From: an uncultured Pseudomonadales bacterium
Lineage (GTDB): Bacteria; Patescibacteriota; Microgenomatia; UBA1400; PJMF01
Reading direction: 5' to 3'
Length of the DNA: 64,000 nt
NCBI GenBank assembly: GCA_964574595.1
Contig: CAZNOF010000004.1
Span: 17,337-81,336, forward strand
Shown: positions 1-64,000 of the stretch, one piece after another
How the letters are laid out: the number at the start of each line of letters is the position of its first letter
How positions within the stretch are numbered: position 1 is the stretch's first letter
Translations under genes and position numbers: made by a program
Notes under the pieces: model-generated
What the model was told of the DNA's origin: nothing
Seen by the model: the letters and a program-made list of their open reading frames with translations, nothing else
Database searches by the model: none

Positions 1-339
1 CCCGGCCCAGTGGAAGTATGGATTGGTGGCAAGAAAATTGCCAATCGCGAAATTCACGAATCAGACTATTCGATTTACGGTTACTTCAATCACCTAAATG
101 AATACGTTGTCTCGATCAAACGGACTGGTAGCGACATGACCGTTCCCGTTTACTTGACTGTGGCTGCTTATCCCGACCCGCGCCAGATGGGTGCTCCCTA
201 TGAATTAATTCATCTAGCCAATGGTAGAAAGGCTGAATTCATCATTCCTTTTGCCACCGTCGGTAAGTTGATCAAGGTCGTTATCGCAGGTCAACTCGAG
301 GCTCTCTTTAAAGTAGAAACTCGAGATGTAAGCTTTTAG
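1..339 (+). CDS. hypothetical protein, C-terminal fragment truncated by the window edge; paralog of the next gene
   Basis: Open frame runs to position 1. The translation (VWIGGKKIANREIHESDYSIYGYFNHLNEYVVSIKR) aligns with the C-terminal part of the 385..1176 product (IWIGGQLIAYRDIADAEFSLSAWFDKLHRYLISIIR). Confidence 0.4.
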   Translation, partial: PGPVEVWIGGKKIANREIHESDYSIYGYFNHLNEYVVSIKRTGSDMTVPVYLTVAAYPDPRQMGAPYELIHLANGRKAEFIIPFATVGKLIKVVIAGQLEALFKVETRDVSF

Positions 340-384
340 CCTAGTTTCCAATCTGTCCAGTTAACTCAAAGAGGAAAAAATCTG

Positions 385-1176
385 ATGACCCACAAGAAGA
401 AGTTCCAAATTCAGTTTGTCCGGGAAACGGGCATAACCACCCTGCTTTGCACCAACACTGGTGTGAAGCTCAGTCGTCGAACTATCGAAGCTGTCGATCA
501 GATCAATAATCGTTTGTTCGAGGTTGTTGAGCTCTCAGCTGGTCAATCAAAGACCTTCGATATCAGCCATATGGTTGGTCGAGTTGTGGTCAAAGTCAGC
601 GGCGTTTTCCTGATGGAAGACTTTGTTGACCCGCAAGAAGAACTGAGTCCGTTCACCATCTCGCAGGTACTCATCGGCTTGGATGGTGCCAGAACATTAC
701 TGATCACCAACAACGGGCCGACTTTGGAAGGTGAAGCAGCTACCATTAAGTTGGAGCGGATGGATGGCAGTACAATCCTAATGCGCTTCCCTACTCTAGA
801 AACAGGCAAGCCGTACTTGTTGGAAATGATTTTGATCCGTTCCAAGAAAATCGCTATCTGGATTGGCGGTCAGCTGATTGCCTACCGTGATATTGCCGAT
901 GCCGAGTTTTCTCTGAGCGCATGGTTTGACAAGCTACATCGGTATCTGATCAGCATTATCCGGATTGTAAAAGCCGTGAAGGATGAACAAGTGGCGTTAC
1001 AAATCCGGGTCTTACCCTCAACGGCGGCACCCACTCACATTCTGAGTTTCTACTATGGTGAAGAGCGGATCATTCAGGAAAATTATGCCGCGGTTGGACG
1101 AATTGTCACGGTTACCATGGATAACATTCTGGTCGCCGCTTTTACAGTTCAAGCGAATACGGATTTGATTCCGTAG
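385..1176 (+). CDS. hypothetical protein, paralog of the upstream fragment
   Basis: Long ORF with SD-like AAGAGGAAAAAA upstream. No recognisable motifs. Confidence 0.45.
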   Translation: MTHKKKFQIQFVRETGITTLLCTNTGVKLSRRTIEAVDQINNRLFEVVELSAGQSKTFDISHMVGRVVVKVSGVFLMEDFVDPQEELSPFTISQVLIGLDGARTLLITNNGPTLEGEAATIKLERMDGSTILMRFPTLETGKPYLLEMILIRSKKIAIWIGGQLIAYRDIADAEFSLSAWFDKLHRYLISIIRIVKAVKDEQVALQIRVLPSTAAPTHILSFYYGEERIIQENYAAVGRIVTVTMDNILVAAFTVQANTDLIP

Positions 1177-1301
1177 CAGTTTGCGCAGCACAGTGTCTGA
1201 AAAGTTTGAAAAGAATCCCGTCTGTTTAAGTACAGCGGGGTTCATTTGTATCAGGCCAAGAGCTACTTCCTTTTTTTAGCTCTAGGTCGCACAATGAAAA
1301 A

Positions 1302-2252
1302 ATGGCATTAACCACTAACCCCACCCAAGCTTTGATCGCTTTTCTCGAACACTTAGAAGTTGAAAGAAACGTCAGTCAACTCACTATTCGGAACTACGCC
1401 CATTACTTAAACCGCTTCAATGATTGGTTGTCGTCACAAAAAAAGTCGGATTTAAAAGAGCTCGATATGGATACTTTAAGGTCGTATAGACTCTATCTAG
1501 CTCATTTGGAAAATGAACGTGGCGAGACTTTATCGAAAAAAACACAGAGTTACCACGTGATTGCACTCAGGTCGTGGTTTAAGTGGCTCGTCAAAAATGA
1601 TCAACCAGTGCTCAATCCAGAAAAAATTGACTTACCAAAAGCTGAGTCAAAGCAAATGAAGTTTCTCAACTTAGATCAAATTGAGCGATTGCTCAGTCAG
1701 CCCGACTTAGACAAACCAAACGGTTTGCGCGATCGAGCGATTTTAGAAGTCCTCTTCTCCACCGGGTTGCGGGTAAGTGAACTCGTGTCTTTGAATCGGG
1801 ATCAGGTGGATGTACGGCGCCGAGAGTTTGGTGTAGTCGGGAAAGGTCGCCGGCCCCGTGTGGTTTTTTTGAGTGACCGCGCGGCAGACTGGTTACAAAA
1901 ATGGTTGGACTCGCGCGAAGACAATTGGCGGCCAGTCTTCATCCGCTTCTCCCAACATCATCCTGGCTTACTCGCTGATGGCGAGGAAACCCGATTGACC
2001 ACCCGGAGTGTGCAACGTTTTGTGGATGACTATTGCAGGAAAGCCAAGCTTCCAGTTAAGATTACCCCACACGGAATCCGCCACAGTTTTGCGACCGATC
2101 TCCTTTTTAATGGAGCCGGTCTTCGTGATGTTCAAGAAATGCTGGGGCACAAAAATATTGCCACCACGCAAATATACACACACGTTACGCAGCCTCAACT
2201 CAAGAAAGTGTACCAACAGTTCCACTCTGAAAAGTTAGCAGACAAGAAATAA
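1302..2252 (+). CDS. xerC: tyrosine site-specific recombinase, XerC/XerD family
   Basis: Phage-integrase core-binding N-domain. Catalytic C-terminus HGIRHSFATDLLFNGAGLRDVQEMLGHKNIATTQIYTHV carries the R..H..R..Y signature of XerC/D. Confidence 0.85.
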   Translation: MALTTNPTQALIAFLEHLEVERNVSQLTIRNYAHYLNRFNDWLSSQKKSDLKELDMDTLRSYRLYLAHLENERGETLSKKTQSYHVIALRSWFKWLVKNDQPVLNPEKIDLPKAESKQMKFLNLDQIERLLSQPDLDKPNGLRDRAILEVLFSTGLRVSELVSLNRDQVDVRRREFGVVGKGRRPRVVFLSDRAADWLQKWLDSREDNWRPVFIRFSQHHPGLLADGEETRLTTRSVQRFVDDYCRKAKLPVKITPHGIRHSFATDLLFNGAGLRDVQEMLGHKNIATTQIYTHVTQPQLKKVYQQFHSEKLADKK

Positions 2253-2554
2253 GACTGCTAAGTGCCGTTTTCTAGAATAAGTTGCGATAGATCAGTATTT
2301 TCAGCCCATATTCAGATTGAGAGATTTTTGAGAATTTTCTCTTTTAGACGAAAAACTGATCTTTTTTGATGTCTTTGTAGCACTTTTTGTACTAAATGAT
2401 TAGTAAAGTACTATTTATTCTGCAATTTCTCAAAATGTACTAGTTAAATAGGTATTTAAGTAGTTAGATCATCAATGATATAGACAATTTCTAGCAAGAC
2501 ATGATCACAATTGCCAACGTAACGCTTATGTAAAATTGGTTGGATCAGTCGAAA

Positions 2555-3334
2555 TTACAACGTTTCGTAACTTAGAGTCACAGTGTAGTTATATTGAGTG
2601 GATCCTGGTTGAATGTTGGTTGGACTGCCGCCACCACTGCCCTGGGCCACGTCTGCCGCTTTGGCCATCATTGGTACTACCATTTGACTTTGTGGAGCCT
2701 CTGTCACGTTAATGACTTTGCCTAACTGAACTCCAGACAGACGAGCTAACTCTTCTGCATTTTGGCGAGCATCTTGAATGGCTTGTTGTCTCGCTTCTTT
2801 TTGAACTTCCTTTTCTTTAGCATCACTCAAGGTAAATTGGATACCACTGATTTGATTCACACCAGCGGCGGTTGCCAGGTCCACCACCTTGTTTAACTTC
2901 TCAAAATCTTTTTCTTGAAGACTAACACTCAAGCTGATATCAACTGAGTAACCAATGATATTTTGGCCTTCCTTTTGATAATCGTAGTTTGGGTAGATGT
3001 TGTAGCTTGAAGTCTTGATGCCATCTTTACTGATACCTAAGTCAGTTAGCTGCTTGGTTAAAGAGTTGATAATGTTGTTGGCATTTGATTGAGCAGCCTT
3101 GATATCAGACTCTTTGCGAGAGATGCCTAAAGTGATTTCTGCTTTATCTGGTTGGGTGCTAATGCTGCTTTTGCCTGAGGCTACGAAGGCTTTGTCCTTT
3201 TGGACGGTTGTTTGACTGATGGAAATAGGAATTGGTGACACGTATTTACTGACGAGCACAATTGCCAGGACAGTCGCAGTGGCAATTAAAGCCGCCTGCA
3301 CAAAAAGGGTGGGAAGTTGTTTGAGGTTTAACAT
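2555..3334 (-). CDS. SIMPL-domain (DUF541, BP26-like) membrane-anchored periplasmic protein
   Basis: N-terminal TM helix. Segment ITLGISRKESDIKAAQSNANNIINSLTKQLTDLGISKDGIKTSSYNIYPNY...GYSVDISLSV is typical of the SIMPL family. AGGAGAA Shine-Dalgarno sits 5 nt upstream. Confidence 0.6.
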   Translation of the reverse strand: MLNLKQLPTLFVQAALIATATVLAIVLVSKYVSPIPISISQTTVQKDKAFVASGKSSISTQPDKAEITLGISRKESDIKAAQSNANNIINSLTKQLTDLGISKDGIKTSSYNIYPNYDYQKEGQNIIGYSVDISLSVSLQEKDFEKLNKVVDLATAAGVNQISGIQFTLSDAKEKEVQKEARQQAIQDARQNAEELARLSGVQLGKVINVTEAPQSQMVVPMMAKAADVAQGSGGGSPTNIQPGSTQYNYTVTLSYETL

Positions 3335-3419
3335 AAGTTCTCCTGTTTCTTAGTGTACTATAACCAATCCAGAAAGTCGTGGTAAAATATCTTTTATCGG
3401 TTTCAAGTAAACCAGAGAT

Positions 3420-3496
3420 GGGCCTGTAGCTCACTTGGCTAGAGCGCTGCTATGGCATAGCAGAGGTAAGGGGTTCGATTCCCCTCAGGTCCACCA
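3420..3496 (+). tRNA. tRNA-Ala (anticodon GGC), with encoded CCA
   Basis: Cloverleaf: acceptor GGGCCTG/CAGGTCC with a G3:U70 pair (the Ala identity element). Anticodon stem CTGCT/AGCAG with loop ATGGCAT. T-arm AGGGG-TTCGATT-CCCCT. 3' ACCA. Confidence 0.9.
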
Positions 3497-3538
3497 AAAT
3501 AGAACCTTCAATCAGATTTTTCCCATTCTTTTGCAGAA

Positions 3539-6523
3539 TTATCTCAGGCTTTTGCCATACTTATGGACTTCTCTAAAGTCCGGTGCTTTCAGGACTTTTT
3601 CCTTGAGGTTCGCGTACTTGTGCTTCAGTGTACCTCTATCAAACTTGGCATTTGCCAGCGTAGCAAAGATATTTAGCCAATCCGCCGGTTCCAAAATTCT
3701 GTCGTGAAGTGAAAGGATCGGATGACGCTCGTGCTTATCTTTCAGTTCAATACCAATTTTCTTAAGATACGCGGCTGCATTCTTCGAGGCCTCTTTTATT
3801 TGCTCAGTAATAAAGGCGTTAACTGCGTCAGGATCTTTCATACTGTGTCGCTCAAGGATATCAACAACTCCCTCGGGATTATTCATAATCAGCGAAGTCG
3901 CTTCAATTAAACTTTGACTATTTTCATCAACGGTTAAGTTATCAAGACTGTCCTCTACCGCTTCTTTATCGTAACCAACTACATCCGTAAGATAGTTGTA
4001 AGCCTGGAGTTTGGCTTTCTTGACGAGTTCCTCAGTGGAGTCATAGGTTAATTCGAGGTACGCGGCTTCCTCGTTAAGGAGGTCAGCTATCTTCTTTCGC
4101 TCCGTTACCTCACTAATATTGAGACGATCCGCATCCGCCACAATCAGCCGTTTCATAGCAACTTGAATCAGGCTTTTCTTTATTTCGGCAATTTTCCGAT
4201 TTTGAAAGTCAGTGGTTTCTTCATCAATTCGTTTAAACTTATCAAAATGTTCTGGGATTGCGCGTACAGCAAAGTTCTGAGGTTTATCCCACGCGCTTGG
4301 TTTCATGAACTCAACAGCCTGGGTGATGGCAGCCGTTTGTTCTGCCAGCCTCTTCTCCATCTCACCTACCACAGCATGAACTGCTGAAGTTCCTTTTGAT
4401 TCAAAGATAGTAGTTGTCAGTTTTAAGCGTGCTCTAGTGCTTTCAGTTTGAGCATTTGGATTTAACCGAGCATCGGTTTCTACATAGTTAAAGTCTTCTT
4501 CCAAGTCGTCCATCGAGTGATCTGCTAGATTCAAATGACTAACCGCTTCTGAAACCTCAGCTTGAAGCTGTGAAGTGGTATTGGAGACTAACTTGTCAAA
4601 GCGCTCCTTCCCTAAGACTGTGGCTAGGTTGTATGTCTCTGAAAATTGTTTCTGAACATAAAAAGGAATTGCTTTTACTAATGTTTGAGCTAGTACATCC
4701 GGCAAATCCTGACGGTCCATTTCAGCTATCTCTTGCCAATCACGTATCTGTTCAGTTTTGAATTTGGCAAAAACTTCTTGCGCTTTCTCAAGCAGGGTGA
4801 TTTCGGCCGAACTTTTTGGGGAAAATCGATTCCAGGTGGGCTCCATGTTGGGGTTGAACGAAGCAATCTGTGATGGCCTTAATCGATCAAACTGTTTTTT
4901 GCCATTTGTTTGAAACTCAGCCACCGCAGCTCTCAGTACCGCATACATATTTTTAATTGGTGTTTCTCGGTTCCCACTCTCAGTGTTGCTGAGAAGGATT
5001 GCTAAAAAGGAGTCAACTTTATACACTCTCTCAAGCTTTGATATGACTTCAGCTACTTTTTTAGAGATTTCTTTTTGAGGTATTTGTTCTCTTAAAAAAT
5101 CTTTTTCATTAAACAATTTGGTGGTCAGGTGTCCTAAGATGTCATTGTCGGTGACACCCACAGCTTTTAATTGCTCGGCAATTTTAAAGGTAGTGAAGTC
5201 CGTATTTAGTTGATCAACGGTACCTACATCATTCATTCTATCGACCATTATTTTGATAATCGTTCGATATTCTCTTGCTTGCTCAATAACCTTTGGGTTA
5301 GAAGTTGGTATGTTGATAATGTTGTCTAATGTCTGGATCAATTCGGATACATCTCTCTTTTGCAGAACGAGATTCTTCAATTTTTTAATCTCCTGAGCTG
5401 TTTGCTCAACGGCCTTTTTGGCAAGTTCCTGAGCTAATGTTCGGACCGCTTCGCGCACCTTAATGTCTGGAATTGCCTGTATTTTTTGAGTGGCATCTTT
5501 CTGATTAAGTATGTCTGCTTCAATCTCCATGACTTGATCAGCTAGCGCATCTTTGAAGTTATCTCTTAAGAAGTTAAACAAATCACTGAGATTGCGATCG
5601 TGGTGATTCATCAGTTTTTGAAGTTCATTGTTAAAATCTTGACGTATTCTGGCGATATCAAGGTTTGCTTTTGCCTGAGCTTTCGGAAGCAGGTTCTTTG
5701 TGGCCTGACGGATGATTGGGTTTTCGATGGCCGCGATCTGCTCCTGAATGAGTTCGGCGGTGGTGTCTTCTTCCCTGAGTCTGATAAGTAAGTTCGTGAG
5801 AATGTTCAAGTCATTGATCAATCCGTATTCACGATACTTTTGTTCCATCATTCGAATCACATTATCAAGATCATCTGTCTCGTTAGAAATATTTTGAAAG
5901 AAATATTCTTTTTGTTTTTCAATTCTTGCTTCTCCGGTGGGCAAACGTTTCAAGATAGCCTGTGAGACCTCAAGAACATCAGGATGTTGAAACGCCAGAG
6001 AGTGCTCAGAGATGTTCTTGCCATTGGCAAAGTCGGTTTGCAGTAGCTCAGCTTGGTGCCAGTCCGAAATGTATTGAGGGAATTTTTTTTGAAGTTGATA
6101 TAGCGCAGTAACAAGTGGTTGGAAGTCTACTACGCTGGAGTCTTTCCGCAACCTCCGTACTTTATCAATCTGGTTAAATTCAGCAAGTTTTTCACCTAAA
6201 ATTCGAGCTAGATTGTTTATGGCAGTATATAGTTGACCGCCCTCAGGTGTATTGATTAACAAGCTGAGTGGTTCAAGATCAGTGATGGCCGCAATCGCTG
6301 CCTTCTTAACCATTTCAGCGGGTGTACTGTCAGGTAGGCCAAGCATCTGCGTAAGTGACAATCGCTCATCCCCAACACTGCGGAATTTCTTAAGGAGCTC
6401 TACTCCCAGCGAAAGTTGACCAGATCTTGTCTCACGACGCGTGTCTTTTACGGGAGCTTCGGCACCATCGGCTTGAGGCTTATTGGCAGCCGCATCAGTT
6501 TTTCTAATATTCGATTCATTCAT
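3539..6523 (-). CDS. large (994 aa) hydrophilic, predicted coiled-coil-rich hypothetical protein; no signal peptide
   Basis: Uninterrupted 2985-nt ORF, E/K/L/Q-rich, no recognisable catalytic motifs. The start region is homologous to the start of the 8169..10097 gene (see findings). Confidence 0.5.
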   Translation of the reverse strand: MNESNIRKTDAAANKPQADGAEAPVKDTRRETRSGQLSLGVELLKKFRSVGDERLSLTQMLGLPDSTPAEMVKKAAIAAITDLEPLSLLINTPEGGQLYTAINNLARILGEKLAEFNQIDKVRRLRKDSSVVDFQPLVTALYQLQKKFPQYISDWHQAELLQTDFANGKNISEHSLAFQHPDVLEVSQAILKRLPTGEARIEKQKEYFFQNISNETDDLDNVIRMMEQKYREYGLINDLNILTNLLIRLREEDTTAELIQEQIAAIENPIIRQATKNLLPKAQAKANLDIARIRQDFNNELQKLMNHHDRNLSDLFNFLRDNFKDALADQVMEIEADILNQKDATQKIQAIPDIKVREAVRTLAQELAKKAVEQTAQEIKKLKNLVLQKRDVSELIQTLDNIINIPTSNPKVIEQAREYRTIIKIMVDRMNDVGTVDQLNTDFTTFKIAEQLKAVGVTDNDILGHLTTKLFNEKDFLREQIPQKEISKKVAEVISKLERVYKVDSFLAILLSNTESGNRETPIKNMYAVLRAAVAEFQTNGKKQFDRLRPSQIASFNPNMEPTWNRFSPKSSAEITLLEKAQEVFAKFKTEQIRDWQEIAEMDRQDLPDVLAQTLVKAIPFYVQKQFSETYNLATVLGKERFDKLVSNTTSQLQAEVSEAVSHLNLADHSMDDLEEDFNYVETDARLNPNAQTESTRARLKLTTTIFESKGTSAVHAVVGEMEKRLAEQTAAITQAVEFMKPSAWDKPQNFAVRAIPEHFDKFKRIDEETTDFQNRKIAEIKKSLIQVAMKRLIVADADRLNISEVTERKKIADLLNEEAAYLELTYDSTEELVKKAKLQAYNYLTDVVGYDKEAVEDSLDNLTVDENSQSLIEATSLIMNNPEGVVDILERHSMKDPDAVNAFITEQIKEASKNAAAYLKKIGIELKDKHERHPILSLHDRILEPADWLNIFATLANAKFDRGTLKHKYANLKEKVLKAPDFREVHKYGKSLR

Positions 6524-6563
6524 GATGAACTAAACTATATAACAAACCAAATTGGTTTGTCAT
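6516..6563 (-). other. 16-codon uORF (MTNQFGLLYSLVHHE) overlapping the start of the 994-aa gene, or a frame-shifted N-terminus; contains a perfect 9-bp-arm palindrome (6542..6560)
   Basis: Minus-strand ATGACAAACCAATTTGGTTTGTTATATAGTTTAGTTCATCATGAATGA. Its stop TGA overlaps the main ATG in the +1 frame. It is about 85% nt-identical to the first codons of the 642-aa gene (MAKQIGLLYSYER). Confidence 0.4.
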
Positions 6564-6604
6564 CTCTAAGAGTAGATGAGACCAGCTGGAATTGGTTGTG
6601 TTTT

Positions 6605-8146
6605 CTAGCGAATATCTTTCATTGACTGTTGTTTGAGGTGTTGGAATACTTGCTGATACAGTTTTGGTTCGATTTTGCGGCCTTTTCTCAAGACTTTTTC
6701 AGTCTCTCCCCGGCTGACGTCACCGGCGACTCGGAACTCAGCCTCAGAAGTTGTATGTAGCCGGAGGATTCTTCGGACAGTCTTGGCTCGGATGCCATCA
6801 TCGGTGATAGTAGTTTTTAATTCGTTATTCAGAGAGTTAGCTAACGAAGATACCACTGCAGTAGCTTCACTTGCGCTAATATCTCCACCGTCGTTCAGCC
6901 ATTTGAAATCGTTTTGATAAAGATAAAAATCACAGCCATCTGCCTCTACTCCACCCACATTCCGCGTGCCAACGATCAATAGATTATCTGGCCAGCCGCT
7001 CTGACTCTCGATATCTTTTCGGGCCCAATAAAAGTTATCATCTTTGTTCCCACCGGCACAGATAAATGTTTTTTCGGGAAATTGATTAGCGAGAGCCGCT
7101 AATTTTTTCAAGTTCTCAGCTGCCAATGCCTCGTTGTACGCCTCAATTCTTTCAGTCAAAAAGGAAGGTTCTTCATTGCTTAAGTCGCGAACAGTTTCAA
7201 TTCCCGCTGATGAGCCGGTCTTTTTATACTCGGCAATAGAGGCTTGGTGATACTCTGCATTTCTTTTGTTGTATTCATCTTCTGTCAGAATCTCTAATTC
7301 ATTTCCGTCTTTATCTACAGGCGTGTTCCCTTTAAAGTACTTTGGTTCATCTTCAGACTGAAGGATATAAAATGCGTCGTTTGGTTTTTCTTCTACAAAC
7401 TGAACTGACTTTGGCAAGTCTTTTGGGTATCGATAGATATATTTTTCTTGAGATTCGCCGACAATGAGACTCATATTAATTATTGGAACTTCGGTAGGCA
7501 GTTTGCGGATTGCCTCAGCAATCACATTTGTATCGATGACTGTTTTGGCTGTGATATTGCCAAGGTCATCGTACTCAAAAGAAGTGCTAATGGCGGGTTC
7601 GAGCGGAGTGATGTGCGGTGTTTCAACCGCAAAGCCATTTTGTTCGGCTGTTTGCACAAATGAGCCAGTGGTTAAGTCGCCGTGTCCTTTTTCAGTTGTC
7701 AACATTTTGTTGAGGATGGCGGTTTTAACTTCAGCTGGATCACTGCTCATGAAATAGGCTGAGTGATTCTCTGCGTACGCTTGAGATGTTACATCCATTT
7801 TGTCTGACCGATCCTCACTACCTAAGAGTTGATGAGTCATGCTTTTCACATCTTTATAAGTGAAGTCGATAAACTCCGTTTGAACTGACTGGGGTGCTTT
7901 TTCTTTATTCTTTTGGAGATCGATGCCTTCTGCGAAATCAGCTAGACCATTAGCGATGTCATTACTGACGAGTGGCAGAACCATACCAGCTTTAGCTACG
8001 TTCCCTACAAAGTCACGACGACTGGCATTGGCCGGTTTATCGTCAGCCGGATTAAAATACTGACGAATTCGGTCACGAACAGACAACCGTTTCTGTGATG
8101 GTTGTGATTCAGGCTGTGGAGTTGGCACTTCAGACATCGTAGACAC
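6605..8146 (-). CDS. hypothetical protein (513 aa), probably co-transcribed with the upstream 642-aa gene (22-nt gap)
   Basis: Long ORF with no signal peptide. Pro/Ser/Gln-rich N-terminus. No confident motif. Confidence 0.5.
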   Translation of the reverse strand: MSTMSEVPTPQPESQPSQKRLSVRDRIRQYFNPADDKPANASRRDFVGNVAKAGMVLPLVSNDIANGLADFAEGIDLQKNKEKAPQSVQTEFIDFTYKDVKSMTHQLLGSEDRSDKMDVTSQAYAENHSAYFMSSDPAEVKTAILNKMLTTEKGHGDLTTGSFVQTAEQNGFAVETPHITPLEPAISTSFEYDDLGNITAKTVIDTNVIAEAIRKLPTEVPIINMSLIVGESQEKYIYRYPKDLPKSVQFVEEKPNDAFYILQSEDEPKYFKGNTPVDKDGNELEILTEDEYNKRNAEYHQASIAEYKKTGSSAGIETVRDLSNEEPSFLTERIEAYNEALAAENLKKLAALANQFPEKTFICAGGNKDDNFYWARKDIESQSGWPDNLLIVGTRNVGGVEADGCDFYLYQNDFKWLNDGGDISASEATAVVSSLANSLNNELKTTITDDGIRAKTVRRILRLHTTSEAEFRVAGDVSRGETEKVLRKGRKIEPKLYQQVFQHLKQQSMKDIR

Positions 8147-8168
8147 ATTCCTTAGAACTGTAGGTAGC

Positions 8169-10097
8169 TTACTTTACATTGCTAAACACTTCACCGAGTG
8201 TGTTAAATAAATCCATGATATCTTCAGATCGAGAGATGGTACTGAAGTCGTCACTGGTGAATTCAAGCGCTCCTTCAACGAATGGGTTGACTCGGTTTAA
8301 ACGAGTATCTCTCGATATAAAGTTCTGAATTCGCTCCATATCTGTGCCTGGATATGTATCAGTTGGTAGCTGATTTACGGCGGCTTCAATCTGTGGGGTG
8401 AGTTCCTGGGCTTTTTGAAAAACGATTGATGGATTTGCTTTTTCACCTAAAGCTCTATGTATATATGGTTTGGCAACATCAGTGAGTTTGAGGATTAAAT
8501 CTCTTTTCAGATCTGCTCTCATCTGGTCAAGCTCTTTCACCCAATCCTTCAGCTCACTATCCTTATAATTCTGATACATCTTTTCAGCGATCTCTCTTAA
8601 TGCTGGTGTTATGATTTTATTTAAGACTGCCTCATCCATTCGAAATTTAAACTCGCCGTGTCGCTCTGGTGGTAAGGCAAAGAAGGCAGATTTCTGTTCT
8701 GTTACATTCTTCTTAAGAAGTTCCAAGTTATCATGCGCTTGTTTTAACGTGGGCACCTGATCTTTATTCTCTGCCAAAATGCTTAGGCACTCATCTAATG
8801 TGGTCGCCTCAGCAGCTCGTTTGGTGATCGCAGCTTCAATAGTTAACTTGGCTTCTGGACTCAACTCATTCCAAATTTTATCAGCTCTTTTAGCTGCCAA
8901 CTGAACGATCCTGTCAAGAATTTCTGGCTCTTTGATTGATGTACCAATCCATTCACGAATTCCATTTTCATCTAAAGGTGTCATATTTCTGTTTTTTCGT
9001 GCCTCAACCATTCCCTCAAATCGATCTAAAGTAATCATGTAATCATAAGCGAGCTGGGACATGGTTATTTCCGCCTCATTCGTCGCAGAGTATGGTTTAC
9101 TAAACTCTTGGAAAACTTTCCTTGCGTCATCGAAGTTTCTGACTCCCCCACCCAAGATAGTTCTGATCATGGAATCTTTTAACTGATCCAAGCTGGCTTC
9201 TGTTCGGCCAGTGTTTGTCTGATCATCAGAGAAATCGACCTTAAACTGTCTTGGAGCATCAATTGAAGTCTCCATCTGATCAAATGGCACACTTTCCGGA
9301 TTCACTGTATCTGGTCTGGTTGCGTCAACTTCAAAATGAGTCATATCAGATTCGGCGTCAGGATCAGTGTCCATCTCACCCACTGGTTCTGGCCTGGCGG
9401 AATCTTCACCGTCTTGAGGCTCTTTCCCCGGAGTTGTATCCATCTCACCGATGGGTTCTGGTCTGGCGACCTTGTATTTTCCATCTCCAATTTCGTCTGT
9501 ACGGAGTCCCTTATTGATAACTCTTTTTCTGATAATTTTTTGGGAAACCTCAGCCGCATAGCCTGCCAGGTTATCAACCATGATATTCATGATCGTGTCG
9601 GACTGCAGATAGTTTTCCAGAGCATCGTGAATATACTCACGAATACCCTGTTGTTCAGGGTTGAATTCAAGGAGAGCTTCGAGTTGTCCTGCAGTACCGG
9701 TTAATACTGACAAATATTGAGTTGCGGCTTGCTTTAAATATTGCTCTTCTTCTTTGTCTGAATCAGCCATGTTGGCGAGAGTGCTCAAATAATCGACGAG
9801 ATCTTTATAACTCCCTGCGGAAGCCATCGTTTTTTCGAGAGCCTTTGAGTAAACGTCGTTCACTGACATCTCTTTTCCAAGATCTCTTCCCTTGTCATCT
9901 TTTCTCTCGTACTTGGCAAAGTCGTCTCTAAGTGTCGTTTGTCTTCTATCCAAGCCAGCCATCTGCTTGGCAATGGTAGCATCTCTTATGGCTTCAGCTT
10001 CTTCATGGGTGTCAACTTCTTGTACTGGTTGGATAGGGCTGTGCTTGGCTTCATTCATACGTTCATAACTATATAACAAACCAATTTGCTTTGCCAT
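8169..10097 (-). CDS. hypothetical acidic protein (642 aa) with an internal tandem repeat ARPEP[IV]GEMDT[TD]P
   Basis: Long ORF with a conserved N-terminus MAKQIGLLYSYERMNEAKH. Repeat units are encoded around 9350..9480. Confidence 0.5.
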   Translation of the reverse strand: MAKQIGLLYSYERMNEAKHSPIQPVQEVDTHEEAEAIRDATIAKQMAGLDRRQTTLRDDFAKYERKDDKGRDLGKEMSVNDVYSKALEKTMASAGSYKDLVDYLSTLANMADSDKEEEQYLKQAATQYLSVLTGTAGQLEALLEFNPEQQGIREYIHDALENYLQSDTIMNIMVDNLAGYAAEVSQKIIRKRVINKGLRTDEIGDGKYKVARPEPIGEMDTTPGKEPQDGEDSARPEPVGEMDTDPDAESDMTHFEVDATRPDTVNPESVPFDQMETSIDAPRQFKVDFSDDQTNTGRTEASLDQLKDSMIRTILGGGVRNFDDARKVFQEFSKPYSATNEAEITMSQLAYDYMITLDRFEGMVEARKNRNMTPLDENGIREWIGTSIKEPEILDRIVQLAAKRADKIWNELSPEAKLTIEAAITKRAAEATTLDECLSILAENKDQVPTLKQAHDNLELLKKNVTEQKSAFFALPPERHGEFKFRMDEAVLNKIITPALREIAEKMYQNYKDSELKDWVKELDQMRADLKRDLILKLTDVAKPYIHRALGEKANPSIVFQKAQELTPQIEAAVNQLPTDTYPGTDMERIQNFISRDTRLNRVNPFVEGALEFTSDDFSTISRSEDIMDLFNTLGEVFSNVK

Positions 10098-10113
10098 CTG
10101 CTAGACTATACAT

Positions 10114-12498
10114 ATGTTGCAAAAAGCTCCGGAAATTACAGGTTTATCTTCAGCCCAAGTTCAGACTCAAATAAATGAAGGTCATCAGGTCAAATTACCA
10201 CTTCGCTCCAACCGAACGTATTGGAACATTATTCAAACCAACGTCTTTAACGTCTACAACGTGATCTTAATTGTTTCATCGTTGTTGGTCTTGTTGCTCA
10301 AAGGCAGCAAGGATGTCCTGGTAGCATTGACGCTGGTGTTAGCCAATATTGGCATTGGTCTTTTTCAAGAAATTCGAGCGAAGAGAACGTTGGATAAGTT
10401 GGCTACGCTGCAAACGCACGTGGTTCATGTTCGCCGGAATGGTCAAACAATGGAGATCCCACTGGCCACATTAGTCCAGGGCGATATCATTGAACTTTTT
10501 CCTGGCGAGCCAATTGTGGCTGACGGCAAGCTCCTCTACTCCGATAGTTTAGAGTTAGATGAATCTTCTCTAACAGGTGAATCAGAATCGGTGCCCAAGA
10601 AAGAACACGAGGAAGTCACTTCCGGAGCCTACTGTTTGGCTGGTTTTGGATTAATGAAAGCTGAAAAAGTGGGTGAGAAAAGTAGTCTCTACGAGTTAAC
10701 TGAAAAAGCCAAAAGTTTCCGTACCTCTCAAACCAGTTCTGAAAAATGGTTGAAGAAATTATTTCAATTTTTGCTCTATACGATTTTGATCTTAGCACCA
10801 CTTACATTAATTAGTGGGATAAATCAAGGTTTTTCTATACCACAAACCCTAACAAACGTCGTGAATTTAGTCAGCAGTTTAATCCCGCAAGGCATGATTG
10901 TGAGTATGACAATTTTATTTGCTTACGGGGTTGTGAATATTAGTAAACAAAATACGCTCATTCAGCGAGTCAACGTGATTGCGATTATGGGGACGATAAC
11001 TTTGTTGTGTGCTGACAAAACCGGCACGCTGACAACCAACCAACTGTCACTAGAAAAAATTATTCCTCTCAACGATCATCCCCTCTCTAAAATCAAAGCC
11101 GATCTCGTCCACTTCACCCAGCATGTTTCTTGGGCCAATAAAACCATGCAAGCCATCGCTACATTCTTGACCACTGAACCACATAAAGACACACCTCAAT
11201 TGATGAAAACTGCGGAAATTCCATTTACTTCCGAACGCAAATGGGGTGGCATGAGTTTTGAGGGCTTGTCATTAGTCTTGGGTGCGCCTGATATTTTGAC
11301 GACAGATGAAAAAATATTAGACCAGGTCACTGAGCTGGCCAAAAAAGGTTTCCGTGTCTTGGCTTTAGCTGAGTCAGAGCTTCCTCTTCAAAACAAAGAA
11401 GTCTTACCGAAACAATTGAAAGTCGTAGCATTGCTTACTTTCCAAGACCATCTTCGAACCGATGTAAAAGAGACAATTGCCGCCCTGGCCAAACAACATA
11501 TTCAACTTAAAATTATTTCTGGTGACAGTGCGGAAACGATTCGCAGTATTGCCGCTCAACTGCATTTGCCAATCTCATATTTATACCAGCAGTCAGACTT
11601 AGTTGATGTAGATCCAGACGAATTTTCTCGGAAAGTGAAGAATGGTCAATTCTTTGCCCGCATTACGCCTTCAATGAAGGAACGTATCATTGCGGAGCTC
11701 GTAGCTCAAGGTGAGTTAGTGGCCATGGTTGGTGATGGTGTCAATGATGTGCGGGCTCTGAAGAAATCTCACGTGGCGATTGCCGTCAATGAGTCATCCC
11801 AAATTACCAAAGATGTGGCAGATATTATTTTATTGGATAACTCTTTTGCTTCATTACCAAAGGCGATTGAAGAAGGTCGTGACATCACCCAGCGCGTTTA
11901 CGCAGTGGCTAAAATCTTTTTTGTGAAAGTGATTTATTTAATTACCCTGTTCTTATTAGCCGGCTTTGCCAGCTTTGCCTTCCCAATTTCTTTGCGTCAA
12001 ACGACTTGGCTCGGCTTCATTGTGGTTGGTGTACCTACCGCGTTGATCACCTTTAAAATTTTGCGACCAAGTGCCACCAAAAACATTCAAAAAGGCCTGG
12101 TACAGTACACGTTAACTGCCGGCATTATTGGTGGATTATTTATGGCGCTGATCATGATTGCCACACAGCTGATCTTCCAAAACGACATTGAAACGAGTCG
12201 CACGCAGGTGAGTTTATTTGCCTCTGTTTTTAGTAGCTTTATTTTGTTCCAAGTCCACGGTATCAACATTTTCTCATTCCCATCGGTGAAGAAAAATTGG
12301 CCATCATTTTTGATTATTGCTGCCATCGGCGCGATTGCGATTTTGTTCCCAAGTGAGTTAACACCTCGTGCATTTCAGTCAGCCCACTTAGACAGTTTAG
12401 ATTGGCTTATTTTGGCCTTTGGAATTGCCGGAAGCATAATGTTACTCCGCTTCATTCTGAAACGCGTAGCACGGTTCGTCGAGGCAAATGAATGGTAA
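10114..12498 (+). CDS. cation-transporting P-type ATPase
   Basis: DKTGTLT phosphorylation motif (CADKTGTLTTN). Hinge motif VGDGVNDVRALKKSHVAIAV. TM bundles before and after the cytoplasmic domain. Confidence 0.85.
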   Translation: MLQKAPEITGLSSAQVQTQINEGHQVKLPLRSNRTYWNIIQTNVFNVYNVILIVSSLLVLLLKGSKDVLVALTLVLANIGIGLFQEIRAKRTLDKLATLQTHVVHVRRNGQTMEIPLATLVQGDIIELFPGEPIVADGKLLYSDSLELDESSLTGESESVPKKEHEEVTSGAYCLAGFGLMKAEKVGEKSSLYELTEKAKSFRTSQTSSEKWLKKLFQFLLYTILILAPLTLISGINQGFSIPQTLTNVVNLVSSLIPQGMIVSMTILFAYGVVNISKQNTLIQRVNVIAIMGTITLLCADKTGTLTTNQLSLEKIIPLNDHPLSKIKADLVHFTQHVSWANKTMQAIATFLTTEPHKDTPQLMKTAEIPFTSERKWGGMSFEGLSLVLGAPDILTTDEKILDQVTELAKKGFRVLALAESELPLQNKEVLPKQLKVVALLTFQDHLRTDVKETIAALAKQHIQLKIISGDSAETIRSIAAQLHLPISYLYQQSDLVDVDPDEFSRKVKNGQFFARITPSMKERIIAELVAQGELVAMVGDGVNDVRALKKSHVAIAVNESSQITKDVADIILLDNSFASLPKAIEEGRDITQRVYAVAKIFFVKVIYLITLFLLAGFASFAFPISLRQTTWLGFIVVGVPTALITFKILRPSATKNIQKGLVQYTLTAGIIGGLFMALIMIATQLIFQNDIETSRTQVSLFASVFSSFILFQVHGINIFSFPSVKKNWPSFLIIAAIGAIAILFPSELTPRAFQSAHLDSLDWLILAFGIAGSIMLLRFILKRVARFVEANEW

Positions 12499-13204
12499 AA
12501 GTAGTGCCAGTGCCCGGCTTAGAAACAAACTCTAAGCTACCTCGGAAATGCGCTTCAATAATTTCGCGTGAGACATACAAGCCAATGCCCGTCCCCTGCT
12601 CTCCGGATTTGGTGGTGAACAGCGGTTCAAAGATTTGGCTTTGATCTTCTTCGCTCATGCCGCATCCCCAGTCCTGAACAGTGATCAAAATTTCTGCCGT
12701 TTCTTCTCTGATGGTGATAACTACCTTCTGGCCTTGGCAGTTTGATGGATAGGCGTCGAGGGCATTAGAAATCAAGTTCATCATGACTTGAAAAAATTGA
12801 GTTGAGTTGCCAAAGTGCTTGATGTCTTTCTGTTTGTTAATTTCTATTTTGATACTTTTAGACACAGCCTTCGATTTGAATAAAGAGACTGCCTGCTCAA
12901 TTTCCTGAGCCAACCAAAACTCACTCAAGACTTTCTTTTGCTGAATGTGCTGACGCGCCAATTGCAGAAATCTCACCATCCGTTGGGTTCCATCGAAGGC
13001 TCGGTTAATTGCTGTTTGAAATTCGGCGAAGTCTTCGTTGTCCATGCCTAATGATTGAGCTTTGAGTTCTTCTAAATTGAGCAGCACAATATTCAGAGGT
13101 GTTGCAAGATCGTGGAGTAAGCCAGCGGAGAGTCTGCCGAACTCGGCAAATTGTGACAGCTCTGCCAAGTTTTGCGCTTCAATTGAGTTGGTATCCAAGA
13201 CCAT
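12452..13204 (-). CDS. sensor histidine kinase (cytoplasmic, no TM segment)
   Basis: H-box LLHDLATPLN. N-box NLISNALDAY. G-boxes DWGCGM and GTGIGL. The 3' end overlaps the convergent ATPase gene by 47 nt. Confidence 0.75.
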   Translation of the reverse strand: MVLDTNSIEAQNLAELSQFAEFGRLSAGLLHDLATPLNIVLLNLEELKAQSLGMDNEDFAEFQTAINRAFDGTQRMVRFLQLARQHIQQKKVLSEFWLAQEIEQAVSLFKSKAVSKSIKIEINKQKDIKHFGNSTQFFQVMMNLISNALDAYPSNCQGQKVVITIREETAEILITVQDWGCGMSEEDQSQIFEPLFTTKSGEQGTGIGLYVSREIIEAHFRGSLEFVSKPGTGTTFTIHLPRRTVLRVSE

Positions 13205-13856
13205 AAATACTTTTAATAAATATTGATGTATCGTGTGAATTTATGAGAAGTTTTTTGCGAAGTTGTCTGATGTGAACGTCTATAGCATTGGTGTTTGGTT
13301 CGTCAGTTTCATCCCAAATATGTTCCAACAACATATCTCGCTTAATAATTTGGCCGCGGTGACGCACAAAGAATTCGAGAATCTGTCGCTCTTTTCTTCT
13401 GAGGTGAATTTCTTGATTGGCTTTCGTGACGGTGCCACTATTTATGTCGATGGTGATGTCGCCGTACTGCAAAGTGCGCTGTGGAGTCAGAAGTGGGTTT
13501 CGCCTAAATAGTGCTCGAATTCTGGCCAGTAATTCTTTTGTGGAAAAGGGTTTTGTCAGATAGTCGTCTACTCCGCCGTCTAAAGCTAGGACTTTGTCCT
13601 CAACTTCGCTGCGACCAGTCAGCATCAGGATGGGAGTTTTACAGTGATCGGCGCGGAGCTTGATACAAAGCTCTACTCCTGTTTCGTCTGGAAGATTAAA
13701 ATCGACGATCATGGCATCGTACTCATGAATTGCCGCCAGGTACTCACCTCGCTCAGCCGTGTAAGCAGTGTCCACAAGATACCGCGATTGCAAGGCATGA
13801 GTGAGCGTTTCCACGAGCTCAACATCGTCGTCTATGATCAGTAGGCGCATGTTCAA
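13179..13856 (-). CDS. OmpR/PhoB-family response regulator
   Basis: Receiver domain (LIIDDD...D...LMLTGR...K) plus winged-helix trans_reg_C domain (IHLRRKERQILEFFVRHRGQIIKRDMLLEHIW). Overlaps the kinase start by 26 nt. Confidence 0.8.
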   Translation of the reverse strand: MNMRLLIIDDDVELVETLTHALQSRYLVDTAYTAERGEYLAAIHEYDAMIVDFNLPDETGVELCIKLRADHCKTPILMLTGRSEVEDKVLALDGGVDDYLTKPFSTKELLARIRALFRRNPLLTPQRTLQYGDITIDINSGTVTKANQEIHLRRKERQILEFFVRHRGQIIKRDMLLEHIWDETDEPNTNAIDVHIRQLRKKLLINSHDTSIFIKSIYGLGYQLN

Positions 13857-13895
13857 AGTATATCAATTTGGTAAATACCTAACAAAAGTGTATCG

Positions 13896-16778
13896 TTACT
13901 CCGTCGGGTCTTCAGCTGGCTTAGCAAGCAGAATCTCTTCAGCTTCCTTCATGGTTAAGGCCACAGCTACGACTTTGTCACCGGCTTTTGGTCTCATCAA
14001 GATGACGCCTTGAGTTGGACGAGTCAGCACTGGAATGCTCTTGTCCTCTACTGAGAGTTTAATCATTTGTCCACTTTGAGTGGTGATCACCACTTCTTCA
14101 TGATCTTGAGTGACCATCATGGCTGCAACTACGTCACCAGTTTTGGCTGTGATCTCAGCAACCTTGACGCCTTGACCAGCACGTTTCTGGACTGGGTATT
14201 GAGACAAGACAGTTCGTTTGCCCAACCCTTTTTCAGTAATCAAAAGGAGTTGTTGGAAGGCTTTTTTCTTGCCTTTCTCTGGAGCCACAACTTCGCCACT
14301 GGCTGGGAATGCTTCCACACCAACCACGTAGTCGTCTTTCTTGAGTTCAATTCCCTTGACACCTTGGGTATCGCGTTGTGAATTCTTGACTTCTTTTTCA
14401 GTGAAGCGAATAGATTTACCTTGATGAGTGATCAACATAATGTGATCGTCACCACTGGTTAACTTGCCCCAGACGAGTTCGTCATTATCTTTCAGCAAGA
14501 TAGCGATGATACCGTTCTGGCGAATATTGTCATAGAGTTTAACTGCGGTTTTCTTGACCAATCCGTTGCGAGTAGCTAAGGTAATAAACTTCGTCTTATC
14601 TTTTTCCTCATCGAGGATTAAGATTGATTTAACAGTCTCTTCTCCACGTAGGTTGATTAAGTTGACTAAGGCAGTTCCCTTGGCTTGTCGGCCAGATTCT
14701 GGAATTTCGAAGGACTTCAATTTAAAGACACGACCCTTGTTCGTGAACATGAACAGACTGTCATGGGTTTGTGCAGTCAAGATACTTTGCACGGCATCTT
14801 CATCTTTGGTTTTGATACCAATTGCACCTTTACCACCACGTTGTTGTGATCGTAAGACACTTGGGTTGTATCGTTTAATGTAACCGGTTTGAGTCACGGT
14901 AATAACAGTTGGTTCATTGGCAATTAAGTCTTCTTCACTGAACTCACCAATCTTGCCTTTAATTAATTTGGTGCGACGAGCATCACCGTACTCAGTCATG
15001 ATCTGTTTGGTTTCATCAGCAATCACTTTCATGACGGATGATGGATGGTTCAGTAACTCGATTAAGAGACCCATTTGATCCTTAATAGCCTTGTACTCAT
15101 CTTCAATTTTCTTGCGCTCAAGAGCAGCTAAGCGTTTCAACTGCATTTCCAAAATGGCCAAAGATTGCAACTCACTCAAGCCAAATTTCTTCATCAAAGC
15201 AGCTTTAGCGGTATCCGTATCAGCTGATTTGCGAATGGTGGCAATTACTTCATCTAAGTTGTCTAGAGCGATTAACAAACCCTCCAAAATGTGGGCGCGT
15301 TGACGTGCTTGGTTCAATTCATATTGTGAGCGGCGGACGATGACGAGTTGGCGATGACCAATGTACTCCATCAAGATTTGCTTGATGTTCATGAGTTGTG
15401 GCGTACCTTCACTGGTTAAGGCCACCATGTTCATTGGGAAACTGGTTTGTAATTCAGAGTATTTAAATAATTTGTTTAAGACAACTTTTGGCCGTGCATC
15501 GCGCTTTAATTCAATGGTGATCTGCATGCCTGTTCGGTCGGAGTCATCATTTAAGTCTTTAATACCTTCAATTTTTTTGTTGCGAACTAAATCGGCAATC
15601 TTCATGATCAACTTGGCTTTGTTGACTTGGTATGGAATCTCTGTCACTAAAATTTGGAAGTTACCTTTTTTATCTTCAACAATGTTTGTCTTGGCACGGA
15701 TCACCACTTTGCCTTTACCAGTGTGGTAGCCTTCTTTAATTGCCTGGAAGTCATAGATAATACCGCCGGTTGGGAAATCTGGTCCGTTCACGTATGACAT
15801 GATTTCATCAATCTCAATTTCCGTGGTGAACTTACCAGCTAGCTGAGTTGGTGGTGTTGCCAAAATGACATCAATAATTTCATTTGTTTTCTTGATATCT
15901 TCTGTCTTCAAAGAGTGCATGGAAGGCACTTTTTCAATCTTCTTATCCATGCCATTTTCGGCACTTCCCTTTTCTAACATGGCCTCAATAGCTTTACAGA
16001 CCTCAGTCAAGTTATGTGGTGGAATCTTGGTTGCCATACCAACGGCAATACCTTCAGAACCCATTAAGAGTAAGTTTGGTAATCTAGTTGGTAAGACGAC
16101 AGGTTCTTGTAGTGATCCATCAAAGTTGTTGGTGAAGTTGACAGTTTCTTTATCCAGATCCGTCAGCATTTCTTTGGCAATTTTGGCCAAACGAGCTTCG
16201 GTGTAACGCATAGCAGCTGGACTATCGCCATCAACAGATCCAAAGTTACCCTGACCATCGATCAAAGGGTATCTCATACTGAAATCTTGACCTAAACGAA
16301 CAAGCGCCATGTAGACCGCCGAGTCACCATGCGGGTGATATCTACCTAAAACGTCTCCCACAATACGACCACATTTTTTGTATGGGCCGGTGTGGTGAAA
16401 GCCAGTCTTGTACATGGAGAATAAAATACGTCGGTGAACCGGTTTCAAACCATCGCGCACATCTGGTAAAGCCCGAGCCACGATCACACTCATTGAGTAG
16501 TCTAGGTAAGACTTCTCCATCTCGTTGATGATAGAGATGTGTTTAATCTTGCCAAAGCGACCTTCACTAATCGAATTGATAGCTGGACCTTCTGCCTCAT
16601 TGGAAACTAAGGTATCGCCAGACATCCGAGGAGCTTCCACCGCTTCATCTTCCGTGACGAGCTCTTCCATCTCCTCTGCTACAACCGGATCAGTCCCTTC
16701 AGAGGGCTCGGTCTTTTCAACGTCGTCATCTAAGGACTCTACTGTTACAAGTGGTTTCTTTTTTTTATCGTCTGCCAT
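13896..16778 (-). CDS. gyrA: DNA gyrase subunit A with an acidic N-terminal extension of about 75 aa
   Basis: Motifs SYLDYSMSVIVARALPDVRDGLKPVHRRILFSM, QDFSMRYPLIDGQGNFGS and the active-site Tyr region. C-terminal beta-pinwheel repeats. Confidence 0.9.
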   Translation of the reverse strand: MADDKKKKPLVTVESLDDDVEKTEPSEGTDPVVAEEMEELVTEDEAVEAPRMSGDTLVSNEAEGPAINSISEGRFGKIKHISIINEMEKSYLDYSMSVIVARALPDVRDGLKPVHRRILFSMYKTGFHHTGPYKKCGRIVGDVLGRYHPHGDSAVYMALVRLGQDFSMRYPLIDGQGNFGSVDGDSPAAMRYTEARLAKIAKEMLTDLDKETVNFTNNFDGSLQEPVVLPTRLPNLLLMGSEGIAVGMATKIPPHNLTEVCKAIEAMLEKGSAENGMDKKIEKVPSMHSLKTEDIKKTNEIIDVILATPPTQLAGKFTTEIEIDEIMSYVNGPDFPTGGIIYDFQAIKEGYHTGKGKVVIRAKTNIVEDKKGNFQILVTEIPYQVNKAKLIMKIADLVRNKKIEGIKDLNDDSDRTGMQITIELKRDARPKVVLNKLFKYSELQTSFPMNMVALTSEGTPQLMNIKQILMEYIGHRQLVIVRRSQYELNQARQRAHILEGLLIALDNLDEVIATIRKSADTDTAKAALMKKFGLSELQSLAILEMQLKRLAALERKKIEDEYKAIKDQMGLLIELLNHPSSVMKVIADETKQIMTEYGDARRTKLIKGKIGEFSEEDLIANEPTVITVTQTGYIKRYNPSVLRSQQRGGKGAIGIKTKDEDAVQSILTAQTHDSLFMFTNKGRVFKLKSFEIPESGRQAKGTALVNLINLRGEETVKSILILDEEKDKTKFITLATRNGLVKKTAVKLYDNIRQNGIIAILLKDNDELVWGKLTSGDDHIMLITHQGKSIRFTEKEVKNSQRDTQGVKGIELKKDDYVVGVEAFPASGEVVAPEKGKKKAFQQLLLITEKGLGKRTVLSQYPVQKRAGQGVKVAEITAKTGDVVAAMMVTQDHEEVVITTQSGQMIKLSVEDKSIPVLTRPTQGVILMRPKAGDKVVAVALTMKEAEEILLAKPAEDPTE

Positions 16779-16798
16779 AGCTCATTACCTTGTGTTTC

Positions 16799-17302
16799 TT
16801 ATTTACTGCCGAATTTTGCTTGGGCCTCTTCAATCTCCTTCATTGCTTCAGCTTTTCCGACAAATTTGTTAATTTTGACCCATTTTCCTGGCTCTAAATC
16901 TTTGTAGTGTTCGAAGAATTGTTTGATTTTGTTTAAGCGCCATTCTGGGACGTCACTTAAATCTTCCCAACTGCCGCACTCGATATCCATCTTGGCTTTA
17001 GCAGGAACACATAAGACTTTGTGATCGATACCTTCTTCGTCTTCCATTTCCAACATGCCAATGACGCGGGTTTTGATCCACATGCCTGGCAAAATTGGTT
17101 GGCAAGTTAAGACTAAAGCGTCTAACAAATCGCCATCTTTGCCTTTAGCACCTTCAATGGCACCGTAGTTCTCTGGGTAGAACATAGCGGTTGGCACAAA
17201 TCGGTCAACGTAAATTCGACCATTTTCCTCATCTTGCTCGTACTTGGTGTTTGAGCCAGCTGGGATCTCAACTAAAACGTGTAATGTTTGACTATCTGCC
17301 AT
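16799..17302 (-). CDS. ppa: inorganic pyrophosphatase (family I)
   Basis: 167 aa. Motifs YPENYGAIE, DGDLLDALVL and conserved Asp/Lys residues. Confidence 0.9.
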   Translation of the reverse strand: MADSQTLHVLVEIPAGSNTKYEQDEENGRIYVDRFVPTAMFYPENYGAIEGAKGKDGDLLDALVLTCQPILPGMWIKTRVIGMLEMEDEEGIDHKVLCVPAKAKMDIECGSWEDLSDVPEWRLNKIKQFFEHYKDLEPGKWVKINKFVGKAEAMKEIEEAQAKFGSK

Positions 17303-17328
17303 ATTGCTCCTTGTATATTATGTTTGTT

Positions 17329-19323
17329 TTAAACGTCTAACTCGGCTAATTTAGCATGAGTCTGAATAAATTTCTTGCGTGGTGGAACGTCGTCGCCCAT
17401 TAAGGTTTCAAAGACCTTGTCGGCGCGGTCAACGTCATCAATCGTGACTTGCTTCAACATTCTGGTTTCTGGATTCATGGTTGTCTCCCAGAGTTGCTCT
17501 GGGTTCATTTCTCCAAGACCTTTAAAGCGCTGGATAACTGGTTGTGCATTTGGATTTTTCTTCAAAATTTCATTGACTCGGTCATCTCTTTCTTGATCAG
17601 AGTAGACGTAGGTGTTTTCTTTGCCGTAGGCAATTTTGAACAATGGTGGCATGGCGATGTACAAGTATCCGCGGCGAATCACCTCTGGTAAGTGGCGATA
17701 GAAGAACGTCAAACCAAGCGTGGTAATGTGCTCTCCGTCCACGTCAGCATCGTTCATTAAAATGATTCGGTGATAGCGCATTTTATCTGGTTTGAAAGTT
17801 TCACCAATACCAGCACCTAAGGCCACAACTAAGTTCTTTAACTCTTCGAAAGCAATAATTTTATCAAGACGGGCTCGTTCGGTGTTTAAAATCTTGCCTC
17901 GAAGTGGGTAGACAGCCTGGAATCGACGGTCTCTCCCCTGTTTCACGGTACCACCGGCAGAGTCACCTTCTACGATATAGATTTCTGATTCAGAAGCTTC
18001 TTTACTCTGGCAGTCGGCTAGTTTACCAGGTAAGGTTGAGCCTTCTAAGGCTCCTTTGCGGATGACAGCGTCTTTAGCAGCGCGTGCAGCTAAACGAGCT
18101 CTGGCAGCCAACATGACTTTTTCGACGATTATACGAGCTGCTTTTGGATTCTCCTCGAGGAAAACTTCAAAACCATCTTTAAATACTTGATAAACGGCAG
18201 ATTGAGCTTCACTGTTGTTTAACTTACTCTTGGTCTGAGATTCAAACTGGATGTCATTGGATGGCATCTTGATGAAGACGACGGCGGTTAAACCTTCTCG
18301 TAAGTCTTCAGTGCTGAACAGTTCTTTTTCTTTAGCCAAGCCATTCTTTAAGGTGTAATCCTTCAAAACTTTGTTCAAACCCATTCGGAAACCGGTTAAG
18401 TGTGTTCCACCATCAGGGGTATTGATCACGTTGGCGTAACTTTCGACTTTTTCCACGTAGGAGTCGTTGTATTGCAAAGCCACTTCCACACCAATTTTCT
18501 TGCCGGAAACTTCATCGGTCCAAGTTCCAGAGGTATACACGACTTCGTGGAGAGGTTTTTTGGTCATGTTGATATGCTCAACGAGTGACCTGATACCACC
18601 TTCAAAGTAGAAGTGCTTGGAGAAGTTATGAACGGCGTCAGTGTATTGGAAGTAGAGACCAGCCATTAAGTAGGCACGATCTCGGATGACTTCGGTAATC
18701 ACTTTGGCATTAAACAACGTAGTAGAGAAAATTGATTTGTCTGGTTCAAAATAGACTAATGTACCAGTTTCATACTTGATGAAATCTTTGGTTTGGAGTG
18801 GGAACATTTCCACGACTTTAGCTTCTGGAATTTCTTTGACTTTGGCTTTTGGGGCACCAATTTGGTACTCCTGGAAGTAATACTTTTCGTCGCGCTTCAC
18901 GACGACTTGCATCAAGATTGATAAGGCGTTCACTGCGGCAGCACCTACACCGTGCAGACCACCAGATGCTTGATAGGCGGTTTCTTCAAACTTACCACCG
19001 GCATGTAAAGTCGTTAACACAACTTGCATGGCAGAGACGCCCATTTTTGGATGAATATCAACTGGAATACCACGGCCGTTATCGACCACAGTAATGCCGC
19101 CTTCTTCAGGTGCACCGTCTTTGATTGGAGTGTGATAAAGTTGAATTACCTTGCCGTATCCAGCTAAAGCCTCATCGACAGCGTTGTCCATGATTTCTTT
19201 AACCAAGTGGTGCAAACCACGGCCATCAGTCGAGCCGATGTACATACCCGGTCTTTTTCGGACTGGTTCTAGCCCTTCTAGGACTTTAATTTCGGCTGCT
19301 TTGTATTGGTTGGTAACTGGCAT
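17329..19323 (-). CDS. gyrB: DNA gyrase subunit B
   Basis: GHKL ATPase motifs (GLHHLVKEIMDNAVDEA, GLHGVGAAAVNALS). Toprim motifs EGDSAGG and PLRGKILN. Confidence 0.9.
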   Translation of the reverse strand: MPVTNQYKAAEIKVLEGLEPVRKRPGMYIGSTDGRGLHHLVKEIMDNAVDEALAGYGKVIQLYHTPIKDGAPEEGGITVVDNGRGIPVDIHPKMGVSAMQVVLTTLHAGGKFEETAYQASGGLHGVGAAAVNALSILMQVVVKRDEKYYFQEYQIGAPKAKVKEIPEAKVVEMFPLQTKDFIKYETGTLVYFEPDKSIFSTTLFNAKVITEVIRDRAYLMAGLYFQYTDAVHNFSKHFYFEGGIRSLVEHINMTKKPLHEVVYTSGTWTDEVSGKKIGVEVALQYNDSYVEKVESYANVINTPDGGTHLTGFRMGLNKVLKDYTLKNGLAKEKELFSTEDLREGLTAVVFIKMPSNDIQFESQTKSKLNNSEAQSAVYQVFKDGFEVFLEENPKAARIIVEKVMLAARARLAARAAKDAVIRKGALEGSTLPGKLADCQSKEASESEIYIVEGDSAGGTVKQGRDRRFQAVYPLRGKILNTERARLDKIIAFEELKNLVVALGAGIGETFKPDKMRYHRIILMNDADVDGEHITTLGLTFFYRHLPEVIRRGYLYIAMPPLFKIAYGKENTYVYSDQERDDRVNEILKKNPNAQPVIQRFKGLGEMNPEQLWETTMNPETRMLKQVTIDDVDRADKVFETLMGDDVPPRKKFIQTHAKLAELDV

Positions 19324-19427
19324 ATGCGTAAGAACTGTAATGATACCTTGATTTAATTTACTTGTCGAACCCTTTAAGAGACCCCTAGTTTTAGCAGAAA
19401 GTCAGCCAATCTGCAACAGAGAATGGA

Positions 19428-20120
19428 TCAAACGGCTTTAAACTGAAACAATAAATTCTCAAGAACTAGCCGAGTATTCACGTTTTTATTGAGGTAATCA
19501 ATTGAAACGAGTGTCTGCTGGAGCAGTTTCACATTTTTGCCGCTGGGTGTACGCATATTAACGCTGTGGAGTTCAACAAGCAACTCTTTCAAAAAGTCAT
19601 TGGCTTCTGTTTTTTCTTTATATTTGCCAGCCATTTCCATCAAATCTGTATATGAAGCCGAGCTAAATGTATCAAGATGAGCTGTGGCAGTTTTGCTAGC
19701 GCCTTTGTCAAGTTCAATGGCTGAGCACCTCGATAAAATGGTGGGTAGAACGCGCTGAATATTCGATGTAGTTAGGATGAATTGAACGTGAGCCGGCGGT
19801 TCTTCCAATGATTTTAAGAGGGCATTTTGAGCTGGAACAGATGCCAGTTCAATCTTACAAATGACGAAAATAGCCTGTTTGGCCTCCCCCATTCCTTCGT
19901 ACGGCCGCATCACCATTTCTCCACCCATGTCTCTGACCTGCTCAATAGACATCGCCCCAAATTCTTCAGGAACAGTATCTGGATTTAACCAGTGCAGATC
20001 TGGATTTTTCAATAGATCATGCTCAGAAAGATTGTATTTTTTTGCCAAAAACGCCGTCACCTGACTCACATGAGAGGCAGAATCATTACATTGCAGAAGA
20101 AGCGAGATATTCGATGGCAT
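19428..20120 (-). CDS. holB: DNA polymerase III delta-prime subunit-like, short form lacking a P-loop
   Basis: NALLKSLEEPP...FILTT...LPTILSRC matches the sensor-1 and SRC motifs of clamp-loader delta'. No Walker A. Confidence 0.6.
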   Translation of the reverse strand: MPSNISLLLQCNDSASHVSQVTAFLAKKYNLSEHDLLKNPDLHWLNPDTVPEEFGAMSIEQVRDMGGEMVMRPYEGMGEAKQAIFVICKIELASVPAQNALLKSLEEPPAHVQFILTTSNIQRVLPTILSRCSAIELDKGASKTATAHLDTFSSASYTDLMEMAGKYKEKTEANDFLKELLVELHSVNMRTPSGKNVKLLQQTLVSIDYLNKNVNTRLVLENLLFQFKAV

Positions 20121-20173
20121 TGGATAGTCAAAGTATACAGTAGGAGAAAGACGAGAGGAGGTATAATTAGTGG

Positions 20174-20623
20174 ATGAAACTGAATCAGATTCTTAACAAA
20201 AGGTATGAAAGTGTGATTCTGGATAGGGTTTTGGATTTTATAAAGAATCTTCTCGAAAACTTCATAATTTACGCATTGCTGACTTTTGCAATTAAATTAT
20301 TTTTAATCATTAATTTCTTGAGTTCCATATTTACCATAAGCTACTTTTCAGTTGCTTTTTATCTTGGAGATTTTATAGAGAATTTTTATTACTTAACACT
20401 TTTTACTTTATTTTTAATTCCAATAGTGGATGTCCCACTGTTCTCGTTGGTCTATCTTCATAACAGTAAAAAAGAAAGAACCGTTAAAAATTGGTTACTG
20501 GCTTTTATTGCTGGTTTAATTGGGGGTGTATTGGTAATTTTTCTTACTATTGTAGTTTTATACCTTTTGGTTCAACTTTTATTGTCGGGATATTTGAAAA
20601 CATCTTACCAATTAACTAAGTAA
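20174..20623 (+). CDS. small integral membrane protein, paralog 1 of 3
   Basis: 3-4 predicted TM helices. Conserved block YLTLFTLFLIPIVDVPLFSLVYLHNSKK....LLAFIAGLIGGVLVIF is shared with the next two ORFs. Confidence 0.5.
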   Translation: MKLNQILNKRYESVILDRVLDFIKNLLENFIIYALLTFAIKLFLIINFLSSIFTISYFSVAFYLGDFIENFYYLTLFTLFLIPIVDVPLFSLVYLHNSKKERTVKNWLLAFIAGLIGGVLVIFLTIVVLYLLVQLLLSGYLKTSYQLTK

Positions 20624-20658
20624 GAACAGGATATGCATCTGCTATATCATTTTTTAAA

Positions 20659-21027
20659 GTGTTGTCCGAATATCTAAAGAGAGGTTTCTTTATTTTTCTG
20701 ATCTGCAGAATCTTATTAATTATAATAGTCGCGGGTCTGTTCGGATCAAACGTTTTTGATAATGTTCATTTATTTGGTGATTTCCTACTGGATATTTATT
20801 ATTTGGTTCTTTTTTCCTTAGTTCTAGTTCCATTGTTAGATGTTCCATTTTTTAGCTATCTGTTTTTTAAAACCAGTAAGCCAAATCGATTAGGGCATGT
20901 TCTACTGGCAGTTATGCAGGGAGTTTTAGCTGGATTATTGGTTGTAGTCATAACAATAGTTATTAATCTTGTTACGAGTTATATTATTAGTCCGACTTTT
21001 TTTCCACATACCTTTACGGGATCTTAA
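20659..21027 (+). CDS. small integral membrane protein, paralog 2 of 3
   Basis: YLVLFSLVLVPLLDVPFFSYLFFKTSKPNRLGHVLLAVMQGVLAGLLVVV is homologous to paralog 1. A hairpin terminator lies at about 21035..21060. Confidence 0.5.
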   Translation: MLSEYLKRGFFIFLICRILLIIIVAGLFGSNVFDNVHLFGDFLLDIYYLVLFSLVLVPLLDVPFFSYLFFKTSKPNRLGHVLLAVMQGVLAGLLVVVITIVINLVTSYIISPTFFPHTFTGS

Positions 21028-21054
21028 AAAAATAGGGCGCTCTTTTAAAGAACG

Positions 21055-21140
21055 CCCTTTAACTTCGATCACGTTGAATACTGAGTTTTGCTCCATCTGA
21101 AAAGACAAGCTTGCACTAGCACTTGGGCCTGACCGAGTTG
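21055..21140 (-). pseudogene. decayed roughly 80-nt fragment of the SH3b-repeat gene
   Basis: About 85% nt identity to 22318..22400 and 22638..22720 inside the 21632..23551 CDS. A 2-nt deletion and an in-frame TAG are present relative to the intact copies. Confidence 0.45.
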
Positions 21141-21164
21141 TTAATCGTTTTATGAATAAGAACC

Positions 21165-21548
21165 GTGCTAAAATTAGTTATGAACATAAGCAAAAAAATT
21201 GAGTCAAGTAAGTTTAAATATTCTATTTACGGCGCTTTGGCCACATATCTAGCAATCATTTTTAAAATAGTGATTTTCTTACTAGTAGGTGGAATATTTA
21301 ATCTAACTGTACTAATTAAGCCCTTTTATATGGCACTGACTTTTGCTGCTTATTTCTATTGGTGGATTTCACTTCCTGCTGTATTTTCTACTGTTTTTAC
21401 AGTAATTAAGGAAAAAAAATCTAAACTTTTATTTAAAAACATTATTTTTAATGCATTTTTTGCTGTTCTCTTTACGCTTCTTGCGGGGACAATCTTATTC
21501 GTTATAGGAATGATTCCAGTGCTTCTAGTCCCAGGATTTAGTCCGTAA
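21165..21548 (+). CDS. small integral membrane protein, paralog 3 of 3
   Basis: Four hydrophobic helices with the same organisation as paralogs 1 and 2. Confidence 0.45.
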   Translation: MLKLVMNISKKIESSKFKYSIYGALATYLAIIFKIVIFLLVGGIFNLTVLIKPFYMALTFAAYFYWWISLPAVFSTVFTVIKEKKSKLLFKNIIFNAFFAVLFTLLAGTILFVIGMIPVLLVPGFSP

Positions 21549-21555
21549 TTTATAT

Positions 21556-21584
21556 AGGAGGCGTTTGATAATCAAACGCCTCCT
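21556..21584. terminator. bidirectional intrinsic terminator between convergent genes
   Basis: Perfect 13-bp stem AGGAGGCGTTTGA-taa-TCAAACGCCTCCT. Confidence 0.6.
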
Positions 21585-21631
21585 AATGAGGTAAACCTCC
21601 TTAAAAAGAAAGACGAATGCTGACGTTACCG

Positions 21632-23551
21632 TTAATATAGCCCTTGAGTTCGTGCAACATCATCCAGATTAGATATACTCAAGCTGAGTTTGCTTAAAGC
21701 TAACCCAACATTTCTCTGTGCAATATCATCTGGATTATCTGTGAATCTCCAACCCTCATGGGCTTGCAAAGATGCAAGTGTTTGATCCGTGTTGGCAATT
21801 CCATTTTGCCAGTAAATGTTGATTCCAAGATCAGTCATAAAATAGCCATAGGCTATATTGCCTACCCCAGAAAGATCCATAACCTTGGTTCCAACTGAGT
21901 AACGTATTCTGGATTTGCAGCTGTCAAACCCATGAATGCTTTGTTTACAGACTGCGTTGACTACTATGTCCTTGTTTTTATTGGAATCTCCTCCTATAGG
22001 GACAGCATAGAAGTAAAAAATCGTTCGCTGCACATCCATGTTCTGCCCGCTCAGTTTATTCTTCAATTTCTGAAGTTCATTGACCGTAAATTCATCTCCG
22101 TTAACGATTAATTCGTTTGCGGAGTCGTAAACAAAATTGAACCATGATCCATCAACTACCTGAACACTAATGATTAGGTTCTGACTTGAAGCTGACTGAC
22201 TCTGTCCCTCCCCTGCATATGCAACCCAGTTTTGGGCAGCGTTACCTTCTGCTGTCCAGCCGATTTGACCATTGTAGCTGATCTGCCACCAGCGGAATCC
22301 TTCTGCGCACTGAGGGCCACCGATCACGGTGAATACCGAGTTTTGCTCCATTTGGAAAGATAAGCTTGCACTAGCACTTGGACTGGATCGAACGTTGTTC
22401 TTTGGTCCGGGTAAAACTTTGCCAAGATTGCCGACGGCAAATGGTGCACGTGTATTACAGGCTGCTTCTGTGCTTTGGCCAGCATTACTGTTACTTGGAC
22501 CTTGTGGTTGAGAAGAACCTGATGAGCCTGAACCACGAGATACAGTTTGTATCCAGTTTGTTGAGCCATCACCTTCAGCCGTCCAACCAATTGTTCCCTT
22601 GAAGTTCACTTGCCACCAACGTAGGCCATCACTGCAAGCTGGTCCTCCGATCACGGTGAACTGACTGCCTTGTGACATCTTCGTCAGATAGATAGAACCT
22701 TTACTTGGGCCTGACCGAATGTTGTTCGGGTCTCCCGGAAGCACTACCGCTGTGTCACCAACTGAAACCAAACCACCACCACAAGATGGATCTGCATTGG
22801 AGTTGTTATTACTTCCGCTGTTTCCGCCATTGTTTTGGTTTTGATTGTTCTGATTGTTGTTCCCACTATTCGAGTTGTTGTTATTGTTATTTGAACTCCC
22901 CGAATTGGAATTGGTGTTTTCTGGCGCAACATATGTTGGTTGGGCGTTGCACGTCCAAGAATTGCGGTCACCGGCATTGTTAAGGCCGGGATATGGTAGT
23001 GCGCCACCGTATTGCCATGCACAAACTTCTTCGACTGTAAAACGGACTTCTTGATCTCCGCCTGCACAAAATAAGTCGTGTGCGTTCGCCGGATTGCCGC
23101 CAACCCGATCTAGATTTTTGCTGTTTTTACAAAAACCAGTGAAATCAGCTCCTCCTGTTTGAGGAGACTGACCCGGTGATGAGTTGCCTGATGAAATAAC
23201 GTTCACACTTTGGCATCGTTCTTCAGACTGAGCCTGCTGTTCACTCTGGCCATCGCGTTGAGCTACAGAGCAAATCGTTAAGGTGCCGAGTCCCCATTCA
23301 TTCGTCTTGATGGTGGAAGTGTGTTCCGGTCCACCAAAGTCGTTGAAATGCGGATCACTGCGCTGAGTGCCACGAATATCGAGCCAAGTTCTTGCTTGAA
23401 AGTCTGCTTTGACATACACATTGAGTATCGTGTCATCAGTGACGGTTCCGTTTGGACTGATATCAAATCGATACTCCGCCAGAACCAAACTTGCTGGTGC
23501 CAAAAGCACCGCTAACAGAAACAAGATACCGAGTCTACCAATCTTAGACAT
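21632..23551 (-). CDS. secreted modular protein: signal peptide, unknown N-domain, Asn-rich linker, two SH3b (SH3_3)-like domains, unknown C-terminal domain of about 200 aa
   Basis: Signal peptide MSKIGRLGILFLLAVLLAPASLVLA. Two copies of G..V.P.....RS.PS.....L.......FTVIGGP.C..G.RWWQ....G.IGWTAEG. Poly-Asn linker. An internal roughly 250-nt DNA repeat. Confidence 0.6.
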   Translation of the reverse strand: MSKIGRLGILFLLAVLLAPASLVLAEYRFDISPNGTVTDDTILNVYVKADFQARTWLDIRGTQRSDPHFNDFGGPEHTSTIKTNEWGLGTLTICSVAQRDGQSEQQAQSEERCQSVNVISSGNSSPGQSPQTGGADFTGFCKNSKNLDRVGGNPANAHDLFCAGGDQEVRFTVEEVCAWQYGGALPYPGLNNAGDRNSWTCNAQPTYVAPENTNSNSGSSNNNNNNSNSGNNNQNNQNQNNGGNSGSNNNSNADPSCGGGLVSVGDTAVVLPGDPNNIRSGPSKGSIYLTKMSQGSQFTVIGGPACSDGLRWWQVNFKGTIGWTAEGDGSTNWIQTVSRGSGSSGSSQPQGPSNSNAGQSTEAACNTRAPFAVGNLGKVLPGPKNNVRSSPSASASLSFQMEQNSVFTVIGGPQCAEGFRWWQISYNGQIGWTAEGNAAQNWVAYAGEGQSQSASSQNLIISVQVVDGSWFNFVYDSANELIVNGDEFTVNELQKLKNKLSGQNMDVQRTIFYFYAVPIGGDSNKNKDIVVNAVCKQSIHGFDSCKSRIRYSVGTKVMDLSGVGNIAYGYFMTDLGINIYWQNGIANTDQTLASLQAHEGWRFTDNPDDIAQRNVGLALSKLSLSISNLDDVARTQGLY

Positions 23552-23737
23552 GTTCCTTTTCCTTTATCTATACTCATTCGTCTTCACTTGTTAAGTTTCT
23601 CCGTTACGTAAGTAGTATTCGTCGCAAAAATGACCATCACTACTCGATGTAAAGGTGTCATATTGTATCACTATTTCTTAATTATGGGATACTTATTTAC
23701 CACTTGTTACGTAACACCTTTAACCCGCTAATCGTGA

Positions 23738-25954
23738 TTGAAGATTGAAATTTTCCTCAAAACAGTGAAGAATGGATATATTAGTTCTATGATCGATCCT
23801 GCCCAGACACAACCAGCCCTCACCGTGCCAGTTACGCCGATGATTTCGGTGACTCCGAGTGCGCAAAATACGGCTGCTCCTGCAACTTCACCAGCGTCCA
23901 CTTCAATTCCTGAGTCCAAGCCAACTTCTTTAACTGATGCTCCAGTACCTGATTTACGAGAAACCTCCTCTCTGAATGAGCCGGCAAAATCGACAGATGC
24001 TCCTATCGAAATTCAAGCAACGTCACTCGATTCAGCGGAAGATTTGCCAGCAGGTTTATCTATGTCTCCCGCAGCCCAAAATGATCAAGCCGCGAAAGAT
24101 ACGGTGGCTGATTTACCAACCATCTCACCTGTATCTGGAGATGATGCTAAAGCCAAAGCACCTGTGCCAGAAACCTTGCCAACTATGCCGTTGGCTCCTA
24201 TGCCTGATCAACCCAGTCCAGCTTCAACCGGAAGCTCCGTTTTAGATATTCTAAAAGAACAAGGTGCTTTAACTGGTGAACAAGTTGAGAACTTGGAACT
24301 GGAAGAAGCCAATACCGGTAAACCCATTGAGACGTTATTAGAAGAAAAGAATATTGTGACTGATTCCGTGCTGACTCAAGCTCGTGCCAAACTCTACAAC
24401 TTACCGTTTGCTCAACTAGCTGAGATTGGTGTCTCTCCAGAAGCCATCAGTTTAATTCCAGAGAGTGTAGCGCATCGTTATCAAATTCTGCCTTTTATGG
24501 TCAATAAACAAGATCGTGTCTTGTCAGTGGCCATGAAGAACCCACTCGATTTGTCGGCGATTGATTTTGTGGAGAAAAAAACTGGTTATAAGATTGTGCC
24601 CTACTTTGCCACGCCACAAGAAATTGCTCAAACAATTGCCGAGCGCTACGCCCAAAATTTATCAACGGAAGTAGATGAAGCCTTAAAAGAAACCAAGTTA
24701 GCGACCAATGAACGCAATTTAGATAACTTGTCAGTTTTGTCAAAAGAGGTGATCCGAGAAGCGCCTATCACCAAGATCGTGGAAACAATTTTGGGCTATG
24801 CCGTCAAAGCTCGGGCGTCTGACGTCCACATTGAGCCACAAGAAGACAGAACCAGAATTCGGTATCGTATCGATGGTATTTTGGGCGAGAAGCTGATCTT
24901 GCCAAGATCTGTGCATGATGCCGTTCTCTCTCGCGTCAAGATTTTATCGGACATGAAAATTGACGAGAAAAGAATTCCTCAGGATGGTCGGTTTACCTTT
25001 GTGGCAGATGGTGAAGAAGTTGACTTGCGTGTCTCTACTCTGCCCACTGTCCACGGCGAAAAAGTGGTCATGCGGTTATTGAAAAAGAACGCGGCAATTC
25101 CAAGTTTGGAAGAGCTCGGAATGTGGGGGCAAGGTTTACGAGATGTCCAAGAATCAATTAAAATTCCTCACGGAATTGTGCTAATTACCGGTCCAACAGG
25201 ATCTGGAAAAACTACTACCCTGTACTCTATCTTGCACATTCTCAACACAGCCAAAGTGAACATCTCTACCCTAGAAGATCCAGTTGAGTATCAGATTCCT
25301 GGAGTCAATCAGGTTCAGATTAATCCACAAGCGGGTTTGACGTTCGCATCAGGATTACGTGCTTTCTTACGTCAGGACCCAAACATCATCATGGTGGGAG
25401 AAATTCGGGATATGGAAACGGCGGATCTGGCTATTCAGGCTTCTTTGACCGGTCACTTAGTCTTCTCTACTTTACACACCAACTCAGCTGCGGGAGCTTT
25501 ACCTCGGTTAATGGATATGGGTGCCGAGCCGTTCTTAGTGGCCTCATCATTGACACTCTCTTTGGGTCAACGTGTGGTGAGAACCTTAAACCCTGAGTAC
25601 ACCGAAGAGTACAAACCAGAACAAGTGGTGATCGATGACATTAAAAATGTGTTAGGTCCTCAATTTGCTGCCTGGTGCACCAGAAATAAAAAAGATCCAA
25701 ATGATATCCGATTATATCGTGCTAAGAAGGATCGACCATCTACTGAACCAGATTACAAAGGTCGGATGGCCATCTTTGAGGTGCTGCGAATCAATGAAGA
25801 AATTAGTACCATGATTCTTGAAAAGAAACCGGCCACAGAAATTGAGAAAGTTGCATTAAAAAATGGTATGCTTTTAATGAAGCAGGACGGTTACTTAAAA
25901 GCGTTAGAAGGAAAAACAACCATCGAAGAAGTCCTTCGTGTGGCTGACATTTAA
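23738..25954 (+). CDS. pilB: type IV pilus assembly ATPase PilB (GspE family) with an N-terminal Pro/Ser/Thr/Ala-rich extension of about 170 aa
   Basis: T2SSE_N-like domain. Walker A GPTGSGKTTTL. Asp/His boxes. MVGEIRDMETADLAIQASLTGHLVFSTLHTNSAAGA. Confidence 0.85.
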   Translation: MKIEIFLKTVKNGYISSMIDPAQTQPALTVPVTPMISVTPSAQNTAAPATSPASTSIPESKPTSLTDAPVPDLRETSSLNEPAKSTDAPIEIQATSLDSAEDLPAGLSMSPAAQNDQAAKDTVADLPTISPVSGDDAKAKAPVPETLPTMPLAPMPDQPSPASTGSSVLDILKEQGALTGEQVENLELEEANTGKPIETLLEEKNIVTDSVLTQARAKLYNLPFAQLAEIGVSPEAISLIPESVAHRYQILPFMVNKQDRVLSVAMKNPLDLSAIDFVEKKTGYKIVPYFATPQEIAQTIAERYAQNLSTEVDEALKETKLATNERNLDNLSVLSKEVIREAPITKIVETILGYAVKARASDVHIEPQEDRTRIRYRIDGILGEKLILPRSVHDAVLSRVKILSDMKIDEKRIPQDGRFTFVADGEEVDLRVSTLPTVHGEKVVMRLLKKNAAIPSLEELGMWGQGLRDVQESIKIPHGIVLITGPTGSGKTTTLYSILHILNTAKVNISTLEDPVEYQIPGVNQVQINPQAGLTFASGLRAFLRQDPNIIMVGEIRDMETADLAIQASLTGHLVFSTLHTNSAAGALPRLMDMGAEPFLVASSLTLSLGQRVVRTLNPEYTEEYKPEQVVIDDIKNVLGPQFAAWCTRNKKDPNDIRLYRAKKDRPSTEPDYKGRMAIFEVLRINEEISTMILEKKPATEIEKVALKNGMLLMKQDGYLKALEGKTTIEEVLRVADI

Positions 25955-25959
25955 ACATT

Positions 25960-27033
25960 ATGCCCAATACCCTCATGGCCGTGCCAGAGATGCTGCAATT
26001 ACTGATCGATCGCAAAGGATCAGATCTTCATTTAGTAGCTGGTTATCCGCCTGCTATTCGTGTCGATGGTCAATTGTTTGCGATTGACGGACAACCTCGT
26101 TTGACTCGTGAGTTGGTTGAACAACTCGTCATCACCTTCATGACTCAAGAGCAGCGTGACTATGTGACAGTGAACCGTGAGTTGGACTTTAGTTACCAGT
26201 TCAAAGATCTTGCCCGCTTCCGTGTAAATGCCTACTTCCAACAAGGCGTGTTGTCCGCCGCTCTGCGGTTAATTCCGACGCAAATTAAAACGATTGATGA
26301 GCTGATGCTGCCACCAATTTTTCATGAATTCACTAAGTACAAACAAGGTTTAGTTCTGTTAACTGGTCCAACTGGTGAAGGTAAGTCCACCACGCTAGCT
26401 GCCATCATTCAAGAAATTAATCAAAATCGATCTGACCATATTGTGACTATTGAAGATCCAATTGAGTTTGTACATATTCCTGAGCGAAGTATTATTTCTC
26501 AGCGAGAAGTGCACCAAGATACGAATAGCTGGGAAATTGCTTTACGCTCTGCTCTCCGAGAAGACCCGGATGTGGTGCTAGTAGGAGAAATGCGTGACTT
26601 TGAGACAATTTCTGCCGCAATTACTGTTGCTGAAACTGGCCACTTAGTCTTTGCCACGCTTCACACTAACTCTGCTTCACAGACGATTGACCGTATCATT
26701 GACGTCTTCCCGGAGCATCAACAATCTCAAATTCGTCAACAGTTGTCATTAACCCTTCAAGCAGTTGTCTCACAGCGGTTAGTGCCAAAAGTGTCTGATG
26801 GTCGTGTGGCCGCGACGGAAATCATGATTGCTACTTCTGCCGTCCGGAACTTAATTCGTGAGCAAAAAACCTTTCAATTAGATAACGTAATTCAAACTTC
26901 TAGTGAGCAAGGCATGTCGCTGATGGAAAACAGTTTAATTCAGTGGGCAACTCGCGGTACCATCACTTTCGAAACTGCCAGAATGTATTCTATTCGACCA
27001 GAAGAATTTGATCGATTAAGTGGCAAAGGGTAA
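25960..27033 (+). CDS. pilT: twitching-motility retraction ATPase PilT
   Basis: GPTGEGKSTTLAA, EDPIEF, LVGEMRDFETISAAITVAETGHLVFATLHTNSA. Confidence 0.9.
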   Translation: MPNTLMAVPEMLQLLIDRKGSDLHLVAGYPPAIRVDGQLFAIDGQPRLTRELVEQLVITFMTQEQRDYVTVNRELDFSYQFKDLARFRVNAYFQQGVLSAALRLIPTQIKTIDELMLPPIFHEFTKYKQGLVLLTGPTGEGKSTTLAAIIQEINQNRSDHIVTIEDPIEFVHIPERSIISQREVHQDTNSWEIALRSALREDPDVVLVGEMRDFETISAAITVAETGHLVFATLHTNSASQTIDRIIDVFPEHQQSQIRQQLSLTLQAVVSQRLVPKVSDGRVAATEIMIATSAVRNLIREQKTFQLDNVIQTSSEQGMSLMENSLIQWATRGTITFETARMYSIRPEEFDRLSGKG

Positions 27034-27042
27034 TTCATTTAT

Positions 27043-28245
27043 ATGGCTATATTTCGATACGCAGCACACAATCAACACGGAGAGAAAATCAACGGTCGAG
27101 TTGAGGCGCAGTCAAAGAGCCAAGCTGCCGTGATTTTGCGTGAGAGGAACCTGTTACTTATCGATTTACAGCCAGTTGGTGAAGAAAAACTTCAAGCGTT
27201 GAACTCCATGTTTTCTGGAATCAAGTTTTCGGAAATCGTCAATTTTACGCGTCAATTATCAACCATGATCACCGCCGGTTTGACACTCATTGAAGGTTTG
27301 ACTATTCTTCAACAACAGTCTGAGGGATCAATGAAGAAGATGGTTGATGAAGTGCTGCGCGAAATTGAAGGTGGTGGTAGTTTTGCGAAAGCTTTGGAAG
27401 CTCAAGGAAAAACCTTTTCTAAAGTCTACATTCAATTAGTCAAAGCCGGTGAAACGGCTGGTGTCCTAGATGAAGTTCTTGAACGGTTGGCCGACACATT
27501 AGAAAAACAAAAAGAGTTTCAATCCAAAACAAAAGGTGCCTTAATTTATCCAGTGATCGTTATCATCGTCATGGCCATTGTAGGTTTTATCATGATGATT
27601 TTTGTGGTGCCAAAACTGACGCAAATGTATAAAGATTTAGGTGCGACCTTACCGCTCACTACTCAGATTTTAATTGGTACATCAGACTTTTTTGTTAATT
27701 TCTGGTGGCTGATTCTTGGTGTTGTTGTTGTTGGCGGATTTGGCTTTCAAGCTTGGAGAAAAGTTCCGTCCAACCAATTACTCTTAGATGGTTGGCAATT
27801 AAGACTTCCCATCTTAGGTGTTGTCCGTCAAAAAATTATTTTAACCGAGTTCTGCCGAACGATGGGATTGTTACTTGGTGCGGGTATTTCTGTCCTCCAA
27901 GCTTTGGAAATTCTCACTGAAGCACTTGATAATAAAGTCTATGAATACGATTTGAAAAAATCACGAGAAGAAGTTGAAAAAGGTATTCCTTTATCACAAT
28001 CTCTCGCCCAGTTCCCAGCCTTTCCACCTATTCTATCTCAGATGGTATCAGTTGGTGAGGAAACAGGAAAACTGGATGAAGTGCTCCTAAAATTGTCAGT
28101 CTACTTTGAAGCTGAAAGTGAGCAAGCCGTTAAAAACTTAACTACAGCCATTGAACCAGCAATTATGGTCGTTTTAGGATTGGGTGTTGGATTAATGGTG
28201 ATGGCGATCATTTTGCCAATTTACAATATTACGGCAAGCTTCTAG
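27043..28245 (+). CDS. pilC: type IV pilus inner-membrane platform protein PilC (GspF family)
   Basis: Two T2SSF repeats, 3 TM helices, about 400 aa. Confidence 0.85.
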   Translation: MAIFRYAAHNQHGEKINGRVEAQSKSQAAVILRERNLLLIDLQPVGEEKLQALNSMFSGIKFSEIVNFTRQLSTMITAGLTLIEGLTILQQQSEGSMKKMVDEVLREIEGGGSFAKALEAQGKTFSKVYIQLVKAGETAGVLDEVLERLADTLEKQKEFQSKTKGALIYPVIVIIVMAIVGFIMMIFVVPKLTQMYKDLGATLPLTTQILIGTSDFFVNFWWLILGVVVVGGFGFQAWRKVPSNQLLLDGWQLRLPILGVVRQKIILTEFCRTMGLLLGAGISVLQALEILTEALDNKVYEYDLKKSREEVEKGIPLSQSLAQFPAFPPILSQMVSVGEETGKLDEVLLKLSVYFEAESEQAVKNLTTAIEPAIMVVLGLGVGLMVMAIILPIYNITASF

Positions 28246-28254
28246 ATTCTAGCC

Positions 28255-29070
28255 ATGTTCTCTAGCCTCTTCTTACTCACTACTTTGTTCCTATTTATTT
28301 TTGGCACAGTTATTGGCAGTTTTTTAAATGTGGTCATCTATCGCACGCTGAAAGATGAATCTTGGGTGAAGGGCCGTTCTAAATGCGAGAACTGTCATAA
28401 GCTGATTCATTGGTATGACAATATTCCATTACTGTCGTACTTCATTTTAGGTGGCAAGTGTCGAAACTGTAAAACACCGATTGCCATCACTCATCCAGTT
28501 GTCGAGTTTTTAACCGGGACTCTGTTTGTCTGGTGGTATTGGGGAGGTTCACTTTTCTTCAGAATCACTCACGAACCACTCCGATATGTTCAGCCAATTT
28601 TTTGGTTAATGGTGGGTTTGATTTTATTAGTTATTTTGTGTGTCGATTTTATTTATTATGTCATTCCGGATGAGGCAATCGTCATCTTAACGGCTTTGAC
28701 ACTTTTGTACCGAATTGCCTTGATGGTGACCGGGGTGATGCAGGTAGCAGATTTTGGGAGAGCTTTGGTAGGTGCAGTTGGATTAAGTCTCTTTTTTGCT
28801 TTTTTATGGTTTGTTTCAAAGAAGAAAGGGATGGGGTTTGGAGATGTGAAGTTGGTTTTCCCGTTGGGGTTACTCATGGGTTGGCCAAACATGTTAGTGG
28901 GTATGTTTCTAGCATTTATTTTTGGAAGTATCATGGGCATCGGATTGATGTTCGCTCGTAAAAAAACTTGGAAACAAGCCATTCCATTTGGTCCGTTTTT
29001 AGTTATTGGCACAATTGGAGCACTGGTATGGGGAAATCAGCTCATGCAGTGGTACTTTCATTTGTTGTAA
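28255..29070 (+). CDS. pilD: prepilin peptidase / N-methyltransferase PilD (A24 family)
   Basis: N-terminal Zn-binding CxxC...CxxC (CENCHKL...CRNCKTP). Catalytic GFGDVKL motif. 8 TM helices. Confidence 0.85.
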   Translation: MFSSLFLLTTLFLFIFGTVIGSFLNVVIYRTLKDESWVKGRSKCENCHKLIHWYDNIPLLSYFILGGKCRNCKTPIAITHPVVEFLTGTLFVWWYWGGSLFFRITHEPLRYVQPIFWLMVGLILLVILCVDFIYYVIPDEAIVILTALTLLYRIALMVTGVMQVADFGRALVGAVGLSLFFAFLWFVSKKKGMGFGDVKLVFPLGLLMGWPNMLVGMFLAFIFGSIMGIGLMFARKKTWKQAIPFGPFLVIGTIGALVWGNQLMQWYFHLL

Positions 29071-29079
29071 GATGAATAC

Positions 29080-29985
29080 ATGCGTATTTTGAAGTTTCTT
29101 TTTTCATCGATTTTAGTTTTTGCCATATTAGCCGCAGTCGGATTCTTAAGCGCTCGTGAAGCACTCCTTTTCTGGGGTACTGCCACTGTCAAATCATCAC
29201 TCAGTAAACTTGTTTCAGCGTCTGTTAATACTGGTCAGTACGTGCGAATTTGTCGAGAGAAAGGTTCTCCTGGTGATCAAACTGCTATCGTCGGTATGCA
29301 GCTTCGATTTACGAGTTCTCAAGAGTACGTCTTGGAAGTTATTTGTACTGGTTTTCAGTTTGATCCCATTATTGTCGAGACCACGAAACTCCCACCGATC
29401 GTGAGTAAAGTACCTGGAGCGGGTGGAGTTGTTTTTGGTACGAATCTGAGTGCTGTCACACTTTCTGTCTGGGGTCGTCAACAAACAGTGGGTATTCAAG
29501 ATGAGGCCGTCGTGACTTCTTGGACTGCGGTCTCTACTGGTATCTCTCCCCAAACCACCTGCGGTGGCCGAGGTTATACCTGTTGTTCAGCCGACTCACA
29601 ATTTGGCACTGGTCAAATTCAGACTCAAGTGACTGATTGTCCTAAGAGTTGTTACGCTACTTGTTTACCAAGACCAGTAGTTCTCTCTTTTTCGACTGAT
29701 CCCATTGCCGATGCACAAACAAAAACTGTCACGATTGGTGCAAATCAAACGGTTTCTTTTGGATTTGTCGTCAGTTATGACACTAAGAAACCACTGACAG
29801 TAGTACTCGATTATGGTGATGGAAAAAGTGAGACCTTCAATACTTTTTCTGGTAAGTCAGATCACCTTTATACTTGCAATGTTGGCATCTGTAACTACAC
29901 GGTAAAACTCAATTTACAAACGAACGATCAAATTGATTCAGTTGATTCCAGTCTTTCTCAATTTACTGTCAGAGTTCAGCCATAA
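29080..29985 (+). CDS. membrane-anchored Cys-containing protein with a C-terminal PKD-like domain, inside the pilus operon
   Basis: N-terminal TM helix. DYGDGKSETF...HLYTC..G.CNYTVKL resembles the PKD-domain consensus. Confidence 0.45.
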   Translation: MRILKFLFSSILVFAILAAVGFLSAREALLFWGTATVKSSLSKLVSASVNTGQYVRICREKGSPGDQTAIVGMQLRFTSSQEYVLEVICTGFQFDPIIVETTKLPPIVSKVPGAGGVVFGTNLSAVTLSVWGRQQTVGIQDEAVVTSWTAVSTGISPQTTCGGRGYTCCSADSQFGTGQIQTQVTDCPKSCYATCLPRPVVLSFSTDPIADAQTKTVTIGANQTVSFGFVVSYDTKKPLTVVLDYGDGKSETFNTFSGKSDHLYTCNVGICNYTVKLNLQTNDQIDSVDSSLSQFTVRVQP

Positions 29986-30036
29986 TTCAGGTTTGGAATG
30001 TAGACAGCACTCTGATTTTTCGCTAAGCTTATTACC

Positions 30037-30474
30037 ATGTTCGAAAACAAAAAAACACGCGGTTTCACGCTCATTGAGTTAATGGTGGTCGTCACAATTA
30101 CGGGAATTATCATGGCCGCTGGAATTATTGCATTCACTAATGCCCAACGTAATTCTCGAGATTCAAAACGCAAAGCAGATGTGGACGCGATTTCCAAAGT
30201 CATGGAACAGTATTTCCAAATCAATCGAGTCTACCCTTTATCACCATACCCTGCGGCAATAGGTTCGTACTTCCCTGCTGGATATATTCCCACTACGCCA
30301 AACGGCGGCTCGTATACCATCACTTCCACTGCTTCAACGTACTGTATTTGTGACAAGTTAGACAAGCCAGCTACCGGCAATGCAACCAGTTTGGGATCTG
30401 GAGGAACTTGTGCCTATGTCTTACAAGCAAACGTTGGAACGGGTGACTATATTTGTACATCACAGCGTCAATAA
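30037..30474 (+). CDS. type IV pilin (prepilin with class III signal)
   Basis: KKTRG|FTLIELMVVVTITGIIMAAGI N-terminal methylation domain. C-terminal disulfide-loop Cys pair. Confidence 0.8.
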   Translation: MFENKKTRGFTLIELMVVVTITGIIMAAGIIAFTNAQRNSRDSKRKADVDAISKVMEQYFQINRVYPLSPYPAAIGSYFPAGYIPTTPNGGSYTITSTASTYCICDKLDKPATGNATSLGSGGTCAYVLQANVGTGDYICTSQRQ

Positions 30475-30570
30475 AAACTGACTACTGGACAACCTATTAA
30501 CAACTATTCTATTATTAAATATACGAAAGAAAAAACTGCCCAATTAACGCAGAAAAAAGGAGAAAGACAT

Positions 30571-31029
30571 ATGTTAAAAAAGACTTTACAGAAGGGTTTC
30601 ACATTAATTGAGTTAATGGTTGTGGTTTCAATCATTGGTATCTTAATGGCTGCTGGTATTTTAGCTTTTAGTAATGCTCAACAAACCGCTCGTGACGCAA
30701 AACGCAAAGCTGATATTGATGCCATTTCTAAAGCTGAAGAACAATACAACAGTCAAAATGGTTCTTACCCATTAGCTGCCAACATCACTAGTGCGATTAC
30801 TAGTTACTTCCCAGCCGGATACTTACCAGTTGACCCACAAAATGCTGGTGCATTTGTTTATACAGTGACGGCCTCTGCTGCTAATCCAAACTTGGCCTAC
30901 TGTGCTTGTGCAAAACTTGAGAAAGCAACAGGAAATGCTACAACAGCCGGTGCTGCTGGAGTATGTGCTTGGGTGACTGCTGCTAACGCAGGAACCGGTG
31001 GCTTCCAATGTGCCGCTCAGCGACAATAG
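30571..31029 (+). CDS. type IV pilin paralog, likely the major pilin (strong RBS)
   Basis: KG|FTLIELMVVVSIIGILMAAGI. AAGGAGAAAGACAT precedes the ATG. Tail CAWVTAANAGTGGFQCAAQRQ is homologous to the previous pilin. Confidence 0.8.
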   Translation: MLKKTLQKGFTLIELMVVVSIIGILMAAGILAFSNAQQTARDAKRKADIDAISKAEEQYNSQNGSYPLAANITSAITSYFPAGYLPVDPQNAGAFVYTVTASAANPNLAYCACAKLEKATGNATTAGAAGVCAWVTAANAGTGGFQCAAQRQ

Positions 31030-31109
31030 TTAGTTAGAATTAATAACAGAAAGAGGGGGAGGAAACTCCCCCTTTTTTGTACCTTTCGAAGTGTTGTATA
31101 ACTGTATAC

Positions 31110-31499
31110 ATGCGTAAAATACTCTCCAAAAATGGCTTTACTTTAATTGAATTAATGATTGTGGTATCACTCATATCTTTATTGATCACCGCCGGTGTCG
31201 TGGCATACACCAAAATCATGGCAAACTCCAGAAATGCCAAGCGCCAAGCTGACTTGGAATCGGTCAAAAGTTCTTTGGTGTTGTATCGAACTGATGTCGG
31301 TTCTTACCCAGCAAGTGTTAGCTTTACAGATATGTCTCCAATTGCTTCCTATATCAGCGTCAAATCTATGAAAGGTCCTCAAGGAGATTCGTATACCTAC
31401 ACTGCTGGTGGTTGTGTGAGTGGTGCCTGTAAGACATTTAGTGTGTGTACTAATTTGGAAAACACCTCGCCATCAAGTTATTGTGTGACGAATCCGTAG
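31110..31499 (+). CDS. type IV pilin paralog 3 (start chosen at MRKILSKNG|FTLIEL)
   Basis: Prepilin N-terminal domain. The ORF-track start at 31077 is probably too early. Confidence 0.7.
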   Translation: MRKILSKNGFTLIELMIVVSLISLLITAGVVAYTKIMANSRNAKRQADLESVKSSLVLYRTDVGSYPASVSFTDMSPIASYISVKSMKGPQGDSYTYTAGGCVSGACKTFSVCTNLENTSPSSYCVTNP

Positions 31500-31508
31500 A
31501 TAAGCCTT

Positions 31509-31991
31509 ATGAATCAATTTGACAATCGCGGTTTCACCCTCATTGAGTTGCTCGTAGCAGTTTCGATTATGGTGCTCATGTTTGGGGTGGGCATTAGTTC
31601 CTATATTCACTTCAATGATAATCAAACGGCAATCGTGACTGGTCAGAAAATTCAGCTGATGTTGCGAACAGCTCAGAAAAAAGCTCGGGTTGGTGATAAG
31701 CCTGCCGGGTGTGGAATTTTACAAGGATACCAAGTGAGTGGCTCTACTGCTGTAAATGCAGTGATAACCCTGAGTGCGATATGCAACTCGGGCACCTTAA
31801 TCAGTGCTGAGACCTATACCCTACCTAATGCAGTTAAGCTTAGTCAGAACCTGTTAATGAATTTTAAAGTACTTACTGGTGGTACTGATCAGCCAGGTAC
31901 AGTAACATTAACTGGAGGAACAGGAACTACTTACTCATTCACCGTGGGTGCGGGTGGAGATATTAGTGAAGGAACAACAGTCGCGCAATAA
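31509..31991 (+). CDS. minor pilin / pseudopilin
   Basis: NRG|FTLIELLVAVSIMVLMFGVGI. Confidence 0.7.
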   Translation: MNQFDNRGFTLIELLVAVSIMVLMFGVGISSYIHFNDNQTAIVTGQKIQLMLRTAQKKARVGDKPAGCGILQGYQVSGSTAVNAVITLSAICNSGTLISAETYTLPNAVKLSQNLLMNFKVLTGGTDQPGTVTLTGGTGTTYSFTVGAGGDISEGTTVAQ

Positions 31992-31996
31992 GAATT

Positions 31997-34900
31997 ATGC
32001 AGAAAAATCGTGGAGCTGCCCTACTAGAAGTGATCGTCGCAATTGGTATTGTGACGCTTGTCATGACCACGATTGTGAGTTTAGTTTCTGTCTCTCTGAA
32101 AAGTGCTTCTTTTGCTCAATCAAAAACGCTCGGCACTAAGTACTCCCAAGAAGGCATGGAGTCACTCAGACAAATGAGAACAGTGTTGGGTTGGGATTCT
32201 TTCTTAGCCACTCTCCAAGCGGATGGAACAACGATTCGCTACTGTTTGCCCACAGTGCCCCGCTCTGCTACCGAATTTGCGGCTTTAACAAATGCAGCTT
32301 GTTCTTCATCCCAATTTGTCGATGCCAAAAATTTGTTTCAACGACAGGCTGATATTACCGTGACCACCAATGCAGGTAGGACCTCTGTGGCCATCACTGT
32401 TAGAACAACTTGGAATGACTCCGGTGTTCAAAAGACTTCTACAATTAATCAACAATTTGAGCAGTACAACGTTGATGACGCTCCTGCCCCGATTATTTAT
32501 AGTCCTTTACCATATATTCCGTATGGTTTTACAGCTGGAATTTGGCTGTATCGACAGGCTATTCCAGTCACTAACTCATCAGGTTCGGCATTAACTGATT
32601 ATCAAGTTATGGCGACTCTGAATACTTCGTCCCTGATCTCAGCCAATAAAATGCAAAGTAACTGCGCGGACTTGCGAGTTACAACTTCTGATGGAACGAC
32701 CAATATTCCCTACTGGATCGAGCCATCTACCTGCAACACCGCCAGCACAAAAGTGTGGATAAAAGTCCCCAATATTCCAACATCAGGTACCACGCTGTAT
32801 GCGATTTATGGCAATGCCAATGCGACTGAAGCAGGTTACTTCACAACTGACGTTTTCGTTCGAAACATTACATCTTTAGGTGCTGCTTACGCAATGAATG
32901 AATCAGTTTGGTCTGGAGCCGCCGGTGAAGTCAAAGATACCAGTGGCAACAACAATAATGGTACCCCAACAGCGGCTAGTATCACGTCTGGGAAGTTTGG
33001 AAATGGTGGACTTTTTAACGGTACTGCATCTCTAGTCACCGTGCCTGATAGTCCGACCGTTGGTCCAACCTCGATTGTCTCAGTAGCAGCCTGGTTGAAG
33101 ACCACGGCTACCAATGTGAATGGTGTGGTTGTGGGAAAAACGACGGGTTGCGCCACAACTGGTTACCTTGTTTGGTTGAATGAAAATGCTGTGGGTGCTG
33201 GTAAACCAGGATTTTATACAAATCCCGGTGGCTGGCTGGTAGCGTCTAACGTCATTAATGACAATAACTGGCACTACGTTGTAACGACATTTAACGGGGC
33301 AACTGCAAATGTATATGTCGACGGAGTCTTATCTATTAGTGCAGCCAGAACTGCAAATTTAGATAATGTGAATCCGCTACAAATTGGTGGCTCAAATGCT
33401 GCCGGAGGTGGCTGCGCGAACCAGTGGTTCAATGGAGTGCTGGATGATGTTCAGATTTACGACAAATATCTCTCAGCAGCTGAAGTAACAGATATGTTTG
33501 GTGCAGGGAAAAACCAAGTCTACTCTACTACCAATTTCCCAAGTGTCGGCTTAGTTCGTAAGCTTGTTGGTGGTGTGAGCGTAGGATCTACTGGTGCCGA
33601 ACAAGTAGGTAGCTATGTATTTAGCAGTCAGGTTGCGGCAGATGTTGCAGTTGTTGCTAACTATAAATTTAATGAAGGTGGTGGTACTACCGTCGCCGAT
33701 TCAAGCGGAAGTGGTCTGACAGGGACCTTTGCCGGAACTGGAACTCACTGGGTTCGGGCTGGACTTGATCACATGGCAGGTACCTTTAATGGTGCTGGTG
33801 ATGGTGTGAGTTTGGGAAGTCCAACCCAGTTGGACTTTGGAGATAATGGACCATTCACTTTTGATGGATGGATCAAACCAAGTCTCTTAAAAGATTATGG
33901 TGGTTTTGTCAGTAAAAATACGGCTGGAAGACTTAATCCATATTCCTATATGACAGTGACGATGGCGAATGGTCGCCTAGCAGCGTACAACGGTGCGAAC
34001 TGGATCGACCTCTGCCCTGCCGGCTCAGTTGTGCAAGGAGCGTGGCAGCACATCGCATTCTCATACAATGGCTCAATTTTAAACGGATACGTGAATGGAA
34101 ATAACTGTGGTTCTGTCCCGTTTACATATACGGATAATGCAGCATATGCCGTTTGGATTGGTAGCTGGTATAGCCCGGTCACAGTCTATGACTTTAATGG
34201 CACGATTGACGAAGTCAAAATTTACAGCGGTGCATTAACAACAGCTCAAGTCCAAGCAGATTACCAAGCTGGTGCAGCAATTTTCAACCCAATATTTAAC
34301 TTAGCCTTCAATGATGGGACAGGTTCAGTCATTAGTGATAGCGGGACTAATAATTTAGATGGAACTTGGGTTGGAACAGGAGCCCACTGGGTAGGCAGTT
34401 CTCCAAACTACGCTGGGAAATTTAATGGGAATGGTGATGGTGTCAATATGGGTACTAATGCTCTCTACAATCTTGGCAGCAGTGAGCCATTTAGTCTTGA
34501 GGGCTGGGTTAAACCGGCGGTCATGAAAGACTATGCTGGCTTTATTTCAAAGGATGCAGCTGGAAGAACTTCTCCTTACTCATACTTAACAGCCATCATG
34601 GCGGATGGTCGCCTCTTTATCTATGACAATGTTGTTGGCTGGCACAGTATTTGTGCTGCTGGTTCAGTGACCGTAGGAAATTGGCAGCATATTGCCATTA
34701 CTTTTGACGGCGCAACGGTTAATGGGTATGTGAACGGAGTGGCGTGTGGTAGTGTTGCTGGATTTACTTACGTTGACACACCAACACATTATGTAAACAT
34801 TGGTAGCTGGTCAAACGGTCTTGTCTACGACTTTAATGGCTTGATGGATCAAATGTCGATGTACGACTACAAGCGGTCCGCCACTCAAATTCTGGCTGAT

Positions 34901-35884
34901 AAGAATGCCTATACACCTCCTGCAAGTAATGTGTGGGCGTATCGAGTTCCAATTACCATTACTAACACGTATGGAAGTACCTTAAGTAATTACCAGGTGA
35001 AAACGGTTATGAATACTGCAGCTCTTGTGACTGCTGGAAAGATGAATGCTGATTGTTCTGACCTGCGGATCACCGCCTCTAATGGGACTACTGCCCTTCC
35101 CTATTGGGTAGAAACTGGTACAAACGGTTGTAATACGGCTGCTACTGCAGTTTGGGTAAAAGTTCCTTCTATTCCGACATCTGGAGTGTCACTGTACGCA
35201 TACTATGGAAATGGTCTGGCAACTACCACTGAAGATGGAAATCAGACCTTTGATTTTTTTGACGATTTTTCCGATACAACTTTGGATTCAGCGAAGTGGA
35301 CATCTTCAGCTGGGGCGGCAGGCTATACCGTGAGTGGTGGAATTTTGACTGTCCTAACAGGCTCAATTTATTCAAAAGCCCCGGTGACTGCTTCTGTACA
35401 GAATGAACAATTTGAGATGCGAAATGCTTGGGGTTCAGTCTACGTTTATTATTCAGGACTGACTCTTTCAGAAACGAGTGCTGTCGCAGGAGGAAACGCT
35501 GGTGCTAGTACGATGGCAATGCTTCAAACGGTGGGTGCTAGTCAACCAGTGGCAGCTTACTCCTCCGATGGTGTAGCCGCCGGGTACAATTTGCAGAGCG
35601 CTGTTGCTTACAGCACTCCGGTTGCGGCAACATACTACATCACTGGAATTGGATACTCACCTACGGCTTTGACCACCTATAAAGATCGAGTTGCTGTGAA
35701 TTCTGCAGCTACATCAATAGGTTACTCTCCATATTTAAGTTTAGGTTTCTTTTTTGGATCCGGTGCAGGCACACAAGATGTCACCAACTTGTTTGTCGAC
35801 TTCGTAGTCGCCAGAAAATCAGTCACTCCAGCACCAGCTGCTGCCGTCTCCACAGAACAAACAGGTACCTGGTCAGGGTTATAA
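31997..35884 (+). CDS. giant (1295 aa) MshQ-like minor pilin/adhesin: prepilin N-terminus, 2 DUF2341-like domains, 3 LamG (ConA-like lectin) domains
   Basis: N-terminus NRGAALLEVIVAIGIVTLV. Repeated blocks F(N/T)G.GDGV..G.......PF...GW.KP...KDY.GF.SK...W.H.A....G....GYVNG..CGS...FNG..D...(I/M)Y. Two blocks Y(R/A)...I.TN..GS.L..YQV....NT..L.....M...C.DLR.T.S.GTT..PYW.E......T....VW.KVP.IPTSG..LYA.YGN. Confidence 0.7.
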   Translation: MQKNRGAALLEVIVAIGIVTLVMTTIVSLVSVSLKSASFAQSKTLGTKYSQEGMESLRQMRTVLGWDSFLATLQADGTTIRYCLPTVPRSATEFAALTNAACSSSQFVDAKNLFQRQADITVTTNAGRTSVAITVRTTWNDSGVQKTSTINQQFEQYNVDDAPAPIIYSPLPYIPYGFTAGIWLYRQAIPVTNSSGSALTDYQVMATLNTSSLISANKMQSNCADLRVTTSDGTTNIPYWIEPSTCNTASTKVWIKVPNIPTSGTTLYAIYGNANATEAGYFTTDVFVRNITSLGAAYAMNESVWSGAAGEVKDTSGNNNNGTPTAASITSGKFGNGGLFNGTASLVTVPDSPTVGPTSIVSVAAWLKTTATNVNGVVVGKTTGCATTGYLVWLNENAVGAGKPGFYTNPGGWLVASNVINDNNWHYVVTTFNGATANVYVDGVLSISAARTANLDNVNPLQIGGSNAAGGGCANQWFNGVLDDVQIYDKYLSAAEVTDMFGAGKNQVYSTTNFPSVGLVRKLVGGVSVGSTGAEQVGSYVFSSQVAADVAVVANYKFNEGGGTTVADSSGSGLTGTFAGTGTHWVRAGLDHMAGTFNGAGDGVSLGSPTQLDFGDNGPFTFDGWIKPSLLKDYGGFVSKNTAGRLNPYSYMTVTMANGRLAAYNGANWIDLCPAGSVVQGAWQHIAFSYNGSILNGYVNGNNCGSVPFTYTDNAAYAVWIGSWYSPVTVYDFNGTIDEVKIYSGALTTAQVQADYQAGAAIFNPIFNLAFNDGTGSVISDSGTNNLDGTWVGTGAHWVGSSPNYAGKFNGNGDGVNMGTNALYNLGSSEPFSLEGWVKPAVMKDYAGFISKDAAGRTSPYSYLTAIMADGRLFIYDNVVGWHSICAAGSVTVGNWQHIAITFDGATVNGYVNGVACGSVAGFTYVDTPTHYVNIGSWSNGLVYDFNGLMDQMSMYDYKRSATQILADKNAYTPPASNVWAYRVPITITNTYGSTLSNYQVKTVMNTAALVTAGKMNADCSDLRITASNGTTALPYWVETGTNGCNTAATAVWVKVPSIPTSGVSLYAYYGNGLATTTEDGNQTFDFFDDFSDTTLDSAKWTSSAGAAGYTVSGGILTVLTGSIYSKAPVTASVQNEQFEMRNAWGSVYVYYSGLTLSETSAVAGGNAGASTMAMLQTVGASQPVAAYSSDGVAAGYNLQSAVAYSTPVAATYYITGIGYSPTALTTYKDRVAVNSAATSIGYSPYLSLGFFFGSGAGTQDVTNLFVDFVVARKSVTPAPAAAVSTEQTGTWSGL

Positions 35885-35915
35885 ACATTCAGCCAAAAGT
35901 GAGAAAAGGATAAGA

Positions 35916-35945
35916 GTTATTAAATAAATGAAGTTATTTAATAAC
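35916..35945. terminator. AT-rich 12-bp-stem hairpin between convergent pilus operons
   Basis: GTTATTAAATAA-atgaag-TTATTTAATAAC. It overlaps the stop of the minus-strand pseudopilin gene. Confidence 0.45.
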
Positions 35946-36495
35946 TTCTAATTGCCACACCCGTTTTAAAGTCTTGGGTTAAAGTGGTTGGAGTATTTGC
36001 TGCAGTATCATCTTTTGATAAGGAGAAGCTGGCGGTTACATATGTCCCGTAATTTGTGCCAGCTTGAGAGCAGTCAAACTTTAAATTTGACAGCACTGTT
36101 GCCGGTGTCGTTAAGTAACTGGCTGTGGCTGCAGTGGCTGATTTTGAGGCAATTAAGCTGTTCACCGAACCTAATGTAGTGATTCCCCCATCAATCTCTT
36201 TAAAACTGATTGAATCCATGTTGTTCTCACAAATTGGATCAGTATTTGACTGAGGATTTTGGACGACAGAAATTGCATTGCGTAATAGGAACTCAATCTG
36301 ACTTAAAGCGTAGTCCCCTTCTGTTTTGACCTCACTCACCTGGGTGCCCTTACTATTTGACCGGATAGTCGACAAAAATAGCCCAGTGGCGGCGATCATC
36401 ATAATCACTGTAATGGTAGTGGCTACAACCACTTCTAGGAGTGTAAAACCGGCTTGACTATAAATAACTGAGGAATTGGCGGGTAGTTTTTTCAT
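35938..36495 (-). CDS. pseudopilin / minor pilin (prepilin-type N-terminal cleavage/methylation domain)
   Basis: QAG|FTLLEVVVATTITVIMMIAATGLFL. Confidence 0.7.
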   Translation of the reverse strand: MKKLPANSSVIYSQAGFTLLEVVVATTITVIMMIAATGLFLSTIRSNSKGTQVSEVKTEGDYALSQIEFLLRNAISVVQNPQSNTDPICENNMDSISFKEIDGGITTLGSVNSLIASKSATAATASYLTTPATVLSNLKFDCSQAGTNYGTYVTASFSLSKDDTAANTPTTLTQDFKTGVAIRSY

Positions 36496-36536
36496 TAGGC
36501 AGATACTTCTTTAAATAATAATAGCACAGAACAGGC

Positions 36537-37220
36537 TCAACTTATTTCGTTTCTTAGGTCTTGTTTGAACATATCATCTAGTCCAAGGTCATGTATGAGA
36601 TTCGGATGCTCTTGATTTATCTTCTGAAGTGTATCAATGAACCATTTCCACTCCTCTTGATAATTATCTTTTGATAGCAAGAAAAAGCACAATTCGCTTA
36701 CGGGATTCTTTTTTATTTCTAGAGGAAATTGATCAAACAAATAGAAGTTACCTTCTGCAACCCCTTTTACCGCAGTTTCAGGATAACCATATAAAATGCC
36801 ATCCAGAGATGATGAATGGCTTTGCTTAATCTTTTCTAAGCTGTCTTTATTGTCTGCAAAATGAAGGAAAAAATAGTGCCTTTCATCTTCGGGCTCATCT
36901 GGAGATTTAATTTCCCCGCCATCATCATGCGTGTCAACAATAAACCCAAGACTTTGTAATTCTGACACAAGATCTGCCATGCATTCTGGCCGACTTGAAT
37001 ATCCAATTTCTTCAGCATATTCAAAAGGGAATGACTTCTCACTTAAGTGGCAAGCCCCTTGTTTCATAAATAATATTTTTACTTTAAGTCTATTATCAAA
37101 ACATAACTTTATTACTGGATAATTTGAATCTGTTTCTTCAACAAGCTGCTCATGATGCGGTGAAAAATGTTCTTTTGATGGAAGCGGAGGCAGAGAGCTA
37201 TGCTTAGATTCTAATGTCAT
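36537..37220 (-). CDS. hypothetical cytoplasmic protein encoded in a locally AT-rich segment
   Basis: 227-aa ORF between the pseudopilin and the Cys-rich surface protein gene. No motifs. Confidence 0.4.
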   Translation of the reverse strand: MTLESKHSSLPPLPSKEHFSPHHEQLVEETDSNYPVIKLCFDNRLKVKILFMKQGACHLSEKSFPFEYAEEIGYSSRPECMADLVSELQSLGFIVDTHDDGGEIKSPDEPEDERHYFFLHFADNKDSLEKIKQSHSSSLDGILYGYPETAVKGVAEGNFYLFDQFPLEIKKNPVSELCFFLLSKDNYQEEWKWFIDTLQKINQEHPNLIHDLGLDDMFKQDLRNEIS

Positions 37221-37242
37221 ATAAGCACAATAAGGAAGTTCT

Positions 37243-40158
37243 CTAGTTCGTCTCTTGCCATAAGTATAATGGTTTCGTCATTTTCTCTGGCACGGTTACG
37301 AGGAAGTCGGGTCTGAAAGTGAACGTTTCAATTGCCTGGGTATTCCCTTTCAAGACGTTGGCGTTATTGAAAGTTCTTTGCAGTTGTACTCCACCCCATC
37401 CTACGAACGTACCTTGTCCGATAAACTTCAACTCATCTGCAGGCGCATTACTTTCAGTAATAATTGAGCCATTGGCAATGTAGACACCGGCTACACTTGG
37501 AGCACTTGAAGTGTTAGATCCGAGAGACTTATCAAAGATAATATTGCCTTTGACGATGAAAGCTAAGAAAGCACCTTGAGCAACTTGAATTGGTTGAGTA
37601 ATTCGTAAATCACCATTTACGAAAACCACGATTGAGTCGGTGGTATTCAGTGTCCAAGTAGTATTAATCGTAACGTTTCCATTGGCATAGTAACCGTGAG
37701 TTAAGCTAGACGCTGGCTGAGCCCCAGTAAAGTCTGGAGTGGTGCCTGTGCCAATACCATAGAGTTGACTAAAGTAGTTGTAATCTTCTCTTGGACCATT
37801 CAACTTCATCCCCTCAGCATGGGTGTTCGTTGCGCCTTCGTTGAGGTATGAATATGATGTCGTAACATCAGCCGTAGAATCAATTGCTCCACCAGCCGAT
37901 AAACTTGTACTATCACTATTAGCTGTGCCAGCTAAATCCTTCATGGAAATTGCCGCTACACAAGTTGCTGCATTGGCACAGGTCAGCGGAATCTGGGAGG
38001 TTATTGCAGGTCCTGCTGCGGCACCAGAATAGACGTAGCCGTTGGCCGTTTGCCACCAACCTGCCGGAGCTTGGGTTAGGAAAAAGTTAATGTTGCCAGC
38101 AGGAACTGAAATTCCAGAGTATGAACAGCCTGCCGGACAAGTACATCTATATCCTGCTGGGGCGGTTAAACTCAGAATGGAGTTTTGGTCATAGTTAAGA
38201 TTCGAGAAGGAATACGCAGTTCCGGAAACGGTTTTTGTCGTTGGTGTGCCATTAATTGTGGCAGTCATGGTAGTTGAAGGTAAGTTTAATAGTGGTTCGG
38301 CGGTGCTACAGATGCCGGTGTCATCCTGGAAGAAAGTGCCACTAAATCCTCCACCTAATGTAAAGGTGATTGGAGTAGTCCAAGGGCTATATAACGTTGA
38401 TCCACAGCTGGTGTTGATGGCCCTGACGCGCCAGTTGTAACTGGTCACTCCAGCATCGGCAGTGAAGGTGTAGTTGTTTGAAGCGGCTGGAGCTGGACAG
38501 TGATGATTGGCCACTGTGCATTCCTGACCGGCGGCTGTGCCAGTTGGAAAGACTTGGACTTCATATAGATCCGCTTTAGCAACTGGACTCCAACCTAAGG
38601 TGATTTGACCATTGGTTGGGACGACGGCATATCCATTCGGTGGATTCAAGCCAGTTGGAGTCGTTGGGGTTCCGGCATCGATATTTGAACAAGTACCACT
38701 ACAGCCGTCACTTTGACCACAAGCTGATGTACAGCTTGGCGTACAAGATGGTGGACAAGATCCACAGTCGTGCGGACAGCTGCCACAGTTCTCACCATTA
38801 TTACAAGAGTTATCACCACAGTAAGGTCCTGAAGGAGGGGTACAAACACCACAGTCGCCAGCACAACTTGAACAAGTCTCTCCACCGGCACAAACTCCGT
38901 TTCCACAACACGGAACTGCCGGACATGTAACCGTGTCAACTTGTCCGCAACTACTTGTTCTTGTTTTGGTTCCGGCTACGCCACAAGTATTAGCGTTGGT
39001 ACATGCTGAGTATGCTGGCCAAGTACAGGTTGGTGCGCTACATACTCCAATTCCACATCCGCAGCCAATGACTGCACAGGTTGACCCAGATTGGACGCAG
39101 GCTTCATCTGGTGACGATACTTGGCAAGTTTGTGGAGTATATCCCCCGCATGTACCTTTTCCTGCTCCACATGTACCTGTGCAGTAATCACCTGCACCAG
39201 TTGTTGTTGAAACAGTGATACACGTTCCATCATATGGTCCACATGCAACAGAAGTACAATCTTTACCGCTGATTGAGCATGTTTTTGAAGTTGTAGTGAC
39301 TCCAGTACAGTATCCATATCCACCAACAAGAACACCACAACGAGCACCTGAACATGCCGCATATGCTTGAGGAACTATTAAATTCTTTAAAGAAAGCAAT
39401 GAATTAAAAAATGCTTGCGTAGTTGGCGTAGTTATTTTAAAGATAGGAGCACTGACGTTTTTAGTCTTTTCCGCATAAACATTTGTGGCACTAGGGAATG
39501 TGGGTATTTCTTTATCATAGAAATTATAAAAAAAGCTTTTCAGAAAAGATGATGTGAGATACTCAGATGGAGTTAGGCCAAATTGGGTTGCTATTTCTGG
39601 ATCAATATAAACAGATATCTCAAATGTATCACCATTGGCAACACCACCGAAAAATGCGTTAGCAATTTTTCCCTTTACAACTTCGTTCATCAGACTATGC
39701 AGTGGAAATTTTTGAGTACTTGAATAATCGGCTGGCAATAACGATGCCGGTAAAAATGTGACTCTGATTCTTTTATAATCAGCTTTCCGCACTTTACTTT
39801 GCATGGCACCATTTTTGGCAACTGAATACTCTATAAATTCTTTATTGGCTAAAGGATTCAGACCTAAATCTTGAAGGTAACTAATTAATTGTTTTTGATC
39901 AACTTTATTATCTGCAATTTGATATTCAGGAATTTTACTAATTGCTTCAAATACCGTTTGATCAACAACTACAGCTGCCTGCCCATTTACATCAGGATTT
40001 CCGGTTAGTTTGTTTAAGCCAGGAACATTATCTTGTAGCGAAATAATTGCTGGAGATTGTGGTAAGTTATGAGATAACGCCAAGAATCTTAATGCAAAGA
40101 TGCCAACTAATCCCAAGAACAGGATAAAACTCAAGGCAATTATGACTCTTTTTTTCAC
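37243..40158 (-). CDS. large (971 aa) Cys-rich cell-surface protein with an N-terminal signal anchor
   Basis: N-terminus MKKRVIIALSFILFLGLVGIFAL. Central region with dozens of CxxC/CG repeats (CGDNSCNNGENCGSCPHDCGSCPPSCTPSC...). Ig/FN3-like segments. Confidence 0.55.
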   Translation of the reverse strand: MKKRVIIALSFILFLGLVGIFALRFLALSHNLPQSPAIISLQDNVPGLNKLTGNPDVNGQAAVVVDQTVFEAISKIPEYQIADNKVDQKQLISYLQDLGLNPLANKEFIEYSVAKNGAMQSKVRKADYKRIRVTFLPASLLPADYSSTQKFPLHSLMNEVVKGKIANAFFGGVANGDTFEISVYIDPEIATQFGLTPSEYLTSSFLKSFFYNFYDKEIPTFPSATNVYAEKTKNVSAPIFKITTPTTQAFFNSLLSLKNLIVPQAYAACSGARCGVLVGGYGYCTGVTTTSKTCSISGKDCTSVACGPYDGTCITVSTTTGAGDYCTGTCGAGKGTCGGYTPQTCQVSSPDEACVQSGSTCAVIGCGCGIGVCSAPTCTWPAYSACTNANTCGVAGTKTRTSSCGQVDTVTCPAVPCCGNGVCAGGETCSSCAGDCGVCTPPSGPYCGDNSCNNGENCGSCPHDCGSCPPSCTPSCTSACGQSDGCSGTCSNIDAGTPTTPTGLNPPNGYAVVPTNGQITLGWSPVAKADLYEVQVFPTGTAAGQECTVANHHCPAPAASNNYTFTADAGVTSYNWRVRAINTSCGSTLYSPWTTPITFTLGGGFSGTFFQDDTGICSTAEPLLNLPSTTMTATINGTPTTKTVSGTAYSFSNLNYDQNSILSLTAPAGYRCTCPAGCSYSGISVPAGNINFFLTQAPAGWWQTANGYVYSGAAAGPAITSQIPLTCANAATCVAAISMKDLAGTANSDSTSLSAGGAIDSTADVTTSYSYLNEGATNTHAEGMKLNGPREDYNYFSQLYGIGTGTTPDFTGAQPASSLTHGYYANGNVTINTTWTLNTTDSIVVFVNGDLRITQPIQVAQGAFLAFIVKGNIIFDKSLGSNTSSAPSVAGVYIANGSIITESNAPADELKFIGQGTFVGWGGVQLQRTFNNANVLKGNTQAIETFTFRPDFLVTVPEKMTKPLYLWQETN

Positions 40159-40221
40159 TCATCAATCTTAAATTTTTTCCCAAGTCAATACAAGTAGAAA
40201 AAACAAGAGCTTGCTCTGATG

Positions 40222-42474
40222 TTATTTTGCAGCTGGCTCAGGCGCGATAATGTCTAGAAAATCAAAGTCGACATTCGGATCCTTAGAGTTCAATCCCTTA
40301 ACAACAGAATAGATTTGTTTGTCAGGAGAAACTTGAGCAGCTGAGTTAGGCATCGTCTCTAATTTTAATGCTGCCAAAATAGCAGTACTTATAAACTGTC
40401 CATAACGAGTTTCAAATGGAATTACTTTTCCGACACTATCAGTATTATTTGACCAGCCATTTTCAATAAATCGGGATGATGCAAAGATTACGACCTCATC
40501 TTCACCGTTTGGTCCTTTGCCATAAGCAAATTCCATGACAGGTACGCCTGCTCCGATGAGCAATGTTTGCCCTGTTCGAACAGTGAGTCCCATTTCTTCT
40601 GCTTTTTTCTTCATCTCCACACCAGATTTAGACATAACAATTTTGATATCTTTGATGGAGTTAGCAGGCATATTCTTGAGGTCTAATCCAACGTCTTTTA
40701 ATGCATCATTGATAGAACCGGTGACTTGTAGATCTGTGGCGCCTTCCATTCCAATCACACTAATGCGGAAGGTATGGTTGGCTCCATTTTCATCAGTTAA
40801 TAACGTTTCAAGTCCGGTCGTAGCACCAATCACGGATAGTTCTTCTGGACTCAAGGCTCTTTGGTTAGTGTATTGCTGGACTTCTAGTTTGAAATCGACC
40901 GGGGTTTCCGTCAAAGTAAGTTCTGGGAAAGCGGTGTTAGGTACATCTGTTGGGACTGCTGTTGCTGGCGCTGCTTGAGCACCTTCCAGAGGTTTTCCTA
41001 CTGGTGCTACAGACACGATCATGTCCTTAGCTGGGTTGCCAACTTCAGGTTGAGCAATGGTCGCGATAATTCTTTTTTGTGGATCTAGTAGTTCATCAAT
41101 TGTAACAACAACAGAGTCGGTTAAAGCTAACGTTTTTTGACCAGGTTTAATGAGTCCAGCAGTTTGTTCAGCACTTACTAAATCAATTGCTGCGATTGGG
41201 GCAATGAAATCGCCTTCCTTGGCAACTGGGAAAAGTCTTTGAGACCCATCGTCCAGATGCATAACGAGAGAATTAGGTTTCATGTTAGTGGTAGTTTCTT
41301 GACCATTATTAGTTGAAATTAGATTCACTTCTTGAACAATCTTAATGGCAATTGTGAATTGATCAGCAGCATAGTAGACAGCAACCCTAGAGACTGTATC
41401 TCCAGCCCTTGTGTTAAGGTCTTTAACATATGCTTTTGCATCTGCCATTTGTTTATCAAAATCAGGTCCATAACTGCCAAAGTCTGCATTGTCATTTAAT
41501 ACGATTTCATAGTAATCACTTCCGTAGGCTCTAGCTTTTGATCCAGGCAGGGCGTCTTGAGCGTGCGTCAGAAACTGATCTATTACCGGGCGACGATCTG
41601 ACCCAACGAGTCCACCTTTTGGTAAATCAAACAACGTAAAGTTGGCAGGTAAAAATGTCTCTGAACTTTGTAAATTTGGAGACAATTCACTAGATTTACT
41701 TGTAGAATCAACAATTTTCCCATCATCTGCTGGAGAGATAGGTCTACCACCACCATCGATACCTTTATTGGCGGGAGAAATACCTTTGTCTGCCAATTTT
41801 GCTTGAATCAGGTTTAAAGAGGCAAGAATATTTCGATCAATGGAGTTTGTAAGAACTCTAACTTCTTCTTGTGATTGGTCGTTCATTGTTTGCGTTTGAG
41901 TAACATCAGGAAGCTTGTTATCTGCTCCTGCTACGGCGTCCACTGCCCCACCGAGGAATGCAGCAGTCATGACTACGCCAATTGCTTTCCAAACACTTGG
42001 GAAACGAGGAGGTCGTTGTGCTTCTTTAAGTGAGTCAAAAGCGGTTTGACCATTCAAATGTAACAGCATATCTAGTCCGGCAATGGTATTTTCCAATTTT
42101 CTTTGCAAATTGCGGATCATGATGAAAACCGATGACTTTAACTCTGCTTCACCTGGTTGGCGGAGCAAGGTTGTCTTGGATTCTAAGAAACCCATTAAGA
42201 AGTCATAAACACCATTTACTTTTTTCTGAGTTGAAATGAGTTCTGATAAGACACTTTTAATCTCGTCTGGGGTGTCTAGTCTAAGGTCTGAGTCTACGGG
42301 GACTTCAGTTTCTGATAAAGCAGATTTAATGACGTTCAATACGCCTGGAACAGTAGCAGTTTCCTGTCCTTTATTATTTATGATTTTCTCTACATCATTC
42401 CCATAAAACTCAACACCAGATTGTTTATCTGTTTGCATATATCTCGATCTTCTTGGTTCGTATTCTTTTAACAT
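40222..42474 (-). CDS. hypothetical bitopic membrane protein (750 aa), first gene of the minus-strand pilus-associated operon
   Basis: Single TM helix (WKAIGVVMTAAFLGGAVDAV) about 160 aa from the N-terminus. Large C-terminal extracytoplasmic region. Confidence 0.5.
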   Translation of the reverse strand: MLKEYEPRRSRYMQTDKQSGVEFYGNDVEKIINNKGQETATVPGVLNVIKSALSETEVPVDSDLRLDTPDEIKSVLSELISTQKKVNGVYDFLMGFLESKTTLLRQPGEAELKSSVFIMIRNLQRKLENTIAGLDMLLHLNGQTAFDSLKEAQRPPRFPSVWKAIGVVMTAAFLGGAVDAVAGADNKLPDVTQTQTMNDQSQEEVRVLTNSIDRNILASLNLIQAKLADKGISPANKGIDGGGRPISPADDGKIVDSTSKSSELSPNLQSSETFLPANFTLFDLPKGGLVGSDRRPVIDQFLTHAQDALPGSKARAYGSDYYEIVLNDNADFGSYGPDFDKQMADAKAYVKDLNTRAGDTVSRVAVYYAADQFTIAIKIVQEVNLISTNNGQETTTNMKPNSLVMHLDDGSQRLFPVAKEGDFIAPIAAIDLVSAEQTAGLIKPGQKTLALTDSVVVTIDELLDPQKRIIATIAQPEVGNPAKDMIVSVAPVGKPLEGAQAAPATAVPTDVPNTAFPELTLTETPVDFKLEVQQYTNQRALSPEELSVIGATTGLETLLTDENGANHTFRISVIGMEGATDLQVTGSINDALKDVGLDLKNMPANSIKDIKIVMSKSGVEMKKKAEEMGLTVRTGQTLLIGAGVPVMEFAYGKGPNGEDEVVIFASSRFIENGWSNNTDSVGKVIPFETRYGQFISTAILAALKLETMPNSAAQVSPDKQIYSVVKGLNSKDPNVDFDFLDIIAPEPAAK

Positions 42475-42737
42475 AATTACTCTACTCTCTGTTGTTCTAC
42501 TTGGTCAATCGATGTTTGAGCATAAAGCTCATCCGTTTAAATATTATTCTAGGCCTTTGAATTGCGAAAAAATTATTTTCCGCCAAGACATAGTATATTG
42601 ACTTGATGTAATTATACCTCTGGGCTTATAATTTTACATACATAGCCGTTACACACGATTTTCAGCAGTTATTGCTTGGTATGCAGGTCAAAAAGATCTG
42701 GAATACATATCTACTATGTGTAAAAAACTATCAAAAG

Positions 42738-42790
42738 TGTTATAATTTCCTCTTGAGTAACGATCTGGTTAAATTCAGATCTCGTTTTTT
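42738..42790 (+). promoter_or_regulatory. extended -10 promoter (TGtTATAAT) followed by the inverted repeat GATCTG-n8-CAGATC
   Basis: TGTTATAAT at 42738..42746. IR at 42762..42781. A second GATCTGG lies at 42695. Upstream of the methyltransferase gene in a 340-bp AT-rich spacer. Confidence 0.35.
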
Positions 42791-42813
42791 ATTATGGGTT
42801 TAATTTAAATCAC

Positions 42814-43872
42814 ATGGCACTGCACGAAACGCTTCGACGATCTGATATGGCATACCAAAATGGCAAACGAGCCACTGGAGAAGTTGCTGCGGCTAAAGAG
42901 GTGACTTACAGGTATCTGGATGAATCTTGGGATGTAACCAGTGCTCAAAAAGCTACAACAATTAAGTCATATGATTCTGCAGCGAATCTATATCAGGAGC
43001 AAAATGGTGGACTTGAAATAATAAAGGTGATGTGGGAAAAAGTTTTCAAAGATTACAAAGAAACAATAATCCAACTTCCAGAAAGAGCAAAAATATTTCT
43101 TCCGGGTATTGGTACATCAAGGGACGCTTTTTTTCCAACTTTGCTTAGGCCGGGCATAAAAGTAGTTGGCTCTGATCTTTCTCCTGGGATGTTAGCTGTT
43201 GGTCAATCCAAAATTGAGCAGCTAACCTGGACTGATATAAAAGAAATTGGTGATTTTATCCGTGAGCTTGATCCTATGGGCGGTCGATGGATGATCAACA
43301 GGTTAATTGATTCACTCCAGGATAATGCGGATATTCTTTCATATGAGAAGGGATCTGAGGGTTCCGCAAGTGAAAGAATTGACATTCAAAAGCTTTTTAA
43401 GATGGAGGAGGTAGTGAAAAGCTTAGTGAAAAGAATTTTCTTGTTGCAGGAAGATCTAAGACACCTTTCGTATGCTGACAATACTTTTGATATGGTGATG
43501 GCGATTGCTGTATATCCCCATTTGTCAAAGAGAGACGTTCTTCCAGCAGTTTTAGAATCTTTAAGGGTTTTAAAACCTGGCCAGATTTTCTATTTCGACC
43601 TAAGAGCTGATCTTGCAAATTGGTATAGTAAGCCTAAAGGTCGAACTTTTGAAGACAATGTCTTGAACGGAGGAAGTCGTTTTTTCAGCACTTATACCTT
43701 ATCCGAAGTTCTAGAACTCATTACTGAACTAAAAAGAATAATTCCTCCAATTGAGGTTACATTTGATAACCACTTTTCTCCTCACTTTGACACTCATAAG
43801 CCTCCCTTCTTGCAATTTCAAATTAGAAAAGCAAAAGAAGTTACTCGTCCTTCTCTTAAGAATGCGCCTTGA
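42814..43872 (+). CDS. class I SAM-dependent methyltransferase
   Basis: Motif I-like FLPGIGTS. Acidic post-I VVGSDL. Motif II NTFDMVMA. Motif III LKPGQIFYF. Confidence 0.6.
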   Translation: MALHETLRRSDMAYQNGKRATGEVAAAKEVTYRYLDESWDVTSAQKATTIKSYDSAANLYQEQNGGLEIIKVMWEKVFKDYKETIIQLPERAKIFLPGIGTSRDAFFPTLLRPGIKVVGSDLSPGMLAVGQSKIEQLTWTDIKEIGDFIRELDPMGGRWMINRLIDSLQDNADILSYEKGSEGSASERIDIQKLFKMEEVVKSLVKRIFLLQEDLRHLSYADNTFDMVMAIAVYPHLSKRDVLPAVLESLRVLKPGQIFYFDLRADLANWYSKPKGRTFEDNVLNGGSRFFSTYTLSEVLELITELKRIIPPIEVTFDNHFSPHFDTHKPPFLQFQIRKAKEVTRPSLKNAP

Positions 43873-43942
43873 GATAAACCATGACTATTCAAAAAATATT
43901 CATTTGGTACAATACACCAAATTAAATTAGAGGCTATAGTTT

Positions 43943-44521
43943 ATGAAAATCTATTTCAGTGCAGCTATCTACGCGAAAGAGAAATACGACAAGTACTATC
44001 TTCAGATTGCGAAAACACTGGAGAGTTTGGGTCATGCTGTTCAGCATGAACATATCACCGGGGCAGTAAGTCTTGACGACATAAAGAGTGATACTCAGGA
44101 ACAAACCGACGCCTATTACAAAAAATTTCTCCGCTGGATGAATGCCGCTGATATCGTCGTTTTCGAAGCTTCTTTCCCATCAAGTTTAAACATTGGTCAT
44201 GAAATCACTTTAGCTTTAGACAAAGGCAAGCCAGTAGTTGTCTTCTACAAAAAAGGATTTGATTCCATTTTCTTAAACGGTTTGCATTCCGATAAACTCT
44301 TCTTAGTTGAATACACTGATGAAAACTTAGTTGAAACTGTCAAAGACAGTATCGATTATGCCAAGGATCAATCAGACACTCGATTTAACTTTTTCTTGCC
44401 ACCATCCTTAATGTCTTACATGGACTGGATTTCTGAGAAACGAAAAGTTCCTCGATCCGTTTATTTGCGAGAATTAATTGAGCGAGACCGCGAACGAAAT
44501 CGCGAGTACAACGAAGCGTAA
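43943..44521 (+). CDS. nucleoside 2-deoxyribosyltransferase-like (Rossmann/flavodoxin-like) domain fused to a C-terminal ribbon-helix-helix-like motif
   Basis: KIYFSAAIY....ADIVVFEASFPSSLNIGHEITLALDKGKPVVVF parallels the NDT/DNPH1 family, with the Glu of GHE at the catalytic position. Tail RFNFFLPPSLMSYMDWISEKRKVPRSVYLRELIERD resembles RHH/CopG. Confidence 0.45.
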   Translation: MKIYFSAAIYAKEKYDKYYLQIAKTLESLGHAVQHEHITGAVSLDDIKSDTQEQTDAYYKKFLRWMNAADIVVFEASFPSSLNIGHEITLALDKGKPVVVFYKKGFDSIFLNGLHSDKLFLVEYTDENLVETVKDSIDYAKDQSDTRFNFFLPPSLMSYMDWISEKRKVPRSVYLRELIERDRERNREYNEA

Positions 44522-44741
44522 ACTCCTTTCAGTTCTAAATTTTTAACCTATTTCAATAACTATGAGTAGCATTTTGCTGCTTTTTTTTGTGACTTTTATG
44601 ACTTATCTTGCATACGTAATAATTGAGTAATTTAGATTTTTATATCTATTTATCAATCTAAAGCATGTATGTAATTTAGTATTGACAACTCGGCAACCTT
44701 CCTCTAAATTCTACTATTACTAGATTAGAAAAAGGAAAATT

Positions 44742-45254
44742 ATGTCAGAAGTTGTTCGTACTCGCGAAAGATTTAAACTATCTTCGTCAGTTTTTTTATT
44801 ATTTTTACAGGGTAATGAAATTCTTTTTTTATTGAGATCAAATACTGGTTGGTTAGATGACCATTACAGTCCTCCAGGAGGTGTCAAAGAACCAGGTGAA
44901 ACACTCCCTGCAGCTGCAATCCGAGAAGCCACAGAAGAAGTTGGGTTAACGGTTTTGCCAGAAAATCTTATGTTGGCTCATGTCATGCATAACTTTACTA
45001 GTGGCCAAGAATGGATTGCCGCTTTTTTCATTACAGAAAAATGGAGTGGTACCCCAGGGATAAAAGAACCACATAAACATTCGGATCTTAAATGGGTGCA
45101 TATTGAAAATTTGCCCGAAAATACATCACCTTATGTAAGACAGGCCATTGAAGCATATCTTGAAGAGATGCCTTATTCAGAATTCGGTTGGAATATTCCT
45201 GCTGACTCAAAAGATGAGGAATATGATCATAGACATGTGCCAAGAAAGAAGTGA
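44742..45254 (+). CDS. NUDIX hydrolase
   Basis: Nudix box GGVKEPGETLPAAAIREATEEVGL (Gx5Ex7REUxEExGU). TTGACA-17-TAAATT promoter-like sequence upstream. Confidence 0.8.
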   Translation: MSEVVRTRERFKLSSSVFLLFLQGNEILFLLRSNTGWLDDHYSPPGGVKEPGETLPAAAIREATEEVGLTVLPENLMLAHVMHNFTSGQEWIAAFFITEKWSGTPGIKEPHKHSDLKWVHIENLPENTSPYVRQAIEAYLEEMPYSEFGWNIPADSKDEEYDHRHVPRKK

Positions 45255-45303
45255 GCTATCTGCCCCTATTTACTCCACACCTCGCCTTTGCTAAGCTTAT
45301 CTC

Positions 45304-46242
45304 ATGTGGAATTTCTCGGATCGAACAGTTCAAGTCAGAACAGCAATTATCACGTTGGTGGGAATTCTAGCTGTCTTTGGGGTGATTTTTGTAATTTTGT
45401 TAAATAAATCTGGGATTACAAACACTGACAGTGGATCCGGAAGTGGCACTCAAACAGCTGAAAAGTCTAGGCCAGAAACGGTCGATGTATCACCATTTAT
45501 TCCTGTTAACACTATCTCCCCAATGATCAAGCCATGTCTGTTTGTTTTACTGAATTCTTGTGCTGAAACAGTAGGTGCCTCAATTGCTGTCGATCCTAAC
45601 CCAGTAGTGGATCCCACTAAAAATACAGGTGATGAGCAAAAGGCAGTTGATGATGTTTACGCAACAATTCATATGGGCTCGAATCCGGGGTTAGCGAGTT
45701 ACTCGGCGCCGATCGATAAAAATATGGTGGCTGCCTACTTTCCAGAATACAAACAGACGGCAAGCACCAGTGCATTGACAGTACCTTCAGGTATTGTGGT
45801 TGGGCGTGTAGCGGCAAAATTTGATATTAATCAACGTGTCCTACTAGGATTAATGGCAGTGGTAAATCGCGGCGGTGGTCCTCTCTTCTCTTCCTCAAAT
45901 GACTACACCACACCTTATTTCGCCAAAGATCCAGGATTCTTAAAACAATTAGTCGCAGTGGCCACAGATCTAGAGGCTACTAAAACAAAATATGTACTCA
46001 TGCAGTCAGACCAAAAGAAATTGCCTACTGCCGTGACCTTCTTTGGAAAGCAGTACACGGTTGATCCCAAGACAAATGCCGAGTCCTTAGCCATTGCCGA
46101 CTTTTTAAGCAGAAACATCTCAGATAAAAAGGATTTTGAGCGCGCAATATACTTCCCACAATCTCCAGATACATCTGGAATTCCAATTTCTCAGAACTTC
46201 ATTTTGTTGTATCAAACCATGTATAAGATCAATCCATATTGA
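45304..46242 (+). CDS. hypothetical membrane-anchored extracytoplasmic protein
   Basis: N-terminal TM helix followed by a GSGSGT linker. Preceded by the conserved TTTGCTAAGCTTATC pre-ATG motif. Confidence 0.5.
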   Translation: MWNFSDRTVQVRTAIITLVGILAVFGVIFVILLNKSGITNTDSGSGSGTQTAEKSRPETVDVSPFIPVNTISPMIKPCLFVLLNSCAETVGASIAVDPNPVVDPTKNTGDEQKAVDDVYATIHMGSNPGLASYSAPIDKNMVAAYFPEYKQTASTSALTVPSGIVVGRVAAKFDINQRVLLGLMAVVNRGGGPLFSSSNDYTTPYFAKDPGFLKQLVAVATDLEATKTKYVLMQSDQKKLPTAVTFFGKQYTVDPKTNAESLAIADFLSRNISDKKDFERAIYFPQSPDTSGIPISQNFILLYQTMYKINPY

Positions 46243-46285
46243 TCTTTACAGTCACTGAAAGCTTGATACAATCAGAAAAATACTG

Positions 46286-47050
46286 TTGAGCTACATTATG
46301 GTTCTTGAAGAACGCTTTGAGCAAACAAATACCTTCGACATCCCTTTCTCAAAAGAACGACATCCTTCCTATTTTCAAATTGCTATCGATGGTCCGATGG
46401 GCGCTGGTAAAACGGCAGTCTCAGAAATGGTCGCTAAAGAGCTGGGTTTGCTGTTTATTAGCACAGGACAACTCTATCGGTCGCTGACACTCTTAGCCTT
46501 ACGAGAAAATGTCTCGCTTGATGATGAACAAGGGCTGTTGCAACTTCTGCAATCACACAACATTGTGCTTAAGCCCGCCTCCCACACAGATGGGAACGAG
46601 AAAGCGTGCGTCTACATTGATGATGAAGACGTGACCGAGTATCTGCACGATAACGTAATTAGTCAAAAGACGCCCCAAGCAGCACGGCACAAGTTAGTTC
46701 GTGCCGAAATTGTTAAAAAGCAGCAAGCCTTTATTGATTCAGGTTCCGTGATCATGGAAGGGCGTGATATTACCCACACAGTTTTGCCGCAGGCGCAATT
46801 AAAGATTTATCTAGATGCTGCTCCGGAAGCTCGCGCATATCGCAGATGGTTGGATGTAGTAGTAAAAAATCCCAAGATCACACTGGAAGATGTATTGGCA
46901 GATCTTTATGCGCGTGATGCTCAAGATTCCAAAGAAAACCTCCGGAAAGTGCCCGGCGTGTGGATCATTGATACTACAGACATGCCAATTGAAGATGTCG
47001 TGAATGTCATTTGTGACAGAGTCCGAGCGATGATGGGCAAGCTCATCTAA
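46286..47050 (+). CDS. cmk: cytidylate kinase (N-terminal extension of about 30 aa relative to typical CMK)
   Basis: IAIDGPMGAGKTAV P-loop followed by STGQLYRSLT (compare DTGAMYR). LID arginines. About 220-aa core. Confidence 0.75.
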   Translation: MSYIMVLEERFEQTNTFDIPFSKERHPSYFQIAIDGPMGAGKTAVSEMVAKELGLLFISTGQLYRSLTLLALRENVSLDDEQGLLQLLQSHNIVLKPASHTDGNEKACVYIDDEDVTEYLHDNVISQKTPQAARHKLVRAEIVKKQQAFIDSGSVIMEGRDITHTVLPQAQLKIYLDAAPEARAYRRWLDVVVKNPKITLEDVLADLYARDAQDSKENLRKVPGVWIIDTTDMPIEDVVNVICDRVRAMMGKLI

Positions 47051-47094
47051 TGGTCGCTATTTACTCTGCTCTTCCCCTTTGCTAAGCTTATCCT

Positions 47095-47910
47095 ATGGAA
47101 AATGTTTTTCCGAAGCGTCGTGCTACTCAATCAGGCCAAATTGGTATTATTGTCGTGCTAATTATGGTGGTCTTGCTGACAATTGGTTTGTCTTTAGCAA
47201 GTCGAACCACCAAAGAAGTTGCGTTATCTACTCAAGAAGAAGAATCTACCCGTGTCTTTAATGCGGCTGAAGTTGGTGTGGAGCAAGCGCTCTCTTCTAA
47301 TCTCGCTTTTGCTGGTGATGTGTACACTTCAAATCCAATTACTCCAGCTGGTTCCAACTCTACTGTGACGTACACCATTAATAAGCAGTACCAACTCCAA
47401 ATGCAGATTTTTCAAGGTGTGAGTGCCATGATTCAGCTAACTGATGCAACGCATCCGACGCCACCTTCATCACTTTATACGGATTGGTCAATCGAAAATA
47501 GCTGTGCAACGCAAACTCCGGCAGCATTGTTAGTCTCGATTTACTCAGTTGATAACACTACATTACCACCTTCTGTAAAAGTCAGATATCAAACGTTTGA
47601 TCCTTGTTCTAGAGGAAATAACTTCAACACGGCTGGGATTGCTGCTGGTCAAAATGGCTACTTTAAGCGAGCAACTATTTCCTTACAGCCAAGTGATAGT
47701 TTTGTTCGAATAAAGCCAATTTATAACGACACCAAAATGTTAGTTCAACCAAGTTCAGGTCAGATGCCAGTTCAGTCTTATGCCATTCGTTCTACGGGAA
47801 ACAACAACGGCGGTACGGAAAACCGGAACGTCCAGGTTGTGAGAAGTTTACCCTCAGCTCCGTCCATCTTTGATTATGTCTTATTCAGTGGAAGTACTAT
47901 CGTTAAGTAG
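47095..47910 (+). CDS. PilX_N-like type IV pilus minor assembly protein
   Basis: N-terminus QSGQIGIIVVLIMVVLLTIGLSLASRTTKEVALSTQEEESTRVFNAAEVGVEQAL resembles the PilX N-terminal domain. Sits immediately upstream of pilMNO. Preceded by the conserved pre-ATG motif. Confidence 0.5.
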   Translation: MENVFPKRRATQSGQIGIIVVLIMVVLLTIGLSLASRTTKEVALSTQEEESTRVFNAAEVGVEQALSSNLAFAGDVYTSNPITPAGSNSTVTYTINKQYQLQMQIFQGVSAMIQLTDATHPTPPSSLYTDWSIENSCATQTPAALLVSIYSVDNTTLPPSVKVRYQTFDPCSRGNNFNTAGIAAGQNGYFKRATISLQPSDSFVRIKPIYNDTKMLVQPSSGQMPVQSYAIRSTGNNNGGTENRNVQVVRSLPSAPSIFDYVLFSGSTIVK

Positions 47911-47933
47911 TGGAGTTAAAGGAAGGCCTGCCT

Positions 47934-48950
47934 ATGCCACAATTATCTGTCGCAATTGATTTGGGAAGTTATGCAGTTAAAGCGTTACAAGTCAGACAAG
48001 GAAAAAAACTTGTTATTGAGCGTGCAATTGAAGTGCCCAACTCTGTTGGTGTCAGCAGTCCAACAGATGATGTAACAGCCGACAAACTCGTTCAACTTAT
48101 TACCAATATCTTTACTGACCATAAACTCAGTAAGGCTGATGTTCGATTAGCTCTTCCAGAAGCTCTCGTTTCCACCAAGATTATCTCCATTCCAGTCTTA
48201 ACTGATGCTGAGCTAGCTTCTGCAATCAACTGGCAGGCTGAGCAGCATATTCCTATTCCACTTGATGAGTTATCTCTCGAGTACCAAGTCCTCTATCGAC
48301 CAGATAAAAAGAATCAAAATGAACAAATGCGGGTCTTAATGGTGGGTACTCGAAAAGTCTTAATTGAAAAATATTTAAATGTTTTCCTAAGAGCTGGCAT
48401 TGAACCAAGTATTCTGGAAACCCAAACGATCGCTTTAATTCGAGCCATGCAGTTTACCGCTGAAGATGCGCCTACGCTCGTCGTGAACATGGGTGCGGTT
48501 TCCACTGATTTAGCAATTGTGTATCAAGGTGAGTTGCGATTTGTTTACACCTTTAACAGTGGTGGCCAAGTTCTCACCAGAACAACTGAACAAGCTGTGC
48601 AGCTCGATGCCAAACAGGCTGAAGAGTACAAACGCACTTACGGGTTAGATGGTTCTCAATTGGCTGGCAAAATGCGCGATATTCTATTGCCACCAGTCAA
48701 GACAAGTATTTTAGAGATGCAAAAAGCACTTCAGTTCTTCGCGTCTCAAAACACCTTGGATCCTGTCAAAAGAGTCTTATTGGCAGGCGGCGGCTCTCAA
48801 TTACCTGGTCTATCCCAATTTATTGCTGAGCAGCTGAACTGTGAGGTGCTGATGGCTGCCCCATTTACCAATGTAGAAGGTGAAATTCCGGCTGCAAACC
48901 AGCTTGCCTATGGAGTGGCAATGGGATTGATCTTGAAACCGTTAAAATAA
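47934..48950 (+). CDS. pilM: type IV pilus assembly protein PilM (actin-like ATPase fold)
   Basis: Start moved to the ATG with AAGGAAGG Shine-Dalgarno 7 nt upstream. N-terminus MPQLSVAIDLGSYAVKALQV. About 340 aa. Confidence 0.75.
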   Translation: MPQLSVAIDLGSYAVKALQVRQGKKLVIERAIEVPNSVGVSSPTDDVTADKLVQLITNIFTDHKLSKADVRLALPEALVSTKIISIPVLTDAELASAINWQAEQHIPIPLDELSLEYQVLYRPDKKNQNEQMRVLMVGTRKVLIEKYLNVFLRAGIEPSILETQTIALIRAMQFTAEDAPTLVVNMGAVSTDLAIVYQGELRFVYTFNSGGQVLTRTTEQAVQLDAKQAEEYKRTYGLDGSQLAGKMRDILLPPVKTSILEMQKALQFFASQNTLDPVKRVLLAGGGSQLPGLSQFIAEQLNCEVLMAAPFTNVEGEIPAANQLAYGVAMGLILKPLK

Positions 48951-48953
48951 GCT

Positions 48954-49508
48954 ATGTCACGAGAAATTAACTTTCTATCTGATCGACACAAAGAGATCGT
49001 CAAACAAGAACTTGCTGATCGTCGAATCATGACGCTTTGCTCGATTGGTTTAGGAATTTGTTTTGCGATATTTGTGGCATTTTCGGCTATTCAACTCTTC
49101 TTCTCGTATCAGTTGAATAAAACCAAAGTTGAAGAAGCCTCGTTAAGACAACAGATTGTTGGTGATCAGGAGACCGAACGAACTTTTGTGATTTTTGTTC
49201 ATAAATTGAGCAGCTTAGTGCAAATTGATCAAGATCGACAAGATAAAAAAGTGATTATTCAGTTCTTTAACACCTATTTTGGTGGTTCGATTTCGATTGT
49301 GGGTGTGGAGTTTAATCAATCTCAAAAATTACTGACCTTAAAATTAGAATCTGACTCAGTTTTCACTTTAAAGAATGTTTTAACTAAACTGAATGACCCG
49401 GAAGTACTATCTAAGTTCTCTTCTGTCAGTCCGAGCAACTTAACTAGAACACCAGATGGCAAATATCAAATAGATGTCACAGTTTCGACTGTAGCTCCGA
49501 AAATATGA
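48954..49508 (+). CDS. pilN: PilN-like bitopic pilus alignment protein
   Basis: Single N-terminal TM helix (IMTLCSIGLGICFAIFVAF) then periplasmic domain. Position after pilM. Confidence 0.55.
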   Translation: MSREINFLSDRHKEIVKQELADRRIMTLCSIGLGICFAIFVAFSAIQLFFSYQLNKTKVEEASLRQQIVGDQETERTFVIFVHKLSSLVQIDQDRQDKKVIIQFFNTYFGGSISIVGVEFNQSQKLLTLKLESDSVFTLKNVLTKLNDPEVLSKFSSVSPSNLTRTPDGKYQIDVTVSTVAPKI

Positions 49509-50341
49509 AATTAGACTTTAAAAAAGAAAACATTCAAGCATTTTTGTTCAGTCGTAGGTACGTCTTGTTTGCTGGCTTGATGGTAATAATTGGTTTAGGC
49601 ATTGTGATTTTGGGTGTTTTCGCTCAAATTAGCGGCTTGATCGATCTGGTCAACGCGAATAACACAGCTCATGAAACCACTGTTCAGCTGCAAAAGAAGG
49701 CCAAGTCTCTTCAAGAAGTAAACTACTTAGAGGAATTTTCTAAGAGTAGCCAAGTTGACCTTGCCTTGCCATCTGAAAAGCCACTTCTTCAACTTATTAC
49801 CGGGGTAAATAGTGTTGCCCAACAAGCTGGCGTGAGTATTTCCGATGTCACCACTTCCCCCGGAAAATTGGCCACCCAGAGTGCAGTCTTGAATTTAAAT
49901 GGGACGGTGAGTAGCCCTACTTCCTCTGGTTTGGATGACACCAAGTCTACGGTCAATGGCGTCAACATTTTAACCATTGGCATGAAAGCTCGTGGTTCAC
50001 TTGCTCAAATTAACTCTTTCTTAGACTTAATTGAGAAGATTACGCCAATTACCCAAGCTACTAGATTGAAACTCGCCATAGATACAAATCAGGCTGCTCC
50101 AAAAGTTGCTTCTGGCTCTGCAGCTCCAGTCACAGGCAGCCAATATGAAGCTGAGCTAGAACTCAGTACCTATTACTTCTCACAACCAATTTCAGTGACG
50201 ATTGATACTCCGTTACCAAGTATTGGCGTCAAAGAAGAAGCATTCTTGAAGAGTTTGGATACGTTCCAATTCCCAGATTATCAGAAACAGCAACAAATCC
50301 AGGGTGGCGGATCAACAGACCTATTTGGCACCAGTCAATAA
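49505..50341 (+). CDS. pilO: PilO-like bitopic pilus alignment protein
   Basis: Start overlaps the pilN stop (ATGA). TM helix YVLFAGLMVIIGLGIVILGVF then coiled-coil segment. Confidence 0.5.
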   Translation: MKLDFKKENIQAFLFSRRYVLFAGLMVIIGLGIVILGVFAQISGLIDLVNANNTAHETTVQLQKKAKSLQEVNYLEEFSKSSQVDLALPSEKPLLQLITGVNSVAQQAGVSISDVTTSPGKLATQSAVLNLNGTVSSPTSSGLDDTKSTVNGVNILTIGMKARGSLAQINSFLDLIEKITPITQATRLKLAIDTNQAAPKVASGSAAPVTGSQYEAELELSTYYFSQPISVTIDTPLPSIGVKEEAFLKSLDTFQFPDYQKQQQIQGGGSTDLFGTSQ

Positions 50342-50410
50342 TAGGTGCACGAAGCATTAAGACGGCACAAAAAACTTCACGATGAAGAAAAAAGAAAAGA
50401 ACTGAGGAAT

Positions 50411-50641
50411 TTACTCGGCTAAGTTAACAAAAGCACGAATGTGCTCTTTGACGGCACGAACCTTGGCTAAAGTGCGCAGTGATTGAATGATTCTGCCATT
50501 TTTACCAATGATTTTACCCATATCTTCAGAGTGAACGTGAATGGTGTAGGTAAAGCCATCTGCAGATTCAGTCTCATCGACTTTGACATCTTCTGGATGA
50601 TCAACTAAATGATTGACGATGAATTCAAGGAGGTTTTTCAT
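50411..50641 (-). CDS. KH-domain RNA-binding protein (YlqC/UPF0109 family)
   Basis: GKIIGKNGRIIQSLRTLAKV GxxG KH motif. Conserved position downstream of rpsP. Confidence 0.8.
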   Translation of the reverse strand: MKNLLEFIVNHLVDHPEDVKVDETESADGFTYTIHVHSEDMGKIIGKNGRIIQSLRTLAKVRAVKEHIRAFVNLAE

Positions 50642-50659
50642 AAGGATCTTATCTTACGA

Positions 50660-51067
50660 TTATTTTGCGGCTTCGTCTGTAGCAACTTCTTCAGTAGGAG
50701 CTTCTGGAGCGACTTCTGGAGCAGCTTCTTCGGCTGGTTTGGCTTCTTCTGCTTTAGCGGCTTCAGCAGCGGCAGTGGCTTTTGCTTTAGCTTTTTTAGA
50801 CAAATGGTTGGTTTTGGCTGGGAATGGGTTACCTGATTTGAATCGAGTAACTAAGGCCTGCACTGTGTCAGTTGGCTGAGCACCTTTTGCGACCCATTGA
50901 TCATATTTCTTGATATCAATTTCTAAAACCTTTGGAGTCATGGTTGGTGCGTAGTTACCAATCATTTCTACGTATTTACCATCACGTTTATCACGAGCTT
51001 CGTTAATAACGATTCTGTAGTGAGGTTGTTTCTTTTTGCCAAAGCGAGCGAGTTTTATTTTTAACAT
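50660..51067 (-). CDS. rpsP: 30S ribosomal protein S16 with a C-terminal Ala/Lys/Glu-rich extension
   Basis: MLKIKLARFGKKKQPHYRIVINEARDKRDGKYVEMIGNYAP matches the S16 consensus. Confidence 0.9.
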   Translation of the reverse strand: MLKIKLARFGKKKQPHYRIVINEARDKRDGKYVEMIGNYAPTMTPKVLEIDIKKYDQWVAKGAQPTDTVQALVTRFKSGNPFPAKTNHLSKKAKAKATAAAEAAKAEEAKPAEEAAPEVAPEAPTEEVATDEAAK

Positions 51068-51195
51068 AAGGCGAAATTATACGATGTTTCGTCGTCTTTC
51101 TCAAGTAGGAATGAGTATGTAACGATAACTTTATTATAGGATTATATTCTTGAAAATCCGGTTGAAGAGTAGTATAACAGACGATCTTGTAAAAG

Positions 51196-51621
51196 TTGCT
51201 TGATCTGTCAAAGAATTTGATCACGATTCAAGCGGTTGCGCAAGATAAAAACCCAATCAGGCCACTCTGTTTAGCGAAAGAAAAGTGCTCAGTGGCAACT
51301 GTAAGGAATATTGAGGGTCCATCAGGACGTGGTGAAGAATGGACAATTATGTTCGATGATGGTGGTGTTATTACCACCGCCAAGGTCATGGAAGCGCCCA
51401 TTATTGGAGCGCATCCCCAACAACGAGACTGGTATAACCGTTCTCTCTGGTGGGTTCGCCTTCACAAGGAGGGTCAAGAACGGACCTATTACATCGTAGA
51501 AAAGCCGGTGGCAGGTAACGAGGTCCAGCTTTGGGATCTACGGACTGGCGACTCACAAAGTGTGTCGCTCTGGAAAAGTTTAGCTGTGGCCGTAGTCGGC
51601 CAAGACGATTTTCGTCATTAA
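51196..51621 (+). CDS. hypothetical protein
   Basis: 141-aa ORF followed by a hairpin (GCCTCCGAG-caa-TCGGGGGC) plus T-run at about 51645..51680 resembling an intrinsic terminator. Confidence 0.4.
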   Translation: MLDLSKNLITIQAVAQDKNPIRPLCLAKEKCSVATVRNIEGPSGRGEEWTIMFDDGGVITTAKVMEAPIIGAHPQQRDWYNRSLWWVRLHKEGQERTYYIVEKPVAGNEVQLWDLRTGDSQSVSLWKSLAVAVVGQDDFRH

Positions 51622-51730
51622 CCAAACAAACCGACAGCAGCGTGTGGACGAATTGGGTTTTAGCCTCCGAGCAATCGGGGGCGTTTTTATATTTTCCATG
51701 TAGGACTTCTCTTCTAAAGCACCTGGATTT

Positions 51731-51860
51731 TTGATACAAAAATGATACATCTTATGTATCAGATTGCGATTTAATACACGCTCATTTCGCCTGGAGAATT
51801 TTTCTTTTGATCTGGGAACACCAGTGTATCACTTCTGGAGCTGATACACTTTTTGTGTAA
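51731..51860. repeat. array of TGATACA(T/C) half-sites forming two inverted repeats
   Basis: TGATACAT-ctt-ATGTATCA at 51744..51762. GTGTATCA-n10-TGATACAC at about 51826..51851. An extra TGATACA at 51732. Confidence 0.4.
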
Positions 51861-51904
51861 AAAATGTATTAAAAGTCCTAGTGGTTATTAGTTATTAGTT
51901 AGAG

Positions 51905-52357
51905 TTAAAGTGGGCAGATTATGAAATAGTGGTTAAAGTTATGTGAAACGAGTGTTTCTTTGTAGTCATATTGTCTTTTTAAGCCTAAAGATTTCAAAAA
52001 CCTGTTCATGATCTTTTTTAGCTCATCTGGATACTCATGAGAACCAAACCATAGGCACATTAATTCATTGGGAATACCAACCGCAACTAAAAATAGACCT
52101 TGGTTAGTCTCTATCAAGGATCTTTTTAACTCAATTTTTCTGTGGAAAACTTGCGTTTGATTTTTTTTATCGCCGCGAATGTAACCAATGTAAGTAAAAT
52201 TTTCATCTGTATCTACTTCAAAGAAGGAACTAGGAAGTTCAAAAATAAATGAGATCTTACCTAAAGATTGTTTATCAAATGCTCGCTGGTATTCTTTTTC
52301 AGAGAAGTGCTGCATTCTTTTATTGTAAAGCAATAGATTTAAATTAAATACATACAT
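51905..52357 (-). CDS. hypothetical protein in an AT-rich islet
   Basis: 150-aa ORF. GC well below flanks. Confidence 0.4.
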   Translation of the reverse strand: MYVFNLNLLLYNKRMQHFSEKEYQRAFDKQSLGKISFIFELPSSFFEVDTDENFTYIGYIRGDKKNQTQVFHRKIELKRSLIETNQGLFLVAVGIPNELMCLWFGSHEYPDELKKIMNRFLKSLGLKRQYDYKETLVSHNFNHYFIICPL

Positions 52358-52499
52358 ATATTTTATCTATTAATCAATCTAATATATTAAAATACTTGAT
52401 TTATACGCATCATAATATACAATTCTCATTGTTCCATGAACAGGCTGAAATTTCTTCAGGTTGAATGGAGCTAGTTTATCCTTGTAGGAGGTAAACAAA

Positions 52500-52808
52500 G
52501 TGGCTTCGTATTTTTATAATGCGAATGGGGACCCTATTCCGACATCTTATGTGGAAGATGATAAACAGGAATACAAAGGTACGAATCTGGATAACGATCA
52601 GATTTACCACACAGTGTACTATGACAACAGTCGTCGTAAGCACATTTCCTACGATACGATTCTTGTAAATGGTACTCACCATTACATTCCGGGAAGCGGT
52701 CATGAAAGGAACCATGATTCGCAAGAAAAAATTCCTTGGGATACAGGTAATCGTGTTAACTGGCAGGATGCGTTAAAGAAGCGAACCCGCGACACCATAC
52801 GCATCTAG
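52500..52808 (+). CDS. hypothetical protein (GTG start)
   Basis: Strong AGGAGG Shine-Dalgarno 9 nt upstream of the GTG. Preferred over the overlapping minus-strand ORF 52476..52724. Confidence 0.4.
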   Translation: MASYFYNANGDPIPTSYVEDDKQEYKGTNLDNDQIYHTVYYDNSRRKHISYDTILVNGTHHYIPGSGHERNHDSQEKIPWDTGNRVNWQDALKKRTRDTIRI

Positions 52809-52873
52809 CTAGTCCACAAATGGGTCGGTTGCATAATGTGACCGACCCTAAATCTTTTTTAAAATGCTAATAT

Positions 52874-53251
52874 TTGCATATGCTTAAAGAAAGTTATCAA
52901 TTAATTGGTTTCCCATTAGAAAAGAAGGATCCAAGTACTCTACTAGATCTTTATCTTCGGGAGTTTGAGGTGGCAAACCTAGAGAATTATTCAAATCTAT
53001 TGCTAATCTTTACTCATGGATTAAGAGATTATTTGGCAGGAAAAATAGATGAAGATGCTTTTGGCTCCCTTTCATTCTCATTATTTACTGATAAAAAAGT
53101 CCAAAAATATTTGAGGAAAAGAAATTCTAGGCTATATAGCCTATTACTTGATTGTCTAGACATTTCTTGGCTCTCTGATGGAGTGTATTTTGGAGAATTT
53201 AAGAAACAGTTGGAGCTAAATCTTACGGAATTACAAAATGAACTTACTTGA
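52874..53251 (+). CDS. hypothetical protein
   Basis: 125-aa ORF. Its 3' end overlaps the convergent rnc stop by 8 nt. Confidence 0.35.
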   Translation: MHMLKESYQLIGFPLEKKDPSTLLDLYLREFEVANLENYSNLLLIFTHGLRDYLAGKIDEDAFGSLSFSLFTDKKVQKYLRKRNSRLYSLLLDCLDISWLSDGVYFGEFKKQLELNLTELQNELT

Positions 53252-53918
53252 GCTTCAGCTCGTCCAGGTGGTCAAGCACGTATTGAGCGGCAGCTTGTTG
53301 AGCAAGTTGCTTACTTTTGCCCTTACCTCTCCCCGCTTCCAGGCCGTCAACTAAAACTTTAATGGTGAACTGACGATCGTGATCTGGTCCAGATTCATCA
53401 ATTACCAAGTATTCTGGGGCGGCAAAGCCCTTTGATTGGACAAATTCCTGGAGCTGGCTCTTGGCGTCTTTATAGAGTTTTTTGGTTTTAATTTCTTCTA
53501 ATCGAGGGAAAAGTGCGCCTTCTATGAAGGTGTAGGCGGCTTCAAAGCCTTGATCAAGGTAAAGGGCGCCAATGACTGCTTCTACCGTATTTGCCAATAA
53601 TCCGGCATTCTGACGGCCTCCAGAGGCTTCCTCCCCTTTGCTCATGAAGAGTTTCTCCCCGAGACCGAGCTCAATGGCCACTTCAGCCAAAGTGGTGGTT
53701 TTAACCAGGGCACTTCGATATGCTGTCAGCATGCCTTCTTGTTCTTCTGGCATGGCGGCAAACAAGAATTTAGTGGCTGCCAACTCGAGGACTGCATCAC
53801 CTAGAAATTCGAGGCGTTCATTTGATTCGGTGGATGTTGACAGGTGTTCGTTTAAGGCACTTCGATGAGTGAGTGCGTTGGTTAAGAGGTCTTGATTCTT
53901 GAATGTGGGGAAAGACAT
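53244..53918 (-). CDS. rnc: ribonuclease III
   Basis: Signature ERLEFLGDAVLE. C-terminal dsRBD. Confidence 0.9.
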   Translation of the reverse strand: MSFPTFKNQDLLTNALTHRSALNEHLSTSTESNERLEFLGDAVLELAATKFLFAAMPEEQEGMLTAYRSALVKTTTLAEVAIELGLGEKLFMSKGEEASGGRQNAGLLANTVEAVIGALYLDQGFEAAYTFIEGALFPRLEEIKTKKLYKDAKSQLQEFVQSKGFAAPEYLVIDESGPDHDRQFTIKVLVDGLEAGRGKGKSKQLAQQAAAQYVLDHLDELKLK

Positions 53919-53923
53919 AAAAT

Positions 53924-54187
53924 TTAGAACAGCTCATCATCAATTCGCTCGACCAATTCAGCTACAGTAGCGCAAGATAAAATATCTTGATTTGGCAAGC
54001 TAATTTCCTTAAATTCCATTTTAATAACTGGAATCAAGTTTGGAAAATCCGTATCTGCATCAAGACCTAAGTCATCTTCAAAATCCGTGTCTAACGTGAT
54101 TTCTTCAATGTCGTGGCCGGTTGATTCAGCAATTACTCGTTGTAATCGAGTAAAGGTATCTTCTGGTTTTTGCGTATTTGGTTGCAT
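53924..54187 (-). CDS. acyl carrier protein-like small acidic protein lacking the canonical phosphopantetheine Ser
   Basis: FEDDLGLDADTDF aligns with ACP FVEDLGADSLDTV, but the DSL serine is replaced (Ala or Thr). Conserved acp-rnc synteny. Confidence 0.55.
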   Translation of the reverse strand: MQPNTQKPEDTFTRLQRVIAESTGHDIEEITLDTDFEDDLGLDADTDFPNLIPVIKMEFKEISLPNQDILSCATVAELVERIDDELF

Positions 54188-54194
54188 AATCTCC

Positions 54195-54617
54195 TTATTT
54201 TTCTTGTTCAGTCAATAGTTTTGCCAACACACCGTTGACAAACTTGGGAGAACTTTCAGTGCCAAACTCTTTGGCAATTTCAACTCCTTCGTTAATTAAG
54301 ACTTTAACTGGAGTATGACTTGTTTCCCATTCAAACATAATCGTTCGTAGAATAGCAAGATCAACTTTATTAATCTGGTCTAACGGTCGTTCACTGGCTG
54401 CTACTTGAATCTTTTCGTCAAGTTCAGTCAATTTGCCGATGAATGCCACCATTTCTGGATTAGCAATCAAAAAATCAGATTGAGTCTCTGGTGATGGTAA
54501 AAATGTATATGAGAAAGCAAGTTGCATCACTCCGACCCGACGAACGTGCCGTGGATCCTGAGGATTACTCTTGTGGTCGTCTTTCTGTTCTTCGACCATT
54601 TCTTCATCATTTTGCAT
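54195..54617 (-). CDS. nusB: transcription antitermination factor NusB
   Basis: DLAILRTIMFEWETSHTPVKVLINEGVEIAKEFGTESSPKFVNGVLAKL matches the NusB C-terminal consensus. Confidence 0.8.
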   Translation of the reverse strand: MQNDEEMVEEQKDDHKSNPQDPRHVRRVGVMQLAFSYTFLPSPETQSDFLIANPEMVAFIGKLTELDEKIQVAASERPLDQINKVDLAILRTIMFEWETSHTPVKVLINEGVEIAKEFGTESSPKFVNGVLAKLLTEQEK

Positions 54618-54746
54618 ATTGATTACACATCGCTAGCCTATAAGAGGTATATTACGATTCTTTTCTAATAGGACAAGGGGCAAACAGTTCTGCCTCACTA
54701 GAGATCAGTGTAGTGAAGTTATATGGGAATGAAAAGCGGTAAAAGA

Positions 54747-55454
54747 TTACAACTGGCCAGTCAGAATAGTAAAGGCTTTTGGGAAGCGGTGAGACACGGT
54801 TCTCCCCTTCTCAGCTTGTTCTCGCAAAATACGCTCCCCTGTGGGAAAGAGGTAAGCGATTCTCTTGATTAATTCTCGGCGTCTAAACTCCTTCTCGTCT
54901 TGAGAAGTAAGGACTTCAGTCACTTTTTGTTCATAAGCCTGGTGACCAATGTCCCCTGGAATCTTGAGCAGAATATCTTCAGCTGCCAAGGTAGTTCCCT
55001 GAATTTGGGTACCGGTGGTGTGTCGTTTATAGAGTTGATCAATGGTAGTTAAGTGGGTTTGGCTAGAAAGCGAGGCAACTCTGGCAAATTTGTGTTGTTG
55101 AGCAAATTGAATAAATCCCTGAATCTCACTGGAACTATCGACAATTGGTTTGAGTTGACCGTCATCATCTTTCCAATCAGGTAGGAATGTCACTTCAGAG
55201 TCTACTTTTGCTGCTTTGAGCTCGCGAATTGCGGCGCGCGCGTTCACAAGACCAATTGGTAATCGTTCTGTCTCGCCCCAGTAATGTTTCCCAGTAAAAA
55301 CCAGATGCGGCAGGAATTGTGGGTTTTCAGCATGGGCCAAGTATGCCCAGTAGACACTAGCAATCACCAGCGTCATCCCGCGGAGATGTGGTTCCTCTTT
55401 ATCATCCTCTGTGCCCATTGAGTGCACGAGAACAGCTTCATAGTTCTTTGACAT
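54747..55454 (-). CDS. hypothetical protein
   Basis: 235-aa ORF immediately downstream of rpmF. No confident motif. Confidence 0.4.
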   Translation of the reverse strand: MSKNYEAVLVHSMGTEDDKEEPHLRGMTLVIASVYWAYLAHAENPQFLPHLVFTGKHYWGETERLPIGLVNARAAIRELKAAKVDSEVTFLPDWKDDDGQLKPIVDSSSEIQGFIQFAQQHKFARVASLSSQTHLTTIDQLYKRHTTGTQIQGTTLAAEDILLKIPGDIGHQAYEQKVTEVLTSQDEKEFRRRELIKRIAYLFPTGERILREQAEKGRTVSHRFPKAFTILTGQL

Positions 55455-55463
55455 AGTCAGGAA

Positions 55464-55625
55464 TTACTTAGTGGTTGGAAAAAGTGCTGAAATTTTGCCA
55501 AAAAGAGTCTTTTTGTGCAATGGCATTTTTGCCGTTTTAGCATCTTTATTGAGTTTTGGCGTGTTGCCAGCTCGGCGCATGCCTTGTTCTGCTCGAGTGA
55601 TTTTGTTTTTTGGTTGTGCTCCCAT
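55464..55625 (-). CDS. rpmF: 50S ribosomal protein L32 (53 aa; below the ORF-track size cutoff)
   Basis: Manual translation MGAQPKNKITRAEQGMRRAGNTPKLNKDAKTAKMPLHKKTLFGKISALFPTTK. N-terminus matches L32 consensus MAVQQNKKSRSRRGMRRSH. Confidence 0.7.
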   Translation of the reverse strand: MGAQPKNKITRAEQGMRRAGNTPKLNKDAKTAKMPLHKKTLFGKISALFPTTK

Positions 55626-55705
55626 GTGGGTCCTTTAAGAATTGTTTACGTTTCTGATAGACGAAGATTATAGTCTGGAGCAAGCTATTTGGCAAGGTTG
55701 GCGTG

Positions 55706-57736
55706 CTAATTCGCCAACGGGATCTCTTCCGTCTGTGTTTGGGCAATTTCGATAAACGGCTTGAAGGAGATGTTCTGTTGAACTAATTGATCAGAAACGC
55801 GTTTTGCTAATGTTACTAAGGTTAAGTTGGTCCATTCGGCAAACTGCAGTTGATCCAAGCCATGTTGCTGAGTGCCAAATAAATCACCTGCTCCTCTTCT
55901 TTGCAGATCTAATTCGGCCAGTTCTAAACCATTGTGAATGTCACAGAATTTTTTAAGTCGATCTTTGGTTTCTCCAGATTTGGAATTGGTAAAAAGCAGA
56001 CAATACGCTTGCTGACCGGCTCGGCCAACTCGGCCACGAAGTTGGTGCAAACTGGCCAAACCAAATCGCTCGGCAGCTTCAATGACAATGATGCTGGCAG
56101 CTGGCAGATCTACTCCGACTTCCACAATTGGCGTAGTAACGAGCACATCGATTTCTCTTTTATAGAGCCGATCCGTAATCTCGGACTGTTCTGGTTTTTT
56201 GATTCGACCATGTAATAGCTCGATCTTCAGATCTGTTTTCTTATAAAACTTTTTAATATCTTCAAAGGTTTGGGTGGCCGCGGCTATGTGATCCATGCCT
56301 TCGGCTTCTGAGGTGTCAATAAATGGACAGACGATCAACGCTTGTGAGCGCTGACCAGTTTCTGTTTCAGCTTTGGCAATTTCCTCTGCAATCCAGTTCA
56401 AACTGTCGGCTCGTTTTTTTTCTGGAACTAACCAAGTTTTAATCGGCTTGCGGCCAGCTGGCATCTCATCGATGACACTGAGCTGGAGGTGCGAGAAAAG
56501 TGTCAACATTAAGGTTCTAGGAATAGGCGTTGCGGACAAAGTTAAAATATGAGGTGGTCTGGCCAAATTTTGACTTGCGGAGCGTTGTTTAACACCAAAT
56601 CGATGTTGCTCATCGTAAATCAGGAGTGCTGGTTGAGCTTGTTCTAAATAGTTTAAAACCGAGTGGGTGCCAATATAGAGTTTTGGTTCGGCAGTAATGT
56701 CTTTTTTAGCTACTTTGGTTTTGGCGGTTAAGATTTGGATTGGTAAATCTGGGAATAATTTCTTAAAAGTCTCGGCATGCTGCTCTGCCAAGATTTGGGT
56801 TGGTGCTACCAATGCGGCAGAATGTCCCTGGCGAATAAATTGACCGCAAGCAATCCCAGCCACCGCTGTTTTCCCAGAACCCACATCTCCAATTAACAAT
56901 CGGTTCATTGGTACATTTTTTTCTAAATCGCTCAAAATTTCATTGACAGATCTCTGTTGTGCGCCAGTCAAAGAAAACGGTAAATGGTACGTTTCTAAAA
57001 CATTTGCTGAGTTGGTAATGCTGTACGCATTTCCCAGTTTCTGCCACTCTTCTTTCAAGCGTTGTGAGTGTTGAATGAGACCGAGTAATTCTTCTAAGGC
57101 TAGTCGCTCACGAGCGGAAACAACTTTGGCATCTTCTGATGGAAAATGGATCTGATACAGCGTCTCTTGCAAACTAGAAAGTGGCACGTCTGTTTGAATT
57201 GAAAGTTCACTCATCCAGTCGGTGACTGGCGCCAAGTGATCAACAATTTCTTTTAAAATTCTCCGAAATGTAGCTGGCGGAATATCTTGCACCATCGAGT
57301 AAATTGGCACGAGTCGACCAGTGTGAATCGTATCTTCTTTCGCTGCTTCAATGATTGGCTGCACCATGGCGCCACGATCACCAAGTTTGCCACTGATTAA
57401 AAAATGTTTACCTTTGACTAAGTTTTTGGCTACATGTGGATTGTTGAACCACATCAGTTTGAGCTTGCCACTGTCGTCTTTGACCGTAGCGCTTTGAATT
57501 GAGCGACGACCTTTATAAAAATTACTACTTGTCACAACCTCAGCCTCTAAGGTTACCATTTCACCCACGACAAGCTCGCTGATTTTTTTAATGATCGAAC
57601 GATCCTCATACCGGAGTGGAATGAACAGCAGCACATCTTTGACAGTGGTAAAGCCTTTTTGATCAAAAGCCATGGCAAGAGCCGGGCCAATGCCTTTGAC
57701 GGCACGCAAAGGTGATGAAAGAAGGTACTGTGACAT
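55706..57736 (-). CDS. recG: ATP-dependent DNA helicase RecG
   Basis: N-terminal wedge/OB domain. Walker A GDVGSGKTAVA. DEQH box IYDEQHRFGV. Helicase C motifs. Confidence 0.9.
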   Translation of the reverse strand: MSQYLLSSPLRAVKGIGPALAMAFDQKGFTTVKDVLLFIPLRYEDRSIIKKISELVVGEMVTLEAEVVTSSNFYKGRRSIQSATVKDDSGKLKLMWFNNPHVAKNLVKGKHFLISGKLGDRGAMVQPIIEAAKEDTIHTGRLVPIYSMVQDIPPATFRRILKEIVDHLAPVTDWMSELSIQTDVPLSSLQETLYQIHFPSEDAKVVSARERLALEELLGLIQHSQRLKEEWQKLGNAYSITNSANVLETYHLPFSLTGAQQRSVNEILSDLEKNVPMNRLLIGDVGSGKTAVAGIACGQFIRQGHSAALVAPTQILAEQHAETFKKLFPDLPIQILTAKTKVAKKDITAEPKLYIGTHSVLNYLEQAQPALLIYDEQHRFGVKQRSASQNLARPPHILTLSATPIPRTLMLTLFSHLQLSVIDEMPAGRKPIKTWLVPEKKRADSLNWIAEEIAKAETETGQRSQALIVCPFIDTSEAEGMDHIAAATQTFEDIKKFYKKTDLKIELLHGRIKKPEQSEITDRLYKREIDVLVTTPIVEVGVDLPAASIIVIEAAERFGLASLHQLRGRVGRAGQQAYCLLFTNSKSGETKDRLKKFCDIHNGLELAELDLQRRGAGDLFGTQQHGLDQLQFAEWTNLTLVTLAKRVSDQLVQQNISFKPFIEIAQTQTEEIPLAN

Positions 57737-57841
57737 ACGAGCGTCTCTTACAACAACGAAAACAGACCGGCAAAGCTACTGAAGATCAAACTGATGATCG
57801 AGACGATAGCAAAAATCATTAAAATGCGTTGACGTGTTTTA

Positions 57842-59035
57842 TTACTCATGGCTGATTTTGAAGTAACGACGTTTGCCAACCTTCATTACCTCAACCTTTG
57901 TCGTATCAATTTCCGTATTTATATCTGTTGGTCGATCTTCGGCTGGTAATAACTCTACTCCACCTTGCTCAATTAAGCGCTTTAAGTTGGAAGAACTTTC
58001 ATCTGGAATTGCCAATTTGAGCAGGTCCAGTAATCTCATGTTGCCGGACTTTGGAACTGACACAGACTCCATTTCGTCTGGCAACTCTTTCTTTTGGACG
58101 GTCTTTTCAAAATTCGCTTGAGCTTCGTCAGCATCTTTTTTACTGTGCAGTTCTAAGACAATTTGATGTGCTAGTTCTTTTTTGAGCGTCATTGGGTTTT
58201 CTGTTTGCAATCGTTTCTCAATTTCAGCAATTTCATCCAACGATAAACACGTTGCCAAAGTGAAGTAGTTAATGATTAAGTCATCATTTAAAGACATGAC
58301 TTTGCCAAACATTTCATCAGGGCTATCCGTCAACCAAATTGCGTTGCCCCAAGATTTACTCATTTTGCGTCCATCAGTGCCCGCTAAAAAGCCATTCGCT
58401 AAGATAAATGATTCTTTTTCTCGCAAATCTTTTTGCAAAACTCTGCCGGCTTGCATGTTGAATGTTTGATCAGTTCCACCAAGTTGAATATCCGTGTTCA
58501 TGAAGTAACTATCGTAGCCCTGCATGACTGGGTATAACAGCTCATGAAGTCCCACTTTTTTCCCAGCAGCTAAACGTTTTTTAATTAACTCACGTCCCAC
58601 AAACTCGCCGGCAGAAAAATGCTGTGTCAGTTTGACAATGTCAGCAAAAGTCAACTTCTGCAGCCACTCACTGTTAAAGCGAACAGTGACTTGATCAAAG
58701 TCGAGAATCTTTTCAGCTTGTTTTTTGTACGTTTCAAAGTTCTGTTTAATTTGTTCCGAAGTCAACACTGGTCGTTCAGTATCTTTATCTGATGTATCGC
58801 CAATTAATGCAGTGAAATCGCCAATCAAAAACGTAACATGATGCCCCATCTCTGCCAAGGTTTGCAGTTTCCGTAATGGTACGGCGTGACCAATGTGAAT
58901 ATTTGTAGCGGTTGGATCAATTCCCAAATAAATATTGAGCTTTTTGCCACTGGCTAAAAGTTGCTCTAATTTTTCTGAGCTAGGAATAATATTTTCAACT
59001 CCCCGAGTCAAAATATCTTGAATGTTTGATTTCAT
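57842..59035 (-). CDS. tyrS: tyrosine--tRNA ligase
   Basis: HIGH (TNIHIGHAVPL). KMSKS (KMSKSWGNAI). C-terminal S4-like domain. About 400 aa, fitting TyrRS rather than TrpRS. Confidence 0.85.
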   Translation of the reverse strand: MKSNIQDILTRGVENIIPSSEKLEQLLASGKKLNIYLGIDPTATNIHIGHAVPLRKLQTLAEMGHHVTFLIGDFTALIGDTSDKDTERPVLTSEQIKQNFETYKKQAEKILDFDQVTVRFNSEWLQKLTFADIVKLTQHFSAGEFVGRELIKKRLAAGKKVGLHELLYPVMQGYDSYFMNTDIQLGGTDQTFNMQAGRVLQKDLREKESFILANGFLAGTDGRKMSKSWGNAIWLTDSPDEMFGKVMSLNDDLIINYFTLATCLSLDEIAEIEKRLQTENPMTLKKELAHQIVLELHSKKDADEAQANFEKTVQKKELPDEMESVSVPKSGNMRLLDLLKLAIPDESSSNLKRLIEQGGVELLPAEDRPTDINTEIDTTKVEVMKVGKRRYFKISHE

Positions 59036-59778
59036 ATAGGACCTTTAATCTCTGCTAATAAATCTGTTACAACTTTTGAGAACTGCTGTCTCATCTGATT
59101 ACCAAAGGGGTTTTTTCTCTGAATATCAAAGAAAAGTTCCTCTGTATCATGTTCAACGGCATTTTTTTCCTCTATAAGAAGTTTATACCACATCGTATCT
59201 ATTGGGGTGGATTGAATATCCATTCTTTGAGCTATTTTACCAATTAAAAAAGCGTATGCCTGACTAAATGCTACAAATTGGTCGTGTTCCTCTGCTGAAA
59301 GATGAACGACTTTCAGTCCTAGTGAACTGAAAAGTCTATTTATAAACTGCCATGTCTCATCTCTAGTCTTAACCCTAGTGAGGACGATTGGTAATCCTGT
59401 TACTCCCCCATTTTTTACTACAGAGTCAGGTCCAAACAGCGGATGCGTACCAATAATTTCAACTGTCTTAGGCAAAATGTCTGTCATTTGTTGAATGGGG
59501 AAAATCTTTACTGAGCAGACATCCATGACTACAGCAGTGGGTTTCAACTGATGTGCTAGTTCAATCAATGTTGATCGAAAAGCACTGATTGGCACGCAAG
59601 GAATTACCACGTCTACTTCTGATAAAGGAATAGTTGGTGTAAGACGCCGCGAAAACATCACAACTTGAAAATCTGCCTTTGGCAGCTGCTTACTAAAAGT
59701 GTCAGCAAGCAGCGTACCAAATCGGCCAGTTCCAATGATGCCAATTATTTTTGGTTGTCTAAAATCAGGTTCTGGCAT
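59032..59778 (-). CDS. tyrA: prephenate/arogenate dehydrogenase
   Basis: Rossmann IGIIGTGRFG. Signature GTHPLFGP (HPMFGP motif). Overlaps tyrS start by 4 nt. Confidence 0.7.
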   Translation of the reverse strand: MPEPDFRQPKIIGIIGTGRFGTLLADTFSKQLPKADFQVVMFSRRLTPTIPLSEVDVVIPCVPISAFRSTLIELAHQLKPTAVVMDVCSVKIFPIQQMTDILPKTVEIIGTHPLFGPDSVVKNGGVTGLPIVLTRVKTRDETWQFINRLFSSLGLKVVHLSAEEHDQFVAFSQAYAFLIGKIAQRMDIQSTPIDTMWYKLLIEEKNAVEHDTEELFFDIQRKNPFGNQMRQQFSKVVTDLLAEIKGPI

Positions 59779-60610
59779 TGTCGATTTCCTCCATTAAGTT
59801 GATAAATTCTGGCACAGAGAGCTGTTGCCGAGCATCAGTCAAAGCACCCTTAGGATCTGCATGTACTTCAATCATGAAACCATCAAAGTTAACAGAGGGA
59901 TCTAGGATTGCTTCCCGTACAACTTTGATCACTTTATCTTGTCTGCCACCAATATGAGATGGATCCAAAATCATCTTTAATCCAGTGCTTCTTTTGACTC
60001 TCATGGCCATGTCAAAGTCGGGAGTATTTCTCCACTGTTCAGGATTTGCCGTGCCCTATGGCGAAAATCCGCGATGAATCATCGCGACTCTTGTTTTGAG
60101 TTCTTCTTCACTCATCTGAGCGCCTTTGGCAACATGCTGAAGAATCCCCTCCCAGTGGCGTTGATCTCCCCAAGGTTGATTCTTGATAAGCAATAACGTA
60201 TTTTCTGGTGAGTCTTTTAGTGCTCTACCAGCATCGGCTTGCATGGTGTGAACTTGCATTCTTGATCCTAGCCAGACAACTAACTGTTTTTCACCCGGAA
60301 CAGCCGTCAATTTATTGACAAGTGTTTGAATGTCACCGCCGTTTGTGATCTCGGTTGCTACCGCAACATCATGTTTCCGAACCACTTCGGCAAACCACTC
60401 GCCACCTTTTTCGTAACCAACCCCCTCCCAACCCGGCTCCGTTCTTGGTTTGAAGAGACTGGCGCGCATGGCAGGAATTGCCAATGCTTCCATGGCTGCA
60501 CCCATCTGTAAGACCTGCTCCAGCGATTCTGCTGCGCAAGGTCCGGCAATGATCAAGGGGTTCTCCCTTGAATGTTTTTCTAGTTCTATAGGCATAAATG
60601 CCCTTTCCAA
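59765..60610 (-). pseudogene. DAHP synthase (Bacillus/Thermotoga-type AroA(G)/KDO8PS fold) interrupted by a single in-frame TAG (complement of 60056..60058)
   Basis: N-part IIAGPCAAESLEQ...FKPRT. C-part RNTPDFDMAMRVKRSTGLKMILDPSHIGGR. Both halves are in the same frame with only one amber codon between HRGFSP and GTANPEQW. Confidence 0.65.
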
Positions 60611-60613
60611 TAC

Positions 60614-60636
60614 AAAAAACCCGACTAATGGTCGGG
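60614..60636 (-). terminator. intrinsic terminator-like hairpin (minus-strand sense) in the leader of the DAHP synthase gene
   Basis: Minus strand reads CCCGAC-CATTA-GTCGGG followed by TTTTTT. About 20 nt upstream of the GGAAAGGG Shine-Dalgarno. Confidence 0.45.
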
Positions 60637-60765
60637 TATGTATTTTTGTATTAATTATTCTTTATATGTAATGAATCAAAATAAGCCCAACCGTAATTTC
60701 TTAAAGCTAAAATAGAATTGATAGTAGTTTTGATGTTTAAGTGTCATATTTTCCTTTTAAATACT

Positions 60766-60788
60766 AAAAAACCCCTCTTGTGGAGGGG
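60766..60788 (-). terminator. second minus-strand-sense intrinsic terminator with no annotated gene to terminate
   Basis: Minus strand reads CCCCTC-CACAA-GAGGGG followed by TTTTTT. Confidence 0.45.
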
Positions 60789-60876
60789 CTGTTGCATGTA
60801 ATGTTTTAATTTTTTTCTACGAAAGAACCGCTCCACTGTGTTTAGAAGAGTAAAAATAATAGGCGGTGCAAAATAA

Positions 60877-63651
60877 TTGTTGTCTCATATCGAACTGGCG
60901 GAAATTATAACATACCTGCTATACTGGGAAGCTATGGAAATCAATTTAACAGCAATTTGGCAAAATATTACTGCCCCCTTCTATTGGTTGAAGGCCAAGG
61001 TGACTGGGAAGTCCAGACCTCGAAGATATGCTGCCCGCCCCTTATCTGCCGCCGAGAAGAAAATTCGATTCATGAAGTTATTACGACTTGCAGCAGTCTT
61101 AGCTCTGCTTGGTGTGGTAGTTGCTGTGATTCTCTTTTTTGTGGTCTATGCCTTAGTCGCTAAAGATCTGCCAAAGCCAGGTCAAATTGTTCGCCATGAT
61201 GGATACAGCACCAAGATATTTGATCGTAAAGGAAAATTACTCTATGACCTTTATGAAGATGAGCAACGTGAGCCAGTCTCGTCTGAACAAATTGCCCCAA
61301 TTTTGAAGCAAGCCACTGTTTCTATTGAGGACAAAGATTTTTATAACCACGGTGGTTTTGATTTCTTAACTCCTTTCCGCATTGTCTACAACTATATTTT
61401 CCGAGGAGGCCGCGTTGTCGGTGGCTCAACACTTACTCAACAGCTAGTGAAAATGGTGCTGCTTAGCAACGAACGAACGGTCATTCGTAAGTTTAAAGAG
61501 TTTGTGTTAGCTATTGAAATAGAGCGAAGTTTCTCCAAGGATCAAATCCTGGTCATGTATTTAAATGAAGCGCCATACGGTGGAAACTCTGCCGGTGTGG
61601 GTGCTGCGTCTAAAATGTATTTTGGCAAACCAGCCAGTGACCTCAACTTAGTTGAAGCGGCTGTAATGGCTGGATTACCTCAATCACCAAGTCGTTACTC
61701 GCCTTTTGCAGACAGAAGATCATCCGATGGTGTGCCACTTTGGAAAGTTAGAGCTCAAGGTGTTTTGAACAGTATGTATCAAAATAAATACATTACGAAG
61801 GATCAATTAGCTCAAGCTGTCAAAGATTTAGATACCCTTCAATTCCAAACTCCTCAGAGTCAAATTGTGGCCCCGCACTTTGTGTTTTACGTCAGAGATC
61901 AACTGGAAAAACAGTTTGGTCAGGATGCGGTTTCTAAAGGCTTACAAGTGACTACCACGCTTGATTTAGATGTTCAGCAAAAAGCGCAACAAATTGTCAA
62001 AGATGAAATTGGCAAAGTGAAAAATATCAATATTAGTAACGGTGCCGCCATGGTACTGAACCCACAAACTGGTGAGATTTTAAGTATGGTGGGAAGTGCT
62101 GATTACAACGATAAAACAATTGATGGTCAGTTTAACGTGGCAGTAGATGGTTTGAGACAGCCAGGCTCCTCGATTAAGCCAATTACCTACTTAGGCATGT
62201 TCCGCAAGGGCTACACCCCATCTAGCATGTTGGTAGATGCGCCAACTACGTTCCAACAAAATGACAAAATTGACCCATATACTCCAGTCAACTACGACGG
62301 CAAGTTCCGCGGCCCTGTTAACCTAAGAAATAGTATTGGTAACTCTTTGAACATTCCGGCAGTTAAATCGTTAGCGATTGTTGGCATTCCAGATTTCTTG
62401 CAGATGGCATACGACATGGGTTTCCCAACCTTAGAACCATCTTCTGCCAATCTGAGACGTTTTGGTCTAGCTTTGACATTAGGTGGTGGTGAAGTTCATT
62501 TGATTGATACAGTCTCGGCATATAGTGCATTTGCGAATGGTGGAACCAAAGTTGAGCCAGTATCTATCTTAAAAGTTACAGACGTCAAAAATAACACCTT
62601 ATACGAGTTTCATCCCGTAGTAGGCAAACGAGTGATGACCCCAGAAGAGGCATTTTTAATCAACAGTGTTTTATCTGACAATAATGCTAGAGCAATGGAG
62701 TTTGGTCTCAATTCTCTCTTCAACACTGGTAAACCAATCGCCGTGAAGTCTGGTACCACCAACGATAAAAAAGATAACTGGGCAGTTGGTTGGAGTCAAA
62801 ACTTTATGGTAGGTGTTTGGGTGGGAAACAGTAATAATACGGCCATGAAGTCAGTTGCCTCTGGTGTGACAGGTGCCTCCCCTATTTGGAGACAAATTGT
62901 GAATGGTTTGATTGCTGATGGGTACAAAGCTCCAGACTGGAACATCCCTTCAGGAATTGATCAAGTTGATGTAGATAATATTTCCGGATATCCACAGCAC
63001 GATGGCTATGCATCTCATAAGGAGTATGTGATCCATGGAACACTGCCTAACTTGCCAGATGCAGTCCATGCCAAACTGAGAGTTTGTAAAGGTGAGAATA
63101 AACTAGCAACTGACGCTAAAATCGGGGCTGGTGACTACGAGGAAAAAGAGTTTGTGGTTTTGAAAGAAGAAGATCCTTACAGCCAAGATGGCAAGAATCG
63201 ATGGCAAGATGGAATTAACTCTTGGGTCTCTTCTCAAAATAACGACATCTACAAATATCCAACTGAGTACTGTGGTAGTACCAGTGACATTTCGGTCAAA
63301 GTGAATGCGCCAAATAATCAACAAAAACTTGACGGTGAAGATGTGAACATTGAAGGTTCTGCAAGTTCCGGAGATGGAATTGATAAGTTGGAACTTTGGG
63401 TAGACGGTGCCGTCAAGGAATCAGTCAACAGTAATAGCTATAAACAAACAGTTCATCTGCCTGCAGGTCAGCACCAAATTTACTTTAAAGCCTATGCACA
63501 TAACGGGCAAACTGCCCAAAGTGGTACAGTCAATATTGGTACTGGTGGTCAAGATTGGCAGAAACCAAATCCTTCACCAACTCCAACACCGAGTCCAACA
63601 CCAAGTCCATCACCTTCCCCAATTTTACCGTTACCGTCACCTAGTCCGTGA
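60877..63651 (+). CDS. ponA: class A penicillin-binding protein (GT51 transglycosylase + transpeptidase) with C-terminal Ig-like domain and Pro/Thr/Ser tail
   Basis: GT51 motifs EDKDFYNHGGFD and RKFKEFVLAIEIER. TPase motifs SSIKP (SxxK), SGN region and KSGTT (KTG). True start probably at a later Met (60934 or 61075), before the TM helix LRLAAVLALLGVVVAVILFFVV. Confidence 0.85.
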   Translation: MLSHIELAEIITYLLYWEAMEINLTAIWQNITAPFYWLKAKVTGKSRPRRYAARPLSAAEKKIRFMKLLRLAAVLALLGVVVAVILFFVVYALVAKDLPKPGQIVRHDGYSTKIFDRKGKLLYDLYEDEQREPVSSEQIAPILKQATVSIEDKDFYNHGGFDFLTPFRIVYNYIFRGGRVVGGSTLTQQLVKMVLLSNERTVIRKFKEFVLAIEIERSFSKDQILVMYLNEAPYGGNSAGVGAASKMYFGKPASDLNLVEAAVMAGLPQSPSRYSPFADRRSSDGVPLWKVRAQGVLNSMYQNKYITKDQLAQAVKDLDTLQFQTPQSQIVAPHFVFYVRDQLEKQFGQDAVSKGLQVTTTLDLDVQQKAQQIVKDEIGKVKNINISNGAAMVLNPQTGEILSMVGSADYNDKTIDGQFNVAVDGLRQPGSSIKPITYLGMFRKGYTPSSMLVDAPTTFQQNDKIDPYTPVNYDGKFRGPVNLRNSIGNSLNIPAVKSLAIVGIPDFLQMAYDMGFPTLEPSSANLRRFGLALTLGGGEVHLIDTVSAYSAFANGGTKVEPVSILKVTDVKNNTLYEFHPVVGKRVMTPEEAFLINSVLSDNNARAMEFGLNSLFNTGKPIAVKSGTTNDKKDNWAVGWSQNFMVGVWVGNSNNTAMKSVASGVTGASPIWRQIVNGLIADGYKAPDWNIPSGIDQVDVDNISGYPQHDGYASHKEYVIHGTLPNLPDAVHAKLRVCKGENKLATDAKIGAGDYEEKEFVVLKEEDPYSQDGKNRWQDGINSWVSSQNNDIYKYPTEYCGSTSDISVKVNAPNNQQKLDGEDVNIEGSASSGDGIDKLELWVDGAVKESVNSNSYKQTVHLPAGQHQIYFKAYAHNGQTAQSGTVNIGTGGQDWQKPNPSPTPTPSPTPSPSPSPILPLPSPSP

Positions 63652-64000
63652 CTGCCTGGTCGTCGCCATCGAGGTGGAACATAAAAAGAAAGAAGACACT
63701 AATCAAGAGTCCAGTTTGTTGTGTCAAAAGATAATGATCTAATGCCAAGATTGGTAACAGAATACTAATTGGAAGTAAAAATGAGCTCTTATGTGGCCAA
63801 GATTTTAGGGTTCTTTGCTTAAATACGTAGTACGTCATGCCAATCAATAAAACCCCAATTAGACCGGTTTCAGCGACCCAGAGTATGGCTACGTTATGGA
63901 CTGGCTGGATAAAACGGACGGCTTCCCGAGTTTGCTCATACGTGTCCACCTTGGTAGTGAAGTTATTCAATCCTACTCCCACAATTGGGTGATCAATTAT
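63641..64000 (-). CDS. O-antigen ligase / Wzy_C-family membrane protein, C-terminal part (N-terminus lies beyond the window)
   Basis: GVGLNNF....PVHNVAILWVAETGLIGVLL matches the Wzy_C consensus. The ORF is open to the window edge. Confidence 0.45.
   Translation of the reverse strand: MIDHPIVGVGLNNFTTKVDTYEQTREAVRFIQPVHNVAILWVAETGLIGVLLIGMTYYVFKQRTLKSWPHKSSFLLPISILLPILALDHYLLTQQTGLLISVFFLFMFHLDGDDQAVTD

Follow-up and report, generated by a model that had tools for sequence, protein, structure and literature searches.

Three open reading frames, all on the + strand, lie at this locus of the window (the whole 64,000-nucleotide stretch of DNA that was analysed): 42814-43872 (352 aa), 43943-44521 (192 aa, referred to here as c0) and 44742-45254 (170 aa). 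An earlier sequence-only reading had assigned them to a class I methyltransferase (MTase), a protein joining a DNPH1-like fold with the catalytic Glu retained to a ribbon-helix-helix (RHH)-like tail, and a Nudix hydrolase. Pfam and profile evidence supported all of these domain calls, and every sequence feature that had been described was found at its position. The AT-rich spacers were confirmed as well, with a GC content of ~0.33 over the 339 bp that separate the divergently oriented hyp750 (- strand) and MTase genes (42475-42813) and ~0.31 over the 220 bp between c0 and the Nudix gene (44522-44741), compared to ~0.40 in the coding sequences.

The numbers of promoter-like and terminator-like sites across 42000-46500 were compared with those in shuffled sequence. 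The counts were no higher than in shuffled sequence; thus, single sites of either kind mean little alone. Nevertheless, a -10 element and a hairpin with a U-run are conserved in the orthologous leaders of related genomes. The spacer at 42431-42747 is ~75% identical to the orthologous spacer of the related genome L080, and conserved blocks were seen when it was aligned with its relatives. The putative promoter element of the MTase gene, read from the sequence and its conservation, is an extended -10, TGtTATAAT (42738-42746, + strand), whose T..AAT columns are invariant and which is retained as TGnTATAAT in five of six relatives. About 20 bp 5' of this element, a small inverted repeat, ACATA-N5-TATGT (42705-42719, + strand), is kept in 5/6 relatives with compensatory changes at three of its five pairs, and may be an operator or a small hairpin. 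Downstream of this promoter and ahead of the MTase start codon, GATCTGG-N6-CAGATC (42762-42781) and a following T-run make up a terminator- or attenuator-like leader hairpin (42762-42790, + strand; fold energy z = -2.1). This hairpin had no match in Rfam; a hairpin and U-run occur at the equivalent place in L080, L082, L083 and L085, with differing stem sequences.

The product of the first gene (42814-43872, + strand) matched Pfam Methyltransf_11/25 (Methyltransf_11: 8e-12, 46 bits, cut-off 21.2), and an insertion in the fold splits the matched domain. Its SAM-binding motifs (GxGT, an acidic GSD and an LKPGG-like motif) are invariant or near-invariant among seven MTase orthologues. At the nucleotide level, the ORF shows no similarity to that of L080, while both of its flanks can be aligned. 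Among the syntenic genomes of the window's clade, the MTases are 23-42% identical with the SAM motifs retained, compared to 67-89% for c0 and the pilus genes. In PADLOC, the MTase matched mad2 (1e-5), and this only along a portion of the generic MTase core. Judged from these motifs and this divergence, the gene encodes a fast-evolving class I SAM-dependent methyltransferase, which is the variable partner (X) of c0 in this clade.

The sequence-only reading had treated the three genes as one set. The MTase-c0 pair was found in all seven relatives, but the full trio was present only in the window and L087. Of the seven relatives sharing the MTase-c0-pilus context, six lacked the Nudix gene (L080, L081, L082, L083/84, L085 and L086), L081 being a near-duplicate of L080. 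Compared with L080, the Nudix gene lies in an indel, a 740-bp presence/absence cassette (44522-45261, + strand) made up of terminator, promoter and gene, with junctions at window 44520 (L080 8578) and window 45262 (L080 8579) and imperfect direct repeats (CTCCTTT / CCCCTATTT) at both. The cassette was present in 2/8 related genomes, a homologous one occupying the same site in L087. It contains a terminator-like hairpin with a T-run just past the c0 stop codon (44564-44590, + strand; z = -1.9) and a promoter-like TTGACA-17-TAAATT for the Nudix gene (44682-44710, + strand), with a homologous TTGACA...TAGATT in the L087 spacer. The gene itself (44742-45254, + strand) encodes a predicted MutT-like Nudix hydrolase (Pfam NUDIX, 1e-16; PF00293, 61.5 bits, cut-off 21.1) whose Nudix box, GGVKEPGETLPAAAIREATEEVGL (G46-x5-E52-x7-R60-E61-x2-E64-E65-x-G67), is intact and fits GX5EX7REUXEEXGU. 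Its closest PDB chains are MutT/Nudix proteins, and it reached no cut-off of equivalog models such as MutT. A match to the PADLOC candidate PDC-S07 (8e-11) may be generic Nudix similarity. This family is sparse (17 relatives at E <= 1e-10), and tblastn detected no Nudix homologue within 6 kb in 79 c0-family loci. Nudix activity (NTP to NMP) fits the same nucleotide theme as c0. Taken together, these results identify the Nudix gene as an add-on, carried in an optional cassette along with a terminator and promoter of its own, and not as an obligate partner of c0. The core of the locus is a real and conserved two-gene MTase-c0 module; there is no single conserved system made up of all three genes.

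Residues 1-144 of c0 (43943-44374, + strand) are predicted by profile searches, hhalign, an AF2 model and Foldseek to form a DNPH1/Rcl-like nucleoside-5'-monophosphate N-glycosidase domain. Among solved families, DNPH1/Rcl, a 2'-deoxynucleoside 5'-phosphate N-hydrolase and hmdUMP sanitiser, is the closest, and it shares this fold. Rcl was matched by c0 at 4e-7 (phmmer), the c0 family profile matched Rcl/DNPH1 in the PDB at 2e-17, and hhalign gave a probability of 98.9%. The top Foldseek matches of the AF2 model (pLDDT 83) were DNPH1 (E = 3e-7, target-normalised TM 0.79-0.83), MilB and BcmB. Furthermore, Y4, E36-H37, S80 and E87 of c0 align with Y13, E44-H45, S87 and E93 of rat Rcl, in which, as in human DNPH1 (Y24, E55/H56 and E104 for the Tyr, the Glu-His helical element and the nucleophile Glu), the roles of the Tyr, the Glu-His element, the phosphate Ser and the nucleophile have been described (PMC10603095). 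Among 115 c0-family sequences, E75, S77, S80 and G85 are invariant and E87 and Y4 are each at least 90% conserved; an E/D-H pair is common and not universal. One catalytic residue has been replaced: the general-acid Asp (rat D69, human D80) aligns with F62 of c0, at a site where the family carries hydrophobic residues throughout. Because of this replacement, c0 is DNPH1-like and not a canonical member, and its catalysis is not assured. It further differs from DNPH1/Rcl in its low identity (~17-23%), its extra 48-residue tail and the expansion of its family into partner-specific paralogues. The fit to a true nucleoside 2-deoxyribosyltransferase (NDT) was poorer: c0 scored 26.1 bits against Pfam Nuc_deoxyrib_tr (PF05014), below the gathering threshold of 28.8 that some of its relatives pass, and NDT structures matched far more weakly than DNPH1. 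The conserved residues suggest that the domain binds a nucleoside-5'-monophosphate and probably cleaves its N-glycosidic bond.

Residues 145-192 (44375-44521, + strand) form the RHH-like tail, as indicated by an RHH_3 score, a PDB match and the topology of the AF2 model. In the model, an extended segment (145-153, with the strand DTRFNFF) is followed by helices at 154-167 and 171-185, and this strand-helix-helix order, together with the alternating polar and hydrophobic strand, fits the ~45 residues expected of an RHH domain. RHH_3 scored 18.2 bits on full-length c0 and 21.5 bits on the isolated tail, against a cut-off of 21.6, and matched 10 of 23 c0-family tails (best E = 2.8e-5). The top PDB match was the CopG regulator 7by2 (E = 0.1), and hhalign of the tail with single CopG and Arc sequences was not significant. 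By score, the RHH assignment is thus borderline. R147, D161 and R176 are invariant in the tail, and R147 and N149, which presumably contact DNA, are as a pair nearly so. The RHH-like tail seen in the sequence-only reading proved not to be lost in orthologues: it is kept in essentially all orthologues and paralogues. Rare relatives without it carry a replacement segment whose top Pfam match is the XRE-type HTH_31 (E ~0.01-0.03 in 3/4). Upstream, the TTTGGTACAATACACCAAA block (43903-43921, + strand), in which an extended -10, TGGTACAAT (43905-43913), lies within a 6-bp inverted repeat, is a candidate c0 promoter and operator. It is near-invariant in an alignment of six genomes in which the MTase-c0 spacer is otherwise divergent; chance plus promoter or 5'-UTR conservation could explain the repeat. 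Despite the near-invariance of R147 and N149, no operator or motif common to the whole c0 family was found, the TTTGGTACAATACACCAAA block being confined to the window's clade.

At E <= 1e-10, the c0 family comprised 1190 representatives of uniform length; it was absent from IMG/VR viral contigs and, by these searches, is found so far only in Patescibacteria. No description of a DNPH1-like/RHH-tail architecture was found in the literature that could be searched. The partner survey covered 117 c0 copies in 80 loci, across which c0 lies directly 3' of a variable enzyme with a median gap of ~12 bp (range mostly from -20 to +40 bp); because patescibacterial genomes are compact, such closeness by itself says little about operons. 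An annotated same-strand enzyme was directly 5' of c0 in 58/117 copies (25 MTases, 16 P-loop kinases, 10 viperin-like rSAM proteins, five PfkB and two Nudix proteins), and another c0 copy in 19/117, with up to six c0 in a row. Thymidine kinase, more MTases, a PRTase-like protein and HAD proteins were also among the partners. The nucleotide-enzyme theme proposed from the sequence alone held at the level of the family, in which c0 is paired with changing nucleotide enzymes, including other Nudix proteins and prokaryotic viperin. The upstream slot holds different enzymes within the same conserved genomic context, and many copies have no X (RecR-c0 and c0-c0 arrays). In addition, genomes often carry several c0 paralogues; identity between those of a single locus is 23-50%, and the nearest relatives of each are copies elsewhere with the same partner type, c0 subfamily tracking partner type even within single genomes. 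These results collectively demonstrate that X-c0 is a two-gene module with a same-strand variable enzyme 5' and partner-specific c0 subfamilies.

The genes might instead be three independent salvage or housekeeping genes in a compact genome, the c0 tail being an oligomerisation element and not a DNA-binding one. This would agree with the dispensable Nudix gene, the gene density of patescibacterial genomes, the borderline RHH scores and the missing family-wide operator. However, at least 12 unrelated enzyme families sit exactly at position -1 of c0 (MT10 in 13/14, PL18 in 12/12 and the viperin-like protein in 10/11 cases), the c0 subfamily changes along with the type of partner inside individual genomes, and MTase-c0 is kept in all seven relatives despite extreme MTase divergence. 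We consider such a chance association very unlikely. The order of X and c0, with its tiny gaps, also recalls HicB antitoxins, whose genes lie 3' of their partners and in which a globular N-terminal domain is followed by an RHH or XRE-HTH at the C-terminus. A reverse-order toxin-antitoxin pair, with X as toxin and c0 as a HicB-built, autoregulating antitoxin, would accommodate the RHH tail of most members and the HTH-like segment of some variants, and HicB_lk_antitox weakly matched 2/23 tails. In contrast to HicB, c0 has an enzyme-like N-domain with its active site kept, and its partners are of metabolic type instead of HicA. No partner comes from a known toxin family, many c0 stand without X, and because five or more unrelated folds are represented among the partners (MTase, P-loop, PfkB, radical SAM and Nudix), one conserved c0 domain could hardly neutralise them all by binding. 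An antitoxin role is, in our view, highly improbable.

We favour, at roughly even confidence, the view that c0 is a (d)NMP N-glycosidase that responds to its substrate, regulates itself and is coupled to nucleotide-making or nucleotide-modifying enzymes, on the basis of its architecture, the conservation of that architecture and its systematic placement 3' of variable nucleotide-related enzymes. c0 would form a dimer, because DNPH1, itself a dimeric enzyme, and RHH domains both work as dimers, and its RHH would bind DNA at its own promoter, in the window's clade at the conserved TTTGGTACAATACACCAAA block. The ligand of its Rossmann-like pocket, probably also hydrolysed there, would be a (modified) (d)NMP made or used by the adjacent enzyme. 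Kinases or Nudix proteins as partners would supply the NMP, and a methyltransferase or viperin a modified nucleotide. Pocket occupancy would then tune repression by c0. An enzyme-derived or metabolite-binding domain is combined with a small DNA-binding domain in PutA (N-terminal RHH), NikR, NrtR (Nudix plus wHTH), BirA and Bacillus subtilis PurR. By analogy, the same logic of a catalytic or formerly catalytic sensor joined to a DNA-binding domain for metabolite-responsive (auto)regulation may apply to c0. Unlike these proteins, c0 has a sensor of DNPH1/NDT-like fold, a C-terminal RHH, a gene 3' of its presumed target and, in each genome, many paralogues whose presumed DNA-contact residues hardly differ.

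The pairs also resemble known enzyme partnerships. PsuK, a PfkB kinase, makes an NMP whose glycosidic bond the glycosidase PsuG then cleaves, and this two-step pattern matches the PfkB-c0, TK-c0 and P-loop-kinase-c0 pairs; PsuG differs from c0 in its fold, in cleaving a C-glycoside and in having no DNA-binding domain. The cluster of BcmB includes a SAM methyltransferase (BcmC) and a ribokinase-superfamily kinase (BcmD), in likeness to the MTase-c0 and PfkB-c0 pairs. BcmB and MilB, N-glycosidases of hydroxymethyl-CMP and CMP from bacimethrin and nucleoside-antibiotic clusters, are structural neighbours of c0 (Foldseek E 1e-5 to 1e-4) with marginal sequence similarity (profile E = 0.2-0.3). They have no DNA-binding tail and belong to multi-gene biosynthetic clusters, whereas c0 modules consist of two genes and no hydroxymethylase was seen in them. 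A DNPH1-like domain that does not catalyse efficiently, and serves as the ligand sensor of an RHH factor controlling the adjacent enzyme gene, would account for the absent general-acid Asp, the very strong conservation of the tail, its exchange for an HTH-like segment in rare relatives and the partner-specific subfamilies. However, the covalent nucleophile Glu, the Tyr and the phosphate Ser are retained, together with Glu-His in the window protein (residue roles from PMC10603095), which is more than ligand binding needs, and neither a position 3' of X, often with almost no spacer, nor tandem arrays without X are typical of dedicated regulators. A purely sensory c0 therefore seems unlikely to us, and a probably active glycosidase that regulates itself remains the reading we prefer.

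Viperin makes ddhNTPs, and ~9% of c0 copies follow a protein that matches PADLOC pVip (7e-56) and NCBIfam viperin_w_prok (1.2e-51) along its entire length. A PfkB kinase is often 5' of this recurrent partner, recalling known pVip loci with adjacent nucleotide kinases, although the kinase in c0 loci is of PfkB and not NMP type. The window contains no viperin, and no paper on a DNPH1-like/RHH neighbour of pVips was found. The variable enzymes could make toxic or antiviral nucleotide derivatives, with c0 acting as the self-immunity hydrolase of the corresponding NMPs or as a sentinel that derepresses the module on phage-type modified nucleotides. Besides the viperin-like partner, the slot 5' of c0 is hypervariable in gene family and, for several MTases and one kinase, in sequence too (23-42% identity compared to ~80% in the flanks), and c0 paralogues are expanded in arrays. 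The natural substrate of DNPH1 is hmdUMP (PMC10603095), and NDT-like domains are effectors in retron defence (PMC13276650). However, the anti-phage setting raised by the sequence-only reading gained no support from PADLOC-DB 2.0, in which c0 had no match, and viral contigs lack the family. Moreover, c0 occurs in conserved housekeeping contexts (dnaX-ybaB-recR, pilM, murF and ribosomal proteins) rather than in recognisable defence islands, ordinary salvage enzymes (thymidine kinase, PfkB, PRTase-like and HAD proteins) make up many of the partners, and for PfkB, PL53 and MT40 the rate of evolution equals that of the flanking genes. We judge a conflict or defence role rather unlikely. Equally doubtful is its fuller form, in which c0 would be the hub of a Patescibacteria-specific modular nucleotide surveillance: interchangeable, partly hypervariable enzymes (viperin, methyltransferases, kinases and Nudix) would make antiviral or antagonistic analogues, and c0 would sense them, switch the module on and cleave the analogue monophosphates to protect the producer.

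Patescibacteria lack de novo nucleotide synthesis and depend on scavenged nucleotides, and to our knowledge little is known about how their nucleotide pools are sorted, recycled and policed. The human counterpart of the nucleotide-cleaving domain of c0, DNPH1, is a drug target. The c0 family, with more than 1000 sequence clusters, ties a nucleotide-cleaving-type domain with a DNA-binding-type tail to rotating nucleotide enzymes, including a viperin homologue. If the favoured mechanism is true, it would offer a directly testable model of how metabolites control genes in organisms in which hardly any regulators can be recognised, and natural enzyme pairs for reading new (modified-)nucleotide specificities. 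If the defence reading is true, viperin-type chemistry would be linked to a dedicated sensor or self-protection enzyme, and if c0 does serve nucleotide surveillance, these episymbiotic bacteria would have an immunity or self-immunity logic of a new type.

The three ORFs described in the sequence-only reading were recovered at their exact coordinates, all on the + strand. The first (42814-43872, 352 aa) was assigned by Pfam to the class I SAM methyltransferases (Methyltransf_11, 8e-12), and the match is split, which indicates an insertion in the methyltransferase fold. The second (43943-44521, 192 aa), here called c0 together with its family, gave two sub-threshold Pfam matches, with residues 3-104 scoring 26.1 bits against Nuc_deoxyrib_tr (cut-off 28.8) and residues 146-180 scoring 18.2 bits against RHH_3 (cut-off 21.6). 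The third (44742-45254, 170 aa) encodes a Nudix protein (Pfam NUDIX, 1e-16). The AT-rich spacers before the methyltransferase and Nudix genes (339 bp and 220 bp) were also as described, with a GC content of 0.31-0.33 versus ~0.40 in coding sequence. Look-ups with the exact window protein returned no match.

To place these genes in context, we collected 79 loci from one-genome-per-species contigs, predicted their ORFs and grouped the 1041 neighbouring genes into clusters independently of the window. The methyltransferase family of the window was present in only 4 of the 79 loci, and tblastn detected no homologue of the window Nudix within 6 kb in any of them. Synteny contradicts the proposed set of methyltransferase, c0 and Nudix genes, and a three-gene operon was rejected on this basis; the earlier reading stood in what it observed, and its three-gene interpretation was only partly right. 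c0 itself had 117 members in 80 loci, often as several paralogues per locus (up to six, in L031), and the slot directly upstream on the same strand was usually filled by a small enzyme of varying family, here called X. The partners were SAM methyltransferases (25 copies in at least four unrelated clusters), P-loop kinases of two kinds (16 copies), a radical-SAM protein (10 copies), PfkB kinases (5 copies) and a NudC-like Nudix (2 copies), while the upstream neighbour was another c0 in 19 copies. Singletons in the slot included a thymidine kinase (above the Pfam cut-off), more methyltransferases and a weak PRTase-like protein. The gap between X and c0 has an estimated median of ~12 bp (range -46 to 132).

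At full length, the radical-SAM partner matched the NCBIfam 'viperin family antiviral radical SAM protein' at 1.2e-51 (175.6 bits, cut-off 180) and PADLOC pVip at 7e-56, and the partner clusters c84, c101 and c106 matched nothing in Pfam, NCBIfam, PADLOC or PDB. Between recR and c0-c17-c13-cysS, the slot contained PfkB, c84, a P-loop kinase, a methyltransferase, c106 or nothing; ahead of pilX-pilM, it contained the methyltransferase clusters MT35 or MT10, c101, c106 or nothing; beside murF/HAD, a P-loop kinase, a methyltransferase or Nudix; and beside c28/M29/MAP, viperin, a methyltransferase or nothing. The viperin partner, this hypervariable slot and the expansions of c0 paralogues would fit a conflict or self-immunity system. 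However, the gene contexts are of the housekeeping kind, many partners are ordinary salvage enzymes, and c0 has no PADLOC match; we consider such a system unlikely. In L009 and L051, the order is recR, Nudix (cluster c58, which includes the Nudix of the window), viperin-like radical-SAM protein and c0, followed in L009 by a PfkB-c0 pair, and seems to form a closely packed row of nucleotide enzymes.

The c0 paralogues of a single locus are old, judging from their sequences (23-50% identical, mean 33%). By pairwise identity, each is closest to copies in other genomes with the same type of partner, so that partner-specific subfamilies are formed: the PfkB-linked c0 proteins of L009 and L016 and the c0 of L060 linked to the P-loop kinase PL18 reached 60%, 64% and 75% identity across genomes, versus 30-50% with their own siblings. 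This similarity by partner type argues that X-c0 pairs have been inherited and function together, with the c0 pocket probably tuned to its partner. Mere adjacency of the genes is very unlikely, and we regard a HicAB-like toxin-antitoxin pair, another way to read a two-gene module, as highly improbable. Arrays of four to six c0 paralogues were observed in L031 (2284-7130), L056 (5069-7388) and L075 (377-5049), partly head-to-tail with 1-4-bp overlaps and with no partner enzyme between the copies, which are 23-50% identical. Integration linked to tRNA genes was rejected, since a tRNA adjoins the module in just the two c84 loci, where it lies between recR and c84-c0 (L025, 4888-4959; L040, 4875-4949). 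The L025 gene is a tRNA-Cys, and ARAGORN gave an odd four-base anticodon call (gtaa) for that of L040. The window has a single tRNA gene (3420-3493), its sole Rfam gathering-level match in 64 kb.

By sequence, the nearest solved structures to c0 were rat and human DNPH1/Rcl (4e-7 for the single sequence, 2e-17 for the family profile, hhalign probability 98.9%); matches to true deoxyribosyltransferases and to the CMP glycosidases MilB and BcmB were much weaker. AlphaFold2, run on 115 family members, gave a confident model (pLDDT 83) in which a Rossmann-like domain (1-144) is followed by an extended stretch (145-153) and by helices at 154-167 and 171-185. In Foldseek, DNPH1 ranked first for the domain, MilB and BcmB second and NDTs third, with weaker similarity to TIR/ThsB proteins. 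In the published mechanism, the catalytic triad of DNPH1 is Y24, D80 and E104, E55 and H56 act from a helical element, and the phosphate is held by serines (PMC10603095). Alignment to DNPH1 showed that the c0 of the window retains Y4, E36-H37, S80 and the covalent nucleophile E87; the family shows no variation at E75, S77, S80 and G85, and at least 90% of its members have E87. The general-acid Asp of DNPH1 has no counterpart, since it aligns to F62 in both phmmer and profile alignments, and this position is hydrophobic across the whole family. D70 is not the counterpart of this Asp, since it aligns with rat D77 and the catalytic rat D69 with F62. The c0 domain is thus DNPH1-like. On this conservation, it almost certainly binds a nucleoside 5'-monophosphate, and catalysis is probable but not assured. 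The missing general acid would favour a regulator that only senses its ligand, which we hold to be possible if unlikely.

The final 48 residues of c0 (D-T-R-F-N-F-F-x-P…Y-L-D-W…P-R-S-V-Y-L-R-x-L-I) are among the best-conserved parts of the protein. When isolated, the tail of the window protein scored 21.5 bits against RHH_3 (cut-off 21.6), and 10 of 23 diverse tails of the family matched this model (best E = 2.8e-5). The top PDB match of the tail profile was the CopG-family regulator 7by2 (E = 0.1) in the expected register, and no significant similarity was found to single CopG and Arc sequences. An exhaustive profile search revealed rare relatives without the tail (P0121, P0209, P0211, P0249 and P0251) that carry a different segment of ~90 residues (conserved TLQxLSxxL…DPSLLSHWQRGARLPKDR…), located N-terminally, C-terminally or between two DNPH1-like domains, as in P0121, which has one on each side. 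Its top Pfam match was the XRE-type HTH_31 in three of four cases (E about 0.01-0.03), and it had no PDB match by sequence. Exchange of one small DNA-binding domain for another would be typical of proteins that bind DNA; the HTH matches are weak, however, and an XRE-HTH in these variants is suggestive only. Taken together, the c0 tail is likely, though not proven, to be an RHH.

Seven related contigs were obtained by exact-protein look-ups, and all seven share the order methyltransferase, c0, an optional hypothetical protein of ~310 aa, an optional cmk, pilX and pilM. Within this clade, identities were 74-88% for c0, 78-89% for PilM and 67-84% for PilX, and just 23-42% for the methyltransferase. 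At the DNA level, the window aligned with L080 upstream of the methyltransferase (42431-42747) and again from 43885 on, with no alignment across the methyltransferase ORF. The seven methyltransferases align collinearly and have conserved SAM-binding and C-terminal motifs, which indicates that they are functional, and either fast-evolving or repeatedly replaced. A search of a large protein index found no further relatives of the window methyltransferase at E<=1e-5. Two other methyltransferases, MT10 and MT77, and the kinase PL18 likewise diverge to excess; PfkB, the P-loop kinase PL53 and the methyltransferase MT40 do not.

Several other genes of the region were noted. A 312-aa protein (45304-46242) between the c0/Nudix region and cmk carries a membrane-spanning segment at its N-terminus, and neither Pfam nor NCBIfam gave a match for it. 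The protein is fast-evolving, with 41-58% identity between genomes whose PilM proteins share ~80-89%, and only some relatives have it (L082 and L083 do not). Directly downstream lies a type IV pilus-like block (47095-50341) encoding a PilX_N-like protein (271 aa), PilM (346 aa) and ORFs of 184 aa and 278 aa. In about 12 of the 79 loci this block is found behind c0, and in one lineage c0 thus forms the operon's 5' border. Divergent from the methyltransferase gene are two genes without family matches: one (37243-40158, - strand) encodes a 971-aa protein that starts with a signal-like sequence and contains long repeats rich in Cys, Gly and Thr, and has weak relatives upstream of c0 modules in L001, L004, L005 and L012, and the other (40222-42474, - strand) encodes 750 aa and has no homologue in the 79 loci.

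Compared with L080, the Nudix gene of the window lies in a clean 740-bp indel (44522-45261), which begins immediately behind the stop codon of c0 and contains a terminator-like hairpin (44564-44590), an AT-rich promoter region and the Nudix ORF. This cassette is bordered by the imperfect direct repeats CTCCTTT and CCCCTATTT, and L080 has a single CTCCTATTT there. L087 carries a homologous cassette at the same site, with a Nudix 65% identical and a similar terminator and TTGACA promoter, yet by c0, PilM and PilX identities it is no closer to the window than cassette-free genomes; the cassette is therefore a presence/absence polymorphism and is not unique to the window. This polymorphism may reflect either loss through recombination between the repeats or gain. 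The Nudix gene comes from a small family, with 17 relatives at E<=1e-10; one member adjoins a P-loop kinase, a Ham1-like ITPase, ybaB and dnaX, and a more distant cluster occurs as recR-Nudix-viperin-c0 in L009 and L051. Such neighbourhoods make Nudix enzymes part of a gene pool that gathers around c0 and not an obligate component. At the locus of the relative P0270 (64% identical), the Nudix gene comes after a 165-aa ORF that is truncated at the end of the contig and may be a c0 homologue, and before an AAA_18/AAA_28 kinase; the other strand carries an M29 peptidase, the Ham1-like ITPase, ybaB and dnaX.

The extended -10 (TGtTATAAT, 42738-42746) and the GATCTG inverted repeat (hairpin GATCTGG-N6-CAGATC plus T-run, 42762-42790, between promoter and start codon) upstream of the methyltransferase, as well as the promoter-like site before the Nudix gene (TTGACA-17-TAAATT, 44682-44710), were all found. 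Since consensus-type sites were no commoner in this region than in shuffled sequence, their weight rests on conservation in relatives. TGnTATAAT is conserved, and every relative has a hairpin and U-run between promoter and methyltransferase start with differing stem sequences, which looks like a leader terminator or attenuator. The spacer between the methyltransferase and c0 has diverged except for a near-invariant block, TTTGGTACAATACACCAAATTAAAT (43903-43927), in which an extended -10 (TGGTACAAT) lies inside a 6-bp inverted repeat followed by a GAGG ribosome-binding site. This conserved block indicates that c0 has its own promoter, separate from that of the methyltransferase. As a candidate, the inverted repeat (TTTGGTACAATACACCAAA, within 43880-43945) may serve as an operator for autoregulation; the block is clade-specific, and conservation of the promoter and 5'-UTR could also account for the repeat. 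A family-wide operator, TTGGT-N5-9-ACCAA, was rejected (15 of 295 loose matches near c0, about chance level), and unbiased 6- to 8-mer enrichment near c0 returned just -10-like words. The near-invariance of R147 and N149 in the c0 tail would predict a half-site common to the family.

A riboswitch or structured leader upstream of the methyltransferase was also rejected, with no Rfam match even at E<=1; RNAalifold gave only a 5-bp hairpin (consensus energy -1.3 kcal/mol), and no larger conserved RNA structure was predicted there. A small inverted repeat (42705-42719) in this region is conserved and shows compensatory changes in three of five pairs. A second conserved promoter-like block, TTGACTTGATG...TATAAT (42603-42632), lies ~180 nt upstream of the methyltransferase start and is followed by a conserved ATACATAGCCGTTACACA, similar to ATACATA-N5-TATGTGT at 42703-42721. 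These two elements could be repeated protein-binding sites or part of the promoter of the divergent gene.

A word-indexed search returned 262 c0 clusters, and the best 120 listed were nearly all ~190 aa with near-full query coverage. When 1.84 billion representatives were searched exhaustively, the number of relatives fell from 2292 at E<=1e-3 to 1190 at E<=1e-10 and to 270 at E<=1e-30. The named sources are Patescibacteria (Microgenomates group, Shapiro-, Collier-, Woese-, Beckwith- and Amesbacteria, and one Paceibacterota). Many MAG titles give other taxa, such as 'uncultured Pseudomonadales'; we infer that these are placeholder or mis-assigned labels, because the neighbour genes and similarities look patescibacterial. 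No relatives were found among the 2.9 million viral contigs of IMG/VR, which argues against a phage origin, and in the literature searched the fusion and its gene partners were not described in any paper.

We propose that c0 acts as a dimer whose RHH would bind DNA and whose pocket would bind, and probably cleave, a (d)NMP. Most partners would be obviously related to a substrate of this kind: thymidine kinase and possibly the PfkB and P-loop kinases, as nucleoside kinases, would convert nucleosides to NMPs, and Nudix hydrolases NTPs to NMPs. In organisms that live by scavenging, several partner-tuned paralogues may each convert a different modified or unwanted nucleotide to base and sugar phosphate, and the DNA-binding tail could couple expression to substrate load, as in PutA, BirA and NrtR. 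Kinase-c0 pairs would resemble pseudouridine catabolism, in which a kinase is combined with an NMP-glycosidase (PsuK/PsuG); Nudix with c0 would resemble nucleotide-pool sanitation in animals, which combines an NTP-pyrophosphatase with DNPH1; and c0 with its partners may parallel the bacimethrin cluster, where a glycosidase, a methyltransferase and a ribokinase-family kinase occur together (BcmB/C/D). We consider the chances evenly balanced that c0 is a self-regulating, partner-tuned (d)NMP-glycosidase.

The locus exemplifies a two-gene design that is widespread in Patescibacteria and undescribed in the literature searched, here with an optional Nudix cassette. The design varies known kinds, namely DNPH1-type hydrolases and regulators that join an enzyme domain to an RHH, and does not amount to a new category of system. 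Its large family, its unusual fusion, the rotating partners that include viperin and the extreme divergence of the methyltransferase would make it, with its inferred function, a good target for experiments.

Follow-up and report, generated by a model that had tools for sequence, protein, structure and literature searches.

The whole stretch of DNA that was analysed (64,000 nt), hereafter the window, was scanned for GCTAAGCTTAT, which gave three exact matches (30022, 45290 and 47081), each on the + strand. In the shuffled window 0.01 ± 0.10 matches were expected, and 0 of 100 shuffles reached three. When one mismatch was allowed, the count was not by itself significant. Each exact copy lies 2-4 nt upstream of the ATG of a real gene, the genes being pilin 1, a 312-aa unknown and the PilX-like gene that heads pilMNO. 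The first-pass annotation had reported the motif before these three start codons, in 40-50-nt spacers and in place of a Shine-Dalgarno (SD) sequence, and this was borne out. The intergenic spacers measured 49, 44 and 51 nt, and a GGAG-type SD was absent from all three sites, with clear AAGGAG before other genes of the window. Its gene assignments also held: pilin 1 matched N_methyl, the gene at 47095 matched PilX_N weakly and precedes PilM, and no family matched the 312-aa protein. The features are listed below.

30001..30006, + strand: site 3 -35 hexamer TAGACA, 17 nt upstream of the -10
30024..30029, + strand: site 3 -10 hexamer TAAGCT, with CGC before it and a 7-nt gap (TATTACC) after it
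30037..30474, + strand: pilin 1 (prepilin), N_methyl 1.5e-09; predicted transcription start at the A of the ATG
43943..44521, + strand: neighbouring gene, DNPH1/Rcl-like domain (PDB profile match 2e-19) with a conserved C-terminal strand-helix-helix tail
45269..45274, + strand: site 1 -35 hexamer TTTACT, 17 nt upstream of the -10, inside the CTATTTACTC block (45266-45275)
45289..45297, + strand: site 1 extended -10, TGC and TAAGCT (hexamer 45292-45297); TGC, T-12, A-11 and T-7 invariant
45304..46242, + strand: 312-aa membrane-anchored protein, without SD, 6-nt gap (TATCTC) between -10 and ATG; predicted transcription start at the A of the ATG, 45304
47060..47065, + strand: site 2 -35 hexamer TTTACT, 17 nt upstream of the -10, in the CTATTTACTC block (47057-47066)
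47080..47088, + strand: site 2 extended -10, TGC and TAAGCT (hexamer 47083-47088)
47095..50341, + strand: PilX-like operon; predicted transcription start at the A of the ATG, 47095
47095-47910, + strand: PilX-like gene, weak Pfam PilX_N, 6-nt gap (TATCCT) after the -10
47934-48950, + strand: pilM, SD-led, PilM_2 4.5e-46
48954-49508, + strand: pilN-like gene
49505-50341, + strand: pilO-like gene

The 41-nt sequences of site 1 (45266-45306) and site 2 (47057-47097) lie 1791 nt apart as a direct repeat with 83% identity, in which the identity is held by two blocks, CTATTTACTC and CCTTTGCTAAGCTTATC, with 9 variable nt in between. The inner genes of the PilX-like operon have SD sequences or overlapping starts.

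Probable promoter elements and their orthologous copies

The geometry of sites 1 and 2 reads TTTACT-17-TGC-TAAGCT-6-ATG, and that of site 3 reads TAGACA-17-TAAGCT-7-ATG. At sites 1 and 2, TTTGC (TGn, or '-16 region') stands directly before the hexamer, forming an extended -10, and at all three sites the gap between hexamer and ATG ends in a pyrimidine. TAAGCT is identical to TATAAT at 3 of 6 positions, and sites 1 and 2 were for this reason not flagged by a standard consensus scan (TTGACA/TATAAT), whose cut-off of at least 4/6 per hexamer and 9/12 overall is a setting of the tool and not a biological condition for being a promoter.

The footprint comprised 18 orthologous sites, namely 14 copies of site 1 or site 2 from eight related genomes (PilX-like protein 70-84% identical) and four orthologues of pilin 1, which aligned well. 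T-12, A-11 and T-7 were invariant in 18/18 sites. TGC and the length of the 6-nt gap were kept in all 14 copies of sites 1 and 2, and the -35 TTTACT in 12 of them (5/6 at site 1 and 7/8 at site 2); it was not recognisable at site 1 of L102. The sequences of the spacer and the gap varied freely among these copies. The hexamer was TAAGCT in ten, TACGCT in two, TACGAT in one and TATCCT in one, with TATCCT of L100 and TACGCT of L101 standing at site 2 in the same register. The middle positions of a -10 hexamer are its least constrained ones, so the confinement of the changes to the middle fits a -10. The four pilin-1 orthologues all kept a -35, the 17-nt spacer, TAnnnT and the 7-nt gap, with the hexamers TAAGCT (twice), TAGCAT and TATGAT; their -35 was TAGACA in L096 and L103 and TGTACA in L100. 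Every one of the 18 sites has an ATG start and none has a GGAG-type SD, and C or T stands at -1 in 16 of them, as read from the stacked sequences. Remoter PilX-like orthologues also have a -10 directly upstream, and in one subclade the -10 is followed instead by a leader of ~35 nt with a GGAG SD. The conserved feature is thus a promoter at this position.

The three sites are most probably promoters of the sigma-70 family (housekeeping type) placed for leaderless mRNA, with transcription starting on the A of the ATG. RNA polymerase would take the A at 30037, 45304 and 47095 as +1, and the ribosome would initiate directly on the 5'-terminal AUG without SD pairing, a step which the proposal takes from the established knowledge of leaderless initiation. 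The lack of an SD at the three sites would then follow, because a leaderless 5'-terminal AUG needs no SD pairing, and the downstream genes of the operon (pilM etc.) would be translated from ordinary SD sequences or overlapping start and stop codons. Among the options of the first-pass annotation was a promoter for near-leaderless transcripts, and it is strongly supported by the positions of the elements, by the phylogenetic footprint and by the lineage-wide peak of -10-to-ATG spacing described below.

The -10 signal across the lineage and in known systems

Of 76 ORFs, 17 have a TAnnnT whose end lies 6 nt upstream of their first ATG (binomial P = 7e-10). TAnnnT-6-ATG occurred at 31/148 ORF starts (20.9%) in the close clade, whose loci are partly orthologous so that the counts are not independent, and at 74/658 ORF starts (11.2%) in distant CPR loci, compared with 0.9% of 10,498 internal ATGs; some of the matches, being inside the coding sequence of an upstream gene, may be false positives. 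The profile of -10 positions at ORF starts showed one sharp peak, at the 6-nt gap. Outside the motif, 96 TAnnnT-6-ATG sites had T or C at -1 in 85% of cases, an enrichment of TG at -15/-14 and a weak TTnA signal at -35. The promoter of rpsP, TTGAGA-17-TATAAT-8-ATG, is of the same type. These counts suggest that leaderless-type starts make up ~10-20% of ORF starts in this Patescibacteria group. A literature search turned up no account of leaderless genes in CPR.

Several start calls were also noted in these sequences. P0003 carries a false N-terminal extension of 30 residues that is translated through the promoter, P0138 in L103 is a pilin called without its prepilin leader, and several longest-ORF starts in the window fall on TTG or GTG, as examples of mis-starts.

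Similar arrangements have been described in other bacteria. In TA-led genes, TANNNT precedes the start by ~12 bp (Zheng et al., 2011; PMC3160421), in group C of GeneMarkS-2 the distance between Pribnow box and start is 6-8 nt (PMC6028130), leaderless genes with a -10 motif were experimentally validated in D. radiodurans (PMC12340547), and the leaderless transcriptome of M. tuberculosis has been described (PMC3898074). The pilus-gene promoters share with bacterial leaderless genes a TAnnnT whose first T lies ~12 nt upstream (6-8 nt gap), the ATG and the lack of an SD, and likewise the SD-led genes in the same genome, the SD at inner operon genes and the positional peak. They differ in having a clear -35 and a TGn extension beside the -10. 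The host differs as well, since it belongs to the Patescibacteria/CPR with ~42% GC, whereas the best-documented leaderless lineages are Actinobacteria and Deinococcus-Thermus. From the sequence comparison, the pilus-gene promoters are most likely a further case of the known kind, represented by GeneMarkS-2 group C and by the leaderless genes of Deinococcus and Actinobacteria. Extended -10 promoters ('TGn', '-16 region TRTG') of Gram-positive bacteria are said to have been described by Voskuil and Chambliss in 1998. TTTGC directly before the hexamer at sites 1 and 2 resembles them, although the base upstream is T here and not R, and it could make up for the 3/6 match of the -10 to the consensus.

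Two other promoter classes were rejected. Like the sigma-54 pilin promoters of Proteobacteria (GG-N10-GC), the sites drive pilin genes, and TTGCT resembles the -12 element TTGCW. However, no copy has GG 10-11 nt upstream of TTGC, at -24, and the sites have instead the conserved T, A and T of a -10 and a -35 at 17 nt. The variants TACGAT and TACGCT recall the Streptococcal ComX 'cin-box', which is TACGAATA; this likeness was set aside in view of TAAGCT in 10/14 copies, the canonical -35, the 17-nt spacer and TGn.

Alternative readings of the motif

That the whole 11-mer GCTAAGCTTAT also stands at the unrelated site 3, where the -35 and the spacer are different, is not accounted for by generic promoter constraints. 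By a position-frequency estimate made post hoc, the chance of such a shared 11-mer is ~4e-5 per promoter and ~5e-4 across the window. Also left unexplained are the non-consensus AGC, which was kept in 10/14 orthologous copies and recurs in a second genome's pilin promoter, and the joint change of both L101 sites to CCCTTTACTC and TACGCT. These observations favor a small pilus-specific regulon, in which GCTAAGCTTAT would mark leaderless promoters read by an alternative sigma factor, or by a repressor or activator that sits across the -10 and the start site. One candidate factor would be the DNPH1-like/ribbon-helix-helix (RHH) protein encoded just upstream, whose gene immediately precedes the PilX-like gene in 31 or more CPR loci and whose strand-helix-helix tail is nearly invariant. 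We nevertheless consider this regulon unlikely. In the window pilB, pilD and pilins 2-4 lack the motif, and TAAGAT, one base off, is a common -10 at unrelated genes, being the second commonest among the TAnnnT-6-ATG sites. In favor of the generic leaderless promoter, other promoters have parts of the motif in common with it, as ATTTACA and TTTGnTA recur at those of pilD, cmk and the DNPH1-like gene. Moreover, covariation was absent, as the genome in which sites 1 and 2 have changed to TACGCT has TAGCAT in its pilin promoter, and the canonical -35, the 17-nt spacer and TGn at sites 1 and 2 are features of the housekeeping sigma factor.

The idea of an operator for the RHH protein was rejected, since no shared, operator-like DNA motif was found in the flanks of 22 DNPH1-like/RHH orthologues, and the RHH_3 call was below the Pfam threshold, with the PDB profile matching the DNPH1-like domain only. 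The DNPH1-like protein is still a candidate DNA-binding protein that is genetically linked to the PilX-like operon. A bolder version, which we regard as quite improbable, makes the three promoters a dedicated pilus switch, in which GCTAAGCTTAT, the non-consensus core of -10 and start site, would be kept owing to the binding of a specific factor that gates the transcription of pilin and PilX-pilMNO. This factor might combine the DNPH1-like nucleotide-binding domain with the ribbon-helix-helix tail, and the gating might answer a deoxynucleotide-derived signal, which, if true, would bear on the uptake of DNA by these pili.

The first-pass annotation had named the palindrome TAAGCTTA as the core of the motif. 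It is present at all three sites, with a fourth copy inside a pilin coding region at 31835, but it is not the conserved unit. One-sided changes broke it repeatedly in orthologues, to TAAGCTAA in L019 and L102, TACGATGA in L003, TATCCTGA in L100, TACGCTAA in L101 and TAGCATGA in L103. What stayed invariant was TGC, the T, A and final T of the hexamer, and the spacing. This speaks against the regulon, and a palindromic operator of a dimeric repressor (RHH/HTH) was rejected because the inverted repeat is not kept across orthologous sites. A genome collection was also scanned for TTTACTCN{11,13}TTGCTAAGCTTA. It gave 11 matches, all in unrelated phyla, which is about the number expected by chance (~13, a rough estimate of our own). 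The source lineage is apparently outside this collection, so that no regulon is readable from the scan.

The motif might instead act in RNA, as part of an mRNA that has a leader or comes from read-through, where it would be a translational operator or would recruit ribosomes without an SD; the first-pass annotation had suggested both roles. The motif does occupy the usual place of an SD, and the upstream genes end 44-51 nt away without a clear terminator, so that read-through is conceivable. Yet no stable or conserved structure was found at the three sites (folding z = +0.9, +0.1 and +1.9), no Rfam family was matched (a search at the gathering threshold gave only tRNA-Ala), and the changes in orthologues are one-sided and uncompensated. 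The -35-like block, the variable 17-nt spacer and TAnnnT form the signature of a DNA promoter, part of the conserved pattern lies too far upstream for a ribosome-binding site, and the sequence between hexamer and ATG is not conserved. The SD-led genes of the window use AAGGAG, which indicates that the anti-SD is ordinary. An mRNA starting at the ATG would not contain the motif. Action at the RNA level is thus very improbable, and neither the operator nor the recruiting element found support.

The two copies around the 312-aa gene raise a separate question. One promoter was probably duplicated to give sites 1 and 2. This would have happened as the 312-aa gene, alone or together with cmk, was placed between the DNPH1-like gene and the PilX-like operon, since a single copy of the motif is present in genomes lacking the gene here (L016 and L100, without the segment). 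The assignment of the 312-aa unknown to the pilus regulon on the strength of the motif is therefore weak, as the two sites look like a duplicated promoter; one related genome has the homologue elsewhere, under a different promoter. The N-terminus MWNFS is kept in homologues of this protein. No Pfam, NCBIfam or PDB match was found for it, and an exhaustive profile search gave only 20 representatives of its family among 1.84e9, none of them with a known domain. The AlphaFold2 model had a mean pLDDT of 50.6, which is too low for a fold search.

The direct repeats could also be scars with no function, either att-like sites or the junction of a duplication, from the insertion of the 1.8-kb segment with the 312-aa gene and cmk. 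The repeat pair does flank this segment, and the two genomes without it have one copy. However, the decay of a scar is expected to be uniform, whereas two blocks were invariant and the 9-12 nt between them were randomised in genomes whose 312-aa proteins are 48-58% identical. Each copy keeps the exact 6-nt register to the ATG, single-copy genomes retain the motif as the PilX-like promoter, and site 3 lies outside any repeat pair. In view of the block-wise conservation and the fixed register, an att site or insertion scar was rejected, and we give this origin hardly any credence.

Consequences for Patescibacteria genes

With leaderless promoters as the preferred reading, the missing SD before the pilus genes would be explained by a known mechanism. 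Gene callers tuned to SD sequences mis-start such genes, and the position of the -10 would correct starts in CPR genomes, including those of signal peptides of surface proteins relevant to the episymbiotic lifestyle. The three sites would also be short native promoters, possibly useful for the emerging genetics of Patescibacteria.

The motif and its predicted promoter anatomy

The 64-kb window contained three exact copies of GCTAAGCTTAT, all on the + strand (30022, 45290 and 47081), compared with 0.01 ± 0.10 copies expected by shuffling, and none of 100 shuffles reached three copies. With one mismatch permitted, the count in the window was by itself not significant. At all three sites the ATG of a real gene lay 2-4 nt after the end of GCTAAGCTTAT. 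Sites 1 and 2 formed a 41-nt direct repeat (45266-45306 and 47057-47097, 83% identity), in which the matching bases fell into two blocks with a variable stretch between them. The motif observation is real, and its three copies lie where the first-pass annotation had placed them. The reported lack of a Shine-Dalgarno (SD) sequence also held, since no GGAG-type SD was present before pilin 1, the 312-aa gene or the PilX-like gene, while AAGGAG was found ~6-10 nt upstream of many other genes in the window.

Predicted promoter elements and downstream genes at the three sites (all on the + strand)
Site 1: -35 TTTACT, 45269-45274; 17-nt spacer ending TTTGC; -10 TAAGCT, 45292-45297, 6 nt to ATG; start 45304, 312-aa membrane-anchored protein without family match
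Site 2: -35 TTTACT, 47060-47065; 17-nt spacer ending TTTGC; -10 TAAGCT, 47083-47088, 6 nt to ATG; start 47095, PilX-like gene, then pilM, pilN-like and pilO-like genes
Site 3: -35 TAGACA, 30001-30006; 17-nt spacer; -10 TAAGCT, 30024-30029, 7 nt to ATG; start 30037, pilin 1 (N_methyl)

Taken as DNA, the motif is a putative promoter. Because 6-7 nt separate the -10 hexamer from the A of the ATG, transcription would be expected to start on that A, and the mRNA would have no leader and hence no need of an SD. TAAGCT matches the -10 consensus at 3 of 6 positions, and a consensus promoter scanner did not flag sites 1 and 2, which counts against the promoter reading. The leaderless promoter, the first mechanism proposed in the first-pass annotation, is very likely right in view of this anatomy, its conservation among orthologues and a lineage-wide spacing peak.

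Conservation among orthologues and across the lineage

Close orthologues were compared in eight genomes with a PilX-like identity of 70-84% (the window and the related loci L001/L096, L003, L016/L098, L019, L100, L101/L103 and L102). Across 14 copies of sites 1 and 2, TGC at -15 to -13, T-12, A-11, T-7 and the distance of 6 nt to the ATG were invariant and the -35 TTTACT was kept in 12, while the spacer and the 6 nt preceding the ATG varied freely. The hexamer was TAAGCT in 10 copies, TACGCT in 2, and TACGAT and TATCCT in 1 each. Four pilin-1 orthologues all retained the -35 (TAGACA or TGTACA), 17 nt, TAnnnT, 7 nt and the ATG, with TAAGCT (twice), TAGCAT and TATGAT as hexamers. The TAAGCTTA palindrome, previously noted as lying within the core of the motif, was disrupted by one-sided changes in five genomes. 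These results indicate selection on key sigma-70-type -10 positions and spacings, and not on the palindrome.

Distant PilX-like orthologues (30-57% identity, ~70 loci) carried a -10-like box directly upstream, in many cases 6-9 nt from the ATG. What is ancient is therefore the presence of a promoter here, of which the exact motif is a young, clade-specific version. In some CPR subclades the gene was leaderless-type, with TATGAT, TATCAT or TACAAT spaced 6-9 nt from its ATG, and in one subclade a GGAG SD lay within a leader of ~35 nt downstream of TATACT (L023-L032 contrasted with L037-L049 and L068-L077; region ~9940-10000 in most loci). Lineages thus appear to switch between leaderless and SD-led initiation at the PilX-like gene.

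The window has a GC content of ~42%, and relatives of its proteins are labelled Patescibacteria (CPR) in their source records. In the 76 first-ATG ORFs of the window, L001 and L003, TAnnnT was sharply concentrated at a single offset, a gap of 6 nt (17 ORFs vs ~2.6 per offset, binomial P = 7e-10). In a larger sample the arrangement preceded 31/148 ORFs of the close clade (20.9%) and 74/658 of distant CPR loci (11.2%), against a background of 0.9% of 10,498 internal ATGs. The 96 such sites other than motif copies had a pyrimidine at -1 in 85%, enriched TG at -15/-14 (T 46%, G 41%) and a weak TTnA signal at -35; their top hexamers were TATAAT, TAAGAT and TATACT, and TAAGCT is one base off a common -10 variant. 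Parts of the motif recurred at other promoters, namely ATTTACA (pilD, cmk) and TTTGnTA (DNPH1-like gene). Within the window, 11 of 50 ORFs had the exact 6-nt arrangement and ~15 had an SD by manual count; rpsP was leaderless-type.

The cmk gene had its own promoter, TTTACA-16-TGaTACAAT (46245-46298), the only one in its region that the consensus scanner flagged with a TG extension. Its leader was short (~13-25 nt, leading to a start at either TTG 46286 or ATG 46298) without evident SD. Another compact arrangement lay between two divergent genes:

8169-10097, -, unknown 642-aa protein, left of CTGCTAGACTATACAT
10098-10113, 16-bp intergenic region CTGCTAGACTATACAT
10114-12498, +, P-type ATPase, right of CTGCTAGACTATACAT

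CTGCTAGACTATACAT carries two overlapping -10 boxes, TAGACT (+) and TATAGT (-), each 6-7 nt from its own ATG, suggesting that neither gene has a leader and that each promoter extends into the coding sequence of the other gene.

Pilus regulon and other readings

It is conceivable that a pilus-specific factor reads the shared motif. The full 11-mer that site 3 shares with sites 1 and 2 is not predicted by generic promoter constraints, and we estimated its chance post hoc, from the non-motif site frequencies, at ~4e-5 per promoter. Moreover, both sites were altered together in L101, where the copies at 8989 and 10001, ~1 kb apart, read CCCTTTACTC and TACGCT vs CTATTTACTC and TAAGCT in other genomes, with spacers still different. 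However, the parallel change predicted for the pilin promoter of the L101/L103 genome was tested and did not occur (TAGCAT), and exchange between two nearby paralogous copies, most likely gene conversion, would explain the concerted change better. Other pilus genes lacked the motif, and in L016/L098 the 312-aa homologue was located elsewhere, behind a different leaderless-type promoter. The shared 11-mer stands in its favour, but the assignment of these genes to a pilus regulon by the motif is weak.

The other mechanisms suggested earlier, a translational operator or a ribosome-recruiting element, are not supported: an Rfam search returned tRNA only, the three motif regions folded no better than shuffles, and an RNA element was rejected on these grounds. 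A sigma-54 promoter was rejected for want of GG at -24, and an insertion scar is unlikely, given conservation in blocks and a constant register to the ATG.

The gene upstream of the 312-aa gene (43943-44521, +) encodes a DNPH1/Rcl-like (2'-deoxynucleoside 5'-phosphate N-hydrolase-like) domain (PDB profile E = 2e-19) fused to a strand-helix-helix tail; Pfam RHH_3 was sub-threshold. No part of the protein was better conserved than this nearly invariant C-terminal tail of ~45 aa (RFNFFISP..YLDWIS..KKIPRSVYLRxLIExD). Orthologues were found in L001, L003, L016, L100 and L020-L075, and in 31 CPR loci the gene immediately preceded the PilX-like/pilMNO operon; in L020, L023, L026, L030 and L032 it was preceded by a further gene ending in SVYLRRLI. 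Shared operator-like DNA was sought for this protein as a candidate regulator in the sequence flanking 22 orthologues of its gene, and was not found.

The 312-aa protein (45304-46242) had no detectable domain, a poor AlphaFold model (pLDDT 50.6) and a very small family, which counted 20 representatives out of 1.84 billion, apparently all from CPR. Its L016/L098 homologue lay on the other strand, upstream of a methyltransferase gene. The row of pilin genes ends in one for a 1295-aa protein (31997-35884) that could be a giant tip pilin or an adhesin; it has a pilin-like N-terminus (weak GspI/PilV matches), a TafC-like region, and relatives with DUF2341 and Laminin_G_3 domains.

Predicted leaderless starts and gene annotation

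The arrangement in the window agrees with three described systems: the "TA-led" genes of bacteria, which are leaderless and have TANNNT located ~12 bp before the start (PMC3160421); GeneMarkS-2 group C, in which a Pribnow box lies 6-8 nt from the start and SD-led genes occur alongside, chiefly among Actinobacteria and Deinococcus-Thermus (PMC6028130); and the -10-motif that has been validated by experiment in D. radiodurans (PMC12340547). The mechanism is already known from other bacteria, and we found no paper describing leaderless genes of this kind in CPR/Patescibacteria; a Nanosynbacter TSS data set exists, as cited in PMC12641261.

Gene callers mis-start such predicted leaderless genes. 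The protein P0003 (L003 2535-3530) was called with 30 extra residues, which are not conserved and come from translation of the promoter, the pilin of L103, P0138 (431-874), was called from 521 and missed its prepilin leader, and L100 10001/10013 was also among the affected loci. In the window itself, five ORFs whose longest form begins with TTG or GTG (13179-13856, 21165, 23738, 52874 and 60877) each contained an ATG a short way downstream of that start, preceded at 5-8 nt by TAnnnT. How often this CPR group appears to use leaderless starts, together with the resulting gene-start errors, is of modest added interest.
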